IMG/VR virus record: IMGVR_UViG_3300010355_000975
Direction: 5' to 3' (one strand)
Source of the DNA: a virus
Taxonomy: Duplodnaviria; Heunggongvirae; Uroviricota; Caudoviricetes
Length of the DNA: 64,000 nt
The notes under the pieces were generated by a model. It was not told the DNA's origin and searched no databases. It worked only from the letters and a program-made list of their open reading frames with translations. The position numbers and the translations under genes were made by a program. Below, one piece after another: positions 1-64,000 of this stretch; positions within the stretch are counted from its first letter, which is position 1, and the number at the start of each line of letters is the position of its first letter.

Positions 1-13
1 TTTCTCTGATATG

Positions 14-736
14 TTATTTAGCATTCTCAATCCTTTCTTTTGCCTTATTGAAGTAATTGTTATCCATCTCAATTCCTGTAAACGACCTGTTCAGATGCAC
101 ACACGCCTCTCCAGTTACTCCACTTCCCATAAACGGGTCAAGAATAAAATCCCCTTCGTTTGTGTATGTTTTGATAAGATTTTTAATCAATTCAATAGGT
201 TTCTCTGTCGGATGTATTCCCTTGCGAACCTTGCAGACTCTTATGATAGACCGTTTTCTTTTATGTGTGGCAGATAATACCGTGTCCTTTGGCATAGAGT
301 GTGTCATGTGTGCTGAATCGCTCGGACTATGTGCTGGCTTATATTTAATTGGCTTATCGTATGGTTCTCCAATAGAGTCATATTTGGGTGGTTTATCGTA
401 GAAAACAACTATATCTTCATGCTGTCGCATAGGTTGAAATCTCGCATAATTAAAACCAGCGGCAATAACTTTATCCCACACCCAAGTATATCTGAACCAT
501 TTTCTATTACTGTTAATTAGGTCAGTAGTGAATGGCTGTCCAGCTGTGAATATATAGGCACAATTTTCTTTTCCTACCCTTTTAAATTCTGTCCAAAGCA
601 AAGTCAAATTTGGAATAATATCCCAAGAACAAGCAGTAGTTCCATACGGCGGGTCAGTCAACACTAAGCCTATTGATTTATCGGGAATAGTTTTCATAAT
701 CTCTAAACAATCACCACAATGTAAGGTTATCCCCAT
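14..736 (-). CDS. DNA N6-adenine/N4-cytosine methyltransferase (beta-class, N6_N4_Mtase family)
   Basis: Motif IV 'LVLTDPPYGT' comes before motif I 'DPFMGSGVTGEA' near the C-terminus. This is the typical beta-class amino-MTase order. Confidence 0.8.
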   Translation of the reverse strand: MGITLHCGDCLEIMKTIPDKSIGLVLTDPPYGTTACSWDIIPNLTLLWTEFKRVGKENCAYIFTAGQPFTTDLINSNRKWFRYTWVWDKVIAAGFNYARFQPMRQHEDIVVFYDKPPKYDSIGEPYDKPIKYKPAHSPSDSAHMTHSMPKDTVLSATHKRKRSIIRVCKVRKGIHPTEKPIELIKNLIKTYTNEGDFILDPFMGSGVTGEACVHLNRSFTGIEMDNNYFNKAKERIENAK

Positions 737-1105
737 ATCATCACCCCCACGCTACAAACTAATCTTACCCACCTAATCCCCTGTGCAAACCAATCCTCTT
801 TGTTCCAATAAGTGCGGAGAGAGAATATAGAATCACAGAATAACCACATACCAATTAGCTTAATCATATCTTCTCCTTCTTCATTTTCTGTATCTCATTG
901 AGTAAAAACTTTTCATTCTCATCCATCAATTCCTGCAACTCGGTGAGAGTCATTTCCTCATCCAAAGGCTCGAAAAAGTAGACTCTTTCGCCTTCGGTTT
1001 CAAAATAGGACTTCGTAACTTTAGTGATTTTCATGGCGTTTTTACCTCAAAATACCCATTGTTTTTAATCGTTTCTAATGCGTTTTGTGTGGTTATCATC
1101 AGTGG

Positions 1106-1870
1106 TCATAGTAAATTCTCCATAGTATTGTCTATTCTTCTCTTGGCGATTTTGTAATATTGTTCGTCTTTTTCTATCAAAATACAATTTCGTTTTAAGT
1201 TCTTACAAGCTACTCCAGTTGTTCCGGATCCAGCGCAATTATCTAACACAAGGTCGCCCTCATTGGTATAGGTCTTAATAAGATACTCAAATAAAGCTAC
1301 TGGTTTTTGGGTGGGGTGAACTTTGCCAGCGTTCGCCTCCCACAACCCTTCAATTATTGTATCTGGATTCCTATGCGTGTATGTATAAGACTTCAATTCT
1401 TGACCGTCCGTATTTATTTTATATGCAGAATCTCTACTTTTTTTTGCATAATTTTTCACCGTAACTGGCTTATCCCTCTTTACCATAATAGGGTAGTAAT
1501 TTATTTTTCCAGTGCCAAATACACTTATATTCTCATGCTTATTCATGGGCATTATCTTAGCATTTGCAAAATTTCTTGCAATGTGTTTGTTCCAAACCCA
1601 ATCATACTTATATTGTTTGATATTGCTCATTCTCAAATAACTTGAAAATGGTTCACTACCAAATAACACAATAGCTCCACGGTCTTTAATAATCCGCTTA
1701 TATTGCTCCCATAACGGCTCAAAAGGTATAACTACATCCCACTTACAAGCTGTTGTTCCATAGGGCAAATCACATAGAATCATATCAATACTTTTATCCG
1801 GAAAATCTTTCATCACGTCAAGACAATCACCACAAATAATTTGATTTTTAAAATCTTCGATTGAATTCAT
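1106..1870 (-). CDS. DNA N6-adenine/N4-cytosine methyltransferase (paralog of 14..736)
   Basis: 'ILCDLPYGTTAC' (a DPPY-variant) followed by 'DNCAGSGTTGVAC'. Same architecture as the neighbouring MTase. Confidence 0.75.
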   Translation of the reverse strand: MNSIEDFKNQIICGDCLDVMKDFPDKSIDMILCDLPYGTTACKWDVVIPFEPLWEQYKRIIKDRGAIVLFGSEPFSSYLRMSNIKQYKYDWVWNKHIARNFANAKIMPMNKHENISVFGTGKINYYPIMVKRDKPVTVKNYAKKSRDSAYKINTDGQELKSYTYTHRNPDTIIEGLWEANAGKVHPTQKPVALFEYLIKTYTNEGDLVLDNCAGSGTTGVACKNLKRNCILIEKDEQYYKIAKRRIDNTMENLL

Positions 1871-2121
1871 TATATTTCCTCTTCTCGTTTATTTGCAATG
1901 TTTTCTGCCTGAATTACACATTCTTTTTTATAAAGATCAAAGACATAATTTTCTAATTCTTCAAAATTTTTAAAATATTCACTAACCCTATTTTCTACAT
2001 AAATTTCATAGCGGTGAATTTTTCTTGATTTTTTATTATTTTTAAATCTTTCAAAAATTTCCATAATCCTAAAATCTTTATTAGGATATAATTCTGTAAG
2101 CATTAAATAAAGGTGTTCCAT
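1870..2121 (-). CDS. hypothetical protein
   Basis: ORF tightly packed in the leftward operon, stop/start abutting the MTase. Confidence 0.4.
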   Translation of the reverse strand: MEHLYLMLTELYPNKDFRIMEIFERFKNNKKSRKIHRYEIYVENRVSEYFKNFEELENYVFDLYKKECVIQAENIANKREEEI

Positions 2122-2352
2122 TTAAATTATTCCTTTCTCAATTTGATATAAAATTTGATTACAATAATCAAGACATTCTTGCTTAGTAGAAAAATTTATT
2201 TTTTCTAATGTTTCAAAAATAATGTTATAATTTTTAAAAGCATTCTTTGTATGAATCATAGCTGTGAAAAATATTTTATAGTAAGTATTTCTTTTTTCAA
2301 TGCTTCCAAAAATCCACACTCCTTTTTCTAAACAATAAATTATATCAAACAT
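2122..2352 (-). CDS. hypothetical protein
   Basis: ORF in the operon with tight spacing. Confidence 0.4.
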   Translation of the reverse strand: MFDIIYCLEKGVWIFGSIEKRNTYYKIFFTAMIHTKNAFKNYNIIFETLEKINFSTKQECLDYCNQILYQIEKGII

Positions 2353-2518
2353 TTTCTTTTTCCAAAGTATTAAATTTATTTGATGTATTATTATAATTTA
2401 AATCATTAAAAATTTCTTGTCCAAATAAAAAAATTCTATATACTCCTTCCATATTACGAGAAAGAATTAAATCTCTATTTATTTTTGATTTTCTGATAAT
2501 TAAATTAGTATAATTCAT
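2345..2518 (-). CDS. small hypothetical protein (57 aa)
   Basis: ATG (rc) at 2516-2518 and stop at 2345-2347. It overlaps its neighbours by a few nt, typical of phage operon packing. Not in the ORF track because it is under 60 aa. Confidence 0.3.
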   Translation of the reverse strand: MNYTNLIIRKSKINRDLILSRNMEGVYRIFLFGQEIFNDLNYNNTSNKFNTLEKENV

Positions 2519-2675
2519 TATTTTCCTTTAAAAAATCTAATGCTTCTAAATACATTTCTTTTGTAGGACAATTTTCACAATACCCACAAGGAGCATTACC
2601 TTGAAAACAAGTACATGATTTGTCTAAATATTTTTCATAAAGGTCAATTATATTTTCTGCTTCTAAAATGTTCAT
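2505..2675 (-). CDS. small Cys-rich protein (56 aa; CxC...CGYCENC)
   Basis: Translated by hand: MNILEAENIIDLYEKYLDKSCTCFQGNAPCGYCENCPTKEMYLEALDFLKENNELY. Confidence 0.35.
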   Translation of the reverse strand: MNILEAENIIDLYEKYLDKSCTCFQGNAPCGYCENCPTKEMYLEALDFLKENNELY

Positions 2676-2699
2676 ATTAAATTCTTTCTTTTAAAATAT

Positions 2700-2894
2700 T
2701 TAATACCTTATTTCTTCAATAATAAAAAGTTTTTTACATTCTTCACACTCAATTTCAACATCTAATTCCTTTTCGTTTTCAAAAAACTCAAAACACTCAA
2801 ATAAACTTTCGCCCCATTGAGATGTTTTAGTTAAATCAAAAAAAAATATTACAATAAGGGCATGTAGTCCATAATTCATAAGACCATTCTGCAT
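2700..2894 (-). CDS. small Cys-rich protein (CFEFF...CEECKK)
   Basis: ORF in the operon with paired Cys motifs. Confidence 0.4.
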   Translation of the reverse strand: MQNGLMNYGLHALIVIFFFDLTKTSQWGESLFECFEFFENEKELDVEIECEECKKLFIIEEIRY

Positions 2895-2912
2895 TTGTTT
2901 TATATTTCATTT

Positions 2913-3131
2913 TTATCTCCCTATTAAATTATTACATTCATTGCATTTATAAATTTCTGGATGAGAACCAGAATGATATACCCTTTTATGAAATAATTCA
3001 CAAATGTGAGGTTCTTTTTCTTTTGATTGGTATTCTTCATTAGGTTTTAAATATGGACAAGTCGGCATACAAAAATGTATTTCTCTGTGTTTAAACATTT
3101 TATTTATCCTCCAAACATTCTCTACAACCAA
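2913..3131 (-). CDS. Cys/His-rich putative zinc-binding protein
   Basis: 'HFCMPTCPY...HICELFH...YKCNECN' motifs. Confidence 0.4.
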   Translation of the reverse strand: MVVENVWRINKMFKHREIHFCMPTCPYLKPNEEYQSKEKEPHICELFHKRVYHSGSHPEIYKCNECNNLIGR

Positions 3132-3330
3132 TTTTTACAACATTATTTTTATATTCTTCTTCTAAAGAATTAATAAAATCACACATTGCTCTATATTCAT
3201 AATTAAAATCAATAGTGTCTACATTATTTATAAAAAGACCTTCTTTTGCTCTAAGTGTAAATAAAGTAGTAAAAAGTGTTCTTTCTAAAAATTCAACTCT
3301 CTTTTTAAGCATTTCAATTTCTGTTATCAT
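3100..3330 (-). CDS. hypothetical protein
   Basis: ORF in the operon. C-terminal 'CRECLEDK'. Confidence 0.4.
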   Translation of the reverse strand: MITEIEMLKKRVEFLERTLFTTLFTLRAKEGLFINNVDTIDFNYEYRAMCDFINSLEEEYKNNVVKIGCRECLEDK

Positions 3331-3685
3331 TTAATTCCTCCAAATCTTTTAAACTTTGTTCTATACTTACATTATATGCCATTGAATATTCTAATACTTT
3401 TATACAAAAATCTATGTTTCGAGATTGCTTTAATATTTTATAAACATCAGAACTTGAATAAAGGTAAAATTTTGAAATTACCTCAACAATATCATCATAT
3501 AAATTTAAATCCTTGCTTGTCCACCAGCCTTTAAATCTTGTGGTATCCTCTTTTGTAACCAATTGCCCATTACTATCCCAAGAGTCAATGCCATAATAAC
3601 AGAAAACGCAAATACCCTCAACATCGGGTCTTCCAGTTAATACGCAGTCCCCGCTTATGTCCTGTAGACACTTTTTACAAATCAT
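3314..3685 (-). CDS. hypothetical protein with N-terminal Cys cluster
   Basis: 'CKKCLQDISGDCVLTGRPDVEGICVFCYYG'. Confidence 0.45.
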   Translation of the reverse strand: MICKKCLQDISGDCVLTGRPDVEGICVFCYYGIDSWDSNGQLVTKEDTTRFKGWWTSKDLNLYDDIVEVISKFYLYSSSDVYKILKQSRNIDFCIKVLEYSMAYNVSIEQSLKDLEELNDNRN

Positions 3686-3903
3686 TTTAAATCCTCGTTA
3701 TATGGGCAAGCATCACAAGCATATCCTTTATTACATTCCATAGAATTATTTGGACATTTATAATCTTCTTTTTCTGGATGATATATTACCTCACCAGATT
3801 CTTTAATAATTAAACATAAAAAATCCATACATTCAACTATTTCTAATTCTGTATCTAAAGAAAACCTATCTAATTTTTTAAGTAATTGCTGTTTAGTTAT
3901 CAT
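3682..3903 (-). CDS. small Cys-rich protein
   Basis: 'YKCPNNSMECNKGYACDACPY'. Confidence 0.4.
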   Translation of the reverse strand: MITKQQLLKKLDRFSLDTELEIVECMDFLCLIIKESGEVIYHPEKEDYKCPNNSMECNKGYACDACPYNEDLK

Positions 3904-4063
3904 TTTGAATCTCCCTCATTCCTTTTCCACATTTACATTTAAAGCATTTTTTAGTTGTATTATCATAAAAATAATGATATCCTGCTCTTTCTTTACAATA
4001 AGGACAAATAACATAATTTGTAGCATAATAAGAAGAATAACATTCATGTAATGTTGGAAGCAT
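3893..4063 (-). CDS. small Cys-rich protein (56 aa), first gene of the leftward operon
   Basis: Hand translation: MLPTLHECYSSYYATNYVICPYCKERAGYHYFYDNTTKKCFKCKCGKGMREIQNDN. RBS AAAGGATAAT lies upstream. Not in the ORF track. Confidence 0.3.
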   Translation of the reverse strand: MLPTLHECYSSYYATNYVICPYCKERAGYHYFYDNTTKKCFKCKCGKGMREIQNDN

Positions 4064-4204
4064 TTTATATTATCCTTTTAAATGTTTTTATTTATATTAT
4101 ATAATAAACAATTAGGCAATAATTTTTCGCCAATTTGTTAAAATGTTCATTTAAGCATTTATTCCACCAAATTATTTAAAATAAACATTCTAAAAAAGAA
4201 ATGC

Positions 4205-4320
4205 TCTTAAAGGTGATCTGAAGAATTTTGAAGAGTGTTTTTTACTCTGAAAGATTCTTCAGGAAGCCTGCTTTTTAGGCTTCAAGAATGCGTTTTGTAT
4301 AACTACGTAGTAGTTATATA
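4205..4320 (-). promoter_or_regulatory. regulatory region with two hairpins and a 9-3-9 palindrome
   Basis: tgaagaattttgaagagt/actctgaaagattcttca (imperfect ~18-bp stem). gaagcct-gcttttt-aggcttc (7-bp stem). TATAACTACgtaGTAGTTATA (perfect 9-bp arms). Lies between the end of gene 4378..4746 and the start of the leftward operon at 4063. Confidence 0.35.
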
Positions 4321-4377
4321 GTATTCTTTTCTTTATGTATTCTTTAGTTGTATAGCATAGGTGAACATGGACTATGT

Positions 4378-4746
4378 TCAAACACTGTGAACATAGTAAT
4401 TTATTTTATTTATATCTTTTTCATTATTTTTGTCTTTTTTAATTTCTTCTAAAATTTCAAGCACATTATTTATATGATATTCATTTGCTTTTCTTTGTCC
4501 CTTATAATTGTAGCAGTGTCGCTGGTTTATAAATCCATAAAAAATAAGTTCTAGCACACTTTTATATAAAGTGGTTCTACTTATTTTTAAATATTTACAA
4601 AGATTTTTCTGGGATATATAAAACCATTCTGAATAATTAAAACAACAATGTAATTTATCTAAATAAAGATATAAATGCCTTGAATTAGCCGATAAATTGT
4701 TATATATATTTAAATTACAAATAAAATTAAATTCTTGTAGTTTCAT
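4378..4746 (-). CDS. winged-helix-like DNA-binding protein
   Basis: 'FYISQKNLCKYLKISRTTLYKSVLELIFYGFINQ' HTH-like segment. Paralogous to 4727..5023. Confidence 0.4.
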   Translation of the reverse strand: MKLQEFNFICNLNIYNNLSANSRHLYLYLDKLHCCFNYSEWFYISQKNLCKYLKISRTTLYKSVLELIFYGFINQRHCYNYKGQRKANEYHINNVLEILEEIKKDKNNEKDINKINYYVHSV

Positions 4747-5023
4747 TTTCTTTATTCCATAAATGTGATACTCTTATTTGTTTTTGTTTATTTTGCTCAA
4801 TAAATCCTTTTTTAATAAGTTCTTTTTTACAATTAAAAAGAGTGGCTCGTTTAAAATTTGTTTTTGAGAGCAATGCTTTAGTGGAATAATAAAACCATCC
4901 ATCTTGTTGGTATAAATCATATAAAAGACAATAATAACTATATAAAACTACAGAAGATACTTTAACCTTCTTTTTTTGTCTAGCAATCATTATTTCATCA
5001 GGTATTCTAAAATATTTTTCCAT
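4727..5023 (-). CDS. winged-helix-like DNA-binding protein (paralog)
   Basis: 'FYYSTKALLSKTNFKRATLFNCKKELIKKGFIEQ'. Same pattern as the neighbour. Confidence 0.4.
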   Translation of the reverse strand: MEKYFRIPDEIMIARQKKKVKVSSVVLYSYYCLLYDLYQQDGWFYYSTKALLSKTNFKRATLFNCKKELIKKGFIEQNKQKQIRVSHLWNKENETTRI

Positions 5024-5147
5024 ATAAAGTCCAATTTTTATACTGTAGAAAGTCTAATTTTTTAACATCAATATAAGTATAACATATTTATTTACTCATT
5101 GTCAAGTTTTCTAAAATTATAAGTAGTTGATTTTATTATAGTTAAAA

Positions 5148-5285
5148 TTATTCTTCCTCTTTTTCTTCTGGTTCTACAAAAATGCTTTCATAATTTAAAT
5201 CTGCACCACAAACTGGACATATTTCTAAACCTTTAGAACCTAAAAACGAACCACAAACAATGCAAATTAATATTTCTTTTTTCAT
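5148..5285 (-). CDS. small zinc-ribbon protein (45 aa)
   Basis: Internal start 'MKKEILICIVCGSF...CPVCGADL' with RBS AAAAGGAGAAA upstream. The ORF-track N-terminal extension has no RBS. Confidence 0.5.
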   Translation of the reverse strand: MKKEILICIVCGSFLGSKGLEICPVCGADLNYESIFVEPEEKEEE

Positions 5286-5408
5286 ATTTTCTCCTTTTAT
5301 TTTAAATATAAAGTTAAAATTAATATAGAATTTATTAAACATAATATAAATGCTAAATAAACCAACCAATGAATTTGATCTAATTTTTTCATTATTCTCC
5401 TTTATTTA

Positions 5409-5810
5409 TTAATTTTCTTTATAAAAAATATGTTTTCCAATAGTAACTGTTTTTTCACCTATCCATTTTCCTTTTTTCTCTCCTTTCTTTAAAAAATAAA
5501 TTGATCCATTAGTTATATCATCAATATTATCTATATTATCAATGATATATAGACTATATGATTTACATTGATTATATAATTTATCTTTATTATTAGCTGA
5601 ATAACCAAAGAATTGATTTCGTTGAATAACTATTTGATAATGTGATTTATTCCACACTTTTGCTCTATTATTAATAACATTAGATACTGCCTGCATACCA
5701 ATTTCTCCTTCACCACATGCTTCAGCACAAATAACTTTAGCCACTTCTATTTGTTCAAAAGTATATGCTTGAACAGACGAAGATGTAAATAAGAAAAACA
5801 AAAGAAGCAT
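5409..5810 (-). CDS. secreted SleB-like cell wall hydrolase (Hydrolase_2 family)
   Basis: Signal peptide MLLLFFLFTSSSVQA. After it comes 'EQIEVAKVICAEACGEGEIGMQAVSNVINNRAK...NQFFGY', matching the SleB/CwlJ catalytic-domain consensus. The ORF-track 5' extension (to 5909) is a repeated intergenic element read in frame. Confidence 0.65.
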   Translation of the reverse strand: MLLLFFLFTSSSVQAYTFEQIEVAKVICAEACGEGEIGMQAVSNVINNRAKVWNKSHYQIVIQRNQFFGYSANNKDKLYNQCKSYSLYIIDNIDNIDDITNGSIYFLKKGEKKGKWIGEKTVTIGKHIFYKEN

Positions 5811-5881
5811 ACACTCTCTAAAGTGCTTCAGAAATGGCTCAAAACCCTCTTTAAACGCCTCACCATTCAACGATCTTTGAT
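5811..5881 (-). repeat. copy D of post-stop-codon element AAAGATCGTTGAATG...GGGTTTTGAG (minus strand)
   Basis: rc reads aaagatcgttgaatggtgaggcgtttaaagagggttttgag. It is nearly identical over its first ~40 nt to copy B at 46871. It lies immediately after the stop of gene 5881..6543. Confidence 0.5.
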
Positions 5882-6543
5882 TATTGATATAAAGATACTC
5901 TTTTATCATTTTGCCCTTCTTTTTTATGGTATAAATATACTAAACTATTATTTTGATAATTTAATTTAGTATATAAATTTTTAACAGAAAGAGAAGCGTT
6001 TTTTATAATGAAATTCTTATCTTTAAGAAAGACATTATTTAAAGCGGCATAATAATCAAAAGAACAAAAATCTGTCATATATAATTCGGTATTATGTTCT
6101 AAGCTATTCATGTAATCAATTTGTAAAATTAAATCAGTAGAATTTGGCTTTTTTAATAATTTTTCTAATTTAATACATGTTTTTACAATCTTACCCCATA
6201 ATTTTCCACCATATTCATCTGCCCAATCACCTTTATTAAATAATTTTTTAATTATTTGTAAAGAATTTTTTGAAACATTTTTATTTAATTGTAATAATAA
6301 AGAATAATTATTAATGCTCTCTTTTCTATATCTTTTATCAAAAAAATATTTTGCCTCCCTATAAATAGCATATTTTGTTATATGATAATATTTATTTGCA
6401 ATAGGTAAAATAAAAGAAAGGATTTCTTTATTATTTTCTTTAGTTAATAATAATGAAAGAGCATATATATTATAAAATTCTGATTTTTTTAAATTAAGTG
6501 GTTTTTTCATTGATTTCTTCCAAGATTTTAAATTTTTTAGCAA
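5881..6543 (-). CDS. hypothetical protein
   Basis: 220-aa ORF, K/N-rich. Confidence 0.45.
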   Translation of the reverse strand: MLKNLKSWKKSMKKPLNLKKSEFYNIYALSLLLTKENNKEILSFILPIANKYYHITKYAIYREAKYFFDKRYRKESINNYSLLLQLNKNVSKNSLQIIKKLFNKGDWADEYGGKLWGKIVKTCIKLEKLLKKPNSTDLILQIDYMNSLEHNTELYMTDFCSFDYYAALNNVFLKDKNFIIKNASLSVKNLYTKLNYQNNSLVYLYHKKEGQNDKRVSLYQ

Positions 6544-6597
6544 TTAAACATGTTGAACTTATAAAATAATAATCATATACTTTGCATTTAACTGCAA

Positions 6598-6927
6598 TTA
6601 TTTTAATTTTTCTCCATTCCAAAATGAATATTCGGGTATAGCTCCTTTGCCCATTGGATATCTATTTGCCCAAGCAGAATTCCATCCATTTTTAGCCCAT
6701 TCAAAATATTTTTCTGTAGGTTCATTTTGATTATTTAAAAAACATTTATAAACTTTACTATATTGCCACGCATTTTCCATATTTTTTGAAATTAATCCAT
6801 TATAAAGGGGAATATTTTTTAAATAAAAAGGACTTAAATATTTACTCCAATTTTTTGAAGTAGAGGTAGTATTAATATAATTTTTTACTTTTTCATTTTT
6901 GTCTAAAATAATTATTTCGCATTTCAT
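6598..6927 (-). CDS. hypothetical protein (W/Y-rich)
   Basis: ORF. It is the first gene after the 730-bp gene-free region. Confidence 0.45.
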   Translation of the reverse strand: MKCEIIILDKNEKVKNYINTTSTSKNWSKYLSPFYLKNIPLYNGLISKNMENAWQYSKVYKCFLNNQNEPTEKYFEWAKNGWNSAWANRYPMGKGAIPEYSFWNGEKLK

Positions 6928-7580
6928 ACCTAAAGAATAACATAATCAATATCAGTTTGTCAAGGATATAAAAATGTAAATAGATTTAAAATCGGTGAGG
7001 ATTTTATAAATGCTTTATTTTGAAATATTTAAATTTTTTAAAAATAATTAAAATAGCTTATTTTTTACCCATATATTAAAAAATTGCTAAATTTTACCCC
7101 CATTTAGCCATATTTTAAGGAAATTGATAAGATAGGTAAGGATATAATAAATAGGTCAGATAGATGATTTATTTATTTTAAAATAATTGATTGATTAATA
7201 GGCAAATGGTCTAAGTGGTTGATTTAGTTAGTTTTGGGAGAAAATTGTAGTAGTGGGTTGGAAGGTGGGTGTTATAGAAATTGCCACCCTATAAAAAATT
7301 TGCGAAAAAACACCCCTCTCCCATATTGGCAATCGCTTGATCAGAAATAATCTGGAATGAAAAAACATAATTGTATGATACACAATAAGATAGAATGAAT
7401 TGATGGGATAACTAACAATGGTTAGTTAAACGGCCAATTTAACGTAAAGCATTGCGGGAGTAGGAGTTACACCATTTTACTCCATTTCTCCCTAAATCCT
7501 TATATACCAATGACTTAATAAATCCCTGATCCATTCAACAATAAAAAAATCTAGTCAATTTGACTAGATTCATTTCACGT

Positions 7581-7609
7581 GAAAAAAAAGGCCGGGAAAA
7601 ATCCCGGCC
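7581..7609 (-). terminator. rho-independent terminator (minus strand)
   Basis: GGCCGGGaaaaatCCCGGCC hairpin. On the minus strand it is followed by T8. It sits downstream of gene 7666..7896. Confidence 0.6.
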
Positions 7610-7665
7610 AAAGAAGCAAACAGATCATACCAATTATAAAGCATAGTTTAAGCATTTCTTCCATT

Positions 7666-7896
7666 TTATCCTTTCGTATTTAATGAATTTAATAAAGTTA
7701 TAAAACCTTTACCATAATACTCTGTATTTCCTCTTTTTCTTGATGTTCTTTGGTTGTTACTATACCAAACATGATAGTCTGTTACTGCAAAAGAATTTTT
7801 ATATTCTTTTATGAGTCTATAATCGCATTGTTTTAAATAGGTATCATCATTAAATCTTACTAAAGTTTTATTATTTACTTGTTTTATAATTTCCAT
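7666..7896 (-). CDS. hypothetical protein
   Basis: ORF. Last gene of the 8390->7666 transcription unit. Confidence 0.4.
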   Translation of the reverse strand: MEIIKQVNNKTLVRFNDDTYLKQCDYRLIKEYKNSFAVTDYHVWYSNNQRTSRKRGNTEYYGKGFITLLNSLNTKG

Positions 7897-7910
7897 ATTA
7901 TTCCTTTCTT

Positions 7911-8171
7911 TTAGTTATTATACATTTTAATTAATACATCTTGCAAGCGTCTTATACTACTCCAAGTTAGATGCGGCAAGTCTAACGTTTCTGTATATTC
8001 TTCATCTATGTCTTCTACAAATCCAAATTTTTCTCGACAAACTTTTTCGCTTGTTGTAAGATAAGACCAATAACAAGCATTAGTAGATGTTACGGCGACT
8101 TGTACTATTTTTCCTTCATTTAAGCGGGCATTTATCCAACTTTTAATGATAATGTATTTATTCATTTTCAT
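7911..8171 (-). CDS. hypothetical protein
   Basis: ORF. Confidence 0.4.
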   Translation of the reverse strand: MKMNKYIIIKSWINARLNEGKIVQVAVTSTNACYWSYLTTSEKVCREKFGFVEDIDEEYTETLDLPHLTWSSIRRLQDVLIKMYNN

Positions 8172-8180
8172 TCCTTTCTG

Positions 8181-8390
8181 TTAAAATTTTACTTGTTTTC
8201 TAGTTTTTTCTTCCCGAAAGTATTCTTCATGTTTTATAGTTTCAAAATGCCAATACAAAATAATGTCTTTGTCGGTTTTTTCAATAAACATCCATGCTTC
8301 TTTTATGATTTCTAATCTTGTTTTTTGTGTAGTTCTATACATTGTTTTATTTCCTTGCTTATAGTATAGCACATTTTTTATTGTTGTCAA
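8181..8390 (-). CDS. hypothetical protein
   Basis: ORF. First leftward gene next to the divergent promoter region. Confidence 0.4.
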   Translation of the reverse strand: MTTIKNVLYYKQGNKTMYRTTQKTRLEIIKEAWMFIEKTDKDIILYWHFETIKHEEYFREEKTRKQVKF

Positions 8391-8528
8391 GGATAGATAG
8401 GATTTTTTTTGACTGAAACCGCCTATTAAGGAAATTATTTTATATAATACACTATTTTTATTAATTTAGCAAGTTTTTTAATTATTTTATCTTGTTTAAT
8501 AATAATAGTTTATAACATTTATTTTATT

Positions 8529-8557
8529 TGACAAATTTATGATCTTTTGTTATGATT
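8529..8557 (+). promoter_or_regulatory. sigma70-like promoter (TTGACA-N17-TATGAT)
   Basis: ttgacaaatttatgatcttttgtTATGAT in the divergent intergenic region. An extended -10 TGTATAAT follows at ~8617-8626. Confidence 0.35.
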
Positions 8558-8705
8558 TTTTAGTGAGTTAAAATTGATGAATAGTCTATTTTGATTATTT
8601 GTCAATGTATTACTGTATAATTGATTTTATACTGTATTTATTATAATATAGTATAATATGAAATTAATTCCGTTTTAATTTTTAAAAATAAAAGGAGGGG
8701 ATAAA

Positions 8706-8876
8706 ATGATTAAAACTACTGATTTAAAAAAATTATCAAATTATATAGGAATTCCTTTGAGAATAAAAAATAATTATGTAGAAGGAAAAAAGGGAAATTG
8801 TTGGGGAATTTATTGTTCCTTGGCACAAGCAGAAGAAGGAATCAAACAATTAAAAATTAATAAATACTTTTTTTAA
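8706..8876 (+). CDS. small hypothetical protein (56 aa)
   Basis: RBS AAAGGAGGGG, then ATG. Codons counted by hand through to TAA at 8874-8876. Confidence 0.4.
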   Translation: MIKTTDLKKLSNYIGIPLRIKNNYVEGKKGNCWGIYCSLAQAEEGIKQLKINKYFF

Positions 8877-9012
8877 TTAAAAAGGGGTGGCGGGCAATAT
8901 GAGAATAAGAAAAAATTATTTTAACTTGGGAATATGGGCGGTCAAGGATTCACAAGGGCATTTTACTATTAATATATTTAAATATCGGATTCAAATTTTT
9001 TGAAATTTGCTA

Positions 9013-9040
9013 TTGACAAAATTAAAAAATATGTTATGCT
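9013..9040 (+). promoter_or_regulatory. sigma70-like promoter variant (TTGACA-N16-TATGCTTTG)
   Basis: ttgacaaaattaaaaaatatgtTATGCTttg. Resembles the TTGACA-N18-TATACTTTA family. Confidence 0.35.
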
Positions 9041-9188
9041 TTGAATAACCAAAAAGGAGGGCTTAAAAATGGATGAACAAATGTTAAACACCTTATATCC
9101 TGAATCCTATAATGACAATATAGGAATTGAAGAAGTTTTGACAATTAAGGAAGGATTAAATTAATTTTTTAAAAATGGAGGGAAGAAA

Positions 9189-9599
9189 ATGGAAACACAA
9201 GAAAAAACTTTACTTTCAAAGAATCAACAAATTAAACTTTTAAAGAAAATTAATAATAAATTATCTAATATACTGGATAATATTAAATGGGAAAAGTTTT
9301 ATACCAATTATTTAAAAGAAAATATCAAAGAAGAAAAAGTTCATTTAAGAATGAAGCCCGAAGGCGTTATTCATGGATTAACGGCTTACGAAGGAGGACT
9401 TTTATTTGCTGTTCAACAAATCATTAATTATTTGACAGGCGAAAAGCCCCCTGGTGTGAAAGATTATTTATGGATGAGAAAAACAGTTTTTACAGCTTAT
9501 TCTATTGTGGCAAATTATGAAAAAGAAATTCGAGAAGCCTTAAAAGATATTGAATACCAAGAAGTTTTAAAAATGGACTATTGCGAATTAGTAAAATAA
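9189..9599 (+). CDS. hypothetical protein
   Basis: 136-aa ORF with RBS GGAGGGAAGAAAATG. Confidence 0.5.
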   Translation: METQEKTLLSKNQQIKLLKKINNKLSNILDNIKWEKFYTNYLKENIKEEKVHLRMKPEGVIHGLTAYEGGLLFAVQQIINYLTGEKPPGVKDYLWMRKTVFTAYSIVANYEKEIREALKDIEYQEVLKMDYCELVK

Positions 9600-9690
9600 T
9601 GAAAGGATTTTTTAAAATGATAAGAGAATGTAAAAGAAAATGCCCTTTACAATCTAATTGTAAAACAAGGAAATGAAAGGACGGTTTAAA

Positions 9691-9867
9691 ATGGATGAAT
9701 TTATCAATATTAATGATGTAAAAGAAAAGGATGTTTGCTTCATGCCAGCAAGGATTCAATTTAATAGTCTTGAAGAATTTAATCAATTTGAAAGAAACCA
9801 TAATGAGGTATTATCAAAAAGGCGGGACTGGTATTTCAACAGTAAAACCTTAAGAATGGTACAATAA
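9691..9867 (+). CDS. small hypothetical protein
   Basis: Internal Met with RBS AAAGGACGG. Confidence 0.4.
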   Translation: MDEFININDVKEKDVCFMPARIQFNSLEEFNQFERNHNEVLSKRRDWYFNSKTLRMVQ

Positions 9868-10076
9868 AAGGAGGTGTTCTAATGAACAAAATGGAAAGAA
9901 AATCTTTCAAATTTGATGTATATTTACAAGGAAAGCATATTGATACGGTTTTTTTCTAGTGATTGGTTTAAGGATTTTAAAACCTTAAAAGAAGTAAAAG
10001 AATCAATCAAAAAAGCACTTGTCAATCATGATGGATATAATCCTAATATAATCATAAAATAAAGGAAGGTGACAAG

Positions 10077-10259
10077 ATGAAAAAAGTTATTGAAGTAAAT
10101 AATATAGGCAATTTTGAATTTTGGGTGAATTGTTTTAAACCGCGCACAAAAAAATATCAAAGGGAAACATTAAGTCGGTTAAAAAAGGAAGTTTCACCCT
10201 TTGAAACACTAGAAGAAAATCAGGACAAAATCAAAGCATTAAAATTTTTACTACAATAA
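10077..10259 (+). CDS. small hypothetical protein
   Basis: RBS AAGGAAGGTGA upstream. Confidence 0.45.
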   Translation: MKKVIEVNNIGNFEFWVNCFKPRTKKYQRETLSRLKKEVSPFETLEENQDKIKALKFLLQ

Positions 10260-10270
10260 AGGCGGTGATT

Positions 10271-10360
10271 ATGCAAAGGCTTATTTGTCGCTGGTGTGGT
10301 CATATTCGTTATTATACCCGTTGTTTTGGTTGGCGGTGTATGTGCGATATACAGCAATAA
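10271..10360 (+). CDS. Cys-rich micro-protein (29 aa, MQRLICRWCGHIRYYTRCFGWRCMCDIQQ)
   Basis: RBS AAAGGCGGTGA 4 nt upstream of ATG. Confidence 0.3.
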   Translation: MQRLICRWCGHIRYYTRCFGWRCMCDIQQ

Positions 10361-10463
10361 AAGAAAGGGGAAAGCATGGATAATTTAATGAGGGCTATTT
10401 TATCACAAAGGGAAGATAAACAAGAGGAATAAAAAAGGGGTGTAATATGGAAAAATTGATAGT

Positions 10464-10604
10464 ATGATGCCGGATTTAATACAAGTAATTGCCAAAGACT
10501 GTTTAAGATTATTGGATAGTGGATCATTAAATATAAGTGATTATGAAAATGATTATAAATTGCCAAAAAAAACTTTTAAAGGAAAAAAGGATGGCAAACA
10601 ATGA
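10464..10604 (+). CDS. small hypothetical protein (46 aa)
   Basis: ATGATG start. ATGA overlap with the next gene. Confidence 0.3.
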   Translation: MMPDLIQVIAKDCLRLLDSGSLNISDYENDYKLPKKTFKGKKDGKQ

Positions 10605-11203
10605 GAACAGAAACAAGAAATATTTATACCTTCAACGAATTATCAAAAGAAGCGAAAGAAAAAGCGATTGAACAATATAGAAAAGATCATTGTCAAGATG
10701 AAATTTTCTGGGCTAATGAAACATTGGACAGTTTAAAGGGACTATTTAAAAATTGTGATGGTGTTTCATTGAAAGATTATTCTTTAGGTGAATACAATTC
10801 ATATATCAAAATATCCTTTACCAACGAAGAAGCAGAAAATCTTTCTGGCAAGCGGGCCTTTGCATGGATCGAAAATAATCTTTTGTCTAATATCCGTATT
10901 CCAGAAAATAGCTTTTCGCTTAATGGCACAAGACGAAAACTAGCGCAATATGGACAATATTATAGGGCCGGAATGATTAAACCTTGTCCATTTACGGGTT
11001 ATTGTGCCGATGATGATTTTCTTGCATCTTTGTTAAATGATATTAAAGACGGAACAGACTTAAAAACGGCGTTTGAAGGCTTAGCAACAGAATATCAAAA
11101 AATCATTAATGATGAAATTGAATATCAAAACAGCGATGAATATATTTCTGAACAATTAGAAATTAATGATTATGAATTTGACGAAGAAGGCAATTTAATA
11201 TAA
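10601..11203 (+). CDS. hypothetical protein with strongly acidic C-terminus
   Basis: RBS AAAAAGGATGG upstream. C-terminal 'EIEYQNSDEYISEQLEINDYEFDEEGNLI' could be a DNA-mimic or anti-restriction-like tail. That reading is speculative. Confidence 0.5.
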   Translation: MRTETRNIYTFNELSKEAKEKAIEQYRKDHCQDEIFWANETLDSLKGLFKNCDGVSLKDYSLGEYNSYIKISFTNEEAENLSGKRAFAWIENNLLSNIRIPENSFSLNGTRRKLAQYGQYYRAGMIKPCPFTGYCADDDFLASLLNDIKDGTDLKTAFEGLATEYQKIINDEIEYQNSDEYISEQLEINDYEFDEEGNLI

Positions 11204-11221
11204 TAGAAAGGAAAATACAAA

Positions 11222-11377
11222 ATGATAACAGAAATAGAATGTGAATGTGGAAAGAAATTGTCAATAGAAGAAATTTTATTAAATGAACGAATAGCAAAAG
11301 ACGCAAAAATATTACCAGTAAATCTATGTGAAAATTGTTGGTATGATTATTGTAATCACGCAATAACAGGAGAATAG
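11222..11377 (+). CDS. small zinc-ribbon protein (CECG...CENCWYDYC)
   Basis: Hand translation with RBS GGAAAATACAAAATG. Confidence 0.4.
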   Translation: MITEIECECGKKLSIEEILLNERIAKDAKILPVNLCENCWYDYCNHAITGE

Positions 11378-11551
11378 TTAATATGCAAATAACTAAAATG
11401 GTAATAATCCAGAGGACAACAATTTTTCAATCATTAATTTAACCGCCGGAAAATTGGAAGCATTAAAACGGTTATTAATATCAGCAGAAGCAAAAACTAT
11501 TTTACAGAAGGAAATGAAGGAAGGATTAATTAATTTAATAAAGGAGGCAAT

Positions 11552-11728
11552 ATGAATCCCTTTATTCCATTTCATAATATTACCCCATTAGAAAGCATGA
11601 TGATACAAATAAAAGAGGACGGTCAGGCCGAAACTTGGCAATTTATCGAATCAATTAATAATCCATTACACCGGGCAGAGGCTAGAAAATTATTTGCTCA
11701 AGCAATTAAAAAATTGGAGGAAAATTAA
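11552..11728 (+). CDS. small hypothetical protein (58 aa)
   Basis: RBS AAAGGAGGCAATATG. Confidence 0.4.
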   Translation: MNPFIPFHNITPLESMMIQIKEDGQAETWQFIESINNPLHRAEARKLFAQAIKKLEEN

Positions 11729-12036
11729 GATGGCCAGTGATGAACAATGGGAAATATGGTATAGAGAAAATTGTCAAAGAGATTTTGAAAGAAAAATTTA
11801 TGCACAATGTGATAAGGAGGGAAATTAAAATGGAATTTAAAATTAATTTTAGGCATCCTGTTGAATTTATTAATCAATGGAAATATAATCCAATATAAAA
11901 AAAAGTTAGAGCATTTTTTATATGGTTCTTTTGGTGTTGGAAAGACGATTATACATATGTTTGTGTTTTTTATGGTATTAGGATTTTTGGATTTGAATTT
12001 GTGATAACAAAATATTAATGTTGAAAGGAAAATTAA

Positions 12037-12228
12037 ATGCAATCTTTTACAGAACAAATAGGAGTAAGATTCTATTGTATCAGAAATAAACAAGGAGATT
12101 ATTGGTCAAATGATTTTGGGTGGATGGAATTGATTAATGAAGCAGAGGAATTTCCAATATCCATATTTACCGAGGAAGAAAAAAATAAATTTAATTTGCC
12201 AATAGAAGGTTTTTGGGAAATATTCTAA
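12037..12228 (+). CDS. small hypothetical protein
   Basis: RBS GAAAGGAAAATTAAATG. Confidence 0.4.
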   Translation: MQSFTEQIGVRFYCIRNKQGDYWSNDFGWMELINEAEEFPISIFTEEEKNKFNLPIEGFWEIF

Positions 12229-12305
12229 TATCCCTCTTGCAAAATGCTTCAATATGTGTTATACTTAGGGCAAATAAATCAGTGTTATTAAATAAGGAGA
12301 AAAAC

Positions 12306-13091
12306 ATGCTTAAAATTTACTTACAAAATTTAAAAGATTTTAGTTGGGAATTACATGAGGGAACTTTTGAAAAGTTAAAAGATGAATTTATAAAAAGAGA
12401 AATAAAAATATCTTTTAAAAGTAATATTTCTTTATATGTAAAAATTGGGTATGGGGCAAGTGTTGGGTATGGGGCAAGTGTTGGGTATGGGGCAAGTGTT
12501 GGGAATAGGGCAAGTGTTGGGGATGGGGCAAGTGTTGGGTATGGGGCAAGTGTTGGGAATAGGGCAAGTGTTGGGGATGGGTCAAGTGTTGGGTATGGGG
12601 CAAGTGTTGGGGATGGGGCAAGTGTTGGGAATAGGGCAAGTGTTGGGGATGGGGCAAGTGTTGGGGATGGGGCAAGTGTTGGGAATAGGGTAAGTGTTGG
12701 GGATGGGGCAAGTGTTGTAAAAAATGCAAAATTACAAAAATCCATGGTTGATAATATCGTCCAATATATTGGCAAAACATTAAATGTTTATCCAATAAAT
12801 AATAAATATATTTTTTATAAAAGAGTTAATAAAATATCAAAAGAAAAATATTCATCGTGTTATGATCCAAAGTTTATTTATGAAGTCGGAAAAATAGCAA
12901 AAGTTAAAAATGCCGATTTAGATATTAAAAAATCATGTTCAGCAGGAATACATGTATCAACGCCATTTTACTGGACAGAGGGTGATACTTTAATTGCCGT
13001 TGAGGTAAATAAAAATGATATTATCACTTGTTTAGAAGGCAAAATCAGATGTAAAAAAGTTAAAGTTATTGGTGAAATTAAAATAGATTAA
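12306..13091 (+). CDS. heptapeptide (GxGASVG) repeat protein with distinct C-terminal domain
   Basis: RBS AAGGAGAAAAACATG. ~13 tandem 7-aa repeats (GYGASVG/NRASVGD/GASVGD) encoded by 21-bp DNA repeats. The C-terminal ~120 aa is non-repetitive. Confidence 0.55.
   Translation: MLKIYLQNLKDFSWELHEGTFEKLKDEFIKREIKISFKSNISLYVKIGYGASVGYGASVGYGASVGNRASVGDGASVGYGASVGNRASVGDGSSVGYGASVGDGASVGNRASVGDGASVGDGASVGNRVSVGDGASVVKNAKLQKSMVDNIVQYIGKTLNVYPINNKYIFYKRVNKISKEKYSSCYDPKFIYEVGKIAKVKNADLDIKKSCSAGIHVSTPFYWTEGDTLIAVEVNKNDIITCLEGKIRCKKVKVIGEIKID
12445..12715 (+). repeat. 21-bp tandem repeat (~13 copies, gggtatggggcaagtgttg-like) inside the CDS
   Basis: Seen directly. Copies differ at 1-3 positions. Confidence 0.85.
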
Positions 13092-13114
13092 CAATTTTAA
13101 AATAGGAGGATAAA

Positions 13115-14200
13115 ATGTGTCATACTTTTTCAGGTGAGGTGTCTTTTGATAAAGGCAAGGATTTTGGAACAGTTTATTTTATAACAGGAGTTCATCATGA
13201 GGAAGATTTAAAACAAATTCCTCACGAAAATCTTTTATGTTGGGAATCAAATGCCGTTGGAACATTTGAAAAAGGTATAAGGTTTACACACGATTGCGGC
13301 AAAGATGTGTCAGGAGTTGTTAAAAAGGAATTAGAAAAATTAGTCTTGGAATGGGCAGGAAAGCAAGATGTTGAAAAATTGTTGGAAAAAATAGCAGTGG
13401 AAGATAGTGCTTGGAGTGTGCGGTTGGAGGCTGTGGGAAAAATCACTAATGAAACGCTGTTGGAAAAAATAGCAGTGGAAGATAGTGCTTGGAGTGTGCG
13501 GTTGGAGGCTGTGGGAAAAATCACTAATGAAACGCTGTTGGAAAAAATAGCTGTGGAAGATAGTGCTTGGAGTGTGCGGTTGGAGGCTGTGGGAAAAATC
13601 ACTAATGAAACGCTGTTGGAAAAAATAGCAGTGGAAGACAATAATTGTGATGTTCGGGCGGAGGCTGTGGGAAAAATCACTAATGAAACGCTGTTGGAAA
13701 AAATAGCAGTGGAAGATAGTGCTTGGAGTGTGCGGTTGGAGGCTGTGGGAAAAATCACTAATGAAACGCTGTTGGAAAAAATAGCTGTGGAAGATAGTGC
13801 TTGGAGTGTGCGGTTGGAGGCTGTGGGAAAAATCACTAATGAAACGCTGTTGGAAAAAATAGCAGTGGAAGACAATAATTGTGATGTTCGGGCGGAGGCT
13901 GTGGGAAAAATCACTAATGAAACGCTGTTGGAAAAAATAGCAGTGGAAGATAGTGCTTGGAGTGTGCGGTTGGAGGCTGTGGGAAAAATCACTAATGAAA
14001 CGCTGTTGGAAAAAATAGCAGTGGAAGATAGTGATTGTGATGTTCGGGTGGAGGCTGTGAAAAAAATTACCAATGAAACGCTGTTGGAAAAAATAGCAGT
14101 GGAAGATAGTGATCGTGATGTTCGGTTTGCGGCTAAACACCAATTGAAAACAATAGTAAAGAATATTTTAAATGATTTATTAAATCTTTTTGATTTTTGA
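13115..14200 (+). CDS. HEAT-like (PBS-lyase type) repeat protein
   Basis: Nine 26-aa repeats 'LLEKIAVEDSAWSVRLEAVGKITNET'. The D..W.VR..A...G.I pattern matches PBS-lyase HEAT repeats. Confidence 0.6.
   Translation: MCHTFSGEVSFDKGKDFGTVYFITGVHHEEDLKQIPHENLLCWESNAVGTFEKGIRFTHDCGKDVSGVVKKELEKLVLEWAGKQDVEKLLEKIAVEDSAWSVRLEAVGKITNETLLEKIAVEDSAWSVRLEAVGKITNETLLEKIAVEDSAWSVRLEAVGKITNETLLEKIAVEDNNCDVRAEAVGKITNETLLEKIAVEDSAWSVRLEAVGKITNETLLEKIAVEDSAWSVRLEAVGKITNETLLEKIAVEDNNCDVRAEAVGKITNETLLEKIAVEDSAWSVRLEAVGKITNETLLEKIAVEDSDCDVRVEAVKKITNETLLEKIAVEDSDRDVRFAAKHQLKTIVKNILNDLLNLFDF
13381..14100 (+). repeat. 78-bp tandem repeat (~9 near-identical copies) inside the CDS
   Basis: Seen directly. Two alternating variants (AVEDSAWSVRLE and AVEDNNCDVRAE). 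Confidence 0.85.
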
Positions 14201-14236
14201 AATTAATGTTGCAAATGAATTATTAAAGGATAAAGA

Positions 14237-14479
14237 ATGACCTCCTCAACCAGATATTTTATTAATCGAAGTTGCCGACATAAAAATAAATACCCTTCTT
14301 TAAAAAAGGCATTAATTTATTTATTTAAAAGTAGACAAAGAGATAACACTGTAAATAGTTGTTATAAATGTGTGGTTTGTGGTTTTTGGCATTTAGGACA
14401 TTATCCAGTAAACCATAGATCAAGATTAAGATGTATGATTAAAAAATATTTAAAAGAAAGGAAGAAAAATTATATGTAA
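14237..14479 (+). CDS. hypothetical Cys-containing basic protein
   Basis: ORF 'CYKCVVCGFWHLGHYP'. Weak RBS. Confidence 0.3.
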   Translation: MTSSTRYFINRSCRHKNKYPSLKKALIYLFKSRQRDNTVNSCYKCVVCGFWHLGHYPVNHRSRLRCMIKKYLKERKKNYM

Positions 14480-14560
14480 TAGTATTGGCGAATATGTTAG
14501 ATATGCAGAAAAAATTATTGAAAACATAAAGAAATAATTAATAGTTAAAAGGAGAAAGAA

Positions 14561-14734
14561 ATGAGAAAATATAATATTGATGATTTAGAGGCGGCTTTAA
14601 TTGATCTTTTGGATGGGCAAAGCTGTTGGTATAAAATTCAAGAAGCGACCGGATTATCGGCAGAACGAAGTCAGGAAATTGAAGATATTTATATACACTC
14701 ATATAAATTATATAAAAGACGGCATAATATATAA
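14561..14734 (+). CDS. small hypothetical protein (57 aa)
   Basis: RBS AAAAGGAGAAAGAAATG. Frame checked by hand. Confidence 0.35.
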   Translation: MRKYNIDDLEAALIDLLDGQSCWYKIQEATGLSAERSQEIEDIYIHSYKLYKRRHNI

Positions 14735-14761
14735 TCAATAGTTAAAAGAAAGGAAGAATAC

Positions 14762-15001
14762 ATGTATGTAAATTTATTTGATTTAGAAATTTGTGAAGGA
14801 GTCAAGATTTGTGATTCTGTACCAGTAAGAGAAGCGGTTAGACAAATGAGAAAAGAAGGGAGAGTTGAAAAGGTTGGTGAAGATGAAATTTATAATGATT
14901 TTGGCGTATTTCTTTTAAAAATGTATAAAATAGCAAAGGCATTAGATAAAAAAAGAAATTCAAATTATTTAGGAGAAGAAAATGATAATGTTACTAATTG
15001 A
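14762..15001 (+). CDS. hypothetical protein
   Basis: RBS AAAGGAAGAATACATG. Confidence 0.4.
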   Translation: MYVNLFDLEICEGVKICDSVPVREAVRQMRKEGRVEKVGEDEIYNDFGVFLLKMYKIAKALDKKRNSNYLGEENDNVTN

Positions 15002-15797
15002 ATTTAAAAATTATTTATCCAGAGAATATCCACAATCAAAAACGGGATTGAATTATTTAGAGAGATTAAATAATTTCTTTTCAAAATATCCAGAATTTAA
15101 TCAAAGTAATGTAGATGAGTATTTGACTAATTTGGCTAATGAAAATAAATTAAATGCTCAAAAAATGGCGATGTATGCTTTTCGGGCATATGCTAAAATG
15201 GCAGGTATTGATATTAAATTTGGAAAAGTGCCTCGTATCTATAAACCAGATAGAGATACCTTAACATTTAAAGAAATTGAGAATGAAATCATTCCATATT
15301 TTCCAACTCTCTTCGAGGAAAATTGTGAGAAATGTATTTTTCTGTTTCGTTTTATGGTTTTAAGTATGTTGCGAATTTCAGAAATTCTTGCTTTAAAAAA
15401 CGAGGATTTTTTATTTGATGAAAGAATTATTCGAGTTGTTTGTGGCAAGGGAAGAAAGAATCGAAATGTGCCTATTCATAACAAAATTAAATCTGAATTA
15501 CAGAATTATGTCAATCAATCAACATCAGATTTTGTGTTTGAAAATGATAAAGGATTTATTACTAACATTATTGATGTTATAAATAATAAGTTGAGGTATA
15601 AAAAACATTTAACACCTCATTTATTACGTCATGCCGGGGCAAAAGAGTATTACAAGCAGACAAAAGACATCGAGGCAATAAGCAAAATTTTAGGACACGC
15701 CAACTTGAATACTACACAAACCTATATTGCTTATAACATAGATGATGTGAAGGAATCATTTAAAAACTTTAAATATCCAACAAGGAGAAAGAAATGA
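14982..15797 (+). CDS. int: tyrosine recombinase / phage integrase
   Basis: C-terminal catalytic signature 'HLLRHAGAKEYY...ILGHANLNTTQTYIAY' (R..H..R...Y). Confidence 0.8.
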   Translation: MIMLLIEFKNYLSREYPQSKTGLNYLERLNNFFSKYPEFNQSNVDEYLTNLANENKLNAQKMAMYAFRAYAKMAGIDIKFGKVPRIYKPDRDTLTFKEIENEIIPYFPTLFEENCEKCIFLFRFMVLSMLRISEILALKNEDFLFDERIIRVVCGKGRKNRNVPIHNKIKSELQNYVNQSTSDFVFENDKGFITNIIDVINNKLRYKKHLTPHLLRHAGAKEYYKQTKDIEAISKILGHANLNTTQTYIAYNIDDVKESFKNFKYPTRRKK

Positions 15798-16078
15798 ATA
15801 AAAAATTAAAATTTGTTTCTTATGACGGGAAATATCCAAGTTTATGTTCAGGAACATTGATTATGGAATTAGATGAAAAAAATATTATCTTTCCCGATTA
15901 TTGTTTATCAAGTGGAGGAAGTGCTTGTGTTACAGAAGAATTGGAGAAAATGGTTGAAATTGGTGAATGGACAATTAATGACTTTCCAGAAAATTTTCCA
16001 GAAGAATTAAAAGAATATGCTAATTTGTTAGTAAATGAAAATATTGAGTATGGATGTTGTGGAGGATGTCTATACTGA
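15794..16078 (+). CDS. hypothetical protein (C-terminal CCGGC)
   Basis: ORF with 4-nt overlap with int. Confidence 0.45.
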   Translation: MNKKLKFVSYDGKYPSLCSGTLIMELDEKNIIFPDYCLSSGGSACVTEELEKMVEIGEWTINDFPENFPEELKEYANLLVNENIEYGCCGGCLY

Positions 16079-16155
16079 ACTGGAATGAAAAAGAAAATAG
16101 TTATCAAAATTTATAAAGTATTATATGAAATTAATCAGAATTAAGGAGAATAAAA

Positions 16156-16440
16156 ATGAATGCAGATTTTAGTTTGGATGAATTACAAGATAGAATTGAA
16201 AATATTTTAATTAATAATGATCAAAGTTATTTAGGATGCCGAATTCAACAAGTATTTAAAGACGGTGAATTAACATTTTTTATTTATTGGTTTGATGAAA
16301 ATGATTTTGTCAAGAATGTTGGATTTTCATTTCCTTATTCTGATATTTTACAATCAAACATTAATTTGGCAGATAGAATTTGCGATTTATTAGATAAAGA
16401 ATTAAAGTTAAAGAATGAGGTGAGAAATGAACTGGAATGA
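16156..16440 (+). CDS. hypothetical protein
   Basis: RBS AAGGAGAATAAAAATG. Confidence 0.45.
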   Translation: MNADFSLDELQDRIENILINNDQSYLGCRIQQVFKDGELTFFIYWFDENDFVKNVGFSFPYSDILQSNINLADRICDLLDKELKLKNEVRNELE

Positions 16441-16993
16441 AAAAATTAAATCTCTTTCTAAATTTGCATCAATAGCATTTATTTATAGTTTTTTAGGTTC
16501 TTTAGGTGGTTCAAAGAATTCTCAAAAAGCAATTAGGCGTTATGGGATTCCAAGTATTACTTTTTTTCTTGTCTTTATAAAAACAATTAATTTATTTCCC
16601 GAAAATTTGTGGTTATTGACCATTTTTTCAATGGTCAGTGTATTATCTCTTGGGTATGGTCGTGTGACCGATGATGATCCAAAACCAAGTTGTTTAGGTG
16701 TATTTTATAATAAATTATTTCCAAATAAACCAACTATTCAAGATTGTATGATTCGTGACACAGTTGGTTTATTAATGTGTGTTTCTTTATTATCTATTCC
16801 ATGTATTTTAAATAATTGGGTATCTTATTTTCTTAGTTGTTTTATTATAATGCTTGGTTATACTATTGTTTCATGGCGTCCATTAGGCACATTGATTATA
16901 GGCACGTATGAAATATGTTATTCTGATGTAATAAATTATGGATTAATTGGTACAGCAATTAATTTAATGGTTTTCACAAATTTTGGAGGATAA
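16427..16993 (+). CDS. integral membrane protein (4-5 predicted TM segments)
   Basis: Hydrophobic stretches 'SITFFLVFIKTINLF', 'LLTIFSMVSVLSLGYG', 'LLMCVSLLSIPCIL', 'YFLSCFIIMLGYTIV'. Confidence 0.5.
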   Translation: MNWNEKIKSLSKFASIAFIYSFLGSLGGSKNSQKAIRRYGIPSITFFLVFIKTINLFPENLWLLTIFSMVSVLSLGYGRVTDDDPKPSCLGVFYNKLFPNKPTIQDCMIRDTVGLLMCVSLLSIPCILNNWVSYFLSCFIIMLGYTIVSWRPLGTLIIGTYEICYSDVINYGLIGTAINLMVFTNFGG

Positions 16994-17267
16994 AATGAAC
17001 TCATTATGGCAAATAACAATTGATGATTATTTAAAAGTGATAGAAATTTCTCAAGAAATGGGTATAAAGCCGGGCGAAAGTATGGAAGAAGTATTCCTTG
17101 CATACATGAAAGTAAAAAATCAAAAGCCCATTGCAACAAATGAATTAACAAAAGAAGAATTAATTAAAGAAATTGTTTCGCATAATAAAAAATTGTTACA
17201 AATTGAAGTAGATAATGAAGGAAAAACAAAATACGTTTTTTGTAAACAGCTTGACAACGAAGAATAG
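16983..17267 (+). CDS. hypothetical protein
   Basis: ORF. Confidence 0.45.
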   Translation: MEDKMNSLWQITIDDYLKVIEISQEMGIKPGESMEEVFLAYMKVKNQKPIATNELTKEELIKEIVSHNKKLLQIEVDNEGKTKYVFCKQLDNEE

Positions 17268-17280
17268 ATTGTGGTATACT
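17251..17280 (+). promoter_or_regulatory. promoter TTGACA-N18-TATACTTTA (family member 1)
   Basis: ttgacaacgaagaatagattgtggTATACTtta. Confidence 0.55.
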
Positions 17281-17522
17281 TTAAGTGAAAAATAAGAGGC
17301 AAATCCCCTGTTTACAATTTTAAAGGGTATTATAGTGAAAAATTGCGCTGATTAGCTAACGAAACTAATCTTATGCTAGATGATATTGAATTAGTAAATA
17401 TTTTCTAGCCGATATTTACAAATGATTAAGACGGTGAAGGTTTTTTAATCTTCATCGTTGAAAGCGGAACAAAGGCCACAAATTGACTGCCAAAATCCGC
17501 ACTTTTTAAAGGAGAATAAAAA

Positions 17523-17681
17523 ATGTCTAAGGTCGATTTTTATATTGAAAAAAGAGCGGGATGGGATCATTATTTAAATGATTCTTTAGAATTAATGGAT
17601 CGAAATGGAGAACCAATTACTATTAGATTTTTACAATCATATGATGGATGTGAGTATACAATAGATATTGTTGAAAGATAA
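17523..17681 (+). CDS. small hypothetical protein (52 aa)
   Basis: RBS AAAGGAGAATAAAAAATG. Preceded by a ~240-nt leader. Confidence 0.35.
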   Translation: MSKVDFYIEKRAGWDHYLNDSLELMDRNGEPITIRFLQSYDGCEYTIDIVER

Positions 17682-17696
17682 AGGAGAATGAATTAA

Positions 17697-18218
17697 ATGA
17701 AAAAAATTTTATCAATTTTGCTAATGTGTTTTTTATTAAGTGGATGTTCTTTTTTAAAAATTGCATCTGCTCCTCTCCAAGTTACCAAAAATTCTGTTCC
17801 TCAATCAATTATCCAATCTCAAGCAAAAATGATTTGTTCAAAAAATGCTGTATTTAATGAAGATGGATTAATTATTTCTTGTGGTGGAAAATATTATAAT
17901 TATGAACAAAATAAATCACAGCAAGATAGAAAATTAACTTTTTGGGAAAAAGTAAATCAAATGTTTACTAGAGGATTGGGATATATTGTTTGGTTAGTAA
18001 TCATTTCAGTTATTTTAACAGCAATGGGGTGTGGTGTTCTTGTATCAAATTTTTGGCAAGCGGTATTTGGTACAGGAAAAGTTTTGAAACAAGTCGTTCG
18101 AGGAGTGCAAGAAGCTAGAAAAAATAATAAAGATTTATCTACTGCTTTAAATGAATCAACTGACGAAAATGTTAAGAATTTTTTGATTAAATTTAAGCAA
18201 GAAAATAACATTAAATAA
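17697..18218 (+). CDS. lipoprotein with C-terminal TM segment
   Basis: Lipobox 'LLSGCSF' after MKKILSILLMCF. TM segment 'GYIVWLVIISVILTAMGCGVLV'. Confidence 0.55.
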   Translation: MKKILSILLMCFLLSGCSFLKIASAPLQVTKNSVPQSIIQSQAKMICSKNAVFNEDGLIISCGGKYYNYEQNKSQQDRKLTFWEKVNQMFTRGLGYIVWLVIISVILTAMGCGVLVSNFWQAVFGTGKVLKQVVRGVQEARKNNKDLSTALNESTDENVKNFLIKFKQENNIK

Positions 18219-18230
18219 GGAGAATTATAA

Positions 18231-18404
18231 ATGGGGTCATATTCAACAATTTATATTTCCAGTACAAAAGCTAAAGAATATATTTTAAATAAATTAATGT
18301 GTATGAGCGATAATGAATTAGAGAAATTAATGGATTCATTTTTAGAAAATAAATTATATAATTGTCGAATAGATGATGAAGGGCAAGATGACGATAGAAT
18401 TTAA
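18231..18404 (+). CDS. small acidic protein (57 aa)
   Basis: RBS AAGGAGAATTATAAATG. Hand-translated. Confidence 0.35.
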   Translation: MGSYSTIYISSTKAKEYILNKLMCMSDNELEKLMDSFLENKLYNCRIDDEGQDDDRI

Positions 18405-18461
18405 TTTATTGAAAATTTTTTAAGACAATTACATTATCTTGGTTAAAGAAAGAAAATTCAC

Positions 18462-18650
18462 GTGAAACCAAAAATTAAAATAAAAAATTGGATAATTACG
18501 GATGAGTATGGTTATTATCATTTAATTGGTGATGTAATCTATCATCCTAATCTTGGATCAACAAGAGCGTCAACATCAAAATTATTAAAAATTGATTTTG
18601 AAAAAATGACTGCGGAAACTCTTAATTCAATTTATCTATTGGAGAAATAA
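18462..18650 (+). CDS. small hypothetical protein
   Basis: ORF with GTG-adjacent start context. Low confidence. Confidence 0.35.
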   Translation: MKPKIKIKNWIITDEYGYYHLIGDVIYHPNLGSTRASTSKLLKIDFEKMTAETLNSIYLLEK

Positions 18651-18698
18651 AATAAGTCACCTGCAAGCCTCTTAACAATTTTTAAAAGGAGAATAAAA

Positions 18699-19418
18699 AT
18701 GCCATATGTACCAAGTAAAAAAACGGATGGAAAAAGTACAGATAGGGAAGTGATTGATGTAGCAGTTGAAGCATATTCAAATAGTTTAGTTGCAAAGATT
18801 AATACAAATTATGATGTGGTTAAAGTACTGGAATCATCATTGAGTAAGGTAGGTGTTTTAGCCAGTAATTTAGTGAAAACCGATTCATCTGAAGAAGGCG
18901 TTTTTATAGCAACAATTTTAACTGTTGGTGAAAAATATGGTTATGAAGGGGCATTTCTTGGTGAATTGAATTATGCTTGCACTAGGGCTATTCAAAGAGT
19001 GCCGCAATTATTAGCACAGCAGGGTAAATGTGGATTATCTCTTGGAAAAGAGTTACGTTATTGGTTATACGCAATGATTGTTTCTGCTTTAACCACTGTT
19101 TCTGTTCAATTGGCAAGCATTTCTAATCTTGGTGTAAGTGGAGTATTTGAGGATATTAAGGATGAGTATAAGGTTCGTGTTAATAAAAGCTATGAAATTG
19201 AACAAATTTTAAAATCTGGTGATTGTTATGATACACCTTATTTTAATAAAGTGGTTGAAGTTGTTGATGAAGAAGGAAAAAATGTGGGTTATACTTATAT
19301 TGAATTAAAAAATGATGGTAAAAATGTCTTGCTAGATAAAATGCCTTATAAATTAGTTGTAAAAAATACACAAATAGATAATTTGCAAAAAGAAATAAAA
19401 AATGATCAATATTTATAA
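18699..19418 (+). CDS. hypothetical protein
   Basis: RBS AAAAGGAGAATAAAAATG. The 3' end contains the left copy of a direct repeat. Confidence 0.5.
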   Translation: MPYVPSKKTDGKSTDREVIDVAVEAYSNSLVAKINTNYDVVKVLESSLSKVGVLASNLVKTDSSEEGVFIATILTVGEKYGYEGAFLGELNYACTRAIQRVPQLLAQQGKCGLSLGKELRYWLYAMIVSALTTVSVQLASISNLGVSGVFEDIKDEYKVRVNKSYEIEQILKSGDCYDTPYFNKVVEVVDEEGKNVGYTYIELKNDGKNVLLDKMPYKLVVKNTQIDNLQKEIKNDQYL

Positions 19419-20233
19419 AATTTTATGCGAGCCATATAGTTATGGTTTATCGTATGCATTACCAAAAGAATATAGTTCAGTTGTTGATGCTGAAAAAATA
19501 TTACATGAACTTATTATGGAACCTCTAACTTGTGCAATAGATTGTCGCTATTCAATTTTTGAAATTACAAAGTATATAGAAAAAACATCAATAGTTATAA
19601 CGGGCGGCGAAGGAACTATTAGTCAATGTACAAAGCAATATATGTCTAATTTTAATAATTTTATTGTAAATACTCCGCATTCCAATAGTTTAGATGTGAT
19701 AAAACGAGGATGCTGTTAATAATTATTTTATACATAATCATTGTGATATTTTAATTAATTGCGCCGGAATTTTAGAACCAGCACTAATTAAAGATATGAC
19801 GCTTGATATGTGGAACAAATGTATTAATGTTAATTTAACAGGAGCATTTTTATGTAGTAAATATGCAATATTAAATGGATGCAAAAGAATTATAAATATT
19901 GGGTCAACATCATCTTTTTATGGTAGAGGTGGATGGTCATCATATGGTGTGACTAAATCAGCATTATTGTCGTTTACAGAATCATTAAATGATGAAGGAA
20001 TTAAAGCACAAATATTATGTTTTGGCAGAACAAACACGAATTTACGAAAAAAATTGAATATTATTGAAGATATATCTAAAAATTTAGACCCAATTATAAT
20101 TGCAAGAGCGATTTTTGAAATCATAACAAATAAATACGATTCTATGCTTATATTTGTTGATAAATTAGGTAATATAACTGAAAAATCGAAAATAGAATGT
20201 ATAAATTTAGAAATACAAAAATTAATCAAATAA
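19402..20233 (+). pseudogene. short-chain dehydrogenase/reductase (SDR) gene interrupted by a +1 frameshift near the A4 run at 19701-19704
   Basis: N-terminal ORF has Rossmann 'SIVITGGEGTIS'. The downstream frame continues 'DILINCAGI...NVNLTGAF...SSYGVTKSAL' (the NAG and YxxxK SDR motifs). Deleting one A fuses the two frames. Confidence 0.5.
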
Positions 20234-20331
20234 TAGAATATAGCAAAAGGATTTTATGTGTTCATAAAATGTTCTTTTATGGGAAAAATGTCTTATAAAT
20301 TAGTTGTAAAAAACAAAACAATGGATGGTAT

Positions 20332-20571
20332 ATGGGTTATCATAACCGAAAAATTACAAAAGGAATTTTAGGAACAATTTCTAAAGTTAAAGAGGAAATT
20401 GAAGAATTTGAAGATGCTCAAGAACAAAAAAATAAAATCTTACAAATCGTAGAATTATCAGATATTTATGGAGCATTAGAAAAATTGGCAGAACAGTATT
20501 ATTTAACAATGGATGATTTAAAAAAAATGAGCGATAAAACTAAATCTGCATTTATGGATGGTGATAGATGA
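20332..20571 (+). CDS. hypothetical protein
   Basis: ORF. The right copy of the direct repeat lies just upstream. Confidence 0.45.
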   Translation: MGYHNRKITKGILGTISKVKEEIEEFEDAQEQKNKILQIVELSDIYGALEKLAEQYYLTMDDLKKMSDKTKSAFMDGDR

Positions 20572-21143
20572 TCGATTATCAAAAAATAAGTAATAGTGTT
20601 AATTTTTATAATCACTACGGGTTTATTCCTGTGGAAGTTCCTTGGATTGTGAATAAAAAGATTATAAATATTACATTACCATATAAACGGTCGCCAATAA
20701 TGTTAAATAATAATAAGAGCTGTTTAGTTGGATCGGCAGAACAATCTTTTTTAAAATTATTACACAATAAACGATTAAAAAAAGGACATTATCAAGCTAT
20801 TACGCCATGCTTTAGAGATGAGCAGGAAGATGCTTTGCATAAAAAATATTTTATTAAAAATGAGTTGATTGCTACGAAAGATGTTAATATTAAAAATTTA
20901 CAAAAAATTATAAAAATAGCTTATGAATTTTTTAATCAATATATTTCTAATTTATCGGTTATTCAAACAGATGCTCCAAAAATAGCAAAGTGTAATTTTG
21001 ATATTATGTATGATAATATCGAATTGGGGTCATATGGAATTAGAAATTATCAAGGATTAAAATGGATTTATGCAACTGGCTGTGCAGAACCTAGATTGTC
21101 AAGTGCAATGCAATATTATTTACAGAAAGAAAATAAATGTTAA
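20568..21143 (+). CDS. minimal class II aminoacyl-tRNA-synthetase-like catalytic core (AspRS/AsnA-type), no anticodon-binding domain
   Basis: Motif 1-like 'GFIPVEVPWIV', motif 2-like 'YQAITPCFRDEQED' (cf. AspRS YQI.KCFRDED), possible motif 3 'GCAEPRLSSAM'. Only 191 aa. Confidence 0.45.
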   Translation: MIDYQKISNSVNFYNHYGFIPVEVPWIVNKKIINITLPYKRSPIMLNNNKSCLVGSAEQSFLKLLHNKRLKKGHYQAITPCFRDEQEDALHKKYFIKNELIATKDVNIKNLQKIIKIAYEFFNQYISNLSVIQTDAPKIAKCNFDIMYDNIELGSYGIRNYQGLKWIYATGCAEPRLSSAMQYYLQKENKC

Positions 21144-23020
21144 TTGAATACTCTTTTGATGAAGGCTTTAAGAAGTTATTTAAAAAATTAGATCGAATGC
21201 CTCATGCTTATGAATTACGCCAACTGGATGGGATCGGCGAACAATTGGACTTAAATGAATTTAGTAGAAATTTCTTTAGTAAAAAAGGACAAACTACAGC
21301 AGATGTATCTGTTGATGCAAATGCGAATGTTGAAGGATTTTCTGTTGTTCATTATAATCACGAAGTAGTAAAACCACTACAACGTTTAAATGCTTATTAT
21401 TTATTGTGGAAATACGGCAAACAATTATTTAATGAAGAAATTGCCGAAGAATTAATTATTAAACAATTCACTAAAGAATATTATATAAATGATATGCATG
21501 GGCTACATGGACTTGCTTATTGTTATAACTTTTCAACCATGAATTTGCTTTGTGAAGGGATTCAATTTGCCGGACAAACAAAATCAAACCCGCCCACCCA
21601 TCTCTCTGCTTTTATTGGACAAGTTATTGCCTTTCTTACATTTAGTTGTAATCATATTTTAGGAAGTGTTGGGCTTAGTGATTTTTTAATTTGCTCGTCT
21701 TATTTTATTGAAAAAATGGTAGATGAAAATAAAGAATTACCTAATGATAAGATTATAGCATTAATCAAACAAGAATTTCAATCCTTTATTTTTTCAGCAA
21801 ATCAACCATTTAGATCAAGTATTCAGACTCCATTTAGTAATGTATCGGTTTTTGATGATGTATTTTTGACTAAATTATGTAATGATTATATATTTCCAGA
21901 AGGCAAAAAAGTACAGAAAGAAACTGTTAAATTTGCACAAGGATTATTTTTAGATTTAATGAATGAAACATTAAAAGCAACACCAATAACATTTCCTATT
22001 GTGACAGCTTGTTTTGCTACAGAAAATAATAAGATATTAGATGAGAGTTTTTTAGATTTTGTTGTAAACAAAAATTATGATTTTGGATTTATAAATATTT
22101 ATGCAGGTGTGACATCGACATTATCAAGCTGTTGCCGAATGAGGTCTAATACTGATAATGAATATTTTAATACATTTGGGAGTGGGTCAACTCGTATAGG
22201 AAGTCAAAGTGTTTGCACATTAAATCTTCCACGACTGGCATATATTTCACAAGATGAGAATCAATTTTTTGAAAGATTAGAAGAAAATGTCGTGGCAATT
22301 TCGAGAATTAATCAGATTAAACGATTCATAATTAAAAAGCGGATTGAAAATAATAACGCACCGCTTTATAATCTTGGGTTTATGACTTTAGATACACAAT
22401 ATTCGACTTGCGGGTTCAATGGGTTATATGAATGTTGTGAAATAATGGGAAAAAATATTTTAGCAGATGAAGGTCAGAATTTTGCAAAAAAGATTCTCGA
22501 TACAATCAACGAAGTCAATGATAAACAAGCAAAACATTTTAAATGCCCAATTAACATGGAACAGACACCTTCGGAAAATAGTGCTATTAAGTTGGCTGAT
22601 GCAGATCGTCTTTTAGGATATAATAAAACATACAAATTATATAGTAATCAATTTATTCCTTTAATTAATGAAGCAGATATTATTGATCGAATTAAATTAC
22701 AAGGAATGTTTGATAGTAGTTGTGGTGGAGGAAGCATTGCTCATTTAAATTTTATTGATAAAATTACTGATAAGAATTATTTGAAAAAAATAATTAAATT
22801 TACAATTGAATCAGGAGCAATCTATTTTGCTATAAATTATATTAATCAAGAATGTGTTAATAAGCATTTTACAATAGGAAAAAAAGTAATTTGTCCTATT
22901 TGTGGTGAAAAAATTATTGCTAATCGTACTAGGGTTGTTGGGTTTTGTACAAATGTAAATTTGTGGGCAGAAAAAAGACGAGAAGAATTTACTGAAAGGA
23001 AATGGTATGAACATTGCTAA
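21137..23020 (+). CDS. nrdD: anaerobic ribonucleoside-triphosphate reductase (class III)
   Basis: 627 aa. C-terminal zinc/glycyl-radical region 'CPICGEKIIANRTRVVGFCTNVNLW'. Confidence 0.8.
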   Translation: MLIEYSFDEGFKKLFKKLDRMPHAYELRQLDGIGEQLDLNEFSRNFFSKKGQTTADVSVDANANVEGFSVVHYNHEVVKPLQRLNAYYLLWKYGKQLFNEEIAEELIIKQFTKEYYINDMHGLHGLAYCYNFSTMNLLCEGIQFAGQTKSNPPTHLSAFIGQVIAFLTFSCNHILGSVGLSDFLICSSYFIEKMVDENKELPNDKIIALIKQEFQSFIFSANQPFRSSIQTPFSNVSVFDDVFLTKLCNDYIFPEGKKVQKETVKFAQGLFLDLMNETLKATPITFPIVTACFATENNKILDESFLDFVVNKNYDFGFINIYAGVTSTLSSCCRMRSNTDNEYFNTFGSGSTRIGSQSVCTLNLPRLAYISQDENQFFERLEENVVAISRINQIKRFIIKKRIENNNAPLYNLGFMTLDTQYSTCGFNGLYECCEIMGKNILADEGQNFAKKILDTINEVNDKQAKHFKCPINMEQTPSENSAIKLADADRLLGYNKTYKLYSNQFIPLINEADIIDRIKLQGMFDSSCGGGSIAHLNFIDKITDKNYLKKIIKFTIESGAIYFAINYINQECVNKHFTIGKKVICPICGEKIIANRTRVVGFCTNVNLWAEKRREEFTERKWYEHC

Positions 23021-23450
23021 TTTCCAGTTTCCTTGCTTTGTCCCGTATAATAAACCAGCCATTGAAATTTATGTTGCGGGATGTTTGGGCACTTGTCATA
23101 ATTGCCATAATCCTCAATTACACAATTTTAATTTAGGTAAGCCATTTGATTATGGATGCCTTGGTTATTTAAAAGAAAGAGAAGATTTATTTGAAGCAAT
23201 AGGTTTTTTAGGAGGCGAATTTTTAGATCAGAATTTAAGTGAATTTAAATCTGTTGCGAAATTATTAAGAAACATTTTTAAAACAAAAGAATTTTGGCTA
23301 TTTACACGGTATGAAATTGAGGAAATACCCGAATGGTGTAAGGAAGTATTTGATTATATTAAAGTCGGTAAATATATAGAAGAATTAAAACAGGAGGGAT
23401 TTCCTGCAAGTAGTAATCAAAAATTATTGAAAAAAGGAGTAAATTACTAA
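23007..23450 (+). CDS. nrdG: anaerobic RNR activating protein (radical SAM)
   Basis: 'GCLGTCHNCHNPQ' CxxxCxxC cluster. Immediately downstream of nrdD with overlap. Confidence 0.7.
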   Translation: MNIANFQFPCFVPYNKPAIEIYVAGCLGTCHNCHNPQLHNFNLGKPFDYGCLGYLKEREDLFEAIGFLGGEFLDQNLSEFKSVAKLLRNIFKTKEFWLFTRYEIEEIPEWCKEVFDYIKVGKYIEELKQEGFPASSNQKLLKKGVNY

Positions 23451-23764
23451 TGAATTTAAGAGATTATCAAAATAGAATTGAAGACACATGGATTAAAAAC
23501 GAAAATGATCGAGAAAGAATTATTTTAGGAATTTTTGGTGAAAGTGGAGAAATAGCTGAATTATTAAAAAAGAAATATAGAGGGGATATTATTGAGGATT
23601 TTTTAAAGAAATTAAGAAAAGAAATTGGTGATGTTTTTTATTATTTATGTAAATTATGTAATTATTATGGTTTTAGTGCTGAAAATATTTTACAAGAAAA
23701 CATTGATAAACTTAAAGATAGACAAACGAGAAATGCTATTAAAGGCAATGGAAATGATCGGTAA
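23450..23764 (+). CDS. MazG-like nucleotide pyrophosphohydrolase
   Basis: 'ILGIFGESGEIAELLKK...EIGDVFYYL'. Typical all-alpha NTP-PPase motifs. Confidence 0.7.
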   Translation: MNLRDYQNRIEDTWIKNENDRERIILGIFGESGEIAELLKKKYRGDIIEDFLKKLRKEIGDVFYYLCKLCNYYGFSAENILQENIDKLKDRQTRNAIKGNGNDR

Positions 23765-23794
23765 TTGACAAACGAATGACTGATATGTTATACT
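23765..23794 (+). promoter_or_regulatory. promoter TTGACA-N18-TATACTTTA (family member 2)
   Basis: ttgacaaacgaatgactgatatgtTATACTtta. Confidence 0.55.
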
Positions 23795-23807
23795 TTATGA
23801 GAGGTAT

Positions 23808-24416
23808 ATGATGAATAAATATAATCCAAACCATCCAACATCTATTTTAAATTGTCGTTATAAATCGTATCTTATTGGAGCAATGGAAAATCCAGCCAAA
23901 AATGATGGAGGAATTGGTTGGCGGCAAAATTTAATTCCAGAATTACAAAAAAGAGGCATTTATTCATTTGACCCTACTAGAGAGGAATTACAAAAAGTAG
24001 GAATGCCTACCGATGAATTAATGGCAAAATTAAATGGGTGGCAATTAAGTGGAAATTATGAAATTTTTTTAGAATATATGCGAAAAATTTGGAAAGGTAA
24101 TACTTATATTGAAGAAGATAAAATAACTGGTGAGCCAAAAATTATTCGAGTAATGGGCGACATTGATTATGTTGAAAATTCTGATTTTTTAATTTGGAAT
24201 CATGATGAACTAGATAAACCCGGTGGAACAATTTGCGAATTAATTATTGCATGGTATCGTGGAATTCCTGTATACTTAATTACTAAAATGGCAAAAAGCA
24301 AAATGAATAAGAGTTTACTTTATTTTCTTTTAGATAGCGGTTATGGACAGGGAAGAGTTTTTAAAAGTCAAGACGAATTACTAGAATTTTTAGATTATAA
24401 ATATAAGGAGAAATAA
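23808..24416 (+). CDS. nucleoside 2-deoxyribosyltransferase-like protein
   Basis: N-terminal 'SYLIGAMEN'. C-terminal 'PGGTICELIIAWYRGIPVYLI' resembles the D.GT.fE.G.A...KPV motif of the NDT/Rcl family. Confidence 0.4.
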   Translation: MMNKYNPNHPTSILNCRYKSYLIGAMENPAKNDGGIGWRQNLIPELQKRGIYSFDPTREELQKVGMPTDELMAKLNGWQLSGNYEIFLEYMRKIWKGNTYIEEDKITGEPKIIRVMGDIDYVENSDFLIWNHDELDKPGGTICELIIAWYRGIPVYLITKMAKSKMNKSLLYFLLDSGYGQGRVFKSQDELLEFLDYKYKEK

Positions 24417-24625
24417 TGTATAGAGAACAAGTAACAAGTTCAACAATTGATTCAATAGGTTATGATGCCGAATTAAAAATTTTAGAAATCCAATTTAAAA
24501 GAGGAGCAATTTATCAATACTTCAATGTTCCATTTGAAGTATATAAAGAATTGGTTACAGCAAAAAGTATTGGAAGCTATTTTATGAAAAACATCAATAA
24601 AAAATACGATTATAAAAAGGTATAA
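24416..24625 (+). CDS. KTSC domain protein
   Basis: 'IDSIGYDAELKILEIQFKRGAIYQYFNVPFEVYKELVTAKSIGSYF' matches the KTSC consensus. Confidence 0.7.
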   Translation: MYREQVTSSTIDSIGYDAELKILEIQFKRGAIYQYFNVPFEVYKELVTAKSIGSYFMKNINKKYDYKKV

Positions 24626-24626
24626 A

Positions 24627-24899
24627 ATGCCAGAAATCTATCCTGAATTAGAAGATATATTACAAGCAATTAATAAATACTCTGCTTTAAATCCAGATTC
24701 AATGTTTATATTTGGTTTTGTCGGATATAAACCGTCCGGTGATAAGGATTTAGAAAGTGGTGATGATATTTTAATTGCCGATGAAACAAAAACACATTTT
24801 GGCGGATTTGGAGAATTAATTGATGTAAGGATTTTATTAAATGATTTAAGGGATATAGTAGAAGATAATTGTGATGAAAATGATTGGGTAAATTTTTAA
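24627..24899 (+). CDS. hypothetical acidic protein
   Basis: ORF. Confidence 0.45.
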   Translation: MPEIYPELEDILQAINKYSALNPDSMFIFGFVGYKPSGDKDLESGDDILIADETKTHFGGFGELIDVRILLNDLRDIVEDNCDENDWVNF

Positions 24900-24912
24900 A
24901 GAAAGGGAAGAA

Positions 24913-25350
24913 ATGTTGGATAAAATTAAAAATTCAAACCCGAAGGATAGTGTTGGGACTAAAAAAGTTCCCTTTTCAACTGTTCCTGCTCCTGTTATTG
25001 CAGAAATCGGATTAGCAATGCTTGAAGGCAGTAGAAAGTATCGTAGGCACAATTATAGAGCAATTGGTGTTCGTGCATCAGTATATTATGATGCTTGTAT
25101 GCGGCATTTAACTGCTTGGTGGGAAGGCGAAAACATTGACCCTGATTCAGGATTAAGTCATGTGACAAAGGCATTGGCTTGTTTAACAGTTTTAAGAGAT
25201 GCAATGCTTCTTGATAAATGTGTTGATGATAGGCCGCCAAAAGTTAAACAGGGGTGGGTGCAGAAATTAAATGATTTAGCAAAAGAAATAATTGAAAAGT
25301 ATCCAGAAGAATTAGAGCCTTATACAGAACTAAACAAGGAGTTAAAATGA
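24913..25350 (+). CDS. conserved phage protein of unknown function
   Basis: ORF with RBS AAAGGGAAGAAATG. Confidence 0.45.
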   Translation: MLDKIKNSNPKDSVGTKKVPFSTVPAPVIAEIGLAMLEGSRKYRRHNYRAIGVRASVYYDACMRHLTAWWEGENIDPDSGLSHVTKALACLTVLRDAMLLDKCVDDRPPKVKQGWVQKLNDLAKEIIEKYPEELEPYTELNKELK

Positions 25351-25500
25351 GAAAAATGCCTAATCAATCACTATTTTCAATTCATAAAGCAATTGCCAAA
25401 GATCAATTTGATGAATTAAATTATGAAGGTGAAAATCCTAAATTAGCTAAACGAATTTTTATTAATCAGTATTTTGCTACTAGGGTAAAAATGGAGAAAA

Positions 25501-26376
25501 ATGACAAATAAAGTCATATTATTAGATATTAATGTGCTGATGTTTAAGTCAATACATAATTATTCAAGACTTATTCAACAAAAAATAGAATCAAAGAGTG
25601 ATGTTTTGATTATGAAGCCGCATTATACTTGTTTTATAATGATTCTTTCGGCGTTAAAAAAGATAGGTGTGGAAAAAAGTAACACAAAAGTTTTGGTATG
25701 TCAGGATGGCTCCTCATGGAGAAAAAAGGTTTATGCACCCTACAAAGCACAAAGAAAAGAACAAAGAGATAAGGTTAAATTTGTTGATTTTAATGAGCAA
25801 TTTAAAATATTTAATCAGATGTTTAAAGAATTAGATGAATCAACTGATTGGCACTTTATTCGTAATTGGTCATCTGAAGCAGATGATTTAATTAGTACAG
25901 CAGTTAGATTATTCAAAGATGATGAATGCATAATTGTATCAATAGATGGCGATCTTAAAATGTTGTGCTATTATCCAAATGTAAAGTATTTTACTCTTAT
26001 GAAAAAATGCAATGGGAGTAGAGGAATTTATGAAAAGGTTGATAATGCTTTAGGTATTTTAGCAAAAAAAAGCAGATGTGGCGATGTGGCAGATAATGTT
26101 TTAGTGGCGGTTGATGAAACCGAAGAAGATCAAATGCTTCGTCACCAAATCGTTAATCTTTTAGAGCTTCCTGACTATGTTGAAAAAGAAAATATTGAAT
26201 TGCTTTCCAATCTTCCAAAGAAAGAATTGCATCTTGATAAATTGCCTAATTTTAAAAATTGTAAAGAAAAATTTTTAGAAATCTATAATCCAAAATACAA
26301 AATTGATCCTGACTACTGTTATAAATTAGCTGAAAAAAGAGTTGAGCGGAAGAAAAAGGAGAAAGCAAAGAAATGA
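25501..26376 (+). CDS. 5'-3' exonuclease / flap endonuclease (PIN-like)
   Basis: 'VLVCQDGSSWRKKVYAPYKAQRK' and 'SIDGDLKML' match FEN/T4 RNase H-type N-terminal motifs. Confidence 0.65.
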   Translation: MTNKVILLDINVLMFKSIHNYSRLIQQKIESKSDVLIMKPHYTCFIMILSALKKIGVEKSNTKVLVCQDGSSWRKKVYAPYKAQRKEQRDKVKFVDFNEQFKIFNQMFKELDESTDWHFIRNWSSEADDLISTAVRLFKDDECIIVSIDGDLKMLCYYPNVKYFTLMKKCNGSRGIYEKVDNALGILAKKSRCGDVADNVLVAVDETEEDQMLRHQIVNLLELPDYVEKENIELLSNLPKKELHLDKLPNFKNCKEKFLEIYNPKYKIDPDYCYKLAEKRVERKKKEKAKK

Positions 26377-26506
26377 TTAAAATCTATAATAATAAAAACA
26401 CAACTCATTGTTTAAATTTTTCATGGCTTGGCTTTTACAGAATTTATGAAGGCAAATCTCTTTTAAAAATTGGAAATTATATTATAGAATTTGGCAGGTT
26501 AGTATA

Positions 26507-26818
26507 ATGCTTAAAATAAAGTATGTAAAACATATTCCTAAACAGAAAAATGCAAGTGGAGCATATTATTTAAAATCGAACACAATTTATATTAAGAAAG
26601 GATTAGCATTTTATAAACAATTTATTATATTTTTACATGAATTTGGTCATTGGTTTATTAATAAGTTAATTACTTCGTCAAATTCAGATTATTATGATTA
26701 TTGTTGGGATGTTTTGTGGGTAACATTTAATAAACATATTGTGAAAAAAGAATTTCAGTATTTAAATTATTTAACAATGTATTGGGATATAGAAATAAAA
26801 AAGGAGAAGAAATGTTAG
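26507..26818 (+). CDS. small HExxH motif protein (putative metallopeptidase-like)
   Basis: 'FLHEFGHWF'. Confidence 0.35.
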   Translation: MLKIKYVKHIPKQKNASGAYYLKSNTIYIKKGLAFYKQFIIFLHEFGHWFINKLITSSNSDYYDYCWDVLWVTFNKHIVKKEFQYLNYLTMYWDIEIKKEKKC

Positions 26819-27039
26819 AAATAGCAGTTGATCTATTGTTTATATGTAAAGTGGTGTCTTGGTGTTGTGTTTTTGGAGTTTTGTGCTATTTGATTAGTTT
26901 ATGATGGGCAAAGAATAAGTTTATTGAAGTCAAAAACATTGATGCAATCACCATGACATTGTTTTTTACAATGCCATTAATGCTAATTGTAATCCATTTA
27001 GTTGGTAAAATCTTATTAAATAATTAAAGGAGAAAAACA

Positions 27040-27792
27040 ATGACTAAAAAAGTATTGTATTTTATTGCAAAAAAAGGAATGGTTAAATTTTATGAAGACA
27101 ATGAGAAGTATAATCTATCTAAAGAATTAATGGATAGTGGGGTATTTATTGCTAATCCAATTGCTAAAGGAGATGTAGTTGAAATTACAAACGAGAAAGA
27201 CATTATTACTTCTTTAAAAAAGGTAGATGGAGTTGTTGAAGAAAAGGTGGCAGAAGTTAAAAAAGAAGAAAAGAAAGTAGAAGAAGTTGTTAAACCAGTA
27301 ATAAATGAGGCATCTACTGAAGTAACTAAGGTAAGTGAAAAAGTTGAAGCAAAGCAAGAAGAAAAAACGGATGTAAAATACACTAAGGGTATTTATACAA
27401 TTGCAGGAGTGTATGAAGATAAAAGATGCTTTGAAGAAGGAAAAATCAATGATTGTAAATGGATTTCTTTTAGTAAATTTGGTACAAAAGATGAATTGCT
27501 TACTAAAAATTTAGTAGCTAATGTTAAAGTAGAAATTGAAGTAGAAGATAATGTTGCAAAAAATTATCGAATTATTGAACAGCCAAAAGAAGAAAAAGCA
27601 GAAGAAAAGAAATCGGTCACACAAAAAACCGACACCAATAGTAGTATCGAGAAGCAGGTGGCACTCAAGGAAGCTGGAGCAATCGTGCGATCATTAATTG
27701 AATCACCAAATACAACTTTATCAACAACAGAAGTAAAGGAATTATTAACTGAATTAACTAACGTGGCTTATGAAGCATTAACTAATTTATAA
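27040..27792 (+). CDS. Lys/Glu-rich hypothetical protein
   Basis: RBS AAAGGAGAAAAACAATG. Low-complexity KE-rich centre. Confidence 0.45.
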   Translation: MTKKVLYFIAKKGMVKFYEDNEKYNLSKELMDSGVFIANPIAKGDVVEITNEKDIITSLKKVDGVVEEKVAEVKKEEKKVEEVVKPVINEASTEVTKVSEKVEAKQEEKTDVKYTKGIYTIAGVYEDKRCFEEGKINDCKWISFSKFGTKDELLTKNLVANVKVEIEVEDNVAKNYRIIEQPKEEKAEEKKSVTQKTDTNSSIEKQVALKEAGAIVRSLIESPNTTLSTTEVKELLTELTNVAYEALTNL

Positions 27793-27803
27793 TCGAGGCA
27801 ATC

Positions 27804-28448
27804 ATGGATAATTTGGCTAATTTTTTACAACCATTTGTTGACCTTTTTAAACCATGTGTAGAATTTATTATTTGGGCATGTCCATTAAAAATTTATAGAT
27901 TACATAATGGGCAAAGAGGTGTTATTATTACATTTGGTAAGGTACATGAATGGAGAAAACCAGAAAAAGGGCCGGGGACTTGGCTTTGTTTTATGTTTGA
28001 GGAAATGACTGTAATCCAAGCATTAGGTGGGTATATTGATTTAGTAGAGCAAGCATTAACAATAGAAGATGGATCAATTATTTTAATAAATAGTGCTGTA
28101 GAGTATGATGTGTTTTCAGTTCAAAATTCAATTTTAGAAACAGAAAATATTGAATTATTAATTTCAGGTGTTGTAATGGATGGAATTCGAGAGTATGCCA
28201 GAAAAAGAAAAAATTTAAGTGAATTATTAGATAATGAAAAAATGACACAAGAATTATTGGTAGCAATGAATAGAAAATTGAAAAAAAATGGTGTAAAAAT
28301 TCAACGTGTTATGATTACTGACTTACGCCCGCATGAAGTTATTTATGCGTGTAATAAAATTGACGAATTAGGAATGAAAATTATAAATAAAATAGCCGAA
28401 ATCCTTTCTACAAATTATGAAAATAAAAACTTACAATCGAAAAATTAA
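27804..28448 (+). CDS. hypothetical protein, possible SPFH/band-7-like fold
   Basis: 'QRGVIITFGKV...GPGTWLCFMFEE...IDL...DGSIILINSAVEYDV' loosely fits the SPFH pattern. Confidence 0.3.
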   Translation: MDNLANFLQPFVDLFKPCVEFIIWACPLKIYRLHNGQRGVIITFGKVHEWRKPEKGPGTWLCFMFEEMTVIQALGGYIDLVEQALTIEDGSIILINSAVEYDVFSVQNSILETENIELLISGVVMDGIREYARKRKNLSELLDNEKMTQELLVAMNRKLKKNGVKIQRVMITDLRPHEVIYACNKIDELGMKIINKIAEILSTNYENKNLQSKN

Positions 28449-28466
28449 TGTATTTAGGAGAAGAAA

Positions 28467-28649
28467 ATGCCACATAAACTAAAATTATTAAGAACATCCA
28501 TGATTTATCATAAAGCTATACTATTAGACATCGAAGTGTGGGAATGTCAAGTATGTAAAAAATTATTAATTATTGATGTAAAAAAGGGTTCCAGAATTAA
28601 TTTAAATGGATTAATTGGCGAAGAAATTCAGGATAGTAATTGTGAATGA
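28467..28649 (+). CDS. small hypothetical protein (CQVCKK)
   Basis: RBS AGGAGAAGAAAATG. Confidence 0.35.
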   Translation: MPHKLKLLRTSMIYHKAILLDIEVWECQVCKKLLIIDVKKGSRINLNGLIGEEIQDSNCE

Positions 28650-28893
28650 TTATAAAGAATCATTAAAAAAGTATAGCGAATTATTCACCCATTTAGAAGC
28701 GAAGGCTGATGTTTGTCAATGGTATCAAAATAATTGCCGTTTTTATAATGATGAAATAATTTATAAAAAAGAAACATATTTTTGGCAATTAATTAAGGTG
28801 GGATTGTTTTATTTAATAATTGTGCCACTTTTATTTATGTTATGGGGTTTACTTTGTTTAGGTATGAAAATTTATAATTGGAGAAACAAGTAA
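28615..28893 (+). CDS. small membrane protein
   Basis: C-terminal TM 'LFYLIIVPLLFMLWGLLCLGM'. Confidence 0.4.
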   Translation: MAKKFRIVIVNDYKESLKKYSELFTHLEAKADVCQWYQNNCRFYNDEIIYKKETYFWQLIKVGLFYLIIVPLLFMLWGLLCLGMKIYNWRNK

Positions 28894-29522
28894 TGCCAAA
28901 AATTTGGTTTGTTAGTGACCATCACTTTTATCACGATAAAATCCGCGAGTATGAAAATCGTCCATTTGAATCTGTTGAAAAGATGAATGATGAAATTATT
29001 CGCCGACATAATGAGCGAGTAAAAACGGATGATTTGGTTTATTTCTTGGGCGACTTGGGATTTCATGCTTCTAAGCAAAAAGAATTTCGTGGCGAAGGCA
29101 TGAATGAAAGTGCTTTAAAATTATTTAATAAAATGAATGGAATAAAAGTCCGGCTTCAAGGGAATCACGATAAGCATAGTAATAAAACAGCAATTCCTAC
29201 TCGTCGTATTATTTTATATCACGGCGGAATTTATATTAATTTAATTCATAATCCAGAACACACAATTATAATTGATGAGCGACATTATTACCCATTAACA
29301 ATTCATGGACATGTTCATGGAAGGTATCAGTCAAAAGAAATCAAAGATAAAAATGAAAATATTGCTTTGTGTATAAATGTTTCTTTAGAAACACATAATT
29401 ATTATCCTTATTCATTTGATGAAATCATGGGAATTTATCATAGATGGGTTAGTAATCATCCTAGAAAAAAGGATATTTATAATTGGATTCAATTATCAAA
29501 TAAAGGATGTATTAATGGATAA
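28878..29522 (+). CDS. calcineurin-like metallophosphoesterase
   Basis: 'IWFVSDHHFYHD', 'YFLGDLGFH', 'GNHD', 'HGHVHG' motifs. Confidence 0.7.
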   Translation: MEKQVMPKIWFVSDHHFYHDKIREYENRPFESVEKMNDEIIRRHNERVKTDDLVYFLGDLGFHASKQKEFRGEGMNESALKLFNKMNGIKVRLQGNHDKHSNKTAIPTRRIILYHGGIYINLIHNPEHTIIIDERHYYPLTIHGHVHGRYQSKEIKDKNENIALCINVSLETHNYYPYSFDEIMGIYHRWVSNHPRKKDIYNWIQLSNKGCING

Positions 29523-31464
29523 TAATGTAAAAAGACAAGTTAAAACATTTTTAATTCCCTATTTACGTAGTAGACTTGCTGATTTTAAAATGGTTCGAAA
29601 TAAGATAAAATGCCCTTATTTTCATAAACACGAAAATAAAAATGAAGAGCTTACTTGTCATGAATTTCCTGAAGGAAGTGGGAATTTGTATTGCTTTTCG
29701 CCAAGTTGCGGGAAATTGGGAAACGTAATTGATTTAGCAAGGCATTTTGATTTTGACGATAATCCAGATATTCCAGAAGAAGACATTGCTCAATTTTTAA
29801 TTGATGAGTTTGGTATTAAAATAAATGCTGAACAAAATAAATTATTTGATTTGTATGAAAAATTAGGATTTGACTGTGTTCCTGTTAATAGAAATGGGAA
29901 AGAATCATTTATTGAGGAAAATTGGCAAAATAAATCACATCGAAATCGACTAGAATGGGAGCAGTGGCTAAAAGCTAAAAGAAACATTGGAGTGAAGACA
30001 GGTAAGCTATCTAACATATTAATTTTGGATTTTGATTTTGTAGAATCTAAATTAAAAGAAAGAATTTATGCAGGAAATCCAACAGAAGCAATGCTGTTAG
30101 AAGCTAGAAGACAATGGGAAGAAGGTATTAAAAAATTAAGAGAGAAAGTGCCTTTCTTGGATTGGGAAACATTACAACAACAAAGTTTCGGGGGGATTCA
30201 CTTCTTCTATGTTTTTGATGAGGAAGTTCCTAAAACATGGTTTGATTATGAAGGGGTTCATATAGACATAGAAGCAGAGGGTGGACAAGTAGTAATTGAA
30301 TCTTCGGTTGTAGGCGGACAAAAAAGACAAATTATTGGGGATAAAATTAATCCCTTACCAAAAGAATTAAAGAAATTTATTTTAGAAAACTATAATAAAA
30401 AGAACGATAATTTAAAAAAAGAAGAAATAACACCAGATACAGAATTAACATTTGAAAATTTAAATAGTAATCGCAATAATACTTTTTGTGCTTTATATGG
30501 AAAACTTCGCAAAGTCATGCCAATTAAATCTGCCACTTATGCTCTTTCTTTATTTAATGGGTTATTAGATAAACAAGTGCCGCAAAAAGAATTAAGATTA
30601 ATGGCAAAAGAGGCTGAAAAATACCATAGTGTAGATATTCAAACTATTTCAGATCAAATAATTAATCATTTTAATGTAGTAAAGGATGTTTTACATGTTC
30701 GTGATTTAAAAGATATTATTATAGTTGAACGAAAAGATTTAGAAGAAGCATTGCGTTATTTACAGGATGAAAAAAAGATTTTAAAAATTAAAAAAGACAC
30801 TTATCAATTGGTGGCCGATGTTGAATGGAAAACTGATTTTTTAACACTAAATAAACCATTGGATTATAAGGTTCCTTATGTTGGGGATTATGCTATTTTT
30901 AATCGTGGGTCAATGCTTGTTTTTGGCGGAAAAACGGGTACTGGAAAAACCACGATCACAGTGAATTTTATAGAACAATTTGTTAAACAAGCCATTAAAC
31001 CAAAATTAATTACAACTGAAGCAGATAGTGGGGTTGGTGAAATTGCTTTATGCAGAGGATTAAAAGAGGGAGATTTTTTATATTATCAAACATCTGATCC
31101 ATTGGGCGTTCCATTTCAGGATGATGAAGTAAGAATTATCGACTGGCTCACGCCAAAAAACGGGGACTATACTCAAATAGGAACAATTTATCAAACTTTA
31201 AATGATAAATTAGTAGATCATGGTGGATTATTAATTGTTTTTTCTCAACTAAAAGCTAACGGTGATTTTTTTGCACCAAATTTAATTGATCAGTATGCCT
31301 CATTGTCTGGTAAATTTCTTTATCCTGAAAAAAATGGTCAATTAGATTATTTACATCCTTATTTAGAGCTTTGTAAAATGAGAAGGCCAAAAGGAAATCA
31401 AAAATACATTCAAATTCCGTTTGAGTATATTCCAGAAACCAAAGAATTAAGGATTAAGAAATGA
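29515..31464 (+). CDS. primase-helicase (CHC2 zinc finger + Prim-Pol-like DxD + P-loop NTPase)
   Basis: 'CPYFHKHENKNEELTCHEF...CFSPSCGKLG', then 'NILILDFDF', then C-terminal Walker A 'FGGKTGTGKTT'. Confidence 0.65.
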   Translation: MDNNVKRQVKTFLIPYLRSRLADFKMVRNKIKCPYFHKHENKNEELTCHEFPEGSGNLYCFSPSCGKLGNVIDLARHFDFDDNPDIPEEDIAQFLIDEFGIKINAEQNKLFDLYEKLGFDCVPVNRNGKESFIEENWQNKSHRNRLEWEQWLKAKRNIGVKTGKLSNILILDFDFVESKLKERIYAGNPTEAMLLEARRQWEEGIKKLREKVPFLDWETLQQQSFGGIHFFYVFDEEVPKTWFDYEGVHIDIEAEGGQVVIESSVVGGQKRQIIGDKINPLPKELKKFILENYNKKNDNLKKEEITPDTELTFENLNSNRNNTFCALYGKLRKVMPIKSATYALSLFNGLLDKQVPQKELRLMAKEAEKYHSVDIQTISDQIINHFNVVKDVLHVRDLKDIIIVERKDLEEALRYLQDEKKILKIKKDTYQLVADVEWKTDFLTLNKPLDYKVPYVGDYAIFNRGSMLVFGGKTGTGKTTITVNFIEQFVKQAIKPKLITTEADSGVGEIALCRGLKEGDFLYYQTSDPLGVPFQDDEVRIIDWLTPKNGDYTQIGTIYQTLNDKLVDHGGLLIVFSQLKANGDFFAPNLIDQYASLSGKFLYPEKNGQLDYLHPYLELCKMRRPKGNQKYIQIPFEYIPETKELRIKK

Positions 31465-32054
31465 AAACAATAGGTCTTGATTTATCTACCACTTGTACAG
31501 GATATGCTATTTTTGAGAATCATAAATTAATAAAATATGGTCAAATTAAACCAAAGACAACATTGACCACTAATGAAAAAATAGAATACATTGTTAAAGA
31601 ATTTGTTAAAATTTTTAAACAAGAAGATTTGACTAATAGTGAATTTATTATAGAAGATATTTTTTTGGGTCATTTTTTTGGAAAAAGTCAAGTAACAGGA
31701 TTTGCTAATTTAGGAAGAATTTCTGGCGCAATTATGGCATCGCTTTTTTTAGAATTAAATCAGATTGCCGCAAACATTACTTTAAGAATGGCAGTATCAG
31801 CTAGACCATTAGTTGGCTTAAAAGGAAATTGTCAAAAAGTTGAGGTACAAATTTGGGTGTTGGATAAATTTTTAAATAAAGATGTTTCAGAGTATCAAGG
31901 ATTAGTCGATGCGATTATTGCTAAAAAATTGGTCGGAGATATTGACCAAAAAACATTTAAAAAAAGAATGGAAGAAGTATCTAAATTAATTGAATGTGAA
32001 ACAGGATTATCAGAAGATCAGGCTGATGCAATTTTATTAGGGTATGGTGGCTAA
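31461..32054 (+). CDS. RuvC-like Holliday junction resolvase
   Basis: 'TIGLDLSTTCTGYAIFE' at the N-terminus. Confidence 0.65.
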   Translation: MKTIGLDLSTTCTGYAIFENHKLIKYGQIKPKTTLTTNEKIEYIVKEFVKIFKQEDLTNSEFIIEDIFLGHFFGKSQVTGFANLGRISGAIMASLFLELNQIAANITLRMAVSARPLVGLKGNCQKVEVQIWVLDKFLNKDVSEYQGLVDAIIAKKLVGDIDQKTFKKRMEEVSKLIECETGLSEDQADAILLGYGG

Positions 32055-32230
32055 TGAAACGTTATAAAATTGATTGTAATAAATTCTGTGCTGAAGTAGA
32101 AACAGATGATACTGGAATCATTACAAAAACCTTCCCAATGCTTATAAAATTTGTTGGCCAACCAATTGGCAATTTAACTTATTGGACTATGAAAAAATTT
32201 GATTATTGTACTTTAAAGGAGATAAAATGA
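32054..32230 (+). CDS. small hypothetical protein (58 aa)
   Basis: ATGA overlap with ruvC stop. Not in the ORF track. Confidence 0.3.
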   Translation: MKRYKIDCNKFCAEVETDDTGIITKTFPMLIKFVGQPIGNLTYWTMKKFDYCTLKEIK

Positions 32231-32541
32231 GTATTTTTAATATTATTAAACGATCATTTTATGATGTATATGAATTTGAAAAGGCACTCACTAAAGTAGC
32301 AAAACTTGGATTGTTTGTCGGAGAATGTAAACCAAAATTGCATTTGGTTCCAATAGAATTTTATCAAGATAATTATAGATTCTATTTAGATGAGTGTGAT
32401 GGTCAAGAAAAATTAAGGGAAGAATGGTTTATTAATCGTAAAATTCGCAAATCAATGTATGAATTAGATGAAATAATAAACAATTTTTTGTTCTTTGAAA
32501 CTGATCAAATTTTTAATAACAGATGGATAAAAAGGAGTTAA
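32227..32541 (+). CDS. hypothetical protein
   Basis: RBS AAGGAGATAAAATG. Confidence 0.4.
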   Translation: MSIFNIIKRSFYDVYEFEKALTKVAKLGLFVGECKPKLHLVPIEFYQDNYRFYLDECDGQEKLREEWFINRKIRKSMYELDEIINNFLFFETDQIFNNRWIKRS

Positions 32542-32542
32542 A

Positions 32543-33532
32543 ATGGCTAAGAAAGAAAAAGAAATAATTGATTCTGTTTTAGATTCTACTCTTAAAGAAC
32601 TCGAAAAAAGCTATGGAAAGGGAATTATTACTAATCTTGAAGATGATGAAAGTTTACAAATAGATAAAGTATCTTGTGGGCACATGGCATTAGATAAAGC
32701 GTTGGGCGGTGGAATTCCAAGAGGAAGAATTTTGGAATTTTATGGTGCAAACAGTTCAGGCAAATCTACATTGGCTTTATCTGTAATAAGAGAGTTTCAA
32801 TTACTTGGGGAAAATGTTGTTTATTTGGATGCAGAATACGCTTTTGATAAAGATTATGCTCAAAAAAATGGTGTAGATAATGCTAAACTTATTTTTTGTC
32901 AGCCTGAATACACTGAACAAGGATTGGATATTGTTGAAAAGTTTGTTGAAAGTGGCAATGTTGGATTAATTGTTGTTGATTCTATTGCCGCCATGTCACC
33001 AAAGGCTGAAATTGAGGGCGAGGCCGGTGATTCACATATGGGTTTACAAGCACGTTTAATGAGTCAAGCATTTCGTCGTTTAACTGGAAAAATTCATAAA
33101 TCAAATACTACCGTTATCTTTATTAATCAGACAAGAAAGAACATTGGTGTTATGTGGGGAAGTCCTATCACTACTACGTCAGGGGAAGCCTTGAAGTTTT
33201 ATAGTTCAATCAGAGTCGAATTAGCAAAAACAGGAATGAATAAAAAGGGGGACGTAGTATTAGCTACAACAGTTAGAGCAAAAATAGTTAAAAATAAAGT
33301 TGCCGCACCTTATAAGGAAGCAATGTTTGAAATCTATTTCGATTCTGGGATTTGCAAGATCACAGATTTAGTTAATGCGGCTATTGAAAAAGAAATTATT
33401 AAAAAGAGTGGTGCATGGTTTTCTTATGAAGGAAACAACATTTCTCAAGGATTAGAGAATTTGAGAGATTTATTGAAAGAGAATAAAGAATTATTTAAAA
33501 AGATTAAAAAAGAAGTATTGGAGAAAAAATAG
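32543..33532 (+). CDS. recA: RecA recombinase
   Basis: Walker A 'GANSSGKSTLAL' and 'VVDSIAAM'. Length 329 aa. Confidence 0.85.
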   Translation: MAKKEKEIIDSVLDSTLKELEKSYGKGIITNLEDDESLQIDKVSCGHMALDKALGGGIPRGRILEFYGANSSGKSTLALSVIREFQLLGENVVYLDAEYAFDKDYAQKNGVDNAKLIFCQPEYTEQGLDIVEKFVESGNVGLIVVDSIAAMSPKAEIEGEAGDSHMGLQARLMSQAFRRLTGKIHKSNTTVIFINQTRKNIGVMWGSPITTTSGEALKFYSSIRVELAKTGMNKKGDVVLATTVRAKIVKNKVAAPYKEAMFEIYFDSGICKITDLVNAAIEKEIIKKSGAWFSYEGNNISQGLENLRDLLKENKELFKKIKKEVLEKK

Positions 33533-33819
33533 TGGAAACATTTTCTTTAGGAATTCGTGAAGCTATTTATAAATATTCTCATGGATATTGTCAAATTCCG
33601 GGTTGTATTAATAAAGCCACAGAAATGCATCATATTTTGCCAAACACAAAAGGAAATCAAAAAAAATTTCCTCTTTTCTTGCAAAGTCCATTTAATGCGT
33701 TATTTTTATGTAAAAAATGCCACGAAAATTATTCTACGTTTCCTTGGCTAAAAATAACAGAAAAACAAGCAGAAGTTTATGAATCTTATTTGAAAGGATT
33801 AAAAAATGGGAAAATTTAG
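33532..33819 (+). CDS. HNH endonuclease
   Basis: 'CQIPGC...HHILP...CKKCHE'. Confidence 0.6.
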   Translation: METFSLGIREAIYKYSHGYCQIPGCINKATEMHHILPNTKGNQKKFPLFLQSPFNALFLCKKCHENYSTFPWLKITEKQAEVYESYLKGLKNGKI

Positions 33820-34141
33820 AGCTTGGATATTATGTGTTTGGTTAGCGTCAAAATGGATATTTAGAGTTACATTATGTGATAATGTTATTTATAAAGGAGA
33901 AAAATATCATTTAATTAATGGCAACATGAGCGAATCATGGACAGCACAAAAATATTTATATGGGCCAGTATATTATATTCCTAAAAAAGAAGTAAAGAAA
34001 ATTTGGTCAATTAAAGGAATGATTCAAAGTTTTAAAAGCGGATATTTCTTTTATAAAACATCTTGGTTAGATATTTGGGCTAGAAATGGAATTGAACCTT
34101 GGATGCTAGGGTGTGATATTTGGGCAAATAAAGGAGATTAA
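33806..34141 (+). CDS. hypothetical protein (Trp-rich)
   Basis: ORF. Confidence 0.4.
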   Translation: MGKFRAWILCVWLASKWIFRVTLCDNVIYKGEKYHLINGNMSESWTAQKYLYGPVYYIPKKEVKKIWSIKGMIQSFKSGYFFYKTSWLDIWARNGIEPWMLGCDIWANKGD

Positions 34142-34143
34142 AA

Positions 34144-34488
34144 ATGGCCGATTATTATGATGAAGAAGTCTTGAGAGATTATGCTGATAAAACTGTTCAA
34201 ATTGCTGAATCGTATAAAGATGCCCGAATTGCTTATGGCCAAGCATTAATTAAAATGAAGATTGAATTAATTAAAGCGTTTAAGGCAAAAGAAATTAAAG
34301 AAACATTAGCTGAAGATAAAGCATATCTTTTATTAGTTGGAAATAAACCAGAATTACAAGAAAATTTTGAAAACATGATTCTTAAAGAACAAGAGTATAA
34401 GGGGTTAGAAAAAGTACTCGGTGCAAGAACACAAAACACCAGCCAAGAGCAAAGTTTTATTAAAAATCGAATACAGAGTGGGGCATAG
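34144..34488 (+). CDS. hypothetical protein
   Basis: RBS AAAGGAGATTAAAAATG. Confidence 0.45.
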   Translation: MADYYDEEVLRDYADKTVQIAESYKDARIAYGQALIKMKIELIKAFKAKEIKETLAEDKAYLLLVGNKPELQENFENMILKEQEYKGLEKVLGARTQNTSQEQSFIKNRIQSGA

Positions 34489-34494
34489 GATTGA

Positions 34495-34550
34495 AGAGAT
34501 CGTTGAATGTAGGGACATTTCTGCTTGATTTAGAGGTATTGTAGAAGGGG
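34495..34550 (+). repeat. copy A of post-stop-codon element (AGATCGTTGAATGTAGGGACATTTCTGCTTGATTTAGAGGTATT...)
   Basis: Begins 7 nt after the TAG stop. Shares its 5' half with copy B and its 3' half with copy C. Confidence 0.5.
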
Positions 34551-34580
34551 TTGACAATAGCAGAAACATTATGTTATACT
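34551..34580 (+). promoter_or_regulatory. promoter TTGACA-N18-TATACTTTA (family member 3)
   Basis: ttgacaatagcagaaacattatgtTATACTtta. Confidence 0.55.
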
Positions 34581-34610
34581 TTAGGTAAATTAACCAAAAG
34601 GAGAAGGAAA

Positions 34611-34793
34611 ATGACGAAGGGAAGAAAACCATCACAGGAATTAAAAGAAGCAAGAGAAGTTGTTTTGAGTGGTCAATTAGAAGTGGTATTAGCTGATTTA
34701 CAAGCATCTGAAAATGCTAAGGTTAGAATTATAAAAGCAGTTAAGTTTGGATTGGGTATTAAAGATGTGTTGGTTGATACACCAGTAGAATAA
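34611..34793 (+). CDS. small hypothetical protein (60 aa)
   Basis: RBS AAAAGGAGAAGGAAAATG, 30 nt after the promoter. Confidence 0.45.
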   Translation: MTKGRKPSQELKEAREVVLSGQLEVVLADLQASENAKVRIIKAVKFGLGIKDVLVDTPVE

Positions 34794-34808
34794 AAGAAAG
34801 GAATAATA

Positions 34809-34979
34809 ATGGTTATTGATGCAGAAAAAAGAGCATTAATTCATCTTTCTTATATTCTTTATTTAAAAAGAGCAAAAAGGCATCAATCAGGTAGCGCAAT
34901 GGGTGATTGGAAAAGGGCTGAAAAAATCTTAAATTTTTGTAAAAAAAGACCAAATTTAATTGAAAAAATAATGACTTAA
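34809..34979 (+). CDS. small basic protein (56 aa)
   Basis: RBS AAAGGAATAATAATG. Hand-translated. Confidence 0.3.
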   Translation: MVIDAEKRALIHLSYILYLKRAKRHQSGSAMGDWKRAEKILNFCKKRPNLIEKIMT

Positions 34980-34983
34980 ATTT

Positions 34984-35056
34984 TGCGGGGTGGAGAATGG
35001 GTGATCTCGCTTGGTTCATACCCAAGAGATGAAGGGTTCGAATCCTTTACCCGCTA
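34984..35056 (+). tRNA. tRNA-like gene, anticodon CAU (Met or Ile2)
   Basis: D-stem gaga/tctc with GG in the loop. Anticodon stem cttgg/ccaag with loop ttCATac. T-arm aaggg-TTCGAAT-ccttt. The acceptor has 5 central G-C pairs but 1:72 (T-T) and 7:66 (G-A) are mismatched. No encoded CCA. Confidence 0.5.
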
Positions 35057-35209
35057 CTTTTGGAGAAAAAATGATTTGCTTTTTTAAATTATTTGTTAGA
35101 ATAATTTCGCTTTCTTTATTACAAGAACTAATATGCGTTTGTGAAAAAGAAGAAATGCGAAGAAAATTTATTAAAATGGCAAAAATTTTTACATAAATTG
35201 GAGAAAAAA

Positions 35210-35554
35210 ATGAACAAATTTAATATAGGGCAAAAGGTTTATTATTTAAAAAATAAAGAATCGGTTGAAGAAGTCATTATTAAATTAATAATTAATCATA
35301 ATAATTATATTTATTATATATCAGAAGAAAATATTGATTTTTTAACTCGGCCTCTTATTTATCAAATGAAGGAACTATTTAAAATTGAAGATTTAATTAA
35401 AGTTGGTAAATTAGAATCAGATTTATCCCTAGATAAAAATGCTTTAAAAAGGCAAGCATTATTGAATAAAAAAGAAAGATTATTAAAAACTAAGGAATAT
35501 TGGCAAGCACAATTAGATAGAATTAATGCTGAAATTGATGAGGAAAATAAATGA
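35210..35554 (+). CDS. hypothetical protein
   Basis: RBS TGGAGAAAAAAATG. Confidence 0.45.
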   Translation: MNKFNIGQKVYYLKNKESVEEVIIKLIINHNNYIYYISEENIDFLTRPLIYQMKELFKIEDLIKVGKLESDLSLDKNALKRQALLNKKERLLKTKEYWQAQLDRINAEIDEENK

Positions 35555-35888
35555 CAACTGAATCTTTTAAAACAGAAATTGTAAATCTTTTAAAAAAAGA
35601 AGGAAATTTTAACACCAAATGATGTTGTTTATAATCTATTGATTGAAGGTAATTTATCAAATAAAATTGATGTCAATGTTGTTAAAGCAGGTGTTAATCA
35701 TAATATTTTTATAGAAGAAAAAATTATGTCAATTCATTTTGGAAAAGAATTACTAAGAATTTTAGTAGATTATAATTTTATAGGAACACAATCTCATATT
35801 CAAAATCTTACAATTGATATGTGGAATAGTACTACGCCTAAAATAACTGTTGAAATGCTTGGAATAATTGTATAATTAAGGAGAAAAA

Positions 35889-36185
35889 ATGAATAAAATT
35901 ATTTTAGTAGGTAGATTAGTTGCAAATCCTGAATTTAAAATTAATGAATCAGGTAAACAAATTGGTAAATTAAGAATTGCTGTAGATAATGGCAAATCTA
36001 CTTTATTTATTAATGTTGTTTATTTTGATAAATTAGCAGAAATTTGTCAAAAATATTTAGCAAAGGGAAGAAAAATTTTAGTCGATGGGCGATTAGATTA
36101 TAGAGAAACAGAAGAAGGTAATTATTATTCAGTAATTGCTAATGAGATTGAGTTTTTAGATAGGCCAAAGGAAGAGGAGAAATAA
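35889..36185 (+). CDS. ssb: single-stranded DNA-binding protein (OB fold)
   Basis: 'IILVGRLVANPEFKINESGKQIGKLRIAV...LAKGRKILVDGRLDYRE'. Confidence 0.7.
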   Translation: MNKIILVGRLVANPEFKINESGKQIGKLRIAVDNGKSTLFINVVYFDKLAEICQKYLAKGRKILVDGRLDYRETEEGNYYSVIANEIEFLDRPKEEEK

Positions 36186-36186
36186 G

Positions 36187-36456
36187 TTGGAGCCTTGGAA
36201 AAAAACTTATTATTATATTAAAACTCGTTGTGATAATAAAAAAGCTACCCAATATAAAAATTATGGCGGTAGAGGGATTAAATGTTTAATCACAGTTCAA
36301 GAATTAAAAATGCTATATTTTAGAGATAAAGCATTTGCAATGAAAAAGCCATCTATTGATCGTATTAACAATGATGGGAATTACTGTTTAGAAAATTGTA
36401 GATATGTTGAACAAAGTAAAAATAGTGCTGAAAGGAATAAAAGAATATATTTTTAA
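36187..36456 (+). CDS. HNH endonuclease (TTG start)
   Basis: 'YGGRGIK...IDRINNDGNYCLENCRYVEQSKN'. Inserted between ssb and polB. Confidence 0.55.
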   Translation: MEPWKKTYYYIKTRCDNKKATQYKNYGGRGIKCLITVQELKMLYFRDKAFAMKKPSIDRINNDGNYCLENCRYVEQSKNSAERNKRIYF

Positions 36457-36473
36457 AATGAAACGAGAAGAGA

Positions 36474-38513
36474 ATGCTCCCACTCCAAATAACTAATAAA
36501 TTAAATAAAATTAAATCCTCTTGCTTAGTGGTTGACTTGGAAACTAGTTCATTTTATCCAGATGGACGGGAAATAAATATTAAAACAAACTTCGATGACT
36601 ATGTACAAAATGCCCAAGTAAAGTGGTTCGGCGCATTTTCTTTCAAAAATAACAAATCCTACTACATAAATGCTATTACTCACCGTAATCAAATTGTTCA
36701 ATTATTAAAAGAACATGATGTATTAATTCATTTTAATGGAATTGAGTTTGATTTTCCTATTTTACAAAATAATGGAATGATATCATTAGGCAAACGATAT
36801 TTACAAGTTGATTTATGGGAAATTCTTGGTACAAGTGACCAAAAAAATCGAGCTGGTTATAAATTAAAAAATCGTGGCGAATTAATGAATTATGATTTTG
36901 CAAATAATTCATTGCGTCATATGGCCGAAGTGATGGGATTAGAAACACAAAAAGGAGAAATAGACTATACTCTGTTTCACAAAAACGAATGGACAGAAGA
37001 AGAAATCAATGAAATATTAGCATATTTGTCTGGTGATATTAATGTTGAGAAGGAAATGTTTCAAAAACTTTGGATATATTGGCTTCCTTTTGCAGAACTT
37101 TTAGATGAAAAATTTGTGTATGACCTAAGTTGGATGAGAAATTCCATAGCTTCTGTTACATATAAGGCGGCATGTAGGGTATTAGGCATAGAGCCAACAT
37201 ATAATGAAGGTAAAACAGAACCAGAAAATGTTGGGGGAAATGTCTTACTACCTAAATTAGAAGAAGCACAGGGTGTATGGTGTTTAGATTATGCTTCCCT
37301 TTATCCTCATGCCTTCAGTATGTGTAATCTTCATGCAGAGGTTAAAAAGGAAGATATTGATAAATATGAAAAAGTTTGGCATGGTAATGAAATTTTTCAA
37401 GTTAATGGGTATTATGATATTTCTGAATGGCATCCTTTAGCTAAATATATAGCTGAAAAACTTGAGGAGCGAGAAAAAATTAAGGCAGAGGATGAAACAC
37501 ATCCAATGGTATACACTTTAAAAATCCTACTTAATTCTTTTTATGGGGCTAGTAGATCACCAAAATTTGAAAAAATTCACACACCTAATTGTGGTGCAGA
37601 CTGTTGTAGAATTAGCCAACAAATTCAAAAATTTACAATGGATATGTTTGATCAATTTGGGTTTGAAACCATATATGGGGATACAGATTCCGTATTTATA
37701 TTAGCAAGAGAGCAAAAAAATAATACTAAAGAATATGTTCAGGAATGTATTAACCAAATTATTGATATTATAAAAGAGCATGCTCCTTTTCCAATTGACA
37801 CTTTTAAAATTAAAATTGAAAAATATATTGATTATATTATGTGGCCGTTTGATTATAAAGAAATTGTGGATAAAAAAATACGGGATTTATTAAATGAGGG
37901 TATTAGTGAGGGGTATGAAGAACGAATTGAAAATAAAAAGAAAGTTATTTTTGATAAAAATACTAATAAAGTAGTTAAAATAGGAAGGTCATGGGTAAAA
38001 GAAAGAACTGGAAAGAAAAAAAGTTATGCTTATATTTATGAAGATAAAGGGGAAACAAAAATTAAATTAGTTGGTCTTCCTATTACTAAATCAAATTCAA
38101 CCTTGCTTGGGCGAAAAATTTATAATGAAGATTTAAAAGATTTGATTTTACAAAAGAAAAATGCTAAATTCCCAAGGCAATTTATTAATAACATTTTAGA
38201 TAATTATTTAAAAAATTTAGAAACAATTAAATTATTTGCGGTTGAATATAAAGTAAAACCAATTTCGTCATATAAGATTCTAAAAGGAAAAACAGAATCA
38301 AATGTGATTCAAGCACAAATTAGTCGTGCTTATTGTAATGGTCAGGGGGGAATAGTTAATTTAATTAAAAATAAAAAAATTGGTAAAGCGGGTCTTGGAG
38401 AAAAATATTGCACTATTGATGAAGCATTAAGTACAAAATTATCAATAGAAGATATTGATTTAGAACGAATTATGAATGAACTGTCCCCATTTATTGAACA
38501 TCTTGACAAATAA
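36474..38513 (+). CDS. family B DNA polymerase
   Basis: ExoI 'VVDLETSSF'. Motif A 'LDYASLYPHAF'. Motif B 'KILLNSFYG'. Motif C 'TIYGDTDSVFI'. Confidence 0.85.
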   Translation: MLPLQITNKLNKIKSSCLVVDLETSSFYPDGREINIKTNFDDYVQNAQVKWFGAFSFKNNKSYYINAITHRNQIVQLLKEHDVLIHFNGIEFDFPILQNNGMISLGKRYLQVDLWEILGTSDQKNRAGYKLKNRGELMNYDFANNSLRHMAEVMGLETQKGEIDYTLFHKNEWTEEEINEILAYLSGDINVEKEMFQKLWIYWLPFAELLDEKFVYDLSWMRNSIASVTYKAACRVLGIEPTYNEGKTEPENVGGNVLLPKLEEAQGVWCLDYASLYPHAFSMCNLHAEVKKEDIDKYEKVWHGNEIFQVNGYYDISEWHPLAKYIAEKLEEREKIKAEDETHPMVYTLKILLNSFYGASRSPKFEKIHTPNCGADCCRISQQIQKFTMDMFDQFGFETIYGDTDSVFILAREQKNNTKEYVQECINQIIDIIKEHAPFPIDTFKIKIEKYIDYIMWPFDYKEIVDKKIRDLLNEGISEGYEERIENKKKVIFDKNTNKVVKIGRSWVKERTGKKKSYAYIYEDKGETKIKLVGLPITKSNSTLLGRKIYNEDLKDLILQKKNAKFPRQFINNILDNYLKNLETIKLFAVEYKVKPISSYKILKGKTESNVIQAQISRAYCNGQGGIVNLIKNKKIGKAGLGEKYCTIDEALSTKLSIEDIDLERIMNELSPFIEHLDK

Positions 38514-38532
38514 ATCATCTATATGTTATACT
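38503..38532 (+). promoter_or_regulatory. promoter TTGACA-N18-TATACTTTA (family member 4)
   Basis: ttgacaaataaatcatctatatgtTATACTtta overlaps the 3' end of polB. Confidence 0.55.
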
Positions 38533-38553
38533 TTAGGTAAGAATGGAGGAAAA

Positions 38554-38979
38554 ATGACTAATACTGAAATTATTTTAAAAGTTATCACGAAAGCAGTTGC
38601 AAATGGTTGGAACGACGAACAACGTATTACTTATCAATTTGATAAATTTCTTAAAAATATGGATAGGTGGTTATATAATATTATTTTTTCTCACGAATTT
38701 GCAAAATCATTTTGGGGTAATGGATATATTAAAATTTCAGATGGCTCTGTTTGGTGTGATGGTCAGAAAATCGCAAAAAATTTAGAAGAATTACAGGAAT
38801 CTGTTAATAGTGTTGATGACGAACAACTACGAGAATTAAAAATAAATGGAGTTACTATGATTAGTTCTTTTTCATATTATGAAATTAATCCTACAATTTA
38901 TATAAATAATTGGCAATACCATCTTCAGCAAATGGTATTAGAAGAAAATCCATTAAAATATTTGGAGAAATTTTTATGA
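38554..38979 (+). CDS. hypothetical protein
   Basis: RBS GAATGGAGGAAAAATG. Confidence 0.45.
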   Translation: MTNTEIILKVITKAVANGWNDEQRITYQFDKFLKNMDRWLYNIIFSHEFAKSFWGNGYIKISDGSVWCDGQKIAKNLEELQESVNSVDDEQLRELKINGVTMISSFSYYEINPTIYINNWQYHLQQMVLEENPLKYLEKFL

Positions 38980-39191
38980 AAAAATTATTTTTAATGTTAT
39001 TTATATTTTTTATAGTAGGATGTAAATATGATCAAAATGATTTTTTAAATGAACAAAAACAAATTTATAATAATGAGTCATGTTTTTGTCAATGCCAAAT
39101 GGATAATTCATTAAATTATAGTATTTTAGGAACATATAATTATGAAATATTACAATGTTATCAACTTTGTGATTTAAAAGGAGATAAATAA
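38976..39191 (+). CDS. small lipoprotein (Cys-rich)
   Basis: MKKLFLMLFIFFIVGC lipobox. Confidence 0.45.
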   Translation: MKKLFLMLFIFFIVGCKYDQNDFLNEQKQIYNNESCFCQCQMDNSLNYSILGTYNYEILQCYQLCDLKGDK

Positions 39192-39336
39192 TACAAAAAT
39201 TATAACCTATTATGGTAATATAATAATACTAATGTATCAGCAAGGTTATAATGAGGGATATTCCGATTGTAAGATTGCAATCTCTAAGATGGTTTATGAA
39301 ATAATTAAACGAAGTTCTTATATAAAGGATAACTAA

Positions 39337-39540
39337 ATGTTAATTTTTTGGCTTATTTGTTCATTTTTTACATACGGTATTGTTTTTGCCTATTTACAAA
39401 ATATTTATAAAGAAATTGCTTGTATTTCTTATTGGGATAATGCAGAAGACGCTTTTTTAATATCTGTCCTTGGGCCAATTGGATTAATTATTGCAATTTA
39501 TAAATCAGAATATTGTAAATACGGGTTAAAATGGATATGA
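39337..39540 (+). CDS. small membrane protein (2 TM)
   Basis: Hydrophobic ORF. Confidence 0.4.
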   Translation: MLIFWLICSFFTYGIVFAYLQNIYKEIACISYWDNAEDAFLISVLGPIGLIIAIYKSEYCKYGLKWI

Positions 39541-39725
39541 AAAAATTAATTAAACGAATCAAAAAGGATGATTTAAATGATGAACAATTATTAAAAGATG
39601 TTATGATTACTTTATTAATTAAAGTTGATCAAATTTATAAATTATTAAATAAACCATCACCAAATTGTCAAACTGACCCATTTAAATTAAAAGATGGAGA
39701 TATTTTGATAGGAGAGAATGAATGA
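39531..39725 (+). CDS. small hypothetical protein
   Basis: ORF with overlapping starts. Confidence 0.4.
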   Translation: MDMKKLIKRIKKDDLNDEQLLKDVMITLLIKVDQIYKLLNKPSPNCQTDPFKLKDGDILIGENE

Positions 39726-40357
39726 AAAAATGGCTGATAAGCCTTTTGTTTATTGGGTTATTATTAATTCCAAAATATTTAACCGCAACTAATATAACCG
39801 AAGAAGAATTAAATGAATTTACAGTGCGAATTTTTATAATTTCAAAAGAAAATGACATAATAGGTGGCTGTACTGGCGTGATAGTTGAAAATTATAGAAA
39901 TTCTGCAATTGTTTTAACTGCTAAGCATTGTATTTGTGATGATACTTATGCTATAATTAATAATCAAGTAATGATTAAAAAAGTAGACGATTCTTTTACA
40001 GATTTACAATTATTATATTTTAATCAACAGGTTTTAAATAAAAGACCTGTCGAAATTAGTAATTATGTACCTAGATATAATGAAAAAATTTATACCTTGG
40101 GAATGCCATCAAATAAAAAACGGTTTTACATGGGTAAATTTTTACATAAAAGAAATAATAGTGAAGATATTTATAAATTATTATCTATTTCGGGGTGTAG
40201 TGGAAGTGGAATTTTTACTGCAAATAAACAATTGGTTGGCATTATTAGCCAAGATTATTATTGGGAAGATAATGATGGAAAAATTAAGCATTATACTATT
40301 GCTGTATCATTAAAAAATATTAAAAGATTTTTAAAAATGAATCGTTGTTTAAAATAG
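39722..40357 (+). CDS. secreted trypsin-like (S1) serine protease
   Basis: Signal peptide. His 'LTAKHCI'. Ser 'GCSGSGIF'. Confidence 0.6.
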   Translation: MKKWLISLLFIGLLLIPKYLTATNITEEELNEFTVRIFIISKENDIIGGCTGVIVENYRNSAIVLTAKHCICDDTYAIINNQVMIKKVDDSFTDLQLLYFNQQVLNKRPVEISNYVPRYNEKIYTLGMPSNKKRFYMGKFLHKRNNSEDIYKLLSISGCSGSGIFTANKQLVGIISQDYYWEDNDGKIKHYTIAVSLKNIKRFLKMNRCLK

Positions 40358-40363
40358 GAAAAA

Positions 40364-40744
40364 ATGATTAAATTATTTTTATCAATTTTATTTGCTTGGA
40401 TATTAGGTAAAGAACGCAAACATCATAATAAATCCGGTGGTAGTAGATCATTGGCTATTTTATGTATGTCTGCTTGTTTAACAGCGATGCTTTCTTTAAA
40501 AATGAGCGAAGTCTATTCTTTTGATTTAATGAGATTGATGCAAGGAACAATTCAAGGGATGGGTATATTAGGGATGGCATTAATTTTTAAAAATAAAGGA
40601 GAGATTGAAGGATTAACTAGTGCTTCAAGTATGTTTTTTATAATTATTTTAGGATTTATAATTGGATTAGGGCTATATTATTATGCTGTATTAAGTTTTA
40701 TATTAGTATATTTAATTTTAGAAAGTAAATACTGGTTAAAATAA
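40364..40744 (+). CDS. MgtC/SapB family membrane protein
   Basis: 'LGKERKHHNKSGGSRSLAILCMSACL' matches the MgtC N-terminal consensus. Confidence 0.55.
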   Translation: MIKLFLSILFAWILGKERKHHNKSGGSRSLAILCMSACLTAMLSLKMSEVYSFDLMRLMQGTIQGMGILGMALIFKNKGEIEGLTSASSMFFIIILGFIIGLGLYYYAVLSFILVYLILESKYWLK

Positions 40745-40753
40745 AGGAGCCTT

Positions 40754-41527
40754 ATGCGACCAAAAATTTTATTGTTAGATATTGAAACTTTTCCAAACCA
40801 AGGTTATATTTGGAATATTTGGAACGAAGTTAAAAGTATGGAATTTGTTGAACGGCATTGGTATATAATGTGTTGGTGCGCTAAATGGTTAGGCGAAAAA
40901 GAGATCATGTCATCAGCTTTACCAGATTTTAAAAAGGAATACTCACAAAATCCAGAAAATGATAAAAAAATTTTAGAAAAAATGTGGACGTTATTAGATC
41001 AGACCGATATTATTATTGCACATAATGGGCGAAAATTTGATATTAAAAAATTGAACACTCGATTTCTATATCATGGCATGACACCCCCATCTCCTTATAG
41101 AATTATAGATACGCTTGAAGTAGCGAGAAGTACTTTTTCATTTACATCTAATAGGTTAGATGATTTGGGAGAATTTTTGGGGGTAGGAAGAAAGGTCAAG
41201 CATGGTGGTTTTAAAGAATTGTGGCGAACCTGTCATATGGGTGCTACTTTATTTTGGAGTAAAATGGTTCGATACTGTAAAGGAGATGTTCGATTGCTCG
41301 AAAAAGTTTACAAAAAATTATTGCCTTATATTAATACACATCCAAATTTAGGCACTTATATTGATGATGATCAGCCACGATGCAAAAACTGTGGTTCAAA
41401 GGATTTACTTAAACAAGGGTTTCAATACACTAATTTTGGAAAGTATCAACAGTATTCTTGTAAAAAATGTGGAAGTTGGATGAAAGGTAGACAAAATCTA
41501 TTAATTAATAAAGTGAAAGTAAATTAA
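40754..41527 (+). CDS. RNase H-like 3'-5' exonuclease (DnaQ/PolB-exo-like) with C-terminal zinc ribbon
   Basis: 'LLLDIETFPN', 'IIIAHNGRKFDIKKL', C-terminal 'CKNCGSK...CKKCGSW'. Confidence 0.5.
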   Translation: MRPKILLLDIETFPNQGYIWNIWNEVKSMEFVERHWYIMCWCAKWLGEKEIMSSALPDFKKEYSQNPENDKKILEKMWTLLDQTDIIIAHNGRKFDIKKLNTRFLYHGMTPPSPYRIIDTLEVARSTFSFTSNRLDDLGEFLGVGRKVKHGGFKELWRTCHMGATLFWSKMVRYCKGDVRLLEKVYKKLLPYINTHPNLGTYIDDDQPRCKNCGSKDLLKQGFQYTNFGKYQQYSCKKCGSWMKGRQNLLINKVKVN

Positions 41528-41695
41528 TGAAATTCAAAATTGAATACATTGTTAAGCATGAATTAAGAGAGAAATTTATTATAGCAAAAGATTTAGTAGA
41601 AGCAGAAGAAAGAGCCAATAAAACAATTAAAAATTGGATCAACATTTATGAAGCAGATTTTAAAATGGGAGATGATGTAAAAAGGAGAAGAACCA

Positions 41696-41881
41696 ATGAT
41701 TGATGTACGAGTAGAATCAAGCAGAAATAAAGAAGAGCAGGATAAATTATTTGATAAAGCAGTTCGCCAATTTAAAAAATTATGTAATTCTGATGGTTTT
41801 TTAAAAGAAATCCAAGATAGACGGTATTATAGTAAACCATCGGAAAAACGCCGAATGAAACAACGCCTTAATAAGGAATAA
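41696..41881 (+). CDS. rpsU: ribosomal protein bS21 homolog
   Basis: 'FDKAVRQFKKLCNSDGFLKEIQDRRYYSKPSEKRRMK' aligns to bacterial S21 '[29 protein letters not shown]'. Confidence 0.75.
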   Translation: MIDVRVESSRNKEEQDKLFDKAVRQFKKLCNSDGFLKEIQDRRYYSKPSEKRRMKQRLNKE

Positions 41882-41884
41882 ATT

Positions 41885-42067
41885 ATGCCTATTTATAATT
41901 ATCAATGTTCAAACTGTGAATTTCACATTAATTATTATTTAGCAATTAATGAACGAAATAGAGAATTTGAGTGTCCTATTTGTGGGCAAAAGTTGATTAA
42001 ATTAATTGGCGAAGGAAAGGCGTTTAATTTTAAAGGCGATGGTTTTTATAAAAAAGGTTGGCAATAA
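41885..42067 (+). CDS. FmdB-family zinc ribbon protein
   Basis: 'YNYQCSNCEF...FECPICGQ'. Confidence 0.55.
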   Translation: MPIYNYQCSNCEFHINYYLAINERNREFECPICGQKLIKLIGEGKAFNFKGDGFYKKGWQ

Positions 42068-42390
42068 TGAAATCTATATCAGTTGATGCATGTTTGGAAG
42101 ACTTGATTGTTTATTTGCGGAAAAATAAAGATTTGATCTGTGAATTGAATATTTCATTTTTAGATGAAGAAGGCAAAAATTATTCGCCAAAAGTTTTACA
42201 ATTTTGTTCTGATGGCACAACTATAACGGATGAACCCGTTGCCCAAGAGATAACTATTACATTAAATTATGATAATAATGTTATTTGTAATGATAAATAC
42301 AAACCAGCAACTTTAGCTAGTATTGAACGTGGTATTAAAGATGCGGCAGAAGGAAAAGTTCACAATTTTGACCCCGATAAAAATCTTTAA
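42058..42390 (+). CDS. hypothetical protein
   Basis: ORF. Confidence 0.45.
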   Translation: MAIMKSISVDACLEDLIVYLRKNKDLICELNISFLDEEGKNYSPKVLQFCSDGTTITDEPVAQEITITLNYDNNVICNDKYKPATLASIERGIKDAAEGKVHNFDPDKNL

Positions 42391-42407
42391 AAAGGTAAAA
42401 GATAGTA

Positions 42408-43664
42408 ATGAAATTATTAAAAGCACAATTAAAAAATATTCAATTACATGAATTTTTTGAAATTGAATTCCAACCCGGATTAAATGTGATTTCTGGATTA
42501 TCTGGTACGGGAAAAACAGGATTGTATCGTGGCATTTGTTGGTGTCTTGGTTTTTCAGATATTTCTTTTGATGACATTCGTACAGAAGGCAAGACAGAAT
42601 GTTCTGTTAAATTGTGGTTAGATAATGGATTTCAAGTAGAACGATACCGCAATACTGCCAATGTCAATAGATACATTCTTTCTAAAGAAGGTTGTGAAGA
42701 TAAAATCTTTGATAGTGTTGGCAAAACTTTACCAGAAGATATTCAGCAAGTTATAGGTATGAGTGAAATTGAGGTAGAAGATACAAAAATTAATTTAAAC
42801 TTTGCTTCTCAAGATGATCTAAATTTTTTATTTGCCAAAGAAATTAAATCTACTTTTCGAGCCAAATTATTCAATAAATTAATTGGGCAAGAAAAAATGG
42901 ATACTATTTTTAAAGAATGTAATAAAGATGCTTTACGAACTTCTAAAGAAATAAAAGAAACAGAAGCCGAAATTGAAAAAAAAGAAAATGAATTAAGTGA
43001 ATGCTCTGAATTATATAAACAAGCAAAAACAAAATTAGATAGCATTTTATCTAAATGGAATAAAGTGCAGGAAGATATTAAACTTTATGAAACAATAAAG
43101 GAATTGGCTGATAAAATTCAAACAAATAAAGAGGCTCAAGAATTTGTTGCTTTTAAAATCTCCCAAATAAAAACGGTTGCTGATTCCAAAATAACTGATT
43201 TAAAAAAGACAGCAAATGAATTATCCATTTTGAATACTTTGGCCAATTCTTTAAATGAAATCAATCATAAACTAGAAGAAGTCGCTTATCAAAAAAGTAA
43301 AATAAAATGTGTCAATGTTGACTTTAAAGCATTAAAAGAAAAAGCCGAAAAATTAAATGATATATCAGAATTAATCAATAAAGCAATTACTTTACATAAT
43401 CAACAAGAGGAAATTACTCAAAAAATAAAACAGATTAAAATTGTTGATGTAAATTTTGAAGAGTTAAAAAAGAAAGCCACCACATTAAAACAATTAAATG
43501 AAGTGGTTAATAAATTAAATGAGAATGAAATAAAACAAGAACAGAACCAGCAAGAAGCACAAAAGATTGATAAATTGATTAATGATACAATAAAAGAATT
43601 AAATGAACTGTGGAAACAATGCCCCCTTTGCCCATTGTGCAAACAGGAGATTAAGAAATCATGA
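42408..43664 (+). CDS. Rad50/SbcC-like ATPase, N-terminal half (Walker A + coiled coil, ending at the zinc hook)
   Basis: 'NVISGLSGTGKTG' Walker A. A long heptad-rich coiled coil. Terminal 'CPLCPLCKQE' (CPxC hook). Confidence 0.65.
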   Translation: MKLLKAQLKNIQLHEFFEIEFQPGLNVISGLSGTGKTGLYRGICWCLGFSDISFDDIRTEGKTECSVKLWLDNGFQVERYRNTANVNRYILSKEGCEDKIFDSVGKTLPEDIQQVIGMSEIEVEDTKINLNFASQDDLNFLFAKEIKSTFRAKLFNKLIGQEKMDTIFKECNKDALRTSKEIKETEAEIEKKENELSECSELYKQAKTKLDSILSKWNKVQEDIKLYETIKELADKIQTNKEAQEFVAFKISQIKTVADSKITDLKKTANELSILNTLANSLNEINHKLEEVAYQKSKIKCVNVDFKALKEKAEKLNDISELINKAITLHNQQEEITQKIKQIKIVDVNFEELKKKATTLKQLNEVVNKLNENEIKQEQNQQEAQKIDKLINDTIKELNELWKQCPLCPLCKQEIKKS

Positions 43665-43939
43665 AACTTAAATGTAAATGTGGAAGGGTTGCTACATGGC
43701 TTTATATGCCGAATGAGTCGCATTATTGTTGTGATGATTGTGTTCCCAGAGGATGTACTTGCTGGATAGAGTCAATTGAATGTGAAGATGGTAGTTTATA
43801 TTATCCACAAGGAATAGAAGGAAAAGATTGGAAGTGGATTGAAGAAAATCAATTATGGGAAAAATTAGATGGCGAAGGAAAACAAATGCCATGTTGTGAA
43901 TGGTGGTATGATGAAGAAGGATGGGATAATGAGGCGTAA
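43661..43939 (+). CDS. Cys-rich hypothetical protein
   Basis: 'KCKCGRVATWLY...YCCDDCVPRGCTCW'. Confidence 0.45.
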   Translation: MKLKCKCGRVATWLYMPNESHYCCDDCVPRGCTCWIESIECEDGSLYYPQGIEGKDWKWIEENQLWEKLDGEGKQMPCCEWWYDEEGWDNEA

Positions 43940-44081
43940 ATGTCAATGTGGCAAGTGGATTGATGAATATTATGATCCAGCACAACAAGATTGGATTTAT
44001 TGTGTTCCTGATGATTGTGTATGTATGCAAAATCGCATAGAAATGGAAATTTTATTTAAAAATGAAAACAACGATGAGTAA
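43929..44081 (+). CDS. Cys-rich hypothetical protein (paralog of 43661..43939)
   Basis: 'KCQCGKWIDEYY...YCVPDDCVCM'. Confidence 0.4.
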   Translation: MRRKCQCGKWIDEYYDPAQQDWIYCVPDDCVCMQNRIEMEILFKNENNDE

Positions 44082-44316
44082 ATTTTTAGAGTTTAAACAA
44101 ATTCCTTATGAAGGTAAAACTAAACGATTTGAAGTTATATCGATCAAGCATGAATATTGTTTAGGTAGAATTTCTTGGTATGGAGCATGGCGGCAATACA
44201 CTTTTAGTCCGGCCTCTAATACAGTTTGGAATAAAGATTGTTTAAAAGATATTCAAAATTTTTTAGAAGCACTAATGATTGAAAGAAAAATAAATCAGGA
44301 TAAAAATAATGGGTAA
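44062..44316 (+). CDS. hypothetical protein
   Basis: ORF. Confidence 0.4.
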   Translation: MKTTMSKFLEFKQIPYEGKTKRFEVISIKHEYCLGRISWYGAWRQYTFSPASNTVWNKDCLKDIQNFLEALMIERKINQDKNNG

Positions 44317-45238
44317 ATTTTTAATTTTTCAAGATTTTCATATTTCTGGTGTCAATTCCCGTAATCGCTTAGGTGATTACTTTGGCGATTGTGTATTAAA
44401 ATTAAAAGAAATTGTTGAAATTGCTAAACAAAACAATTGTGAAGCAATTATGGACAACGGCGATTTATTGGAAACTAAAAATCCATCATATAATGTGATT
44501 GATACAATTGCCGACATTATTGAAGAAGGGGGAATTCCTCTTTATTCTTTATTAGGCAATCATGCAATGAGCTACGGACATATTGAAAATAGTGGAAGTA
44601 CTGGACTAAAACATTTACAAAATAGGAGTAAATTATTTCATTATTTGGATAGATTAACAGATAATTTTAAAACATATGATATTAGAGGATTTGAGTATTA
44701 TTTTGGAATTGAAGAAGAATTAAAAAAGGGAATTTATTGGCAAGAAAAGAATGATGATAAAATTTTCAAAGTTGCTGTTATTCACGCAATGATTACTCCT
44801 ACAAAATTTTTTGAAAAAACATTCTATGTAATGCCAGAACAAATTAAAACAAATGCCAATTTAGTGGTTTGTGGGCATTATCATACACCATTTTATAAAA
44901 AGGTAGGTAATACGGAATTTGTGAACATTGGTTGTATTGGTAGATTAAACATAAATGAGGCAAAAATAGAACCGTCTGTGTTATTATTAGACACTGATAA
45001 AAGAAATTGGAAAATTATCAAACTTAAATCAGCTAAACCAGCCAATCAAATTTTTGATTTAGATCATTATGATGAATTAAAAAAAGAAGAAAAAAGTATT
45101 GAAGATTTTATTAATTCATTAAAATCAGTTAATTTTCAAGGAATGGAATTAGGCGAACAAATTGTAAAGGGTGGTAAAGAAAATAATGTTAAACAAACCA
45201 CGGTGGATTATTTATTGGAGAAATTAAATGAAAAATAA
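44309..45238 (+). CDS. Mre11/SbcD-like nuclease (calcineurin-like phosphoesterase)
   Basis: 'FQDFHISG', 'DNGDLLE', 'GNHA', 'CGHYHTP' motifs. Confidence 0.7.
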   Translation: MGKFLIFQDFHISGVNSRNRLGDYFGDCVLKLKEIVEIAKQNNCEAIMDNGDLLETKNPSYNVIDTIADIIEEGGIPLYSLLGNHAMSYGHIENSGSTGLKHLQNRSKLFHYLDRLTDNFKTYDIRGFEYYFGIEEELKKGIYWQEKNDDKIFKVAVIHAMITPTKFFEKTFYVMPEQIKTNANLVVCGHYHTPFYKKVGNTEFVNIGCIGRLNINEAKIEPSVLLLDTDKRNWKIIKLKSAKPANQIFDLDHYDELKKEEKSIEDFINSLKSVNFQGMELGEQIVKGGKENNVKQTTVDYLLEKLNEK

Positions 45239-45446
45239 TGCAAAGAAATGTTTGGGATGCCATAATCCAATTGAAGAAGATTATTTCTTTTGTTCATTAA
45301 CCTGTATGATTCTTTGTGGGTTTATGTCATGCAGAACAGATCAGCCAAAAAGAAATGTAAAAGAATTAGAAAATCAATCTGTTATTGATGGGTTTCTTAA
45401 CAATCCACCAGTAAGAGGAAATTATCCAGATAAAGATAAATTCTAA
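45228..45446 (+). CDS. Cys-rich hypothetical protein
   Basis: 'CLGCHNP...CSLTCMILCGFMSC'. Confidence 0.4.
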   Translation: MKNNAKKCLGCHNPIEEDYFFCSLTCMILCGFMSCRTDQPKRNVKELENQSVIDGFLNNPPVRGNYPDKDKF

Positions 45447-45457
45447 GGAGAAAATAA

Positions 45458-45685
45458 ATGGAAATTATTGAGCGAATCCAATCATTAGAAACAAAAAATA
45501 ATAATGCTAAACTAGAAAAAGCTAAATTAGAAGAAAGAGATAAAGGATTAAAAGAGGAAAAAGAAAAATTTCTTACATCTTTAAAAGATTTAAGCATTAA
45601 AGAAGATGAATTAATTTCAACCAGAGATAAATTAGAAACTGAATTAAATGATCAGCTTGATAAAATTGAGGAGGAATTAAAATGA
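45458..45685 (+). CDS. coiled-coil protein
   Basis: RBS AAGGAGAAAATAAATG. Heptad-rich K/E sequence. Confidence 0.4.
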   Translation: MEIIERIQSLETKNNNAKLEKAKLEERDKGLKEEKEKFLTSLKDLSIKEDELISTRDKLETELNDQLDKIEEELK

Positions 45686-45867
45686 TAAAAACAAACAATA
45701 AAAAATCGTTGGGAAAGTTCATTATCGCACCAGTGGCATTGCGAAGATTGGCTAATGTAATTCAAAAAAATTATAAAACAAATAGGAATTGCCAAATTAA
45801 GATATATAGTTGCCCTTATAATACTTCTAAAACATTAGGTTTTCTTATTGAAAAGGAATTAAAATAA
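45682..45867 (+). CDS. small basic protein
   Basis: RBS GAGGAGGAATTAAAATG. Confidence 0.35.
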   Translation: MIKTNNKKSLGKFIIAPVALRRLANVIQKNYKTNRNCQIKIYSCPYNTSKTLGFLIEKELK

Positions 45868-46190
45868 TGGATTTTATTGATAAAGAAGTAAAAAGTTATA
45901 TTGGCGAAAATTTTTGTCCGAAATGTAAAAAATCGTATGTCTATTTTGGCGATGTACCCGAGGGTGGATTTCTTAAAGGACAAGAACCATATTGTGTTTG
46001 TAATCAACCAAAAAATTGTTATCCCGGAGATTTCACGCCAACAGATTACCAAATAGGCAAGAATCACACTATACCCTCTTCAAATCCCTTTCAACAAATT
46101 GGGTGGGAATGCCCTGTTTGTGGAAGAGGAGTTAATCCAAATTTATCAAGCTGTCCATGCCAAACTGAACCAAATGGAATGTCAGCATGA
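45867..46190 (+). CDS. zinc-ribbon protein
   Basis: 'CPKCKKSY...CVCNQ...CPVCGRG...CPC'. Confidence 0.45.
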   Translation: MDFIDKEVKSYIGENFCPKCKKSYVYFGDVPEGGFLKGQEPYCVCNQPKNCYPGDFTPTDYQIGKNHTIPSSNPFQQIGWECPVCGRGVNPNLSSCPCQTEPNGMSA

Positions 46191-46882
46191 ATTTTAATTA
46201 TTTACAATCTGAAATAAAAAATTTAGAAAAAAATGTTTCTTCTTTAAATGGAAAAACAGAACTTCTTGAATCACAGTATATTGATTTACAAGAAAAACAC
46301 TCCCTTTTAAAAGAAAAGCAAATAACTATTGCTCAAGCAATTGAATTACTCAACATTATTCAATCAGCTAATAAAGAAATTATTAAATCTGTTTTTGAAA
46401 ACATTGTTACTAAAGCACTTAATTTTATTAATCAATCAAATGAGTATAAATTTGAATTAGAATTTGACACACGGGGTAATCTTTCGACCTTGAGATTCTT
46501 ACTAAAAACCCCCAAAATGAAAGAATCCCATGACATATTAGATTGTAATTGTGGCGGAGATAAAGACGTTACATCTGTAGCTTTAAGGCATGTTCTTTTA
46601 GAAGTGAGTAAAACACCCGGATTTTTATTTTTAGATGAAATTGATAAAAGATTAGATTCGCCAGAAACTGAACAAAAAATGCTTGAATTTATTCAAGAAT
46701 TGCAAAAAGAAACTACTAGACAAGTGTTTTTAATTACTCATTCTCAAAGAGTGGTTGATTCAGTGCCTAATCCAATCATATTTAAATCACAACCTATTGC
46801 AACAGAAACAATTATAGAAAAAACGGACAATAAACCCAAAAAGAGGGGTGGGGGAAAGAGTAAGGCAAAGAAAGATCGTTGA
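46187..46882 (+). CDS. Rad50/SbcC-like ATPase, C-terminal half (coiled coil + signature + Walker B + H-loop)
   Basis: N-terminal coiled coil. 'NCGGDKDV' (signature-like). 'FLFLDEID' (Walker B/D-loop). 'LITHS' (H-loop). Confidence 0.6.
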   Translation: MNFNYLQSEIKNLEKNVSSLNGKTELLESQYIDLQEKHSLLKEKQITIAQAIELLNIIQSANKEIIKSVFENIVTKALNFINQSNEYKFELEFDTRGNLSTLRFLLKTPKMKESHDILDCNCGGDKDVTSVALRHVLLEVSKTPGFLFLDEIDKRLDSPETEQKMLEFIQELQKETTRQVFLITHSQRVVDSVPNPIIFKSQPIATETIIEKTDNKPKKRGGGKSKAKKDR

Positions 46883-46926
46883 ATGTAGAGGCATTTAGAA
46901 AGGGTTTTGAGGGTATTATAAGCTAC
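46871..46926 (+). repeat. copy B of post-stop-codon element (AAAGATCGTTGAATGTAGAGGCATTTAGAAAGGGTTTTGAGGGTATTATAAGC)
   Basis: The TGA stop of the upstream gene lies inside the element's TTGAATG. Confidence 0.5.
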
Positions 46927-46956
46927 TTGACAAAGCAGAATTAGATGTGGTATACT
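46927..46956 (+). promoter_or_regulatory. promoter TTGACA-N18-TATACTTTA (family member 5)
   Basis: ttgacaaagcagaattagatgtggTATACTtta. Confidence 0.55.
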
Positions 46957-46984
46957 TTAAATACTTAACTAAAGGAGAAGAAAA

Positions 46985-47299
46985 ATGGGTATTTTTCAAG
47001 AAACAGGTAATTACATTTATCCAACAAATAAAGCAAAGACGCCAGTTGTGGTAACTATTACAGGTGAATTGACTAGAGTTCAATCAAATAATCCACAGAT
47101 GAATTATAAAGGCAAAAATAATGAAGATAAGGGCTATTATGATATAATACCTGTGGTTGATGAGGAAGGAAACGAAAAGGTATTAAAAATCAGTACATGG
47201 GCTGTATATTATCTTTTGCGTGATTTAAATCCTGAAATTGGTGATACGATTGAAATTACCAGACCTCAAAATGGTAAATACGTTATTGTTAAAAAATAA
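46985..47299 (+). CDS. hypothetical protein
   Basis: RBS AAAGGAGAAGAAAAATG. Confidence 0.45.
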   Translation: MGIFQETGNYIYPTNKAKTPVVVTITGELTRVQSNNPQMNYKGKNNEDKGYYDIIPVVDEEGNEKVLKISTWAVYYLLRDLNPEIGDTIEITRPQNGKYVIVKK

Positions 47300-47311
47300 A
47301 GGAGAAAATTA

Positions 47312-47773
47312 ATGAATTATGTAACACCAAAATACGCTCAAAATAGCGTTGTTTATTTAGTTATTCAAAATAACATTTATAAATGTATTGTATTAGAAAT
47401 TATTATCAAATACCTCATTGATAAAACAGAAATTATTTATTCTTTACGCCCCTATGGATTACGACCAACTGATGCCGTACAAGCAAATGAAACAGAACTT
47501 TATGCAACACTTAATACAGCTAAACAAATTGCTCATAATCAATTGAACAATAATCTAAGTAAAGAAAAACTTCAAAAAGCATATCGAGAAAATTTAAAAA
47601 AGATCACTGAAAAGTATGAACCATTGATTAAAAATTATAAAAAAGAAATGAAGAAATTACATGATTTTATTGATAATGTAAACGATGCAACTTATGATGA
47701 AAAAGAAGAAAATTATCAAAAATCATTAACTGAAAAGGATGTTGAAAATGTCAACGAATCTCCAAAAGTTTAA
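47312..47773 (+). CDS. hypothetical protein
   Basis: RBS AAAGGAGAAAATTAATG. Confidence 0.45.
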   Translation: MNYVTPKYAQNSVVYLVIQNNIYKCIVLEIIIKYLIDKTEIIYSLRPYGLRPTDAVQANETELYATLNTAKQIAHNQLNNNLSKEKLQKAYRENLKKITEKYEPLIKNYKKEMKKLHDFIDNVNDATYDEKEENYQKSLTEKDVENVNESPKV

Positions 47774-48044
47774 TGTTAATGATGATGTCTATATTGTGCA
47801 AGATTATAAAATTAGCAAAGCGAAGGTGTTGGCTGTTTTACAAGTGATTGAAGAAAAGAATGCTTACATTGAATACCGCTTAATGTGCAGAGATAATAAA
47901 GTAAGATTAATTAATCAAGCATATTTAGTAAATACATTAGATCAAGCAAAAAAAGCGGCAACTACAAACATGGAACGAATTTATGTTCAAGTGATTGAAT
48001 CAATTAAAAATTTAACAGAAGAACAATTAACTGATGGTAAATGA
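47748..48044 (+). CDS. hypothetical protein
   Basis: Internal Met start MSTNLQKF. Confidence 0.4.
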   Translation: MSTNLQKFNVNDDVYIVQDYKISKAKVLAVLQVIEEKNAYIEYRLMCRDNKVRLINQAYLVNTLDQAKKAATTNMERIYVQVIESIKNLTEEQLTDGK

Positions 48045-48789
48045 TTGTATCATAATTGGTGGCGGTTCATCTATTCGCCCAAATAGAATTATTCCAATAG
48101 AAGAATTAGATGTTTGGAAAAAAATAAAACATTCTTTCACTATTGGAACCAATTTTACATATAAATGGTTTATACCGACTGTTCAAATGTTTGGCGATCA
48201 TCAGTTTTATTATGCTTTACAAAATGAATTATCACAATTGCCTTTAGTAATTGGAAATAAAGATCGGAAGTTTTATAAAGCAGGAAATAAACGAGTTAGC
48301 CCAAATACGCATTTAATTATTGGTAGCAGAATTTATAATGGAATTGATTCAATACGTAAGGGTCTTTATTGTTATCAATTAATTGGAATGGCGGCTATTT
48401 CATTTGCTATTGGATTACAATGTAAAAACATTTATTTATTAGGGTATGATTGTTGTGCTATTAATGGTCATACCCATTTTTATTCAATGGAAGAAGGCAG
48501 TTATACTTATAATAATATTAAAAGAACAGGGATTGGACAGTTTTTTAATGAGCGATTAAAAAAGATTGTTTATAGATCACAACCTTATGATGATATAGAT
48601 AGATTAAATAATTATTGGTTTGCGCCATTTAAACAAGCATTAAATGAAGGAATTAACATTTTTAATGTATCTGAACAAAGTGTTTTAAATGTGTTTCCAA
48701 AAATAAATTATGATGAATTTTATAAAAAAATTGCATTGATTAATCATCAACAAAATGAAATTCGGCAATTTATTAAAGAAAGATTATAA
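48034..48789 (+). CDS. DUF115/MptE-like protein (Maf-type putative glycosyltransferase)
   Basis: N-terminal 'DCIIIGGGSSIRPN' resembles the (c)ivGnGPSL start of motility-accessory-factor/MptE-like proteins. Call is tentative. Confidence 0.35.
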   Translation: MVNDCIIIGGGSSIRPNRIIPIEELDVWKKIKHSFTIGTNFTYKWFIPTVQMFGDHQFYYALQNELSQLPLVIGNKDRKFYKAGNKRVSPNTHLIIGSRIYNGIDSIRKGLYCYQLIGMAAISFAIGLQCKNIYLLGYDCCAINGHTHFYSMEEGSYTYNNIKRTGIGQFFNERLKKIVYRSQPYDDIDRLNNYWFAPFKQALNEGINIFNVSEQSVLNVFPKINYDEFYKKIALINHQQNEIRQFIKERL

Positions 48790-48883
48790 TGAAATCAACA
48801 ATTACATTTGCCGTATCTATTATAACAGCACTACTTGGATCAATAATTTATATTATTAATTTAATCAATAAGAGTTTAAAAAA

Positions 48884-49288
48884 ATGAAGTCTTTAAAAAT
48901 TTGGGGAATAGTAAATACTTTATTTGAATCTGATCATTGTAAAATTGACCACTTATATATTCGTAAAGATACTGCATGTAGTTTGCATTATCATAATAAA
49001 AAGTTTAATAGATTCATTTTACTAAAAGGAAATGTTCATATTATTACTGATTTAGGCGATTATCAATTAAAATTAGATGAGCCATTTGATATTGAACCAG
49101 CAATTATTCATCAATTTAGAGCATTTCAAAATAGTTTTGTATTAGAAATAGCATATACTATAAAAGAACCTTTAGAAGAAAATGATATTATTCGGATTAA
49201 ACAAGGTGGCGAATTTATTGATGGTAAATTCTTTACATTGGATGAATTAAAAAACCAAAAGTTAAAAAACTATAATGATTATGAATAA
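48884..49288 (+). CDS. cupin-fold protein (possible sugar isomerase/epimerase-like)
   Basis: 134 aa. 'SLHYHNKKFNRFILLKGNVHI' has a two-His cupin-like motif. Confidence 0.35.
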   Translation: MKSLKIWGIVNTLFESDHCKIDHLYIRKDTACSLHYHNKKFNRFILLKGNVHIITDLGDYQLKLDEPFDIEPAIIHQFRAFQNSFVLEIAYTIKEPLEENDIIRIKQGGEFIDGKFFTLDELKNQKLKNYNDYE

Positions 49289-49715
49289 ACAGATAAAGGT
49301 AATGACTATTGGCGTGTATGATCTATTACATAGAGGTCATATTATATATTTAAATTTGGCAAAATCATTGGGCGATAAATTAATAGTTGGTATAATGAGT
49401 GATCAATTTACTAAAAAACAAAAAAAACATGCGCCTATTCAGAACCAAAAAGATAGACGTTTTGCAGTACAAAATCTAAAATGTGTTGATGAAACATTTA
49501 TTTATACAAAGTCAGATTATTTAAAATATTTTAAAAACTTTAATGCAGACATTTTTTATTTAACATATGAATGTAAGAATGATCCTCGATTTAATCCATT
49601 GCTTAATTATATTGAAAAAACCAATAAAAAAATGGTATATGTAAAAATTTCAAAAAGTTTTAAACAAAAATATTCAAGTTCTTTAATTAAAAAACGAATT
49701 CAAGGAATAAAATGA
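49275..49715 (+). CDS. TagD-like cytidylyltransferase (glycerol-3-phosphate cytidylyltransferase family)
   Basis: 'TIGVYDLLHRGH' (GxFDxxHxGH). 'IMSDQFTKKQKK...NLKCVDE' parallels TagD 'ISTDEFNLQKQKK...RYVDEV'. Confidence 0.6.
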   Translation: MIMNKQIKVMTIGVYDLLHRGHIIYLNLAKSLGDKLIVGIMSDQFTKKQKKHAPIQNQKDRRFAVQNLKCVDETFIYTKSDYLKYFKNFNADIFYLTYECKNDPRFNPLLNYIEKTNKKMVYVKISKSFKQKYSSSLIKKRIQGIK

Positions 49716-50086
49716 AATTAATAAAAATAAGCGAGTTAAAACCAATTGAAGGGCATAGTAAGAAACGTGTTAATTGGCTTAAAAATAAGATTATTAAAGA
49801 ACAAATTTGGACAAAACCGATTTGTATTGAACAAAAATATAATATTGTTTTAGATGGTATGCATCGGTTCGAAGTTGCTAAATTATTAAAAATGAAATAT
49901 ATTCCTTGTGAATTGTTTGATTATAACGATGTTAAAGTTTGGAGTTTAAGGTCAAATCATATTATTACTGCAAGTATTGTGATTGAAAAAATTAAACAAG
50001 GATATATTTATCCTTTTAAAACTGTTAAGCATGATTTTTTATCAATCATTAAGTTATGTAATATACCATTAAAAGAGTTATTATAA
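49712..50086 (+). CDS. ParB/sulfiredoxin-like nuclease-domain protein
   Basis: 'IKISELKPIEGH...PICIE...VLDGMHRFEVAKLLKMKYIPCEL' resembles the ParBc/Srx fold consensus. Confidence 0.4.
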   Translation: MKLIKISELKPIEGHSKKRVNWLKNKIIKEQIWTKPICIEQKYNIVLDGMHRFEVAKLLKMKYIPCELFDYNDVKVWSLRSNHIITASIVIEKIKQGYIYPFKTVKHDFLSIIKLCNIPLKELL

Positions 50087-51294
50087 TGAATTTTAGAGCT
50101 GTTACTTTAGGATTCACGCCTTCAACATCTAAACAAAATGATTTAGATAATATTTATTCTTTTTTTACTAAATTCCATTCTATTTTCCCCAATTATTATA
50201 TTCATACCAAAAGACTAACTGTGCCAACAATTCGCCTTGAGCATATTCTTTCGTCACAAATCAATGATTGTTATTCTCAAATTTTTGAACTTTGTAACCG
50301 AAGTAATATCCGATGGTTTTGTTTACCATTTATACCAACTAAAAGCACAAGTAATAACGATTATAATCAATTATTGCATATATGTTTAAAAGAAAAAGTA
50401 TTTATTAATTTGTTGGCAACACATAATAATAATAGTATTTTATGTGATAAGATTCCTTTAATGAGCGAGTTTATAAAAAATGCTAGTAAAATATCAAGTA
50501 ATGGTTATCAAAATTTTAAAATAGGTGTGTCTTGTAATTGTTCTTCAAATTTCCCATTTTTTCCTTTTTCATATCATGGACATACTCAAAATGGGTTTTC
50601 ATTGGCATTAGAATTGATCCCATTATTTATTAATACAATAAAACAATATCCAAATAGTAGTTTATTAAAAATTAAAGAAATATTGATTAAAAATCTATCA
50701 TCAGAATTATTGACAATAAATACTTTAGCTAAACAAATTGAACAAGATACTGGATTCTCTTATTTTGGCGTTGATGCGGCAATAGCACCATTTCCAAATA
50801 AAGAGCACAGTATTATGAATATATTTTCCTTATTAGACACTAAAGCATTTGGTGATTATAGCACATTGTTTTTAACATCATTCTTAACGGATATTATAAA
50901 AACGTCGATTAAACAGACGAAAATACAAAGCATTGGATTTAATGGTGTAATGTTTTCAATATTAGAAGATAATGGCTTGGCAGAAAGTGATTCTAATTTA
51001 TTTTCAATTGATTCATTAATGCTTTATTCTTCAGTGTGTGGATGTGGTATAGATATGGTTCCTGTTCCTGAAAATATTTCTATAAATGAAATTGGGAAAA
51101 TAATTTTAGATGTATCTGCTTTATCAATTGTATTAAAAAAACCGTTGGGCGTTAGATTATTACCAATACCAAATAAACAAGCACATGAAGTAACTAATAT
51201 AAACCACGATTTTATTTGTAATAGTTATATTAAAAATATTAAAAATGGGTGTAATAATAAACGGATTTTTCAAAATGTCTATAAATACTTTTGA
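50086..51294 (+). CDS. DUF711/UPF0210 family protein
   Basis: 'NFRAVTLGF' start. C-terminal 'GFNGVMFSILEDNGLAE...LMLYSSVCGCGIDMVPVPEN...ALSIVLKKPLGVRLLPIP' parallels UPF0210 'GGLSGAFIPVSEDEGM...AICSVGLDMIAIPED...IGVINMKTTAVRIIP'. Confidence 0.5.
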   Translation: MNFRAVTLGFTPSTSKQNDLDNIYSFFTKFHSIFPNYYIHTKRLTVPTIRLEHILSSQINDCYSQIFELCNRSNIRWFCLPFIPTKSTSNNDYNQLLHICLKEKVFINLLATHNNNSILCDKIPLMSEFIKNASKISSNGYQNFKIGVSCNCSSNFPFFPFSYHGHTQNGFSLALELIPLFINTIKQYPNSSLLKIKEILIKNLSSELLTINTLAKQIEQDTGFSYFGVDAAIAPFPNKEHSIMNIFSLLDTKAFGDYSTLFLTSFLTDIIKTSIKQTKIQSIGFNGVMFSILEDNGLAESDSNLFSIDSLMLYSSVCGCGIDMVPVPENISINEIGKIILDVSALSIVLKKPLGVRLLPIPNKQAHEVTNINHDFICNSYIKNIKNGCNNKRIFQNVYKYF

Positions 51295-51973
51295 AGTAAA
51301 AAAATTTTGGTTACAGAGATCAAAAGAACAACTACCAATGGATTCATTGAGCTGTTTAGAAAATAATCCATTTTTGGTTAAAATAAAATTGTTTTTAGAA
51401 TCACAAAAAATTCGTAAATACATACAAGATTTAAAAGGAATACATTGTTTAGATTTAGGTTCTGGTACTGGATATTGGAGCCGGGTTTTAAGTCAGTATT
51501 TTCAACATATTGATTCGGTTGAGTATATTAAAAATTTTATTAATTTATCACAAAACGAAGATAAGAAACAAAAAATTAACAATATAAAATATTATAATCA
51601 AAGTGTGAATAATTTTAGGTCAGTTAAAAAATACGATATGATTTTTATATCAGGATTATTTATTTATTTGACGGATTATCAGATTGTTAATTTATTTATT
51701 CAAATAATAAAATATTCGAAAAAAGGAACATATATTATTTTGCGAGATGGAACAAGCATATTGCCTCATCAATATGAATTCAACTCTAAATATTCACATT
51801 TATTAAACAGTAAATATAGTGCTATATATCGAACACGCCAAGAATATTTACATATTTTTGAGCAATATGGATTTAAATTAATAAAAGATGAAGATATGTT
51901 TACTAATAATATATTATTAAATAAATTCCGTGAAAAAAAATTAAGAATCTATCTATTCCAAAGGACAAAATAA
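51275..51973 (+). CDS. class I SAM-dependent methyltransferase
   Basis: Motif I 'CLDLGSGTGYW'. Confidence 0.55.
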   Translation: MSINTFEVKKFWLQRSKEQLPMDSLSCLENNPFLVKIKLFLESQKIRKYIQDLKGIHCLDLGSGTGYWSRVLSQYFQHIDSVEYIKNFINLSQNEDKKQKINNIKYYNQSVNNFRSVKKYDMIFISGLFIYLTDYQIVNLFIQIIKYSKKGTYIILRDGTSILPHQYEFNSKYSHLLNSKYSAIYRTRQEYLHIFEQYGFKLIKDEDMFTNNILLNKFREKKLRIYLFQRTK

Positions 51974-52536
51974 TGAGTCTATTACCAATTGATTTTAAAA
52001 AATATCAAAATGAATACGCAATTGAATGCAAAGCAATTCAGGAATATTTTCGGATAAATTTTAATGTTCCAGTCTTTTTAGTTTATGGAACATTATTAGG
52101 ATGCGTTCAAAGTCAATCCTTTATTTCTTTTGATGATGATATTGATTTATCTTATATGAGTAATAAACATACTGCTCAAGAAGTTGTTCAAGAAATGAAA
52201 ATGTTTTATGAAAAATTAAATGCAGATGGCTTATTGGCCCATATTAAAAATCATACTGGTCAAGCATGGGTTTATAGTCCAAGTAAAAATATAATGGTTG
52301 ATATGTGGACATCATGGACAGATGCGAATAATAAATTTTATTGTGTTAATTGGGTAGATGGCTGTTTTCACAAAGATAGTGTTGTACCGTTTGCAATTGG
52401 TAAATTAGCAAATGAAAAATTTTTTATTCCAAAACAACATGCCCAACTTTTACAATATTGGTATGGAGATTGGAAAACGCCTCAACCACGAAAAAAGCAC
52501 ATGAGAATGTCGTATTATTTACCAAAGGAAAAATAA
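51973..52536 (+). CDS. LicD-family phosphotransferase
   Basis: 'VYGTLLGCVQSQSFISFDDDIDL' matches LicD 'YGTLLGAVRH.GFIPWDDDID'. Confidence 0.6.
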   Translation: MSLLPIDFKKYQNEYAIECKAIQEYFRINFNVPVFLVYGTLLGCVQSQSFISFDDDIDLSYMSNKHTAQEVVQEMKMFYEKLNADGLLAHIKNHTGQAWVYSPSKNIMVDMWTSWTDANNKFYCVNWVDGCFHKDSVVPFAIGKLANEKFFIPKQHAQLLQYWYGDWKTPQPRKKHMRMSYYLPKEK

Positions 52537-53117
52537 TGAAACCAACACCGCAATCCCTATGGGGAATTAATTCGGATATTTCTTGGCAATGGCATTTAAA
52601 TTTTATCGGACAATACCAACAACATAATTATTATTTATATTATGTGATCGATAGAATTATGAGCCAAAATAATCAGATTACTAAAATTATTGAATTAGGC
52701 ACAGGATATGGTGCATTAACAATAGTACTTGGATTATGGGGTATTAAAAGAAATATTCCAGTATATACAGTTGATATTAGACCCAACAAAATTGACCCAA
52801 TTAAATCTGTTTTAGATTGTTTAAAAGTTACTATTTTAGAAAAAGATATTTATAGTGAGGAAACCACTAAAGATTTACAAACAATTATTGGAAATGAACC
52901 TGTTTTAATGGTTTGTGATGGTTTAGATAAAAGCATAGAACTGAATACATGGGTTCCTTTACTACCAAATAATAGCATTGTTTGCGGACATGATTATAGA
53001 ACAGAATGTATTCCTGAAAAAATTAAAGACATTACTGATAAACATTGTATTCCATTTGAAGAAGAGAATTGGGAAAAATTAAATGTCCAATTAGTTGTTT
53101 ACAAAAAGGTAAAATAA
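52536..53117 (+). CDS. class I SAM-dependent methyltransferase (CmcI/rhamnosyl-O-MTase-like)
   Basis: 'IIELGTGYGALT' motif I preceded by a W-rich segment. Confidence 0.45.
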   Translation: MKPTPQSLWGINSDISWQWHLNFIGQYQQHNYYLYYVIDRIMSQNNQITKIIELGTGYGALTIVLGLWGIKRNIPVYTVDIRPNKIDPIKSVLDCLKVTILEKDIYSEETTKDLQTIIGNEPVLMVCDGLDKSIELNTWVPLLPNNSIVCGHDYRTECIPEKIKDITDKHCIPFEEENWEKLNVQLVVYKKVK

Positions 53118-53707
53118 TGCCAGCAATCGATATTATAAAACATCTTATTAAACAATCGGGTATTGGATTAGGTAGTGGCGAACAATGCTATGATGCCATG
53201 TATACAATAGCTAGATCATTTCAAATTCAATCACTTGTTGAAATTGGTACATATAAAGCATATTCTACAATTGTATTTTGCCAAGCAATTTTAGATAATA
53301 AACAAACACCAACAATTTACACAACAGATCAATGGAATAATTATGGATTAGATATTGGTGTAGTTGAACCGGTGGCTAGAAAACATATTACTCAAATGAA
53401 TTTTGATCAATACATTAATGTGATTAAAGGGGATTCTGCTAAGACAATTCCTGAATTATTTAAATCAATTGGTAAAGTAGATATGTGTTTTATTGATGGA
53501 GATCATACATTAAACGGGGTTCAAACAGATTTTAATAATTGTAAGGATTATACTGATATTATTTTATTTCACGATGCATTATGTGGAAAGGATGTTAAAG
53601 AATTTCTTACAACAATTAAAGGGTGGACAATTATTACTTTTCCTACAAAATATATTGAGGGGGATAACCGGGATTTAGGAATTGCATTGGCGGTGAAAAA
53701 TATATGA
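53117..53707 (+). CDS. class I SAM-dependent O-methyltransferase (family 3-like)
   Basis: 'LVEIGTYKAYSTI' and 'CFIDGDHT'. Confidence 0.55.
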   Translation: MPAIDIIKHLIKQSGIGLGSGEQCYDAMYTIARSFQIQSLVEIGTYKAYSTIVFCQAILDNKQTPTIYTTDQWNNYGLDIGVVEPVARKHITQMNFDQYINVIKGDSAKTIPELFKSIGKVDMCFIDGDHTLNGVQTDFNNCKDYTDIILFHDALCGKDVKEFLTTIKGWTIITFPTKYIEGDNRDLGIALAVKNI

Positions 53708-54705
53708 AAATCTTAATAAAAACATTCTATGGCACATATGAATATTTTCAAAATAATCGATTCGAATCACATTGTAGTACCTATTATACTTTATTGTTTA
53801 GAGAAATTTTTCGTAGATTAGGACATACATGTGATTTATTTGGAAAAGTTGCTATACCTAATGAAATAGTAAATGATTATAGTGGTTATGATATGATTTT
53901 ATTTTGGGGATTAGAATCATTTCTTTTTGATCTTGAATTTTCTAAAGGCGTGTTGCAACATTTTAAAGGCAAAAAATGTTTATACATTACTGCACAAATC
54001 ACACATTCATTGATTCATTTATTTGATTATATTTTTCCATGTGAAGTACCACAATATCAATTATTTTATGAAAAACAATACCCAACGGCAAAAACACGAT
54101 TAGTTAATTTTGCATCACCCCTTTATGATTTTGTAGATTCGGACACAATTAATCCATATAATGATACCTTATTTAAAACAATTTATACAGGAATTATTAC
54201 TGGACGATCTAAACAAATATTAAATGAATTAGCTGAAAGAGAAATCAATTTATATATTGGCGGCATTTATGCGCCTCCTGATGGTAGTTCATGCCGGCAT
54301 GTATCGCTAACTGAAATGCAAAATGAATTTAGCCAAAAAATACATTGGCTTACTAATACAGGCAATTTTCCTTATGGTTCACATTTTAAATATTTAAAAT
54401 ACGCTGATGTTGGACTAAATTTTTACCCAACACCCTATTTAACTTCAATCCCAATTAATAGTAAAATAATTGATTATCTTGTGTGTGGGCTTCCTATTGT
54501 TAGTGAAAATGCTTCACCAAATAATTTTAGAATTACTGATTTAAATGCTGGTGAAATTGTTCAATGGTATAACATTGACGAAATATATAATGCAATTCAA
54601 AAAATCAAAACATCATCTATGAATCGTAATCAAATTAAACAATCGGCCAGACAAATCTTTGATCCATTATCAATTGGTCAAACTATTTTACAGGAGATAA
54701 AATAA
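53704..54705 (+). CDS. putative glycosyltransferase (GT-B-like C-terminal half)
   Basis: 'KIIDYLVCGLPIVSEN' resembles the GT1/GT4 C-terminal donor-binding region. Otherwise novel. Confidence 0.3.
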   Translation: MKILIKTFYGTYEYFQNNRFESHCSTYYTLLFREIFRRLGHTCDLFGKVAIPNEIVNDYSGYDMILFWGLESFLFDLEFSKGVLQHFKGKKCLYITAQITHSLIHLFDYIFPCEVPQYQLFYEKQYPTAKTRLVNFASPLYDFVDSDTINPYNDTLFKTIYTGIITGRSKQILNELAEREINLYIGGIYAPPDGSSCRHVSLTEMQNEFSQKIHWLTNTGNFPYGSHFKYLKYADVGLNFYPTPYLTSIPINSKIIDYLVCGLPIVSENASPNNFRITDLNAGEIVQWYNIDEIYNAIQKIKTSSMNRNQIKQSARQIFDPLSIGQTILQEIK

Positions 54706-55259
54706 TGCCTACTTCTCATTGGTCATACATTACCAAGATTGTTAATGTTATTAAATTAAAAAATCCACAATCTATGCTAGAGATTGGATTAGGCTTTGGC
54801 AAATACGGCGTTCTAGCTAGAGAATACCTAGAAGTTTATGGTGCAAATCGATGGCAAAAAAAAGAATGGAAAGTTCAGATTGATGGCGTAGAAATTTATA
54901 CACCTTATATTACTGAACAAATTAAGCATTATTATAATACTATTTATAATGATGATATTGTCAAATTATTCAAAGAAAATAAACTAGGTAATTATGATCT
55001 AATTTTAATGACTGATGTATTAGAGCATTTGAATAAAGAAGATGGAAAGTTTGTTTTTGATCAAATTTTATCTCATTCAAAAACTGCTATATTTGCTGTT
55101 CCATTAGGCGATTGGCGATATACTTTTGATGGAGATAATAAAAATGAATCGCATATTTCAGTATGGGAGTATAAGGAATTTATTCATAAATCTTTAAAAG
55201 ATAGTAAAACTTATCCTGTATCAGGCAAAAAAATTGGGGTATTTATTTATGAAAATTAA
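54705..55259 (+). CDS. class I SAM-dependent methyltransferase
   Basis: 'MLEIGLGFGKYG' and 'ILMTDVLEHL'. Confidence 0.6.
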   Translation: MPTSHWSYITKIVNVIKLKNPQSMLEIGLGFGKYGVLAREYLEVYGANRWQKKEWKVQIDGVEIYTPYITEQIKHYYNTIYNDDIVKLFKENKLGNYDLILMTDVLEHLNKEDGKFVFDQILSHSKTAIFAVPLGDWRYTFDGDNKNESHISVWEYKEFIHKSLKDSKTYPVSGKKIGVFIYEN

Positions 55260-56214
55260 TGACTTAACAGTATTTATTATCACTACTGGTAAAAACATTA
55301 ATTATCCAGATTGTATTAAAGCATTACAGAAGCAATCTTTCTCATTTAAAGTGGATATTATTAGAGAGTATTCGCCTTTATCAGTTGCTTTTCAAGAAAT
55401 GCTAAATAGATGTACTACGAAGTATTTTATCCAAGTTGATGAAGATATGGTATTGCAACCAAATGCCATTGAAACATTATATAATAGTATTAAAAATCAA
55501 TCACAGTATAGCATGATTTGTTATTCATTAAATGATGTACATTATGGTATTGATATATTAGGAATTAAAATATATGACCATGATATTTTTAAACAATTTC
55601 CTTATAATACCACGCATCCAAGTTGTGAAGTAGAACAATTAGAACGAGTAACCAATGCAGGATATAAATGGCTATCTTATTCAAATGTAGTTGGGCAACA
55701 CTCACCAAAATGGACAAGTGAGGAGATTTTTAATCGTTACAATGTATTAGTCAAAAAACAAAAATTATTAGCTGGCACATGCGGATTTGGTAACATTCAG
55801 CAAACATTAGTAAATAGATTAAAAAATAAATTTAGTTCATTAGATTTTTTTGCCTTACTAGGAGCTAACTCTGCTTTAACATCACCCGCCTTTAATTCTG
55901 AAAAAAATTATAAAAAAACCAATCCTGATTATTTACATTATGAACAGTCATATTCTGATTTACTTATAGAATATAAACCATTGAATATTTTATTTCTATA
56001 TGATGTTGACGGATGGGTGTTTGATTTTGAAACTAGAGCATACAAACAATTTAGCTCACACAACATTATTAGAAAAAAATTTAATACCATTGGCGATTCA
56101 ATTACAAAAAATGATTTAAAAGATATAGATATTTTACTTATTCCCGGAAGTTGTCACTATAAGCATTTAAATGATTTAGGAATAATTAAATTTGCTAAAC
56201 AACAGAAAATTTAA
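55249..56214 (+). CDS. family 2 glycosyltransferase (3' end truncated by tandem duplication)
   Basis: 'LTVFIITTGKN...QKQS' and 'QVDEDM' (DxD-like). Confidence 0.5.
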   Translation: MKINDLTVFIITTGKNINYPDCIKALQKQSFSFKVDIIREYSPLSVAFQEMLNRCTTKYFIQVDEDMVLQPNAIETLYNSIKNQSQYSMICYSLNDVHYGIDILGIKIYDHDIFKQFPYNTTHPSCEVEQLERVTNAGYKWLSYSNVVGQHSPKWTSEEIFNRYNVLVKKQKLLAGTCGFGNIQQTLVNRLKNKFSSLDFFALLGANSALTSPAFNSEKNYKKTNPDYLHYEQSYSDLLIEYKPLNILFLYDVDGWVFDFETRAYKQFSSHNIIRKKFNTIGDSITKNDLKDIDILLIPGSCHYKHLNDLGIIKFAKQQKI

Positions 56215-56328
56215 TACCATTACAAAAAATGATTTAAAAGATATAGATATTTTACTTATTCCCGGAAGTTGTCACTATAAGCATTTAAATGATTTAGGAA
56301 TAATTAAATTTGCTAAACAACAGAATAT
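56081..56328 (+). repeat. tandem direct duplication (130-bp copy + 118-bp copy) at the GT2/GT4 gene junction
   Basis: 56081-56210 matches 56211-56328 except for a 12-bp indel (ggcgattcaatt) and a few mismatches. Confidence 0.85.
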
Positions 56329-58285
56329 TAAAATAGTTGTTCAATATAATTCAGAAATTGAATTAGATTTGCCAAATTATATAACCAACTGTGATTTAGC
56401 AGTAGCTAGTTCGCCAGATATTTATGCTAGATTAAATGGCGATCAAAAAAATTTACAATTCATTCCCCATTTTATTGATACTCATTATTGGGAAGATACA
56501 TCAGATACTAATACATTTAAAATAGGATGGGTTGGAAACCCCGAATGTAAAGTCAAAAACTTTGATCTTTTAAAAGAATTAAATTTTCCTGTTCAAATCC
56601 AAAGTAATTATGGAAAAAAATTTTTTAAAGTAAATCGTACATTACAAGAAATGAAGGACTTTTATAAAGAGATAGGAATACTTTTAATTTTAAGTGAATC
56701 AGAAGGTACTCCAATGCCTCTCTTGGAAAGTGCGGCATCTGGTAAAGTTGTTATTTCCACCAATACAGGATTAGCTACTGAATTATTATCTCCTGAATTT
56801 ATTATTGATAAACAAAAAAATATTGTTGAACAAGTTAATAGTATTTTAGAAGATTTAAAAAATAATCCTGAAAAAATAATTACTATTGGCAAAGAAAATA
56901 GAAAAAAAGTTGTTCAAAAAAACGATTGGTTTACAAATGTTTTATGGCTTGATAATGTCTATACTCAATTATTCAATAAATCTACTAAAAAAATTAAAGT
57001 TGTCCAATTAGCAAGAGTTCCTTGTGCTAATTCAGGTTATTATTTAAGTCAATTATTAAACGAATATTCTACTGAATTTGAATCTCGTTATATTCTTGGT
57101 TCAGATTATTCTGGTAAACGCCCTGATATTGTACCATTTAGAAAATTTCCAACTGATTTATCTTGGCAAACTCAAAAAGAAGAATGTATTAAAGTGATTC
57201 AAGAAGCAGATATTGTTCATATCCATCATGGATTTTGGGGAGATACAAAAGAAATTCAAGATTTACTAAAAGACAAAAAGGTTATTACAACTATTTATGA
57301 TTTATCTTTAGAAAATAATACGGGATATTATAATAGAAAAAATCAAATTTCAACCTTACTTACTGTTGCAGATCAGCCAGCCCAAAAGCGAGTTTTTTCA
57401 AAATGGTCAACTACTTATGTACCATTAGTTAATTGTTTATTTAATGAAACCATTATAAAAAATAATCCAGAACCAGTAATTGTTTATGCTCCAACAAATA
57501 GATACCCTATCACTAATTCAAGCTCTAAAGGATATAATGAAGTATTAAAAATTATTAATAATTTAAAAAAACAAGGATTAAAATTTACTTTTGATTTAAT
57601 TGAAGGCGTTCCACACGAAGAAGATTTGAATAGAAAAAGAAAAGCGGATATTATTATTGATGATGTAATCAACAATACTTTTCATAACACGTCGATTTAC
57701 GGGGCTTGCTTTGGAGCAATTGCTATTACAGGACATTCTAGCAAAGAATACCCTTTTATTTATGCTAATTTAAATACTTTAGAAGAAACATTAAAATACT
57801 ATATTACTAATCCAGAAATTCTTAAAAAAGAACAAGAAAAATTAACACAATGGAGAACAACAATTTATACTCCACAAAATCTTTTAGCATCTTATGAAAA
57901 TTTATATCATAATACTTTAACACTCACAAAGAAAACAGAAATTGTTCAGCCATTAATGAATGCACAAGAAGTGTTGCTTGATTTAATAAAGATTTGCCAA
58001 AAGAATAATTGCCCCATTTGTTTATTACAGAAAACTTGTTATGAAATTGTTAATTGCCAAAAAATAATTACTAATAAATTATGGATTGGAATTAATTTAA
58101 CTGATAAGATTAAACAAGTGCTACTGAATAATAAATACCAATGCTTAAATGATTTATGGATTAAAGATAAAATTTCGATTCATTTTTTGCCTTATCCAAA
58201 TAAAACAAAAAAATGGCCTATTCGGGGATTAGTGACAAACGTTCCTTACCCAGTGGTAGGATATTTAAAACAAAGATGGCATTAA
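56192..58285 (+). CDS. family 4 (GT-B) glycosyltransferase, no ATG at its 5' end
   Basis: 'ESEGTPMPLLESAASGKVVISTNTG' (GT4 E-x7-E region). The ORF begins inside duplicated sequence, and its first in-frame ATG is ~150 codons in. Confidence 0.55.
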   Translation: MLNNRKFNTITKNDLKDIDILLIPGSCHYKHLNDLGIIKFAKQQNIKIVVQYNSEIELDLPNYITNCDLAVASSPDIYARLNGDQKNLQFIPHFIDTHYWEDTSDTNTFKIGWVGNPECKVKNFDLLKELNFPVQIQSNYGKKFFKVNRTLQEMKDFYKEIGILLILSESEGTPMPLLESAASGKVVISTNTGLATELLSPEFIIDKQKNIVEQVNSILEDLKNNPEKIITIGKENRKKVVQKNDWFTNVLWLDNVYTQLFNKSTKKIKVVQLARVPCANSGYYLSQLLNEYSTEFESRYILGSDYSGKRPDIVPFRKFPTDLSWQTQKEECIKVIQEADIVHIHHGFWGDTKEIQDLLKDKKVITTIYDLSLENNTGYYNRKNQISTLLTVADQPAQKRVFSKWSTTYVPLVNCLFNETIIKNNPEPVIVYAPTNRYPITNSSSKGYNEVLKIINNLKKQGLKFTFDLIEGVPHEEDLNRKRKADIIIDDVINNTFHNTSIYGACFGAIAITGHSSKEYPFIYANLNTLEETLKYYITNPEILKKEQEKLTQWRTTIYTPQNLLASYENLYHNTLTLTKKTEIVQPLMNAQEVLLDLIKICQKNNCPICLLQKTCYEIVNCQKIITNKLWIGINLTDKIKQVLLNNKYQCLNDLWIKDKISIHFLPYPNKTKKWPIRGLVTNVPYPVVGYLKQRWH

Positions 58286-58287
58286 TT

Positions 58288-59016
58288 ATGTGTAAAATTG
58301 GATTTATTATAACTACATTTGAAAGAGATGATTTATTAAAGCATACGGTTAATGCTTTGCGCCAATTTAAATTACCTAATTGGGAAATTATTATAGTTGA
58401 CCAATCCCCTTCTGAAGAAAAAATACATCTGTATTCTGATTGTAATTATACATCCATTCCTCACAATTCTGGTTTATCTTTTGCAAGAAATCAAGGTGTG
58501 AAAATAGCTAATCAAATAGAATGTTCTTATTGTGTTATTATGGCAGATAGTATTTGCCCATTATTTGATTGTATAAAAATTAATGCTTTACTTCCTTCTT
58601 TAGAAACTTATGATTATATTGGATTAAATTTAATTAATCGAAATCAAGAAAGTTATTGGATTGGCAAAATTAATTTAATACCAGAAAAAGGATTTGAATT
58701 AGAAAAAATTATTGTGCCAGAAGATGGACAAATTCATCCAGTTGAAATAATTAAAAATTTTTTTATTGCTAAAACATCAACTCTATTAACTCATCAATGG
58801 GATGAAAAATTATTATTGGCTGAACATGAAGATTATTTTTGGCGAGCGAAATTATTAAATTATAAAATAGGATTTATTAAATTAAATGTGGGCAAATACA
58901 TTGGAAAAGAAATAACCAATTTAGAATACAAAAAACTTCGTAAACAAAATTGGAATCAAAGTTTAAAATTACTTAAACAAAAATACAGTATAAAAGGATG
59001 GGTAATTTATAAATGA
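58288..59016 (+). CDS. family 2 glycosyltransferase
   Basis: 'IGFIITTFERDDLL...IIIVDQSP'. Start could be 58279 instead. Confidence 0.5.
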   Translation: MCKIGFIITTFERDDLLKHTVNALRQFKLPNWEIIIVDQSPSEEKIHLYSDCNYTSIPHNSGLSFARNQGVKIANQIECSYCVIMADSICPLFDCIKINALLPSLETYDYIGLNLINRNQESYWIGKINLIPEKGFELEKIIVPEDGQIHPVEIIKNFFIAKTSTLLTHQWDEKLLLAEHEDYFWRAKLLNYKIGFIKLNVGKYIGKEITNLEYKKLRKQNWNQSLKLLKQKYSIKGWVIYK

Positions 59017-59423
59017 TTTTACATGGTTCAATTATGTTAAATAATGCTGGCAAATTCAATGAATTTGTTAAAGATAACGCTATTGTATTACAAAAATACT
59101 TTGGCGTTTTTTTATTTCCCGGATCAATTAATGTAATGATTAAAGATTTTCCTAATCTACATTCTTTTTTAGATACTAAATTATTACCTGATTTTATTAT
59201 TCCTAAAGAAGAATTAATCAACATGCCTTCTTATTTAGGCAATGGACAAGCATGGAGATGTCAATTAATTAATGAAAAATGGGGTAAAATTGATGCATGG
59301 GTATTTAGACGAATTAATTCTAAAGTAAGAAAAAATAGTTTAGAAATTGTTTCAGATAAAGAACTTAATAAACCTTATAATTTGTCAAATAATGACGAAG
59401 TTCTCATTACTATTGACAAATAA
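59013..59423 (+). CDS. hypothetical protein
   Basis: ORF coupled to the preceding gene. Confidence 0.4.
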   Translation: MILHGSIMLNNAGKFNEFVKDNAIVLQKYFGVFLFPGSINVMIKDFPNLHSFLDTKLLPDFIIPKEELINMPSYLGNGQAWRCQLINEKWGKIDAWVFRRINSKVRKNSLEIVSDKELNKPYNLSNNDEVLITIDK

Positions 59424-59442
59424 CTATACAATGTGTTATACT
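59413..59442 (+). promoter_or_regulatory. promoter TTGACA-N18-TATACTTTA (family member 6)
   Basis: ttgacaaataactatacaatgtgtTATACTtta. Confidence 0.55.
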
Positions 59443-59624
59443 TTAAATAACAAAGGAGCCAAAATTGAGTGAAATCTTATTGAAACGTCTATGTCGTTTA
59501 ATAGCAATGCATTATGCAATAAATGAAGATTCTTTGTGGGAAACTTATCAATCTATTGGCTCAATTGACAAATTGCTTGAAACAATCCAATCGGCTAATA
59601 GCCCCTATCATGTATAGGATAATT

Positions 59625-59683
59625 AAAGATCGTTGAACCTTGCCCTATTTCTACTTGATTTAGAGGCATTTTTGGAGGGTATA
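59625..59683 (+). repeat. copy C of post-stop-codon element (AAAGATCGTTGAACCTTGCCCTATTTCTACTTGATTTAGAGGCATTTTTGGAGGG)
   Basis: Shares ATTTCT(G/A)CTTGATTTAGAGG(T/C)ATT with copy A. Its 3' end supplies the GGAGGG RBS for the MTase gene. Confidence 0.5.
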
Positions 59684-60232
59684 ATGACCGAAGAACTAAT
59701 TCCATTTCCTGATAAAAAATACCAAATTATTTATGCTGATCCGCCTTGGAGTTATCAAGATAAAGCATTAGCCGGAAACCGAGGCGCAATGTGTAAATAC
59801 CAAACTCAAGAAAAAGAATGGATAGATAATTTGCCTGTTTCAAAAATTGCTGATACTAATTGTGTATTATTCTTATGGGTAACAATGCCAAAACTCAATG
59901 AATGTTGGGATTTAATAAACAAATGGGGATTTAATTATAAAACTGTTGCTTTTACATGGATAAAGAAAAATAAAAAAACAAATTCTTGGTTTTGGGGAAT
60001 GGGAAGCTGGACAAGAGCAAATGCTGAATTATGCTTATTGGCAACTAAAGGACACCCAAAAAGAATAAACGCTGGAATTCATTCAATTATAGACACACCT
60101 ATTGAACAACATAGCAAAAAACCCGATGAAGTCCGAACCAGAATTGTTAAATTAATGGGCGATTTGCCAAGAATCGAATTATTTGCTAGAGAAAAAACTG
60201 AAGGATGGGACGTTTGGGGTAATGAAGTATAA
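59684..60232 (+). CDS. MT-A70-family DNA N6-adenine methyltransferase
   Basis: 'YQIIYADPPWSY', 'VLFLWVT', 'WGFNYKTVAFTWIK', 'WGMGSWTRANAELCLLATKG'. Confidence 0.7.
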   Translation: MTEELIPFPDKKYQIIYADPPWSYQDKALAGNRGAMCKYQTQEKEWIDNLPVSKIADTNCVLFLWVTMPKLNECWDLINKWGFNYKTVAFTWIKKNKKTNSWFWGMGSWTRANAELCLLATKGHPKRINAGIHSIIDTPIEQHSKKPDEVRTRIVKLMGDLPRIELFAREKTEGWDVWGNEV

Positions 60233-60247
60233 AATGGAGGGTATCTA

Positions 60248-60823
60248 ATGGATTATATTCCTTTAATTGGTGACATTATTTTATCTGATGGAACACATTT
60301 TGGAGCCAAATGTGTTAAATTCTTTATGCAATCTCCTACTATATGGCATCAAATCTATTATTTTCTTACTAAAAAATTAGTAAATGTACCATATTATCAT
60401 GTAGCTATGATAATAAATAGTGGTTATAATGTTAATAATCAAAGTATTCTTATTGAACAACAAAAAAGAGTACAGATCAATAATTGGAACCCAAATAAAA
60501 AACAAATTATTTTTAGAAAAAAGCATACGACCTTTGACACAGTTCTTAAATTACAAGAAATAGCACTGAATGATCTTGATAAAAAGTATGATGTTTTAAA
60601 CATTTTTGGTAAATTATTTACTTGGCTGACAGGAATCAAATGGTTTGCAAGATATATTGAATCACCTAATAAAGAGATTTGCGTAAATAGAGTTTGTAAA
60701 TGGTATTTAGATGCTTTAAATGAAAAATTTGGAGCTAAAAAGCATAGTGAAATAACTACTCAATCATTGTATTATTATTTATTGAATAATCCAAATTATG
60801 AAGTTGTTTATAAAAAAGATTAA
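60248..60823 (+). CDS. hypothetical protein
   Basis: RBS AATGGAGGGTATCTAATG. Confidence 0.45.
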   Translation: MDYIPLIGDIILSDGTHFGAKCVKFFMQSPTIWHQIYYFLTKKLVNVPYYHVAMIINSGYNVNNQSILIEQQKRVQINNWNPNKKQIIFRKKHTTFDTVLKLQEIALNDLDKKYDVLNIFGKLFTWLTGIKWFARYIESPNKEICVNRVCKWYLDALNEKFGAKKHSEITTQSLYYYLLNNPNYEVVYKKD

Positions 60824-60838
60824 AATTGGGGGGAAAAA

Positions 60839-62143
60839 ATGTTTCAACGTTCGATAGCAATTCTAGAAGAATTTACTTGGCAAAAACCAGTAATAGATAA
60901 AGATTTAAATACACCGCCTGTTAGTCCCACAAAAGGGGATAGATACATTGTTGGAACAGATCCAACAGGAGATTGGAGCGGACATGCTGGTGATATAACC
61001 CTATACACTAATTCAGGATGGGTATTTATTACGAAACAAGCCGGAATGTATTTATATGTAATAGATGAAGCAAAATTGTATAAATACATATCATCTTGGT
61101 CTGAATTTGTTTCTGCTGATAATTTAGATAATTATGCTACTAAAGCATCATTAGAAACTGCTCAAACCAATATTATGTTAAATGCTTTTCGTTTAGCCAC
61201 TCTCGGTTCATTAACTCTTTTAAACATGGTTGACTCAATTGTAGATGAATTTGAGGATGAAAGTGGTGTAGATACAGATAATTCTATTAATGAAGTATAT
61301 AATTCATCAAATGATTATTATACGCCAGATTATGCCAGTGGTGAAGAAACGAATTTAATAACTTGTGTAAATAATACAAGCACAACGAGCCTCGGAAATA
61401 ATGGCGGAAAGGAATATAGACAAGCACAAAAAATTGTACTTACTGAAGCACGTGCTTTCACAAGTGTTGAAGTACAATTTTCAAAAAAAATTGGTTCTCC
61501 TTCTGGCGATGTTACTTGTAGAATTGAAACAGATAGTAGTGGCCCATCTAATACATTAGCTAACGCAAATGCTACAAAAAATTTGAATCCAACAGATAGT
61601 GCTTGGAATAAATTTACATTCGATACATCTTTTATATTACCGGCAGGAACGTATTGGATTACTTTACGATGTAGTAATCAATCGACTAATAATTATTGGG
61701 TTATTTATTATAGTACACAAGGAACTTATGCCAGTGGAAATGCGTATATTTCAACCAATGGTGGAACAACATGGTCTGATAATTTATATGATATGACTTT
61801 TAAATTAAATGGTTATGTTCCACAAAAAGCCAATATGACCTTACTTTCAAATTCTTTTACAGCAGAAAATCAACCTGATTCAGCACGAATTATTTTATTT
61901 GAAGAGAATGTAGATTCTATTACATTAAATACTGATATAAAAGCATATGTATCAAGAGATGACGGTTCCTCTTGGGAAGAAGCTGTTTTGACCGATGAAG
62001 GATTTATAGATTCAACAAAACATATATTATCCGCTACATTAGATATATCAGAACAATCAGAAGATACTGATATGCGGTGGGAAATAAAAACTTTTAATAA
62101 TAAAGATTTAAAAATACATGGAGTAGGCTTATCTTGGGCCTAA
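60839..62143 (+). CDS. tail-fibre-like structural protein with DUF2793-like N-terminal domain
   Basis: 'W..PVIDKDLNTPPVSPTKGDRYIVG...GDWSGHAGDITLYTNSGWVF' matches the DUF2793 pattern. S/T/N-rich remainder. Confidence 0.4.
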   Translation: MFQRSIAILEEFTWQKPVIDKDLNTPPVSPTKGDRYIVGTDPTGDWSGHAGDITLYTNSGWVFITKQAGMYLYVIDEAKLYKYISSWSEFVSADNLDNYATKASLETAQTNIMLNAFRLATLGSLTLLNMVDSIVDEFEDESGVDTDNSINEVYNSSNDYYTPDYASGEETNLITCVNNTSTTSLGNNGGKEYRQAQKIVLTEARAFTSVEVQFSKKIGSPSGDVTCRIETDSSGPSNTLANANATKNLNPTDSAWNKFTFDTSFILPAGTYWITLRCSNQSTNNYWVIYYSTQGTYASGNAYISTNGGTTWSDNLYDMTFKLNGYVPQKANMTLLSNSFTAENQPDSARIILFEENVDSITLNTDIKAYVSRDDGSSWEEAVLTDEGFIDSTKHILSATLDISEQSEDTDMRWEIKTFNNKDLKIHGVGLSWA

Positions 62144-62285
62144 TTAATTATGATTAAACGAATAAAAAATACGAAAGAACTTGCACGCCAAACAATTAGT
62201 AAAAATCTTAAATGCAAAACGCCTCTTAAAGATTCTGATTACCATAAACTCGTTATTGAAATTGCTAAATACCTAGGATTAATCA

Positions 62286-62579
62286 ATGATTGAAATTACA
62301 CAATTAATTGGATGGATAGGAAATTTTTTATTTTTAATTGGTGCATTATGTATTTGTAAGAAAAATATTTTAGGTTTTTATATACAAGCAATTGCTAATG
62401 GCTTATATATTTGGCAATCAATTATTTTAAACAATACATCATTGTGCTGGCTATCAATTATTCTTGGAATAGTAAATATTTATGGAATTTATAAATGGAA
62501 AGAAAATAAATACTCTATTAATTATGCAGAAATAAAATACGCTAATGCAGTATGCAACCTATATGATGAACCGGTTTAA
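62286..62579 (+). CDS. small membrane protein (PnuC-like N-terminal segment?)
   Basis: 3 TM segments. 'IGWIGNFLFLIGALCICKKNILGFYIQAIANGLYIW' is loosely PnuC-like. Confidence 0.3.
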   Translation: MIEITQLIGWIGNFLFLIGALCICKKNILGFYIQAIANGLYIWQSIILNNTSLCWLSIILGIVNIYGIYKWKENKYSINYAEIKYANAVCNLYDEPV

Positions 62580-62583
62580 ATAC

Positions 62584-63132
62584 TTAGATTAAATCATTTG
62601 GATAAAGGAAAGTAATTAATAGTTTTGCCTCAATCTGATAATTAATTGATTGAATTTGCCCTCCCCAATTATCGCCAATAGTATCTTCATAAATATAAAG
62701 CATTGCATGAAGATTGACCAAAGCATCACCCACTTCATTTTCCAATACTTCAAAATAATACCCTTGATCTAAATATCCGGGTACATAATCTGCATTATAT
62801 CCTTGGTTTCTCCACAATATTTTTACATCAATAAATGGTACATATTCAATAGGAATCAACCCTAATTCAATATTCCATGCCTTATAAGCATTAAATTGAG
62901 TAATTGGCAATGTATTATCTGCAACACTTATCAATTCCCAATCAGTTAATATTTGATTATGAAAACGAAAAAGTGTATTTGTAGGATTCTTTATTTGTTT
63001 TTTTGTAGATGTATTAAAATACTTTTGAACATCTATTTCATTTAATAATCGACGAATATTATTAGAAAGAGTTGCCCCTTTTTTTCTATCCGTAATTTTA
63101 TTACTAATTAAGGTTGTTGTTTTTTTAGTCAT
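62584..63132 (-). CDS. hypothetical protein (possibly virion-associated)
   Basis: ORF converging on the plus-strand block. Confidence 0.45.
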   Translation of the reverse strand: MTKKTTTLISNKITDRKKGATLSNNIRRLLNEIDVQKYFNTSTKKQIKNPTNTLFRFHNQILTDWELISVADNTLPITQFNAYKAWNIELGLIPIEYVPFIDVKILWRNQGYNADYVPGYLDQGYYFEVLENEVGDALVNLHAMLYIYEDTIGDNWGGQIQSINYQIEAKLLITFLYPNDLI

Positions 63133-63970
63133 TTATTTTGACCTGTTCAATTGTATTCATTTCTTGAGGCGATTTTAAAACAATTCTACACCGCCCTTCC
63201 ACAGGAACATCTTCAGATGTATAAACTGATGTATAACGGATTTCCCTATTTTCAGCATTTCTTACATATGATGTACTTACCTTACTATATGTTTCGCTAA
63301 TCCATTGATAGGGGTAGGATACACTTTTTGTTGCCGGAACTGTTAAAGGAATAAACCCTGTTATCACAAATCGATAAACGCCATCGGCAATCTTAATCCA
63401 TTTTTCTGTTCGCTTACCTGATACAAAATAATCTTTATTTATTGCTTGTGATGGAGCTATAGGATGTAATTTAAAAGTCAAAATAGAATATGGCAAAGCA
63501 TCATCTTGATACGAACTAGCTATTGGTAAATTTACAAATTGATAAGTCGATAAAGAAATAGATAAGGTTGTGGCTCTTTTATTACTATAAAAAACCCGAT
63601 ATTTATTATCAAAAATAAGATTCCATGTATCTACCATCGCTGATTCTGTAGAAAAATAAATATCGTGCATGCCTTGGGGTAAGTATATTGCCCCATTTTT
63701 ATATAATGTACCATAAAAAGTTATTGCTGTAACTAAAGCCAACGATGGTGAAGAATCAAAAAGAGGAATATTATTTTTTTGAATATTCTTTGTTACATCA
63801 CTTGATACAATTACCCAATTCTCGCCAACTAATTCTAAATGAACTAATGAATATGTGCCTTGTCCACTAATTAAATTATTACTCAATGAATCTATAGCAA
63901 TTGTTGAAAATTGCTCATAAGTGGCCATTGTTCCATCAACAATCATATTATATTGAGTACTAACAGACAT
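63125..63970 (-). CDS. hypothetical protein, S/T/Y-rich (possibly structural)
   Basis: 281-aa ORF with overlapping stop/start with the downstream gene. Confidence 0.45.
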   Translation of the reverse strand: MSVSTQYNMIVDGTMATYEQFSTIAIDSLSNNLISGQGTYSLVHLELVGENWVIVSSDVTKNIQKNNIPLFDSSPSLALVTAITFYGTLYKNGAIYLPQGMHDIYFSTESAMVDTWNLIFDNKYRVFYSNKRATTLSISLSTYQFVNLPIASSYQDDALPYSILTFKLHPIAPSQAINKDYFVSGKRTEKWIKIADGVYRFVITGFIPLTVPATKSVSYPYQWISETYSKVSTSYVRNAENREIRYTSVYTSEDVPVEGRCRIVLKSPQEMNTIEQVKIND

Positions 63971-64000
63971 TATTTGCCCACTACGAAATTGATAACTATC

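Follow-up and report, generated by a model that had tools for sequence, protein, structure and literature searches.

An uncultivated tailed phage with a genome of ~97 kb carries a 14-gene locus that is very probably devoted to a glycan whose cap is added by a LicD-family enzyme and supplied by a swappable CDP-alcohol cassette. Among related phages, the framework of this locus is constant and the cap-making genes are swapped; polysaccharide loci of many bacteria and archaea also contain the cap-making module of this phage, which is uncharacterised there. The best explanation overall, a phage locus for glycan assembly and decoration with the donor route proposed below and a virion-type acceptor, has an even chance of being right. 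Two of its parts are put forward tentatively, each at somewhat less than even probability: that the predicted cap is a phospho-base (phosphoethanolamine or phosphocholine type), and that the acceptor is a virion protein. The analysis covered the window (the whole stretch of DNA studied, 64 kb) and ~4.4 kb past its right-hand end, read from contigs L014 and L015; ~33 kb of the genome lie outside the window.

Layout and phage context of the locus

As annotated in the window, 48034-59423 holds 15 co-oriented ORFs (Table 1), which a preliminary description had counted as fifteen genes. The intact locus is 14 genes plus three small upstream ORFs, since ORF12 and ORF13 are one gene. At most junctions the genes overlap (-1 to -14 nt), the bigger apparent overlaps being accounted for by upstream alternative start codons, and there are just two intergenic gaps, of 94 nt (3' of ORF1) and 209 nt (3' of ORF15). 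P1 is the top-scoring sigma-70-like site of the region, and both P1 and P2 match perfectly a phage promoter motif that occurs 10 times in the window vs. 2.06 expected (none of 100 shuffles reached 10). These two copies bracket 46985-59423, which suggests one transcription unit, and the whole locus appears to be transcribed as such over ~12.5 kb. The small upstream ORFs keep their position in the related phages L021, L022, and L031, with 40-45% amino acid identity vs. ~80% in flanking genes; VR0, compared between the window and L021, has no nucleotide homology.

Table 1. Features of the glycan locus and its neighbours, in window coordinates.
Feature	Position	Strand	Length	Description	Evidence
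P1	46927..46961	+		Promoter-like site, candidate start of the cluster transcription unit	TTGACAA-N15-TGTGGTATACTTTAAA
Small upstream ORFs	46985..48044	+	104, 153, 101 aa	Three ORFs in the cluster's unit	
VR0	47296-47891			Variable region, holds the 153-aa ORF	
ORF1	48034..48789	+	251 aa	Maf/GT42/MptE-fold (DUF115) glycosyltransferase-like, invariant first gene	
ORF2	48884..49288	+	134 aa	Cupin, mannose-6-phosphate-isomerase C-terminal type	Pfam PF01050 MannoseP_isomer 5.5e-6, above cutoff
VR1	49290..52283	+		Exchangeable donor cassette (ORF3-ORF6 and 5' part of licD)	
ORF3	49275..49715	+	146 aa	Class-I (HxGH) cytidylyltransferase, ECT/TagD/CCT-like, predicted maker of the CDP-activated donor	
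ORF4	49712..50086	+	124 aa	ParB/Srx fold; relative of the free serine kinases SerK/SbnI (catalytic N-domain); predicted small-molecule kinase	
ORF5	50086..51294	+	402 aa	DUF711/UPF0210, core of the conserved module	Pfam 5.2e-56; PDB 2ha9 3.5e-31
ORF6	51245..51973	+	242 aa (232 aa from ATG at 51275)	Class-I SAM methyltransferase	Pfam, above cutoffs
ORF7	51973..52536	+	187 aa	LicD-family phosphotransferase	Pfam LicD 31.5 bits (cutoff 22.6)
ORF8	52536..53117	+	~193 aa	Probable class-I methyltransferase, framework gene	Weak Pfam match; ELGTGYG motif
ORF9	53117..53707	+	196 aa	Methyltransf_24/O-methyltransferase-like	Pfam 5.6e-16; Methyltransf_3 4.9e-6; gene call in L014
ORF10	53704..54705	+	333 aa	Conserved framework protein, possibly GT-B-like	Weak
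ORF11	54705..55259	+	184 aa	Class-I methyltransferase	Weak Pfam match
ORF12+ORF13	55249..58285	+	968 aa intact	One glycosyltransferase: GT2, GT4, divergent GT-B, small C-terminal domain	
Tandem duplication	56096..56331	+	118 nt	Copies 56096-56213 and 56214-56331; frameshifts the 968-aa gene	
VR2	58267-59451			Variable region, holds ORF14	
ORF14	58276..59016	+	246 aa	GT2 glycosyltransferase	Pfam 1e-8
ORF15	59013..59423	+	136 aa	CTP-dep_RFKase/DUF120-like (CTP-dependent-riboflavin-kinase-like), accessory gene	Pfam 25.4 bits (cutoff 25)
P2	59413..59447	+		Promoter-like site, starts the next unit	
Downstream unit	59633..62143	+	191 aa (middle ORF)	MT-A70 DNA methyltransferase, 191-aa ORF, DUF2793 tail-fibre-like protein	Pfam MT-A70 3.1e-30, DUF2793 9.7e-19; PHROG tail fibre match

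The phage genes present include those for NrdD, primase, UvsX, PolB, SbcCD, integrase, and endolysin; bacterial ribosomal protein S21 (bS21) is encoded directly upstream of the cluster, and a virion structural protein is encoded just past the window end on the contigs that cover it. Composition and GC are uniform, each cluster gene has the same GC3 as the phage background, and neither composition nor GC3 reveals a prophage boundary around the cluster. Contigs of four metagenomes match the window at 99.6-100% identity, and the locus junctions are reproduced on several long contigs (50-200 kb). Together with a fixed place in related phages, these data confirm that the cluster is genuine and sits inside a phage, as originally described. 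The MT-A70 (3e-30) and DUF2793 genes reported downstream are indeed there. MT-A70 is an insertion relative to L021, and this unit is treated here as a neighbour rather than as a putative part of the pathway.

The exchangeable donor cassette

In a blastn comparison with L021, the window shows ~80-84% identity on either side of VR1 and no homology inside it. The right-hand boundary, 52283, falls within licD, with homology resuming at 52284, so the donor-side part of LicD (its 5' two-thirds) moves with the donor genes; the left-hand boundary is at 49290.

ORF3 carries the motif GVYDLLHRGH and matches Pfam CTP_transf_like (2.8e-16). Its PDB matches are 3glv (1.2e-16), human ECT (3elb, 1.5e-14), TagD (1coz, 3.5e-11), and CCT (1e-6). 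The NCBIfam TagD match (6.2e-14) reaches 52 bits against an equivalog cutoff of 165, and RfaE domain II and human ECT both score better than TagD. ORF4 has no Pfam match and is recognised by the NCBIfam models SbnI (7.5e-8) and SerK (1e-7), at scores far under their equivalog cutoffs; its alignment covers SbnI 11-127 and SerK 21-118, and it retains the Glu and the DGxHR motif common to both kinases and lacks their C-terminal domain. Its bacterial counterparts are 42-51% identical, and some are fused to NTP_transferase. ORF5 belongs to a family in which the CGCGxDM and GFNGVM motifs are invariant, and whose fold class is a ten-stranded barrel of the RNR/PFL type (PMC4390871). ORF6 is nearest to the MT1 domains of phosphoethanolamine N-methyltransferases (PMT). 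Its top four PDB matches are all PMTs (6.6e-9 with the single sequence), and an 8-member family profile finds four PMT structures at 5.3e-24 to 3.1e-17 (next best 5e-15) and aligns to nearly the entire MT1 domain of HcPMT1, although similarity among class-I methyltransferases predicts substrate imperfectly. ORF7 contains GTLLG...DDDID, and its match to the LicD model covers the N-terminal motif only; it also matches the NCBIfam Mf1 cholinephosphotransferase (1.3e-9). The ParB/Srx-like and DUF711 proteins, whose families had been named correctly, are not bystanders of the cluster: both are conserved core of the donor cassette.

Framework genes

The Maf fold of ORF1 is that of a protein O-glycosyltransferase, at a score below the Pfam family cutoff. 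The ORF2 cupin belongs to the conserved framework and lies outside the donor cassette: it is 78% identical in L021 and present in L031, and related cupins occur in L029 and L030. ORF8 is 92% identical in L021 and 77% in L022, and orthologue profiles of ORF8 and ORF11 match the ORF6 methyltransferase family (hhalign probability 89.9%, and 96.3% across 115 columns, respectively). The count of four class-I methyltransferases stands; of the further statement that at least two are O-methyltransferase-like, ORF9 alone remains, ORF6 being N-methyltransferase-like.

The four glycosyltransferases first proposed fare unequally. GT4 (ORF13 N-terminal part, 4.5e-10) and the GT2 of ORF14 hold, the GT2 of ORF12 is borderline (22.6 bits vs. 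a cutoff of 23.3), and the GT-B-like reading of ORF10 comes from weak matches (Glycos_transf_1 E = 0.002, under cutoff; a profile that finds exclusively GT-B enzymes in the PDB, at E 0.15-0.7). An additional GT-B domain occupies the C-terminal 435 aa of ORF13; hhalign gives no match between it and ORF10. ORF12 and ORF13 are split in the window because the tandem duplication shifts the frame. The duplication occurs in this assembly only: in otherwise identical contigs of other metagenomes the two form a single gene, and L014 and L015, without it, are 99.6-100% identical to the window elsewhere. ORF14 shares 40% amino acid identity with its L021 counterpart, without nucleotide homology. ORF15 is missing from L021, and its L023 copy is 48% identical. 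All of the families named in the preliminary description thus hold at least at the fold or profile level (Pfam, NCBIfam, PDB, hhalign).

Membrane segments are absent from all cluster proteins, the products being soluble throughout, and the cluster genes include no flippase, polymerase, or priming phosphoglycosyltransferase. The pathway is not self-contained, as had been supposed, because nucleotide-sugar synthesis genes are absent from the cluster.

Distribution of the locus and of its donor module

A search of related phages, which the preliminary description had proposed, found the locus in the same place in L021, L022, and L031, with differing cassettes; in four related phages its position is fixed between SbcCD and the downstream genes. 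The backbone and ORF1 are common to all three, and the cupin to L021 and L031. The cassette of L021 encodes an IspD-SDR fusion and a HAD-type protein, that of L022 a 215-aa ORF, a GT2, DUF2284, an SDR, and a TagD-like cytidylyltransferase (1.7e-25), and that of L031 a sulfotransferase and radical-SAM enzymes; the donors of L021 and L022 seem to be of the polyol type. ORF1-like, LicD, cytidylyltransferase, SDR, GT2, and ORF13 C-domain sequences are also encoded on eight viral contigs from IMG/VR, whose GC ranges over 26-57%. Far from being a one-off, the cluster is, by these comparisons, part of a widespread, variable glycan locus of a ~90-100-kb uncultivated tailed phage lineage, with parts in more distant phages.

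Of 75 bacterial and archaeal species that carry the DUF711 subfamily of ORF5, 64 have a SerK-like gene, 53 a methyltransferase, and 61 and 58 each of two nucleotidyltransferases. The kinase-DUF711-methyltransferase core, always with a nucleotidyltransferase, is a fixed module of nearly constant order in 50-64 of the 75 species. The two bacterial nucleotidyltransferases are unlike ORF3 in fold, and one is without phage counterpart. These modules reside in Wzx/Wzy polysaccharide loci, adjoining LicD, CDP-alcohol phosphotransferases, or AlkP-type enzymes, and include gene fusions of NTP_transferase with the SerK-like kinase and of DUF711 with the methyltransferase (P0062 and P0085).

Proposed pathway

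From the families, synteny, cassette boundaries, and co-occurrence observed, we infer a route with the following substrates and order of steps. Up to six glycosyltransferase domains (ORF1, the GT2-GT4-GT-B triple enzyme, ORF14, and perhaps ORF10) would assemble a cytoplasmic oligosaccharide from host nucleotide sugars, and ORF8, ORF9, and ORF11 would methylate it. ORF7 would then add a phospho-alcohol cap from a CDP-activated donor made by the exchangeable cassette. In this cassette, ORF4 is predicted to phosphorylate serine or another small hydroxy compound like it, and ORF5 would convert the product, possibly by decarboxylation to phosphoethanolamine, perhaps on a nucleotide-linked form; decarboxylation is given to DUF711 by elimination, as the missing step. 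ORF6 may N-methylate the ORF5 product, and ORF3 may form the CDP derivative. The donor transferred by LicD would be CDP-(N-methyl)ethanolamine or of the CDP-choline type, and the cap phospho-N-methylethanolamine or phosphocholine, made de novo. A methylated, phospho-alcohol-substituted glycan, as first suggested, is what the apparently co-transcribed glycosyltransferases, methyltransferases, and cytidylyltransferase/LicD pair lead one to expect.

Acceptor, cap, and alternative explanations

The lack of membrane segments in the cluster proteins and the recurrence of the locus in phages of 26-57% GC make a phage-intrinsic acceptor most likely, with a virion protein as first candidate. Retention of the framework across phages with necessarily very different hosts and the Maf fold of ORF1 may both be counted toward this reading. 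Soluble phage enzymes, such as prophage TarP, can nonetheless target host lipid-linked or teichoic-acid precursors. It is possible, if rather unlikely, that the locus acts in the cytoplasm on precursors of this kind and changes the host surface during infection or lysogeny, which could prevent superinfection or adsorption of progeny to debris. Serotype conversion usually takes one to three genes, far fewer than are present here, and the locus occupies a constant core-genome place and is not moron-like, although the phage encodes an integrase and the exchange of cassettes looks like serotype variation. LicD normally decorates teichoic acids, LOS, or capsules (PMC10434233), envelope remodelling is the role proposed for a licD-ispD pair in Flandersviridae (Benler et al., 2021, PMC8008677), and the bacterial relatives of the donor module are located in surface-polysaccharide loci. 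Up to six glycosyltransferase domains, however, come without membrane protein, flippase, polymerase, or ligase, and hosts of phages so different in GC cannot have one envelope polymer in common.

The preliminary description had paired a TagD-like enzyme with LicD and predicted a glycerol-phosphate substituent. The pair is upheld. A glycerol-phosphate cap (or one of a different polyol phosphate), made through a TagD-type CDP-glycerol synthase with ORF4-ORF6 unrelated, is improbable: the TagD matches of ORF3 and the apparent polyol-type donors of L021 and L022 are in its favour, but ORF3 falls far short of the TagD cutoff, and the conserved partners of ORF3 suggest a phospho-base of amino-alcohol type rather than CDP-glycerol. 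ORF3-ORF6 are, moreover, swapped as a single block with the donor-side part of licD, their core is a fixed module in bacteria, and the phage lacks a reductase of the type paired with polyol cassettes.

Hypermodification of DNA, in which the glycosyltransferases and LicD would decorate modified bases against restriction, is very improbable. Multi-sugar DNA glycans of phages are described (Pyle et al., 2024, via PMC12619734), and the locus lies downstream of replication/recombination genes and upstream of a DNA methyltransferase; MT-A70 is, however, in a separate unit and missing from L021, and a scan of ~40 window ORFs revealed no base-modification enzyme, thymidylate-synthase-like hydroxymethylases included. 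The similarity to T4 is a general feature of the GT-B fold. We know of no precedent for LicD, Maf-like enzymes, or sugar O-methyltransferases acting on DNA. Finally, a host polysaccharide locus beside a prophage, or an assembly chimera, is largely refuted: bacterial homologues of ORF4-ORF6 do lie in chromosomal polysaccharide loci and short contigs of other assemblies end at ~52.7-52.9 kb and ~56 kb, but the junctions recur on several 50-200 kb contigs, three related phages have different content at the same position, GC and GC3 are uniform, phage promoter motifs and phage genes flank the locus on both sides, and the closest bacterial DUF711 is just 45% identical to ORF5.

Comparison with known systems

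Some 'Flandersviridae' phages of Bacteroides carry an insertion of licD and ispD (Benler et al., 2021). As here, a phage LicD and cytidylyltransferase are inserted beside the replication module, and L021 follows the same logic (IspD-SDR fusion and LicD). That insertion, however, is of two genes and sporadic, whereas LicD in the present locus belongs to a framework of 14 genes that includes up to six glycosyltransferase domains and four methyltransferases, and the donor genes here form a larger, distinct cassette (kinase, DUF711, N-methyltransferase, class-I cytidylyltransferase). The Lic-1 phosphocholine pathway consists of the LicB permease, LicA choline kinase, LicC cytidylyltransferase, and LicD transferase (PMC10434233). 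The order kinase, cytidylyltransferase, LicD, with a phospho-alcohol ending up on a glycan, is shared, but the phage locus has no LicA, LicB, or LicC homologues, its kinase is of the ParB/Srx fold, and its cytidylyltransferase is HxGH-type. DUF711 and the PMT-like methyltransferase imply that, unlike in Lic-1, the phospho-alcohol is synthesised de novo and not derived from exogenous choline, and none of the characterised bacterial ChoP routes in PMC10434233 is of this type. The ORF6 family resembles PMT MT1, and ORF3 resembles ECT/CCT, of the phospho-base methylation/Kennedy pathway of plants, nematodes, and Plasmodium. Eukaryotic PMTs are two-domain or Plasmodium-type and supply phospholipid synthesis; the phage and bacterial enzymes, by contrast, have a single domain, occur with DUF711 and a SerK-like kinase as linked genes or fusions, and, acting on their predicted substrate, would supply a glycan transferase.

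Mycobacteriophage virion glycosylation (Freeman et al., 2023, via PMC12619734) likewise uses soluble phage glycosyltransferases and O-methyltransferases on presumed virion-protein targets in the cytoplasm. Those systems consist of a few genes and lack LicD, a CDP-alcohol cassette, and any Maf-like enzyme; virion glycosylation is demonstrated in them and would be a prediction for the present locus. Maf flagellin glycosyltransferases and GT42 sialyltransferases (PDB 5mu5, 2p56) differ in that ORF1 has no Maf flanking domains at 251 aa and the phage cluster no nonulosonic-acid synthesis genes. A constant frame with swappable cassettes is also typical of bacterial O-antigen and capsule loci, and the donor module is common to the Wzx/Wzy loci, but Wzx, Wzy, Wzz, a priming transferase, export genes, and membrane proteins are all missing from the phage locus. 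Virus-encoded glycosylation is further known from chloroviruses and mimivirus, whose multi-domain GT(+MT) enzymes, e.g., the three-domain A064R, make capsid glycans without host membrane machinery. These giant viruses of eukaryotes are unrelated in sequence, but in a comparison at the level of fold class the architecture of the 968-aa GT2-GT4-GT-B protein is analogous.

Organization of the Locus

The fifteen ORFs called in the window between 48034 and 59423 very probably make up a phage glycan locus, in which a LicD cap is fed by a swappable CDP-alcohol cassette. All lie on the plus strand and follow closely on one another, most junctions overlapping by 1-14 nt, with gaps in just two places, 94 nt 3' of ORF1 and 209 nt 3' of ORF15; larger apparent overlaps are due to upstream alternative start codons. 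The preliminary description had counted fifteen genes, which is correct for the ORFs of the window, but the intact locus has fourteen. In contigs from other metagenomes that are 99.6-100% identical to the window, ORF12 and ORF13 form a single 968-aa triple-glycosyltransferase (GT) gene, whose frame is shifted in the window by a 118-nt tandem duplication (copies 97% identical) that is not found in two otherwise identical contigs (L014 and L015). The duplication may have arisen in assembly or be a genuine on/off variant; contigs from two other assemblies (L016 and L017) start near it. Short contigs from several independent assemblies (L001-L003, L014-L017) share ends at ~43.6-43.8, ~52.7-52.87, and ~55.9-56.2 kb, the second of which falls inside ORF8, 0.4-0.6 kb to the right of the donor-cassette right boundary (52283). 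These shared break points may reflect cassette variants coexisting in those samples.

Families were assigned by Pfam and NCBIfam searches, with weak cases retested using orthologue profiles. Each family named earlier was supported at some strength, ORF4 through NCBIfam rather than Pfam; the preliminary observation is confirmed, and its interpretation is supported in part. The cupin, DUF711, and LicD assignments stand, the last by an N-terminal motif only: ORF7 (187 aa) aligns to positions 6-39 of the 227-position LicD model rather than to its full length, carries the nucleotidyltransferase-type motif GTLLG...D(D)D.D (as YGTLLGCVQSQSFISFDDDIDL), and matches the NCBIfam Mf1 cholinephosphotransferase (1.3e-9) under the equivalog cutoff. 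ORF3 is a class-I cytidylyltransferase, with the HxGH motif present as HRGH inside GVYDLLHRGH, but the label TagD-like was too narrow, as it scores 52.2 bits against the TagD equivalog (TIGR01518) cutoff of 165.4, and RfaE domain II and ethanolamine-phosphate cytidylyltransferase (ECT) score higher. Its nearest PDB match is the archaeal 3glv, followed by human ECT (1.5e-14), TagD (3.5e-11), and choline-phosphate cytidylyltransferase (CCT). ORF1 has the fold of the Maf/GT42 catalytic domain, although it stays under the Pfam threshold. Two of the four proposed methyltransferases (MTases) clear their cutoffs, and orthologue profiles of the other two, ORF8 and ORF11, match the ORF6 MTase profile at 89.9 and 96.3% probability, respectively. 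Among the proposed GTs, ORF14 and the N-terminal part of ORF13 are secure (the latter as GT4, by Pfam), ORF12 is borderline, and ORF10 was still weakly GT-B-like after the profile retest; kinship of ORF10 with the GT-B C-domain of ORF13 was rejected (hhalign probability 0.4%). Single-sequence PDB searches gave no match for ORF1 and ORF10 and only non-significant ones for the 968-aa protein (E 0.035-0.27), and fold matches for these three needed structure prediction or profiles.

Features of the locus and the window, with family assignments (bits against Pfam cutoff)
Feature	Position	Assignment	Support
Locus, ORF1-ORF15	48034-59423 (+)	glycan locus (very probable)	
ORF1		MptE-like	weak; Maf/DUF115 (PF01973) 17.4 vs gathering threshold 34.6
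ORF2		cupin	above cutoff
ORF3		class-I cytidylyltransferase (PF01467)	above cutoff, 60.4 vs 21
ORF4		no Pfam family	SbnI/SerK matches in NCBIfam
ORF5		DUF711/UPF0210 (PF05167)	above cutoff, 190.6 vs 25
ORF6, ORF9		class-I MTases	above cutoff
ORF7		LicD (PF04991)	above cutoff, 31.5 vs 22.6, N-terminal motif only
ORF8, ORF11		MTase	weak in Pfam
ORF10		GT1	weak
ORF12		GT2 (PF00535)	borderline, 22.6 vs 23.3, below cutoff
ORF13, N-terminal part		GT4	above cutoff
ORF14		GT2 (PF00535)	above cutoff, 35.7 vs 23.3
ORF15		CTP-dependent-riboflavin-kinase-like	just above cutoff; not named earlier
VR0	47296-47891	variable block vs L021	
VR2	58267-59451	variable block vs L021, ORF14 + ORF15	
Small upstream ORF, 153 aa	in 47296-47891		
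Small upstream ORF	47739-48044		
Tandem duplication	56096-56213 / 56214-56331		118 nt
Perfect promoter-motif copies	46927-46961; 59413-59447		
Tenth promoter-motif copy	5755-5789 (-)		3 mismatches
Predicted transcription unit	46985-59423	three small ORFs + cluster	
PolB	in 36474-39191	family-B polymerase	
bS21	~41696-41881	ribosomal protein S21 (PF01165)	
Last window ORF	63125-63970		
DNA MTase pair	14-736 and 1106-1870 (-)	PHROG 67	about 1e-72 and 1e-78
Repeat-protein island	12213-14200	two repeat proteins	
145-aa ORF	19402-20233	short-chain dehydrogenase (SDR), C-terminal half only	4.2e-13
Diphosphohydrolase ORF	24913-25350	dATP/dGTP diphosphohydrolase N-terminal domain (PF18909)	7.4e-26
97-aa hydrophobic ORF	62286-62579	PnuC/NMN transporter (PF04973)	

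Phage Setting and Transcription

The locus lies within a phage, as had been claimed, and phage genes, uniform GC and GC3, and phage-gene flanks all support this. The window is AT-rich (~25-30% GC, higher at 12-14 kb), and the GC and GC3 of every cluster gene equal the phage background (GC3 0.13-0.18). It encodes NrdD and its activase, primase, UvsX, a family-B polymerase, SbcCD, an integrase, an endolysin, and DNA methyltransferases, while a 1106-aa virion structural protein is encoded on the opposite strand immediately beyond its end, past which the last ORF also extends as a longer gene (426 aa). An MT-A70 methyltransferase gene and one for a DUF2793 tail-fibre-like protein follow downstream, as described earlier. 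An identical DUF711 protein is recorded on contigs of up to 97,266 bp, and contigs with that protein or the fibre-like gene mostly belong to the 50-200 kb class, anaerobic-digester samples being among their sources; by megablast, the cluster as a whole had no match among GenBank phages. The PolB gene of the window may be split or rearranged: short ORFs and, at 38503, a copy of the promoter motif come after a 679-aa ORF, and in three related phage contigs (L021, 1-1442; L022, 1-1236; L031, 1-1180) the polymerase is joined to a Dam-like MethyltransfD12 domain in proteins of 1009-1491 aa, that of L031 carrying an intein.

A promoter-like motif of the sigma-70 type with extended -10, TTGACAA-N15-TGTxTATACTTTA, occurs 10 times in the window against 2.06 expected, a count reached in 0 of 100 shuffles. 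Its sites span 5071-59447 (e.g., 17251, 23765, 34551, 38503, 46927, and 59413), and nine of the ten copies are on the same strand as the surrounding genes, the tenth lying within an ORF. This suggests that the motif delimits transcription units and points to a bacterial host. From its two perfect copies, which bracket the three small ORFs and the cluster, we infer on sequence grounds that these form one predicted transcription unit; the MT-A70 and fibre-like genes would then be in the next.

The weak matches of PolB among deposited phages, solely to haloarchaeal viruses, together with the SerK, MptE, and CTP-dependent riboflavin kinase families, raised the idea of an archaeal virus. This was rejected because of the recurring extended -10 motif and a gene for the bacterial ribosomal protein bS21 (1706-1891 in the contig L001), which is kept in L021 and L031; motif and gene both favour a bacterial host. 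The 99-kb contig of the nearest phage relative (P0124/L021) is entered at NCBI within a 'Patescibacteria group bacterium' MAG, a label that may hint at the host unless it stems from a binning artefact.

Framework and Exchangeable Cassettes

The three related phages were reached via ORF1 homologues. Their backbone comprises PolB, a trypsin-like protease (missing from L022), MgtC, SbcCD, an SMC-like ATPase, two small ORFs, and ORF1. They carry the block in part: the backbone and ORF1 are kept at the same place, and the cassette content differs. In the window, ORF1 and the cupin are followed by a cytidylyltransferase, a SerK-like kinase, DUF711, and a phosphoethanolamine N-methyltransferase (PMT)-like MTase (ORF3-ORF6), and then by LicD. 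L021 (~80-84% nucleotide identity) has before LicD a HAD-type protein and an IspD-SDR fusion (ispD 1.5e-32), the domain pair of CDP-ribitol synthases. L022 (~40-80% amino acid identity) is without the cupin and has a 215-aa ORF, GT2, DUF2284, SDR, and a TagD-like cytidylyltransferase (1.7e-25) before LicD. L031, which has the backbone in common, continues from ORF1 and the cupin with radical-SAM enzymes, a sulfotransferase, and a GT2/Capsule_synth protein.

Framework proteins of the window and L021 are 72-92% identical overall (ORF8 92, ORF9 92, ORF10 83, ORF11 88, the large GT 72-76%), with lower values for ORF1 (50%), LicD (41%), and ORF14 (40%). DNA homology ends at 49289 and restarts at 52284, inside licD; therefore, the donor genes and the 5' two-thirds of licD were swapped as one block (VR1). 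Two further blocks, VR0 and VR2, are variable, and MT-A70 is an insertion relative to L021. The two small ORFs 5' of ORF1 keep their position in all relatives and diverge as ORF1 does (40-45% amino acid identity vs ~80% for their neighbours). They are candidate adaptor or acceptor proteins of the pathway; comparison showed that they are not paralogues of each other.

Locus-type genes extend to other viral contigs. An IMG/VR profile scan returned eight (26-57% GC) with combinations of ORF1-like, LicD, cytidylyltransferase, SDR, DUF2284, GT2, ORF15-like, and ORF8/10/11-like genes, in several cases directly after SbcD. Dozens of proteins contain the ORF13 C-domain, by itself or in a GT2+LicD+C-domain fusion; many of them are encoded on contigs of 60-140 kb, and some have inteins. 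DUF115-fold proteins are common in viral proteomes (19 BFVD matches, E<=0.001). Among the literature searches, one for LicD in viral contigs found none.

The Donor Cassette and its Relatives

ORF4 is, by its sequence, a putative SerK/SbnI-like small-molecule kinase. It matches the free serine kinases SbnI (7.5e-8) and SerK (1e-7) in NCBIfam and, as the earlier ParB/Srx-like label implied, aligns to their ParB/Srx N-domain (SbnI 11-127, SerK 21-118), keeping the Glu and the DGxHR motif common to the two, which have a catalytic role in these kinases. Its scores of 32 and 31 bits lie far below the equivalog cutoffs of 350 and 380, and at 124 aa, against ~245-255 aa, it lacks the C-terminal domain. 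ORF5 has the ten-stranded RNR/PFL-type barrel (profile vs the solved member 2ha9, 3.5e-31); literature searches found no function for DUF711/UPF0210. For a profile of ORF6 and seven module orthologues, the four best PDB matches are all PMTs (5.3e-24 to 3.1e-17), with ToxA next (5e-15). The alignment with Haemonchus PMT1 (4krg) takes in profile positions 5-197 and nearly the whole MT1 domain; FW..., (S/N)xLLxYL(N/S)D, LRE/D, and YR are seen in both, a resemblance at motif level.

In a gammaproteobacterium, Planctomycetota, a Bacteroidales MAG, and other organisms, Wzx/Wzy polysaccharide loci contain 40-50% identical copies of the ORF4-ORF5-ORF6 trio. Among 75 GTDB species carrying this DUF711 subfamily, gene order is nearly constant, with a SerK-like gene in 64, two nucleotidyltransferases in 61 and 58, and a methyltransferase in 53; at least 50-64 of the 75 possess the module of five genes (NTP-transferase, SerK-like kinase, NTP-transferase, DUF711, PMT-like MTase). 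Cultured carriers include Pantoea, Cedecea, Pseudomonas, Castellaniella, Roseovarius, Xanthomonas, and Agrobacterium strains, among them Pantoea dispersa S68 and Pseudomonas mangrovi TC11, and archaeal MAGs also carry it. Fusions join an NTP_transferase to the SerK-like protein and DUF711 to the MTase. Next to the module, the transferase is LicD, a CDP-alcohol phosphotransferase, or a soluble AlkP-superfamily protein, each of which fits a CDP-activated phospho-alcohol. 'Sulfatases' beside the bacterial modules L004, L009, L018, and L019 (e.g., L009 9957-11771) are soluble and have SAPST in place of the CxPxR formylglycine motif, and therefore look like AlkP-superfamily phosphotransferases/esterases. 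PEP-mutase genes beside the module in L009 pointed to phosphonate tailoring as a general link, but PEP mutase (Ppm) is absent from the window and near the module in just 1-3 of 75 genomes, so the module is not a phosphonate pathway.

The module was not matched in E. coli O-antigen loci of known structure, and a plasmid search returned only housekeeping DUF711 copies, annotated, where at all, as 'PFL family protein'. In phages, tblastn with DUF711 found only ~25% identical housekeeping-type copies; an IMG/VR scan with the single protein gave no match, and one with a profile gave three contigs. The viral contig L011 (IMG/VR UViG 3300025121_000011, 335 kb) encodes at 6784-18024 an NTP-transferase/SerK-like fusion, DUF711, and an MTase beside an AlkP/sulfatase-like protein, a sulfotransferase, a UDP-glucose dehydrogenase, and a GDP-mannose dehydratase that a LAGLIDADG intein interrupts. 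This contig may come from a giant virus or huge phage that has a glycan locus of its own.

A phospho-base is a tentative proposal for the chemistry of the cassette. Serine or a similar small hydroxy compound would be phosphorylated; DUF711 would catalyse a conversion, perhaps a decarboxylation and possibly on a nucleotide-linked form; and N-methylation, CDP activation, and LicD transfer would follow, the cap being a phospho-N-methylethanolamine- or phosphocholine-type group. For phosphocholine in bacteria, PMC10434233 reviews as characterised routes Lic-1 (dependent on exogenous choline), PmtA, Pcs, one by acylation, and PptA; soluble phospho-base methylation is absent from them. A 2025 survey of the ParB-CTPase fold covers SerK and SbnI, and a term search of its main text gave no mention of nucleotidyltransferase or polysaccharide.

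The Acceptor of the Glycan

A virion protein is the simplest phage-intrinsic acceptor, and a plausible one, though at somewhat less than even chances. Several arguments favour a phage-intrinsic acceptor. The cluster proteins all lack membrane-like segments (their hydrophobic 19-mers stay below 1.6), and Pfam found no flippase, polymerase, ligase, or priming transferase in the cluster. ORF1, the invariant first gene, has a protein O-glycosyltransferase fold; the framework is kept in phages whose hosts must differ widely; the large locus occupies a fixed core position; and DUF2793 fibre-like genes adjoin it in two distant members. The main alternative is an envelope glycan or host precursor, since LicD enzymes classically modify envelope glycans, the phage has an integrase, and soluble phage enzymes such as prophage TarP can modify host precursors; the membrane parts of Gtr-type or O-antigen serotype conversion (GtrA, GtrB, Gtr-type transferase, Wzx/Wzy) are all missing from the cluster. 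Placement of the glycan on phage DNA is unlikely, because the enzyme types of the cluster do not fit and no hydroxymethylase (thymidylate-synthase family) or other base-modification enzyme occurs among the ~40 ORFs scanned in the window or, of the ~33 kb of genome beyond it, in the ~4.4 kb past its right-hand end seen in L014/L015.

Relation to Known Systems

Most glycosylation known to be encoded by phages involves one to three genes (as in DNA glucosylation, Gtr/TarP serotype conversion, and mycobacteriophage GT/MT pairs), and the glycosylation machinery of giant viruses is a precedent from eukaryotic viruses with unrelated sequences. The Lic-1 pathway is alike in logic but differs in its enzymes and its need for exogenous choline, and the eukaryotic PMT/ECT/CCT phospho-base pathway delivers its product to phospholipids. 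The licD+ispD pair of some Flandersviridae is a precedent of two genes only (PMC8008677), and virion glycosylation by mycobacteriophage GT/O-MTase enzymes one of few genes. New here are the scale and operon organisation of the locus, the cassette-swapping architecture with its chimeric licD, and the SerK-like/DUF711/PMT-like module, a pathway not yet described. A complete operon is a fixed part of the genome in this phage lineage; it combines up to six GT domains with four methyltransferases and LicD capping, and cassette exchange like that of bacterial O-antigen loci diversifies its chemistry.

It is improbable, taken jointly, that the module represents a biosynthetic route of a categorically new kind and the locus a true virion 'serotype' locus. 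The former would be a soluble de novo route from serine to CDP-N-methylethanolamine/CDP-choline via kinase, DUF711, MTase, and cytidylyltransferase. If so, DUF711 would supply the missing conversion, the first function for this widespread family, which has a solved structure, and bacteria, archaea, and viruses would add zwitterionic phospho-bases to glycans without exogenous choline. In the latter, a glycan displayed by the virion would be diversified as cassettes are swapped along with the donor-binding half of LicD; with the glycan on the virion, phages would have serotype-like surface variation, bearing on host recognition, defence, immune evasion, and phage engineering. For the uncharacterised five-gene module, the analysis offers a genomic context and a testable hypothesis.

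Other Features of the Window

The two paralogous DNA methyltransferase genes at the left end sit in a GC-richer segment (0.36) and bring the DNA methyltransferases of the window to three, counting MT-A70. The equally GC-richer repeat-protein island (0.36), with many spurious overlapping ORFs on both strands, encodes one protein with an LbH-like (V/D/N)GASVG hexapeptide-repeat region and another with ~10 copies of a 31-aa repeat (LLEKIAVEDSAWSVRLEAVGKITNET), HEAT/PBS-like in appearance. The diphosphohydrolase ORF has the domain of a family known from MazZ of 2-aminoadenine (Z-genome) phages; PurZ was not seen among the ORFs scanned. The PnuC-like ORF, 3' of the fibre-like gene, is the sole membrane-like protein near the cluster, and the 145-aa ORF is possibly a truncated or split SDR gene.

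Follow-up and report, generated by a model that had tools for sequence, protein, structure and literature searches.

Why should a protein with a ParB/sulfiredoxin (ParB/Srx) fold and a protein of the orphan family DUF711 be encoded side by side in the glycan cluster of a phage, between a cytidylyltransferase and a methyltransferase (MT)? The window (the whole stretch of DNA analysed, 64,000 nucleotides) is AT-rich phage DNA, and an earlier note on it had proposed that the two proteins take part in an undescribed modification of a nucleotide-activated sugar or alcohol. With a probability of about 0.55, we take the gene pair to form the core of a widespread cassette, present here in a compact form that is carried by a phage; the cassette would make a nucleotide-activated phospho-head group that is attached to a glycan after glycosylation. 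An undescribed step is thereby supported, as part of this cassette, but the activated group is more likely to be a serine-derived, amino-acid-type head group than a sugar.

Gene layout of the phage locus

The genes of the locus, all on the same strand, are the following.

48884..49288, + strand: small cupin, similar to the C-terminal part of mannose-6-phosphate isomerase (PMI) (Pfam PF01050, 5.5e-6)
49275..49715, + strand: TagD/CCT-type cytidylyltransferase-like protein of the HxGH family (Pfam CTP_transf_like, 2.8e-16)
49712..50086, + strand: "mini" free-serine-kinase-like protein, ParB/Srx fold, SerK/SbnI clade (predicted small-molecule kinase)
50086..51294, + strand: DUF711 protein (PF05167) of a cassette-specific clade (Pfam, 5e-56)
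51245..51973, + strand: class I SAM methyltransferase, best match an alpha-N-methyltransferase family (Pfam PF05891, 6.1e-14, 52.5 bits)
51973..52536, + strand: LicD-family phosphotransferase (PF04991; Pfam LicD, 2.5e-7, 31.5 bits against a cut-off of 22.6)
52458..59423, + strand: remaining phage glycan cluster (Pfam matches)

Both members of the gene pair are present as open reading frames, of 124 aa (49712..50086, +) and 402 aa (50086..51294, +), and the start/stop overlaps described in the earlier note were confirmed. The cytidylyltransferase and 124-aa ORFs are joined at ATGA (49712-49715), the 124-aa and DUF711 ORFs at TAATG (50084-50088), and AGGA is located 8 nt 5′ of the start at 49712. 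The cytidylyltransferase also matches the glycerol-3-phosphate cytidylyltransferase (TagD) model NCBIfam TIGR01518 over nearly its full length (6e-14), and it fills the slot of the GlmU/LicC-type NTP_transferase (NTPa) of bacterial cassettes. The order of cytidylyltransferase, ParB-like gene and DUF711 was also found in the metagenome contig L092. Gene callers put the start of the MT at 51275. The LicD-family protein matches the NCBIfam Mf1 cholinephosphotransferase in the motif region only (1.3e-9). The cupin may be an accessory that only phage forms of the cassette have; a homologous cupin lies directly 5′ of the ParB-like gene in L139, a phage-like contig. Further downstream, 52458..59423 encodes three more MT-like ORFs, glycosyltransferases (GTs) of the GT4 and GT2 types and an ORF similar to CTP-dependent riboflavin kinase, and these genes are predicted to supply the acceptor glycan.

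The genes of the window phage recur in several metagenomes. A megablast search with window positions 44-58 kb returned no match among GenBank phages. In a tblastn search of GenBank phages, DUF711 gave weak partial matches only (23-30% identity over ~35-40% of the query), mostly to unannotated "Bacteriophage sp." fragments, none of which falls in the clade of the window DUF711. A search of plasmids for DUF711 found none.

The small kinase-like protein and the DUF711 barrel

The protein encoded by 49712..50086 does have the ParB/Srx fold ascribed to it, with an N-terminal ParB/sulfiredoxin alpha/beta part. Specifically, it is most likely a small-molecule kinase of the SerK/SbnI type, predicted to supply a phospho-substrate, and we call it mini-SerK. 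Free serine kinases of this type are SerK in Thermococcus kodakarensis (TK0378; PMC5120207) and SbnI in Staphylococcus aureus. Residues E13, D48, H51, R52, K103, T104, K106 and H107 are invariant in the mini-SerK family and align to SerK/SbnI motifs, the shared elements being a Glu, the DGxHR motif and a C-terminal KTx(K/R)H motif. E13 is aligned to the Glu (SerK E30, SbnI E20) and D48 to the Asp of DGxHR (SerK D69, SbnI D58), positions to which Nagata in 2017 and Verstraete in 2018 reportedly assigned a catalytic role. The overall structure corresponds to that of SerK/SbnI as well, including the C-terminal KTxRH segment. A relative with 37% identity, itself a mini-SerK, occupies the sbnI position of an sbnD-E-F-G-H-I-like siderophore cluster, which is Gram-negative and staphyloferrin-B-like.

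Mini-SerK (124 aa) is half as long as SerK and SbnI (242-254 aa). The two-domain architecture of SerK/SbnI (~240-255 aa) is absent, and so are an insertion of ~85 residues (SerK residues about 118-203) and the heme/regulatory part of SbnI. The protein shares 21-26% identity with SerK/SbnI and scores far below the NCBIfam equivalog cut-offs (32 bits against 350 for SbnI, 31 bits against 380 for SerK). Given this low identity and the missing insertion and second domain, the acceptor could be other than serine. The family is of roughly 870 clusters at 50% identity. In contrast to SerK and SbnI, its members lie within glycan clusters, and fusions to nucleotidyltransferases are frequent: many of the best family matches are 350-390 aa long with the kinase domain at the C-terminus, and the N-terminal partner of these long forms, judged from the genome loci, is a nucleotidyltransferase.

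The small protein might instead be an ordinary ParB partition or DNA-binding protein, a nuclease or a sulfiredoxin, adjacent to DUF711 by coincidence. This would agree with its weak PHROG matches to ParB-like partition proteins and nucleases (1e-5 to 1e-3), but is hardly credible on other grounds. A ParB CTPase DNA clamp was rejected: the protein has DGMHR where ParB has the GERRxR box, GERR is absent from 23 family members, and 124 aa hold neither an HTH nor a dimerisation domain. Sulfiredoxin was rejected likewise, as the Cys position of GCHR is Met, Gln or His and GCHR is found in no family member. Moreover, the protein resembles SerK/SbnI far more than it does ParB or Srx, and the synteny with DUF711 is kept in more than 100 loci, which speaks against a coincidental adjacency. 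The ordinary ParB/sulfiredoxin reading is effectively refuted.

The second protein (50086..51294) belongs to DUF711 as claimed; it passes the PF05167 gathering threshold and has the fold of SP0239 (PDB 2HA9), with which it shares 15% identity. Its placement in the Firmicutes UPF0210 family did not hold, for it lies outside that equivalog (PRK05313, partial match, 103 bits against 440). The window DUF711 is in a clade of its own, which is separate from Firmicutes UPF0210 and found mostly outside Firmicutes. It differs from the canonical UPF0210 protein SP0239 by an extra invariant second Cys (CGCG motif). The canonical DUF711 family adjoins a small ACT-domain partner. Unlike canonical Firmicutes and archaeal DUF711, the window clade has a cassette of kinase, nucleotidyltransferase and MT as its neighbourhood. 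Other DUF711 clades adjoin nonribosomal peptide synthetase (NRPS) genes and an L-amino-acid ligase, which is an amino-acid context.

The DUF711 fold is a minimal form of the ten-stranded barrel of ribonucleotide reductases (RNRs) and glycyl-radical enzymes, and the barrel interior holds invariant Arg/Lys, Asp/Glu and Cys-Gly-Cys. The glycyl-radical motif RVxG[FWY] is absent from the window DUF711 and from 25 of 27 aligned homologues (in the other two the match is an RTTGF inside the protein), and on this negative motif test a glycyl-radical identity was rejected for the window protein. Members of the family occur in aerobes, among them Pseudomonas, Pantoea and Prochlorococcus. Its length (~400 aa), the lack of a glycyl-radical motif or domain and the occurrence in aerobes suggest that DUF711 is presumably non-radical. 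RNRs bind nucleoside di- and triphosphates, and DUF711 is predicted to remodel the head group, possibly in its CDP-linked form.

Conservation of the cassette across genomes

The adjacency of the kinase-like gene and DUF711 is far beyond chance. Of 71 genome loci found from the DUF711 side, 65 have a kinase-like (ParB-like) gene as the neighbour of DUF711; the reverse search from the ParB-like side covered 48 metagenome loci, and in 44 of them DUF711 adjoins the kinase-like gene. Loci with the cassette are spread over numerous phyla of bacteria and archaea and occur in several phages as well. Their usual order is nucleotidyltransferase, kinase, a second nucleotidyltransferase-like protein (NTPb), DUF711 and MT. 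Among the 71 loci found from the DUF711 side, NTPa is present in 64, NTPb in 60 and MT in 51, and an orthologous MT is located 3′ of DUF711 in 51/71; some cassettes have no MT at all. A screen of 85 loci, of which 80 are distinct, found a racemase of the Asp/cysteate type in 42; as a rule its gene is the next one after the MT. Its best match, at or near the cut-off, is the cysteate racemase CuyB, the substrate of which is a 3-carbon acidic amino acid.

In many loci a CDP-alcohol-type phosphotransferase follows, which can be TagF-like, LicD, CDP-OH or LtaS-like. The same screen of 85 loci found TagF-like transferases in 41, and in bacteria these often form fusions with a second MT or a GT; LicD accompanies the cassette in loci L062, L064, L065, L112, L122, L145 and L160. 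All these transferases use phospho-alcohol donors, the donor being CDP-linked for TagF, LicD and CDP-OH_P_transf and a lipid for LtaS/EptA-like proteins. Fusions within the cassette are of four kinds: NTPa-ParB, NTPa-ParB-NTPb, DUF711-MT and MT-CDP-OH-transferase. The loci are set among Wzy, Wzx and GT genes, and in Pseudomonas mangrovi a flagellin gene is directly upstream. The earlier note had also tied the pair to sugar-nucleotide genes, and this linkage is well borne out: nucleotidyltransferase, MT and CDP-alcohol phosphotransferase are kept with the pair across phyla in polysaccharide and flagellin-glycan loci, and some are fused.

A few loci depart from this pattern. In L011 and L012, DUF711 genes of the same clade have a sugar-nucleotide dehydratase/epimerase and GTs as neighbours; there is no kinase or MT within 10 kb, and a search for an alternative kinase found only sugar-nucleotide enzymes and GTs. 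In L160, kinase-nucleotidyltransferase, MT and LicD are present without DUF711, so that the head group can apparently be made without it. A conventional decarboxylase was sought at L160 and not found. The phage cassette has neither the second NTP-transferase-like protein nor the racemase, and for this reason the phage and the bacteria may not make the same product.

Proposed pathway, alternatives and known systems

The product of the cassette is most likely a CDP-activated, methylated phospho-amino-acid-type group that decorates a glycan. We infer every step of the chemistry from genes, folds, synteny and fusions, which were observed. Mini-SerK would phosphorylate a small hydroxy-amino acid, likeliest L-serine, to O-phosphoserine, as suggested by its fold, its conserved motif residues and its relative at the SbnI position of the siderophore cluster. 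A kinase of the SerK/SbnI type most likely acts before the cytidylyltransferase and makes its phospho-substrate. The overlapping TagD/CCT-type cytidylyltransferase would then form a CDP conjugate, "CDP-serine", by analogy with CDP-threonine in the Fta pathway of Clostridioides difficile and in line with the kinase-nucleotidyltransferase fusions; CTP is the predicted nucleotide of either nucleotidyltransferase type. DUF711 would remodel the charged, CDP-linked intermediate, its slot after activation and before methylation being suggested by fusion and gene order only. The PF05891-like MT would N-methylate the intermediate, and LicD would move the phospho-head group onto the glycan made by the neighbouring GTs.

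A wider proposal can be put forward tentatively, and we would rather bet against it than for it: DUF711/UPF0210 may be a non-radical offshoot of the RNR/glycyl-radical barrel that binds a CDP-amino acid (CDP-serine or a derivative) and carries out a new transformation, and together with the mini serine kinases, a family not recognised before, it may define a second and widespread route by which bacteria, archaea and phages decorate glycans with phospho-amino-acid-type groups. If so, CDP-serine would have to be added to the known metabolites of the cell, and a function would be assigned for the first time to an orphan family that structural genomics brought to light in 2006.

The same genes could serve other chemistries. 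The kinase might make phosphoserine, DUF711 might decarboxylate phospho- or CDP-serine to (CDP-)ethanolamine, one or more MTs might convert this to (CDP-)choline, and LicD might add phosphocholine to the glycan. Such a route would be a soluble mirror of the conversion of PS to PE to PC, independent of external choline. It would fit the presence of LicD together with a cytidylyltransferase of the CCT/ECT/TagD family, the best match of the MT to an amine (alpha-N) MT family, the several further MTs of the phage cluster and the second MTs fused to the transferase in bacteria; CDP-OH and LtaS/EptA-like transferases also resemble transfer of the Kennedy and phosphoethanolamine types. We nevertheless regard it as unlikely. 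The adjoining racemase would have no obvious role if the stereocentre were destroyed, the MT is absent from some cassettes, and the DUF711 fold has no PLP or pyruvoyl precedent, while to our knowledge the known phosphoserine decarboxylases are PLP enzymes. A sugar or polyol, phosphorylated by the kinase, activated by the two nucleotidyltransferase-like proteins and then modified by DUF711 as an NDP-sugar (deoxygenation or isomerisation in an RNR-like pocket), is a rather improbable substrate. NTPa and NTPb do resemble sugar-1-phosphate nucleotidyltransferases; L011 and L012 combine DUF711 with NTP_transferase and GDP-mannose-dehydratase/epimerase-type genes in the absence of the kinase; and a PMI-like cupin is 5′ of the phage cassette, as are a PfkB sugar kinase and a cupin in L139. 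However, the kinase is a relative of SerK/SbnI by structure and sequence, and one protein with 37% identity to it belongs to a siderophore cluster for which phosphoserine is required. The cassette also includes a racemase for amino acids and an MT of the amine type, and the associated transferases are phospho-alcohol transferases rather than glycosyltransferases.

DUF711 might not be catalytic but an obligatory partner of the truncated kinase, with a substrate-binding or lid function, or a scaffold for kinase and nucleotidyltransferase. The absence of SerK residues about 118-203 from mini-SerK, the near-obligate pairing of kinase and DUF711, their translational coupling in the phage and, as a precedent for pathway complexes, the predicted FtaA-FtaB complex (bioRxiv 10.64898/2026.02.12.704994) are consistent with such a role. 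It is very unlikely all the same: the sbn-like cluster and L160 have mini-SerK but no DUF711, L011 and L012 have DUF711 but no kinase, the fusion partner of DUF711 is the MT and not the kinase, and the barrel holds enzyme-like invariant polar residues. We give still less credit to DNA hypermodification (modified or glycosylated bases) by the phage module in place of a surface or virion glycan. It is true that the cassette or kinase gene adjoins replication genes in three phage-like contigs (SbcCD in the window; clamp loader, PolA, dUTPase or RNR in L171 and L139) and that DNA-modification enzymes of phages often contain ParB-like domains (PHROG matches). Yet all homologous cassettes of bacteria and archaea are within polysaccharide or flagellin-glycan loci, the GT2/GT4-type transferases and LicD of the phage are typical of glycan assembly, and no base-hydroxymethylase was found among the ORFs checked in part of the window, three of which are a T4-type RNase H, one unknown and RecA.

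For the preferred pathway to a CDP-activated amino-acid-type group, the closest known system is the CDP-threonine pathway of C. difficile FtaABCD (CD0241-CD0244), which, like PA1088-PA1091 of Pseudomonas aeruginosa, modifies flagellin after glycosylation (PMC10714395; bioRxiv 10.64898/2026.02.12.704994; PMC11833859). FtaC N-methylates CDP-Thr, and the TagF-like FtaD then carries out the transfer (bioRxiv 10.64898/2026.02.12.704994; PMC10714395). The proposed logic is the same, from a phospho-amino acid to a CDP-amino acid, a SAM N-methyltransferase acting on the conjugate and a TagF-like transfer to the glycan. As in Fta, nucleotidyltransferase, SAM methyltransferase and CDP-alcohol-type phosphotransferase are in one glycan operon, and bacterial cassettes use TagF-like transferases, one of them directly beside a flagellin gene; the phage version, in contrast, has a CTP_transf_like (TagD/CCT-type) cytidylyltransferase and LicD. 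The phospho-donor step differs, with the ParB/Srx-fold mini-SerK in the cassette and the HAD/ThrH-like phosphotransferase FtaA in Fta; no HAD protein was found among the scanned neighbours. Fta has nothing that corresponds to DUF711, to the second NTP-transferase-like protein or to the racemase. The sequence of kinase, cytidylyltransferase, CDP-alcohol and LicD (or CDP-alcohol phosphotransferase) is also like that of LicABCD and the Kennedy pathway, whereas the cassette kinase has a ParB/Srx fold and LicA an APH fold. Pfam searches of the ORFs at 48.0-60.8 kb found no LicA choline kinase (APH fold), LicB transporter or LicC-type NTP_transferase. The additional DUF711 and MTs suggest that, unlike in LicABCD, the head group is synthesised and not taken up from outside.

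Searches of the literature found no functional study of DUF711, UPF0210 or CDP-serine and no description of the kinase-like/DUF711 cassette, and the terms nucleotidyltransferase, DUF711 and polysaccharide do not occur in the main text of a ParB-fold survey published in PNAS in 2025. DUF711/UPF0210 is a large orphan family whose structure was solved in 2006, and the cassette is its first testable biochemical context: one clade now has a place in a defined pathway whose substrates can be predicted, so that simple assays in vitro can test its function. The cassette also reveals a compact family of serine-kinase-like enzymes, and it suggests that CDP-amino-acid donors, hitherto known only from recent work on the flagellins of C. 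difficile and P. aeruginosa, have a far wider use. Candidate carriers of the decoration are O-antigens, capsules, flagellins and phage-directed glycans, and possibly lipids of archaea. Decorations of this kind on surfaces act as antigens and as determinants of phage receptors.

The paired proteins and their neighbours

Both open reading frames of the pair are present as the earlier note described them, at 49712..50086 (+, 124 aa) and 50086..51294 (+, 402 aa, the DUF711 protein), and the start/stop overlaps reported there are seen at both as ATGA and TAATG. On the 5′ side lies a TagD/CCT-type cytidylyltransferase-like ORF (Pfam, 2.8e-16). On the 3′ side are encoded a class I methyltransferase (MT), matched best by PF05891 (the alpha-N-methyltransferase family), and then a LicD-family transferase, with more methyltransferases and GT2 and GT4 glycosyltransferases beyond.

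The label "ParB/Srx-like" that had been given to the 124-aa protein is correct and can be sharpened to a half-size SerK/SbnI-type kinase core, here called mini-SerK. Its family-invariant residues, E13, D48-G-x-H51-R52 and K103-T-x-K106-H107, align to E30, D69GHHR73 and K221TTRH225 of SerK, and E13 and D48 correspond to E20 and D58 of SbnI; the aligned Glu and Asp are reportedly catalytic in the SerK and SbnI structural papers. Neither the ParB CTP box nor the sulfiredoxin cysteine is present in mini-SerK, and together with the motif match a SerK/SbnI-type kinase core is therefore predicted. An ordinary ParB or Srx protein is effectively excluded. Mini-SerK also lacks the SerK/SbnI insertion (~85 residues) and the second domain. 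A relative sharing 37% identity (E 1e-33) occupies the sbnI position within a Gram-negative staphyloferrin-B-like operon of MFS, two IucA/IucC synthetases, HpcH-type aldolase, PLP decarboxylase, mini-SerK and TonB receptor genes. The operon spans 315-9673 of contig L154 and is seen in L158 too, and the mini serine-kinase-like protein at its sbnI position is roughly 170 aa and without the SbnI C-terminal domain. This position provides independent contextual support for serine as the substrate of mini-SerK.

The DUF711 protein of the window is only 15% identical to SP0239, the canonical UPF0210 protein, fails the canonical UPF0210 NCBIfam equivalog, and falls in a clade of its own, sharing 35-45% identity with the other members. 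The glycyl-radical motif is absent from the protein and the clade is present in aerobes; thus, the protein is presumably non-radical. Invariant along the barrel strands are R4, R43, R76, K352, R357, E176, D230, E294, D295, D323 and D342, as well as a Cys318-Gly-Cys320-Gly motif, and we infer that the invariant barrel residues fit a highly charged, phosphate-bearing substrate. Distant DUF711 clades lie directly 3′ of multi-module NRPSs with a terminal thioester-reductase domain (L074, 268-10981; L078, 763-9933) or adjoin an ATP-grasp L-amino-acid ligase and alpha/beta hydrolases (L077, 8473-11107), pointing to amino-acid-type substrates and to natural-product roles that the family may have.

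A conserved cassette and its carriers

A pattern scan for the DUF711 clade returned 75 loci from 185,579 species genomes and 3 from IMG/VR, and the cassette proteins were used to search the six-frame ORFs of these loci. In 65 of 71 loci, DUF711 has a ParB-like gene within 3 kb on the same strand; of the six loci without one, three are on truncated contigs. Of the 71 DUF711 loci, 64 encode a GlmU/LicC-type nucleotidyltransferase (NTPa), 60 a second NTP-transferase-like protein (NTPb) and 51 MT. The reverse test began with ParB-like genes in metagenomes and recovered DUF711 in 44 of the 48 loci with sufficient flanks. The genes usually run NTPa, mini-SerK, NTPb, DUF711, MT. A protein of the Asp/Glu racemase family is encoded in 42 of 85 screened loci (80 distinct), mostly directly 3′ of MT; its top NCBIfam match is the cysteate racemase CuyB, at or just under the cut-off. 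Many cassettes also hold one of four types of phospho-alcohol transferase. In 41 loci this is a TagF-like Glyphos_transf that carries a fused second MT or GT25 domain; the other types are LicD, CDP-alcohol phosphatidyltransferases and LtaS/EptA-like proteins with a sulfatase fold.

The cassette steps are tied together by gene fusions. Many of the best representative mini-SerK matches are 350-390 aa long with the kinase domain C-terminal, and genome loci identify NTPa as the N-terminal partner. NTPa-mini-SerK-NTPb fusions occur in DPANN archaea, and DUF711-MT and MT-CDP-OH-transferase fusions are also seen. The window holds a compact variant (cupin, TagD/CCT-type cytidylyltransferase, mini-SerK, DUF711, MT, LicD), in which the cytidylyltransferase stands at the NTPa place and neither NTPb nor racemase is present. 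The cytidylyltransferase-kinase-DUF711 order is identical in metagenome contig L092.

Carriers include Planctomycetota, Pantoea, Cedecea, Yersinia, Pseudomonas, Xanthomonas, Agrobacterium, Roseovarius, Prochlorococcus, SAR86, Lachnospiraceae, Patescibacteria, Marine Group III and DPANN archaea. The neighbours are polysaccharide genes (Wzy, Wzx, GTs, sugar-nucleotide enzymes), and a flagellin gene is directly 5′ of the cassette in Pseudomonas mangrovi. Among phage-like contigs, L083-L085 and L171 bear the module, L171 (39-11983) with the full NTPa/kinase/NTPb/DUF711 set and a DegT aminotransferase; L139 (346-5698) has only a PfkB kinase, cupin and mini-SerK. In L171 and L139 these genes are directly 5′ of the clamp loader, family A DNA polymerase, dUTPase and intein-containing RNR. 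No member of the window's DUF711 clade was found among GenBank phage records.

The phage genome

The window is AT-rich (GC about 25-30%), with nearly all genes on one strand. PHROG/PDB matches include anaerobic RNR NrdD, primase, DNA polymerase exonuclease, SbcCD, T4-type RNase H and RecA. A gene for a tail-fibre-like protein comes 3′ of the glycan cluster; the window is therefore a large phage genome. Several contigs from metagenomes, up to 97 kb long, carry the same genes.

Further features of the window
21137-23450, +, anaerobic ribonucleotide reductase NrdD (PHROG, 1.4e-87), then a 147-aa ORF
32543-33532, +, full-length bacterial-type RecA (E 2e-98 against solved RecA proteins)
41696-41881, +, 61-aa ORF matching ribosomal protein S21 (Pfam Ribosomal_S21, match made with the identical gene in contig L088)
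42408-43664, 44309-45238, 46187-46882, +, SbcC-like ATPase parts (PHROG 77) and SbcD-like nuclease
59013-59423, +, last glycan-cluster ORF, CTP-dependent riboflavin kinase family match (PF01982, 1.5e-5, narrowly above the cut-off)
59633-60232, +, MT-A70-family (N6-adenine) methyltransferase (3e-30)
60839-62143, tail-fibre-like gene (DUF2793 and PHROG tail-fibre matches)

The presence of NrdD suggests an anaerobic host, and the 147-aa ORF may be the NrdD activase. RecA matches phage UvsX at an E of only 3e-15. The SbcC-like ATPase appears split over two ORFs (profile positions 296-703 for the N-terminal part and 744-946 for the C-terminal part), with the SbcD-like nuclease gene and several small ORFs between them. 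Judged by its family match, ORF 59013-59423 may encode another small-molecule kinase of the cluster, one that uses CTP. The MT-A70 gene separates the glycan cluster from the tail-fibre-like gene. At 12000-14200, GC is locally raised (0.36) together with a very strong GC skew (+0.5), and long ORFs on both strands overlap; the matches of the 361-aa ORF 13115-14200 are all fragmentary and spread over many unrelated PHROGs, pointing to a repetitive or low-complexity protein.

A proposed head-group route and its alternatives

Of the characterised systems, the nearest is the ftaABCD operon of C. difficile, with its P. aeruginosa counterpart PA1088-1091. There, the nucleotidyltransferase FtaB turns phosphothreonine into CDP-threonine, FtaC N-methylates the CDP conjugate, and TagF-like FtaD moves phospho-N-methylthreonine onto the flagellin sugar (PMC10714395; bioRxiv 10.64898/2026.02.12.704994). 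The phosphothreonine comes from a HAD/ThrH-like enzyme, whereas the cassette has a ParB-fold kinase instead; Fta has neither such a kinase nor DUF711, and the cassette has both. On this analogy and the fusion order, we propose five steps: mini-SerK would make a phospho-amino acid, most likely O-phosphoserine; the cytidylyltransferase would convert it into a CDP conjugate; DUF711 is predicted to alter this conjugate and MT to N-methylate the product; and LicD would put the head group onto the glycan. Where a racemase is present, it would fix the configuration of an acidic three-carbon amino acid, for example phosphoserine. Locus L160 has LicD, NTPa-mini-SerK and MT without DUF711, suggesting that DUF711 is a remodelling step outside activation.

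Alternatively, DUF711 could be the decarboxylase of a de novo route to phosphocholine or phosphoethanolamine. LicD, the CCT-type enzyme and the amine-type methyltransferases make this route attractive, but the conserved racemase and the DUF711 fold fit it poorly. The substrate could instead be a sugar or polyol, with DUF711 working on an NDP-sugar. In its favour, the nucleotidyltransferases are of sugar type, and two Phycisphaerae-type MAG loci (L011, 6206-12697; L012, 6174-12480) hold window-clade DUF711 amid GT4 glycosyltransferase genes and genes of the GDP-mannose-dehydratase/epimerase type, lacking any methyltransferase or kinase-like gene within 10 kb; the SerK/SbnI kinship of the kinase and the transferase types, however, speak against a sugar or polyol. 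Other rivals hold that DUF711 is a non-catalytic partner of the shortened kinase, or that the cassette serves DNA hypermodification in phages.

As a kind of system, CDP-activated phospho-head-group decoration is already known; the variant that pairs a DUF711 enzyme with a mini serine kinase was not previously known. Our literature search found no paper on DUF711/UPF0210 function, CDP-serine or the cassette, and the main text of a recent ParB-fold survey mentions neither nucleotidyltransferase nor DUF711. With the cassette, the function of the long-standing orphan family DUF711 is now directly testable.
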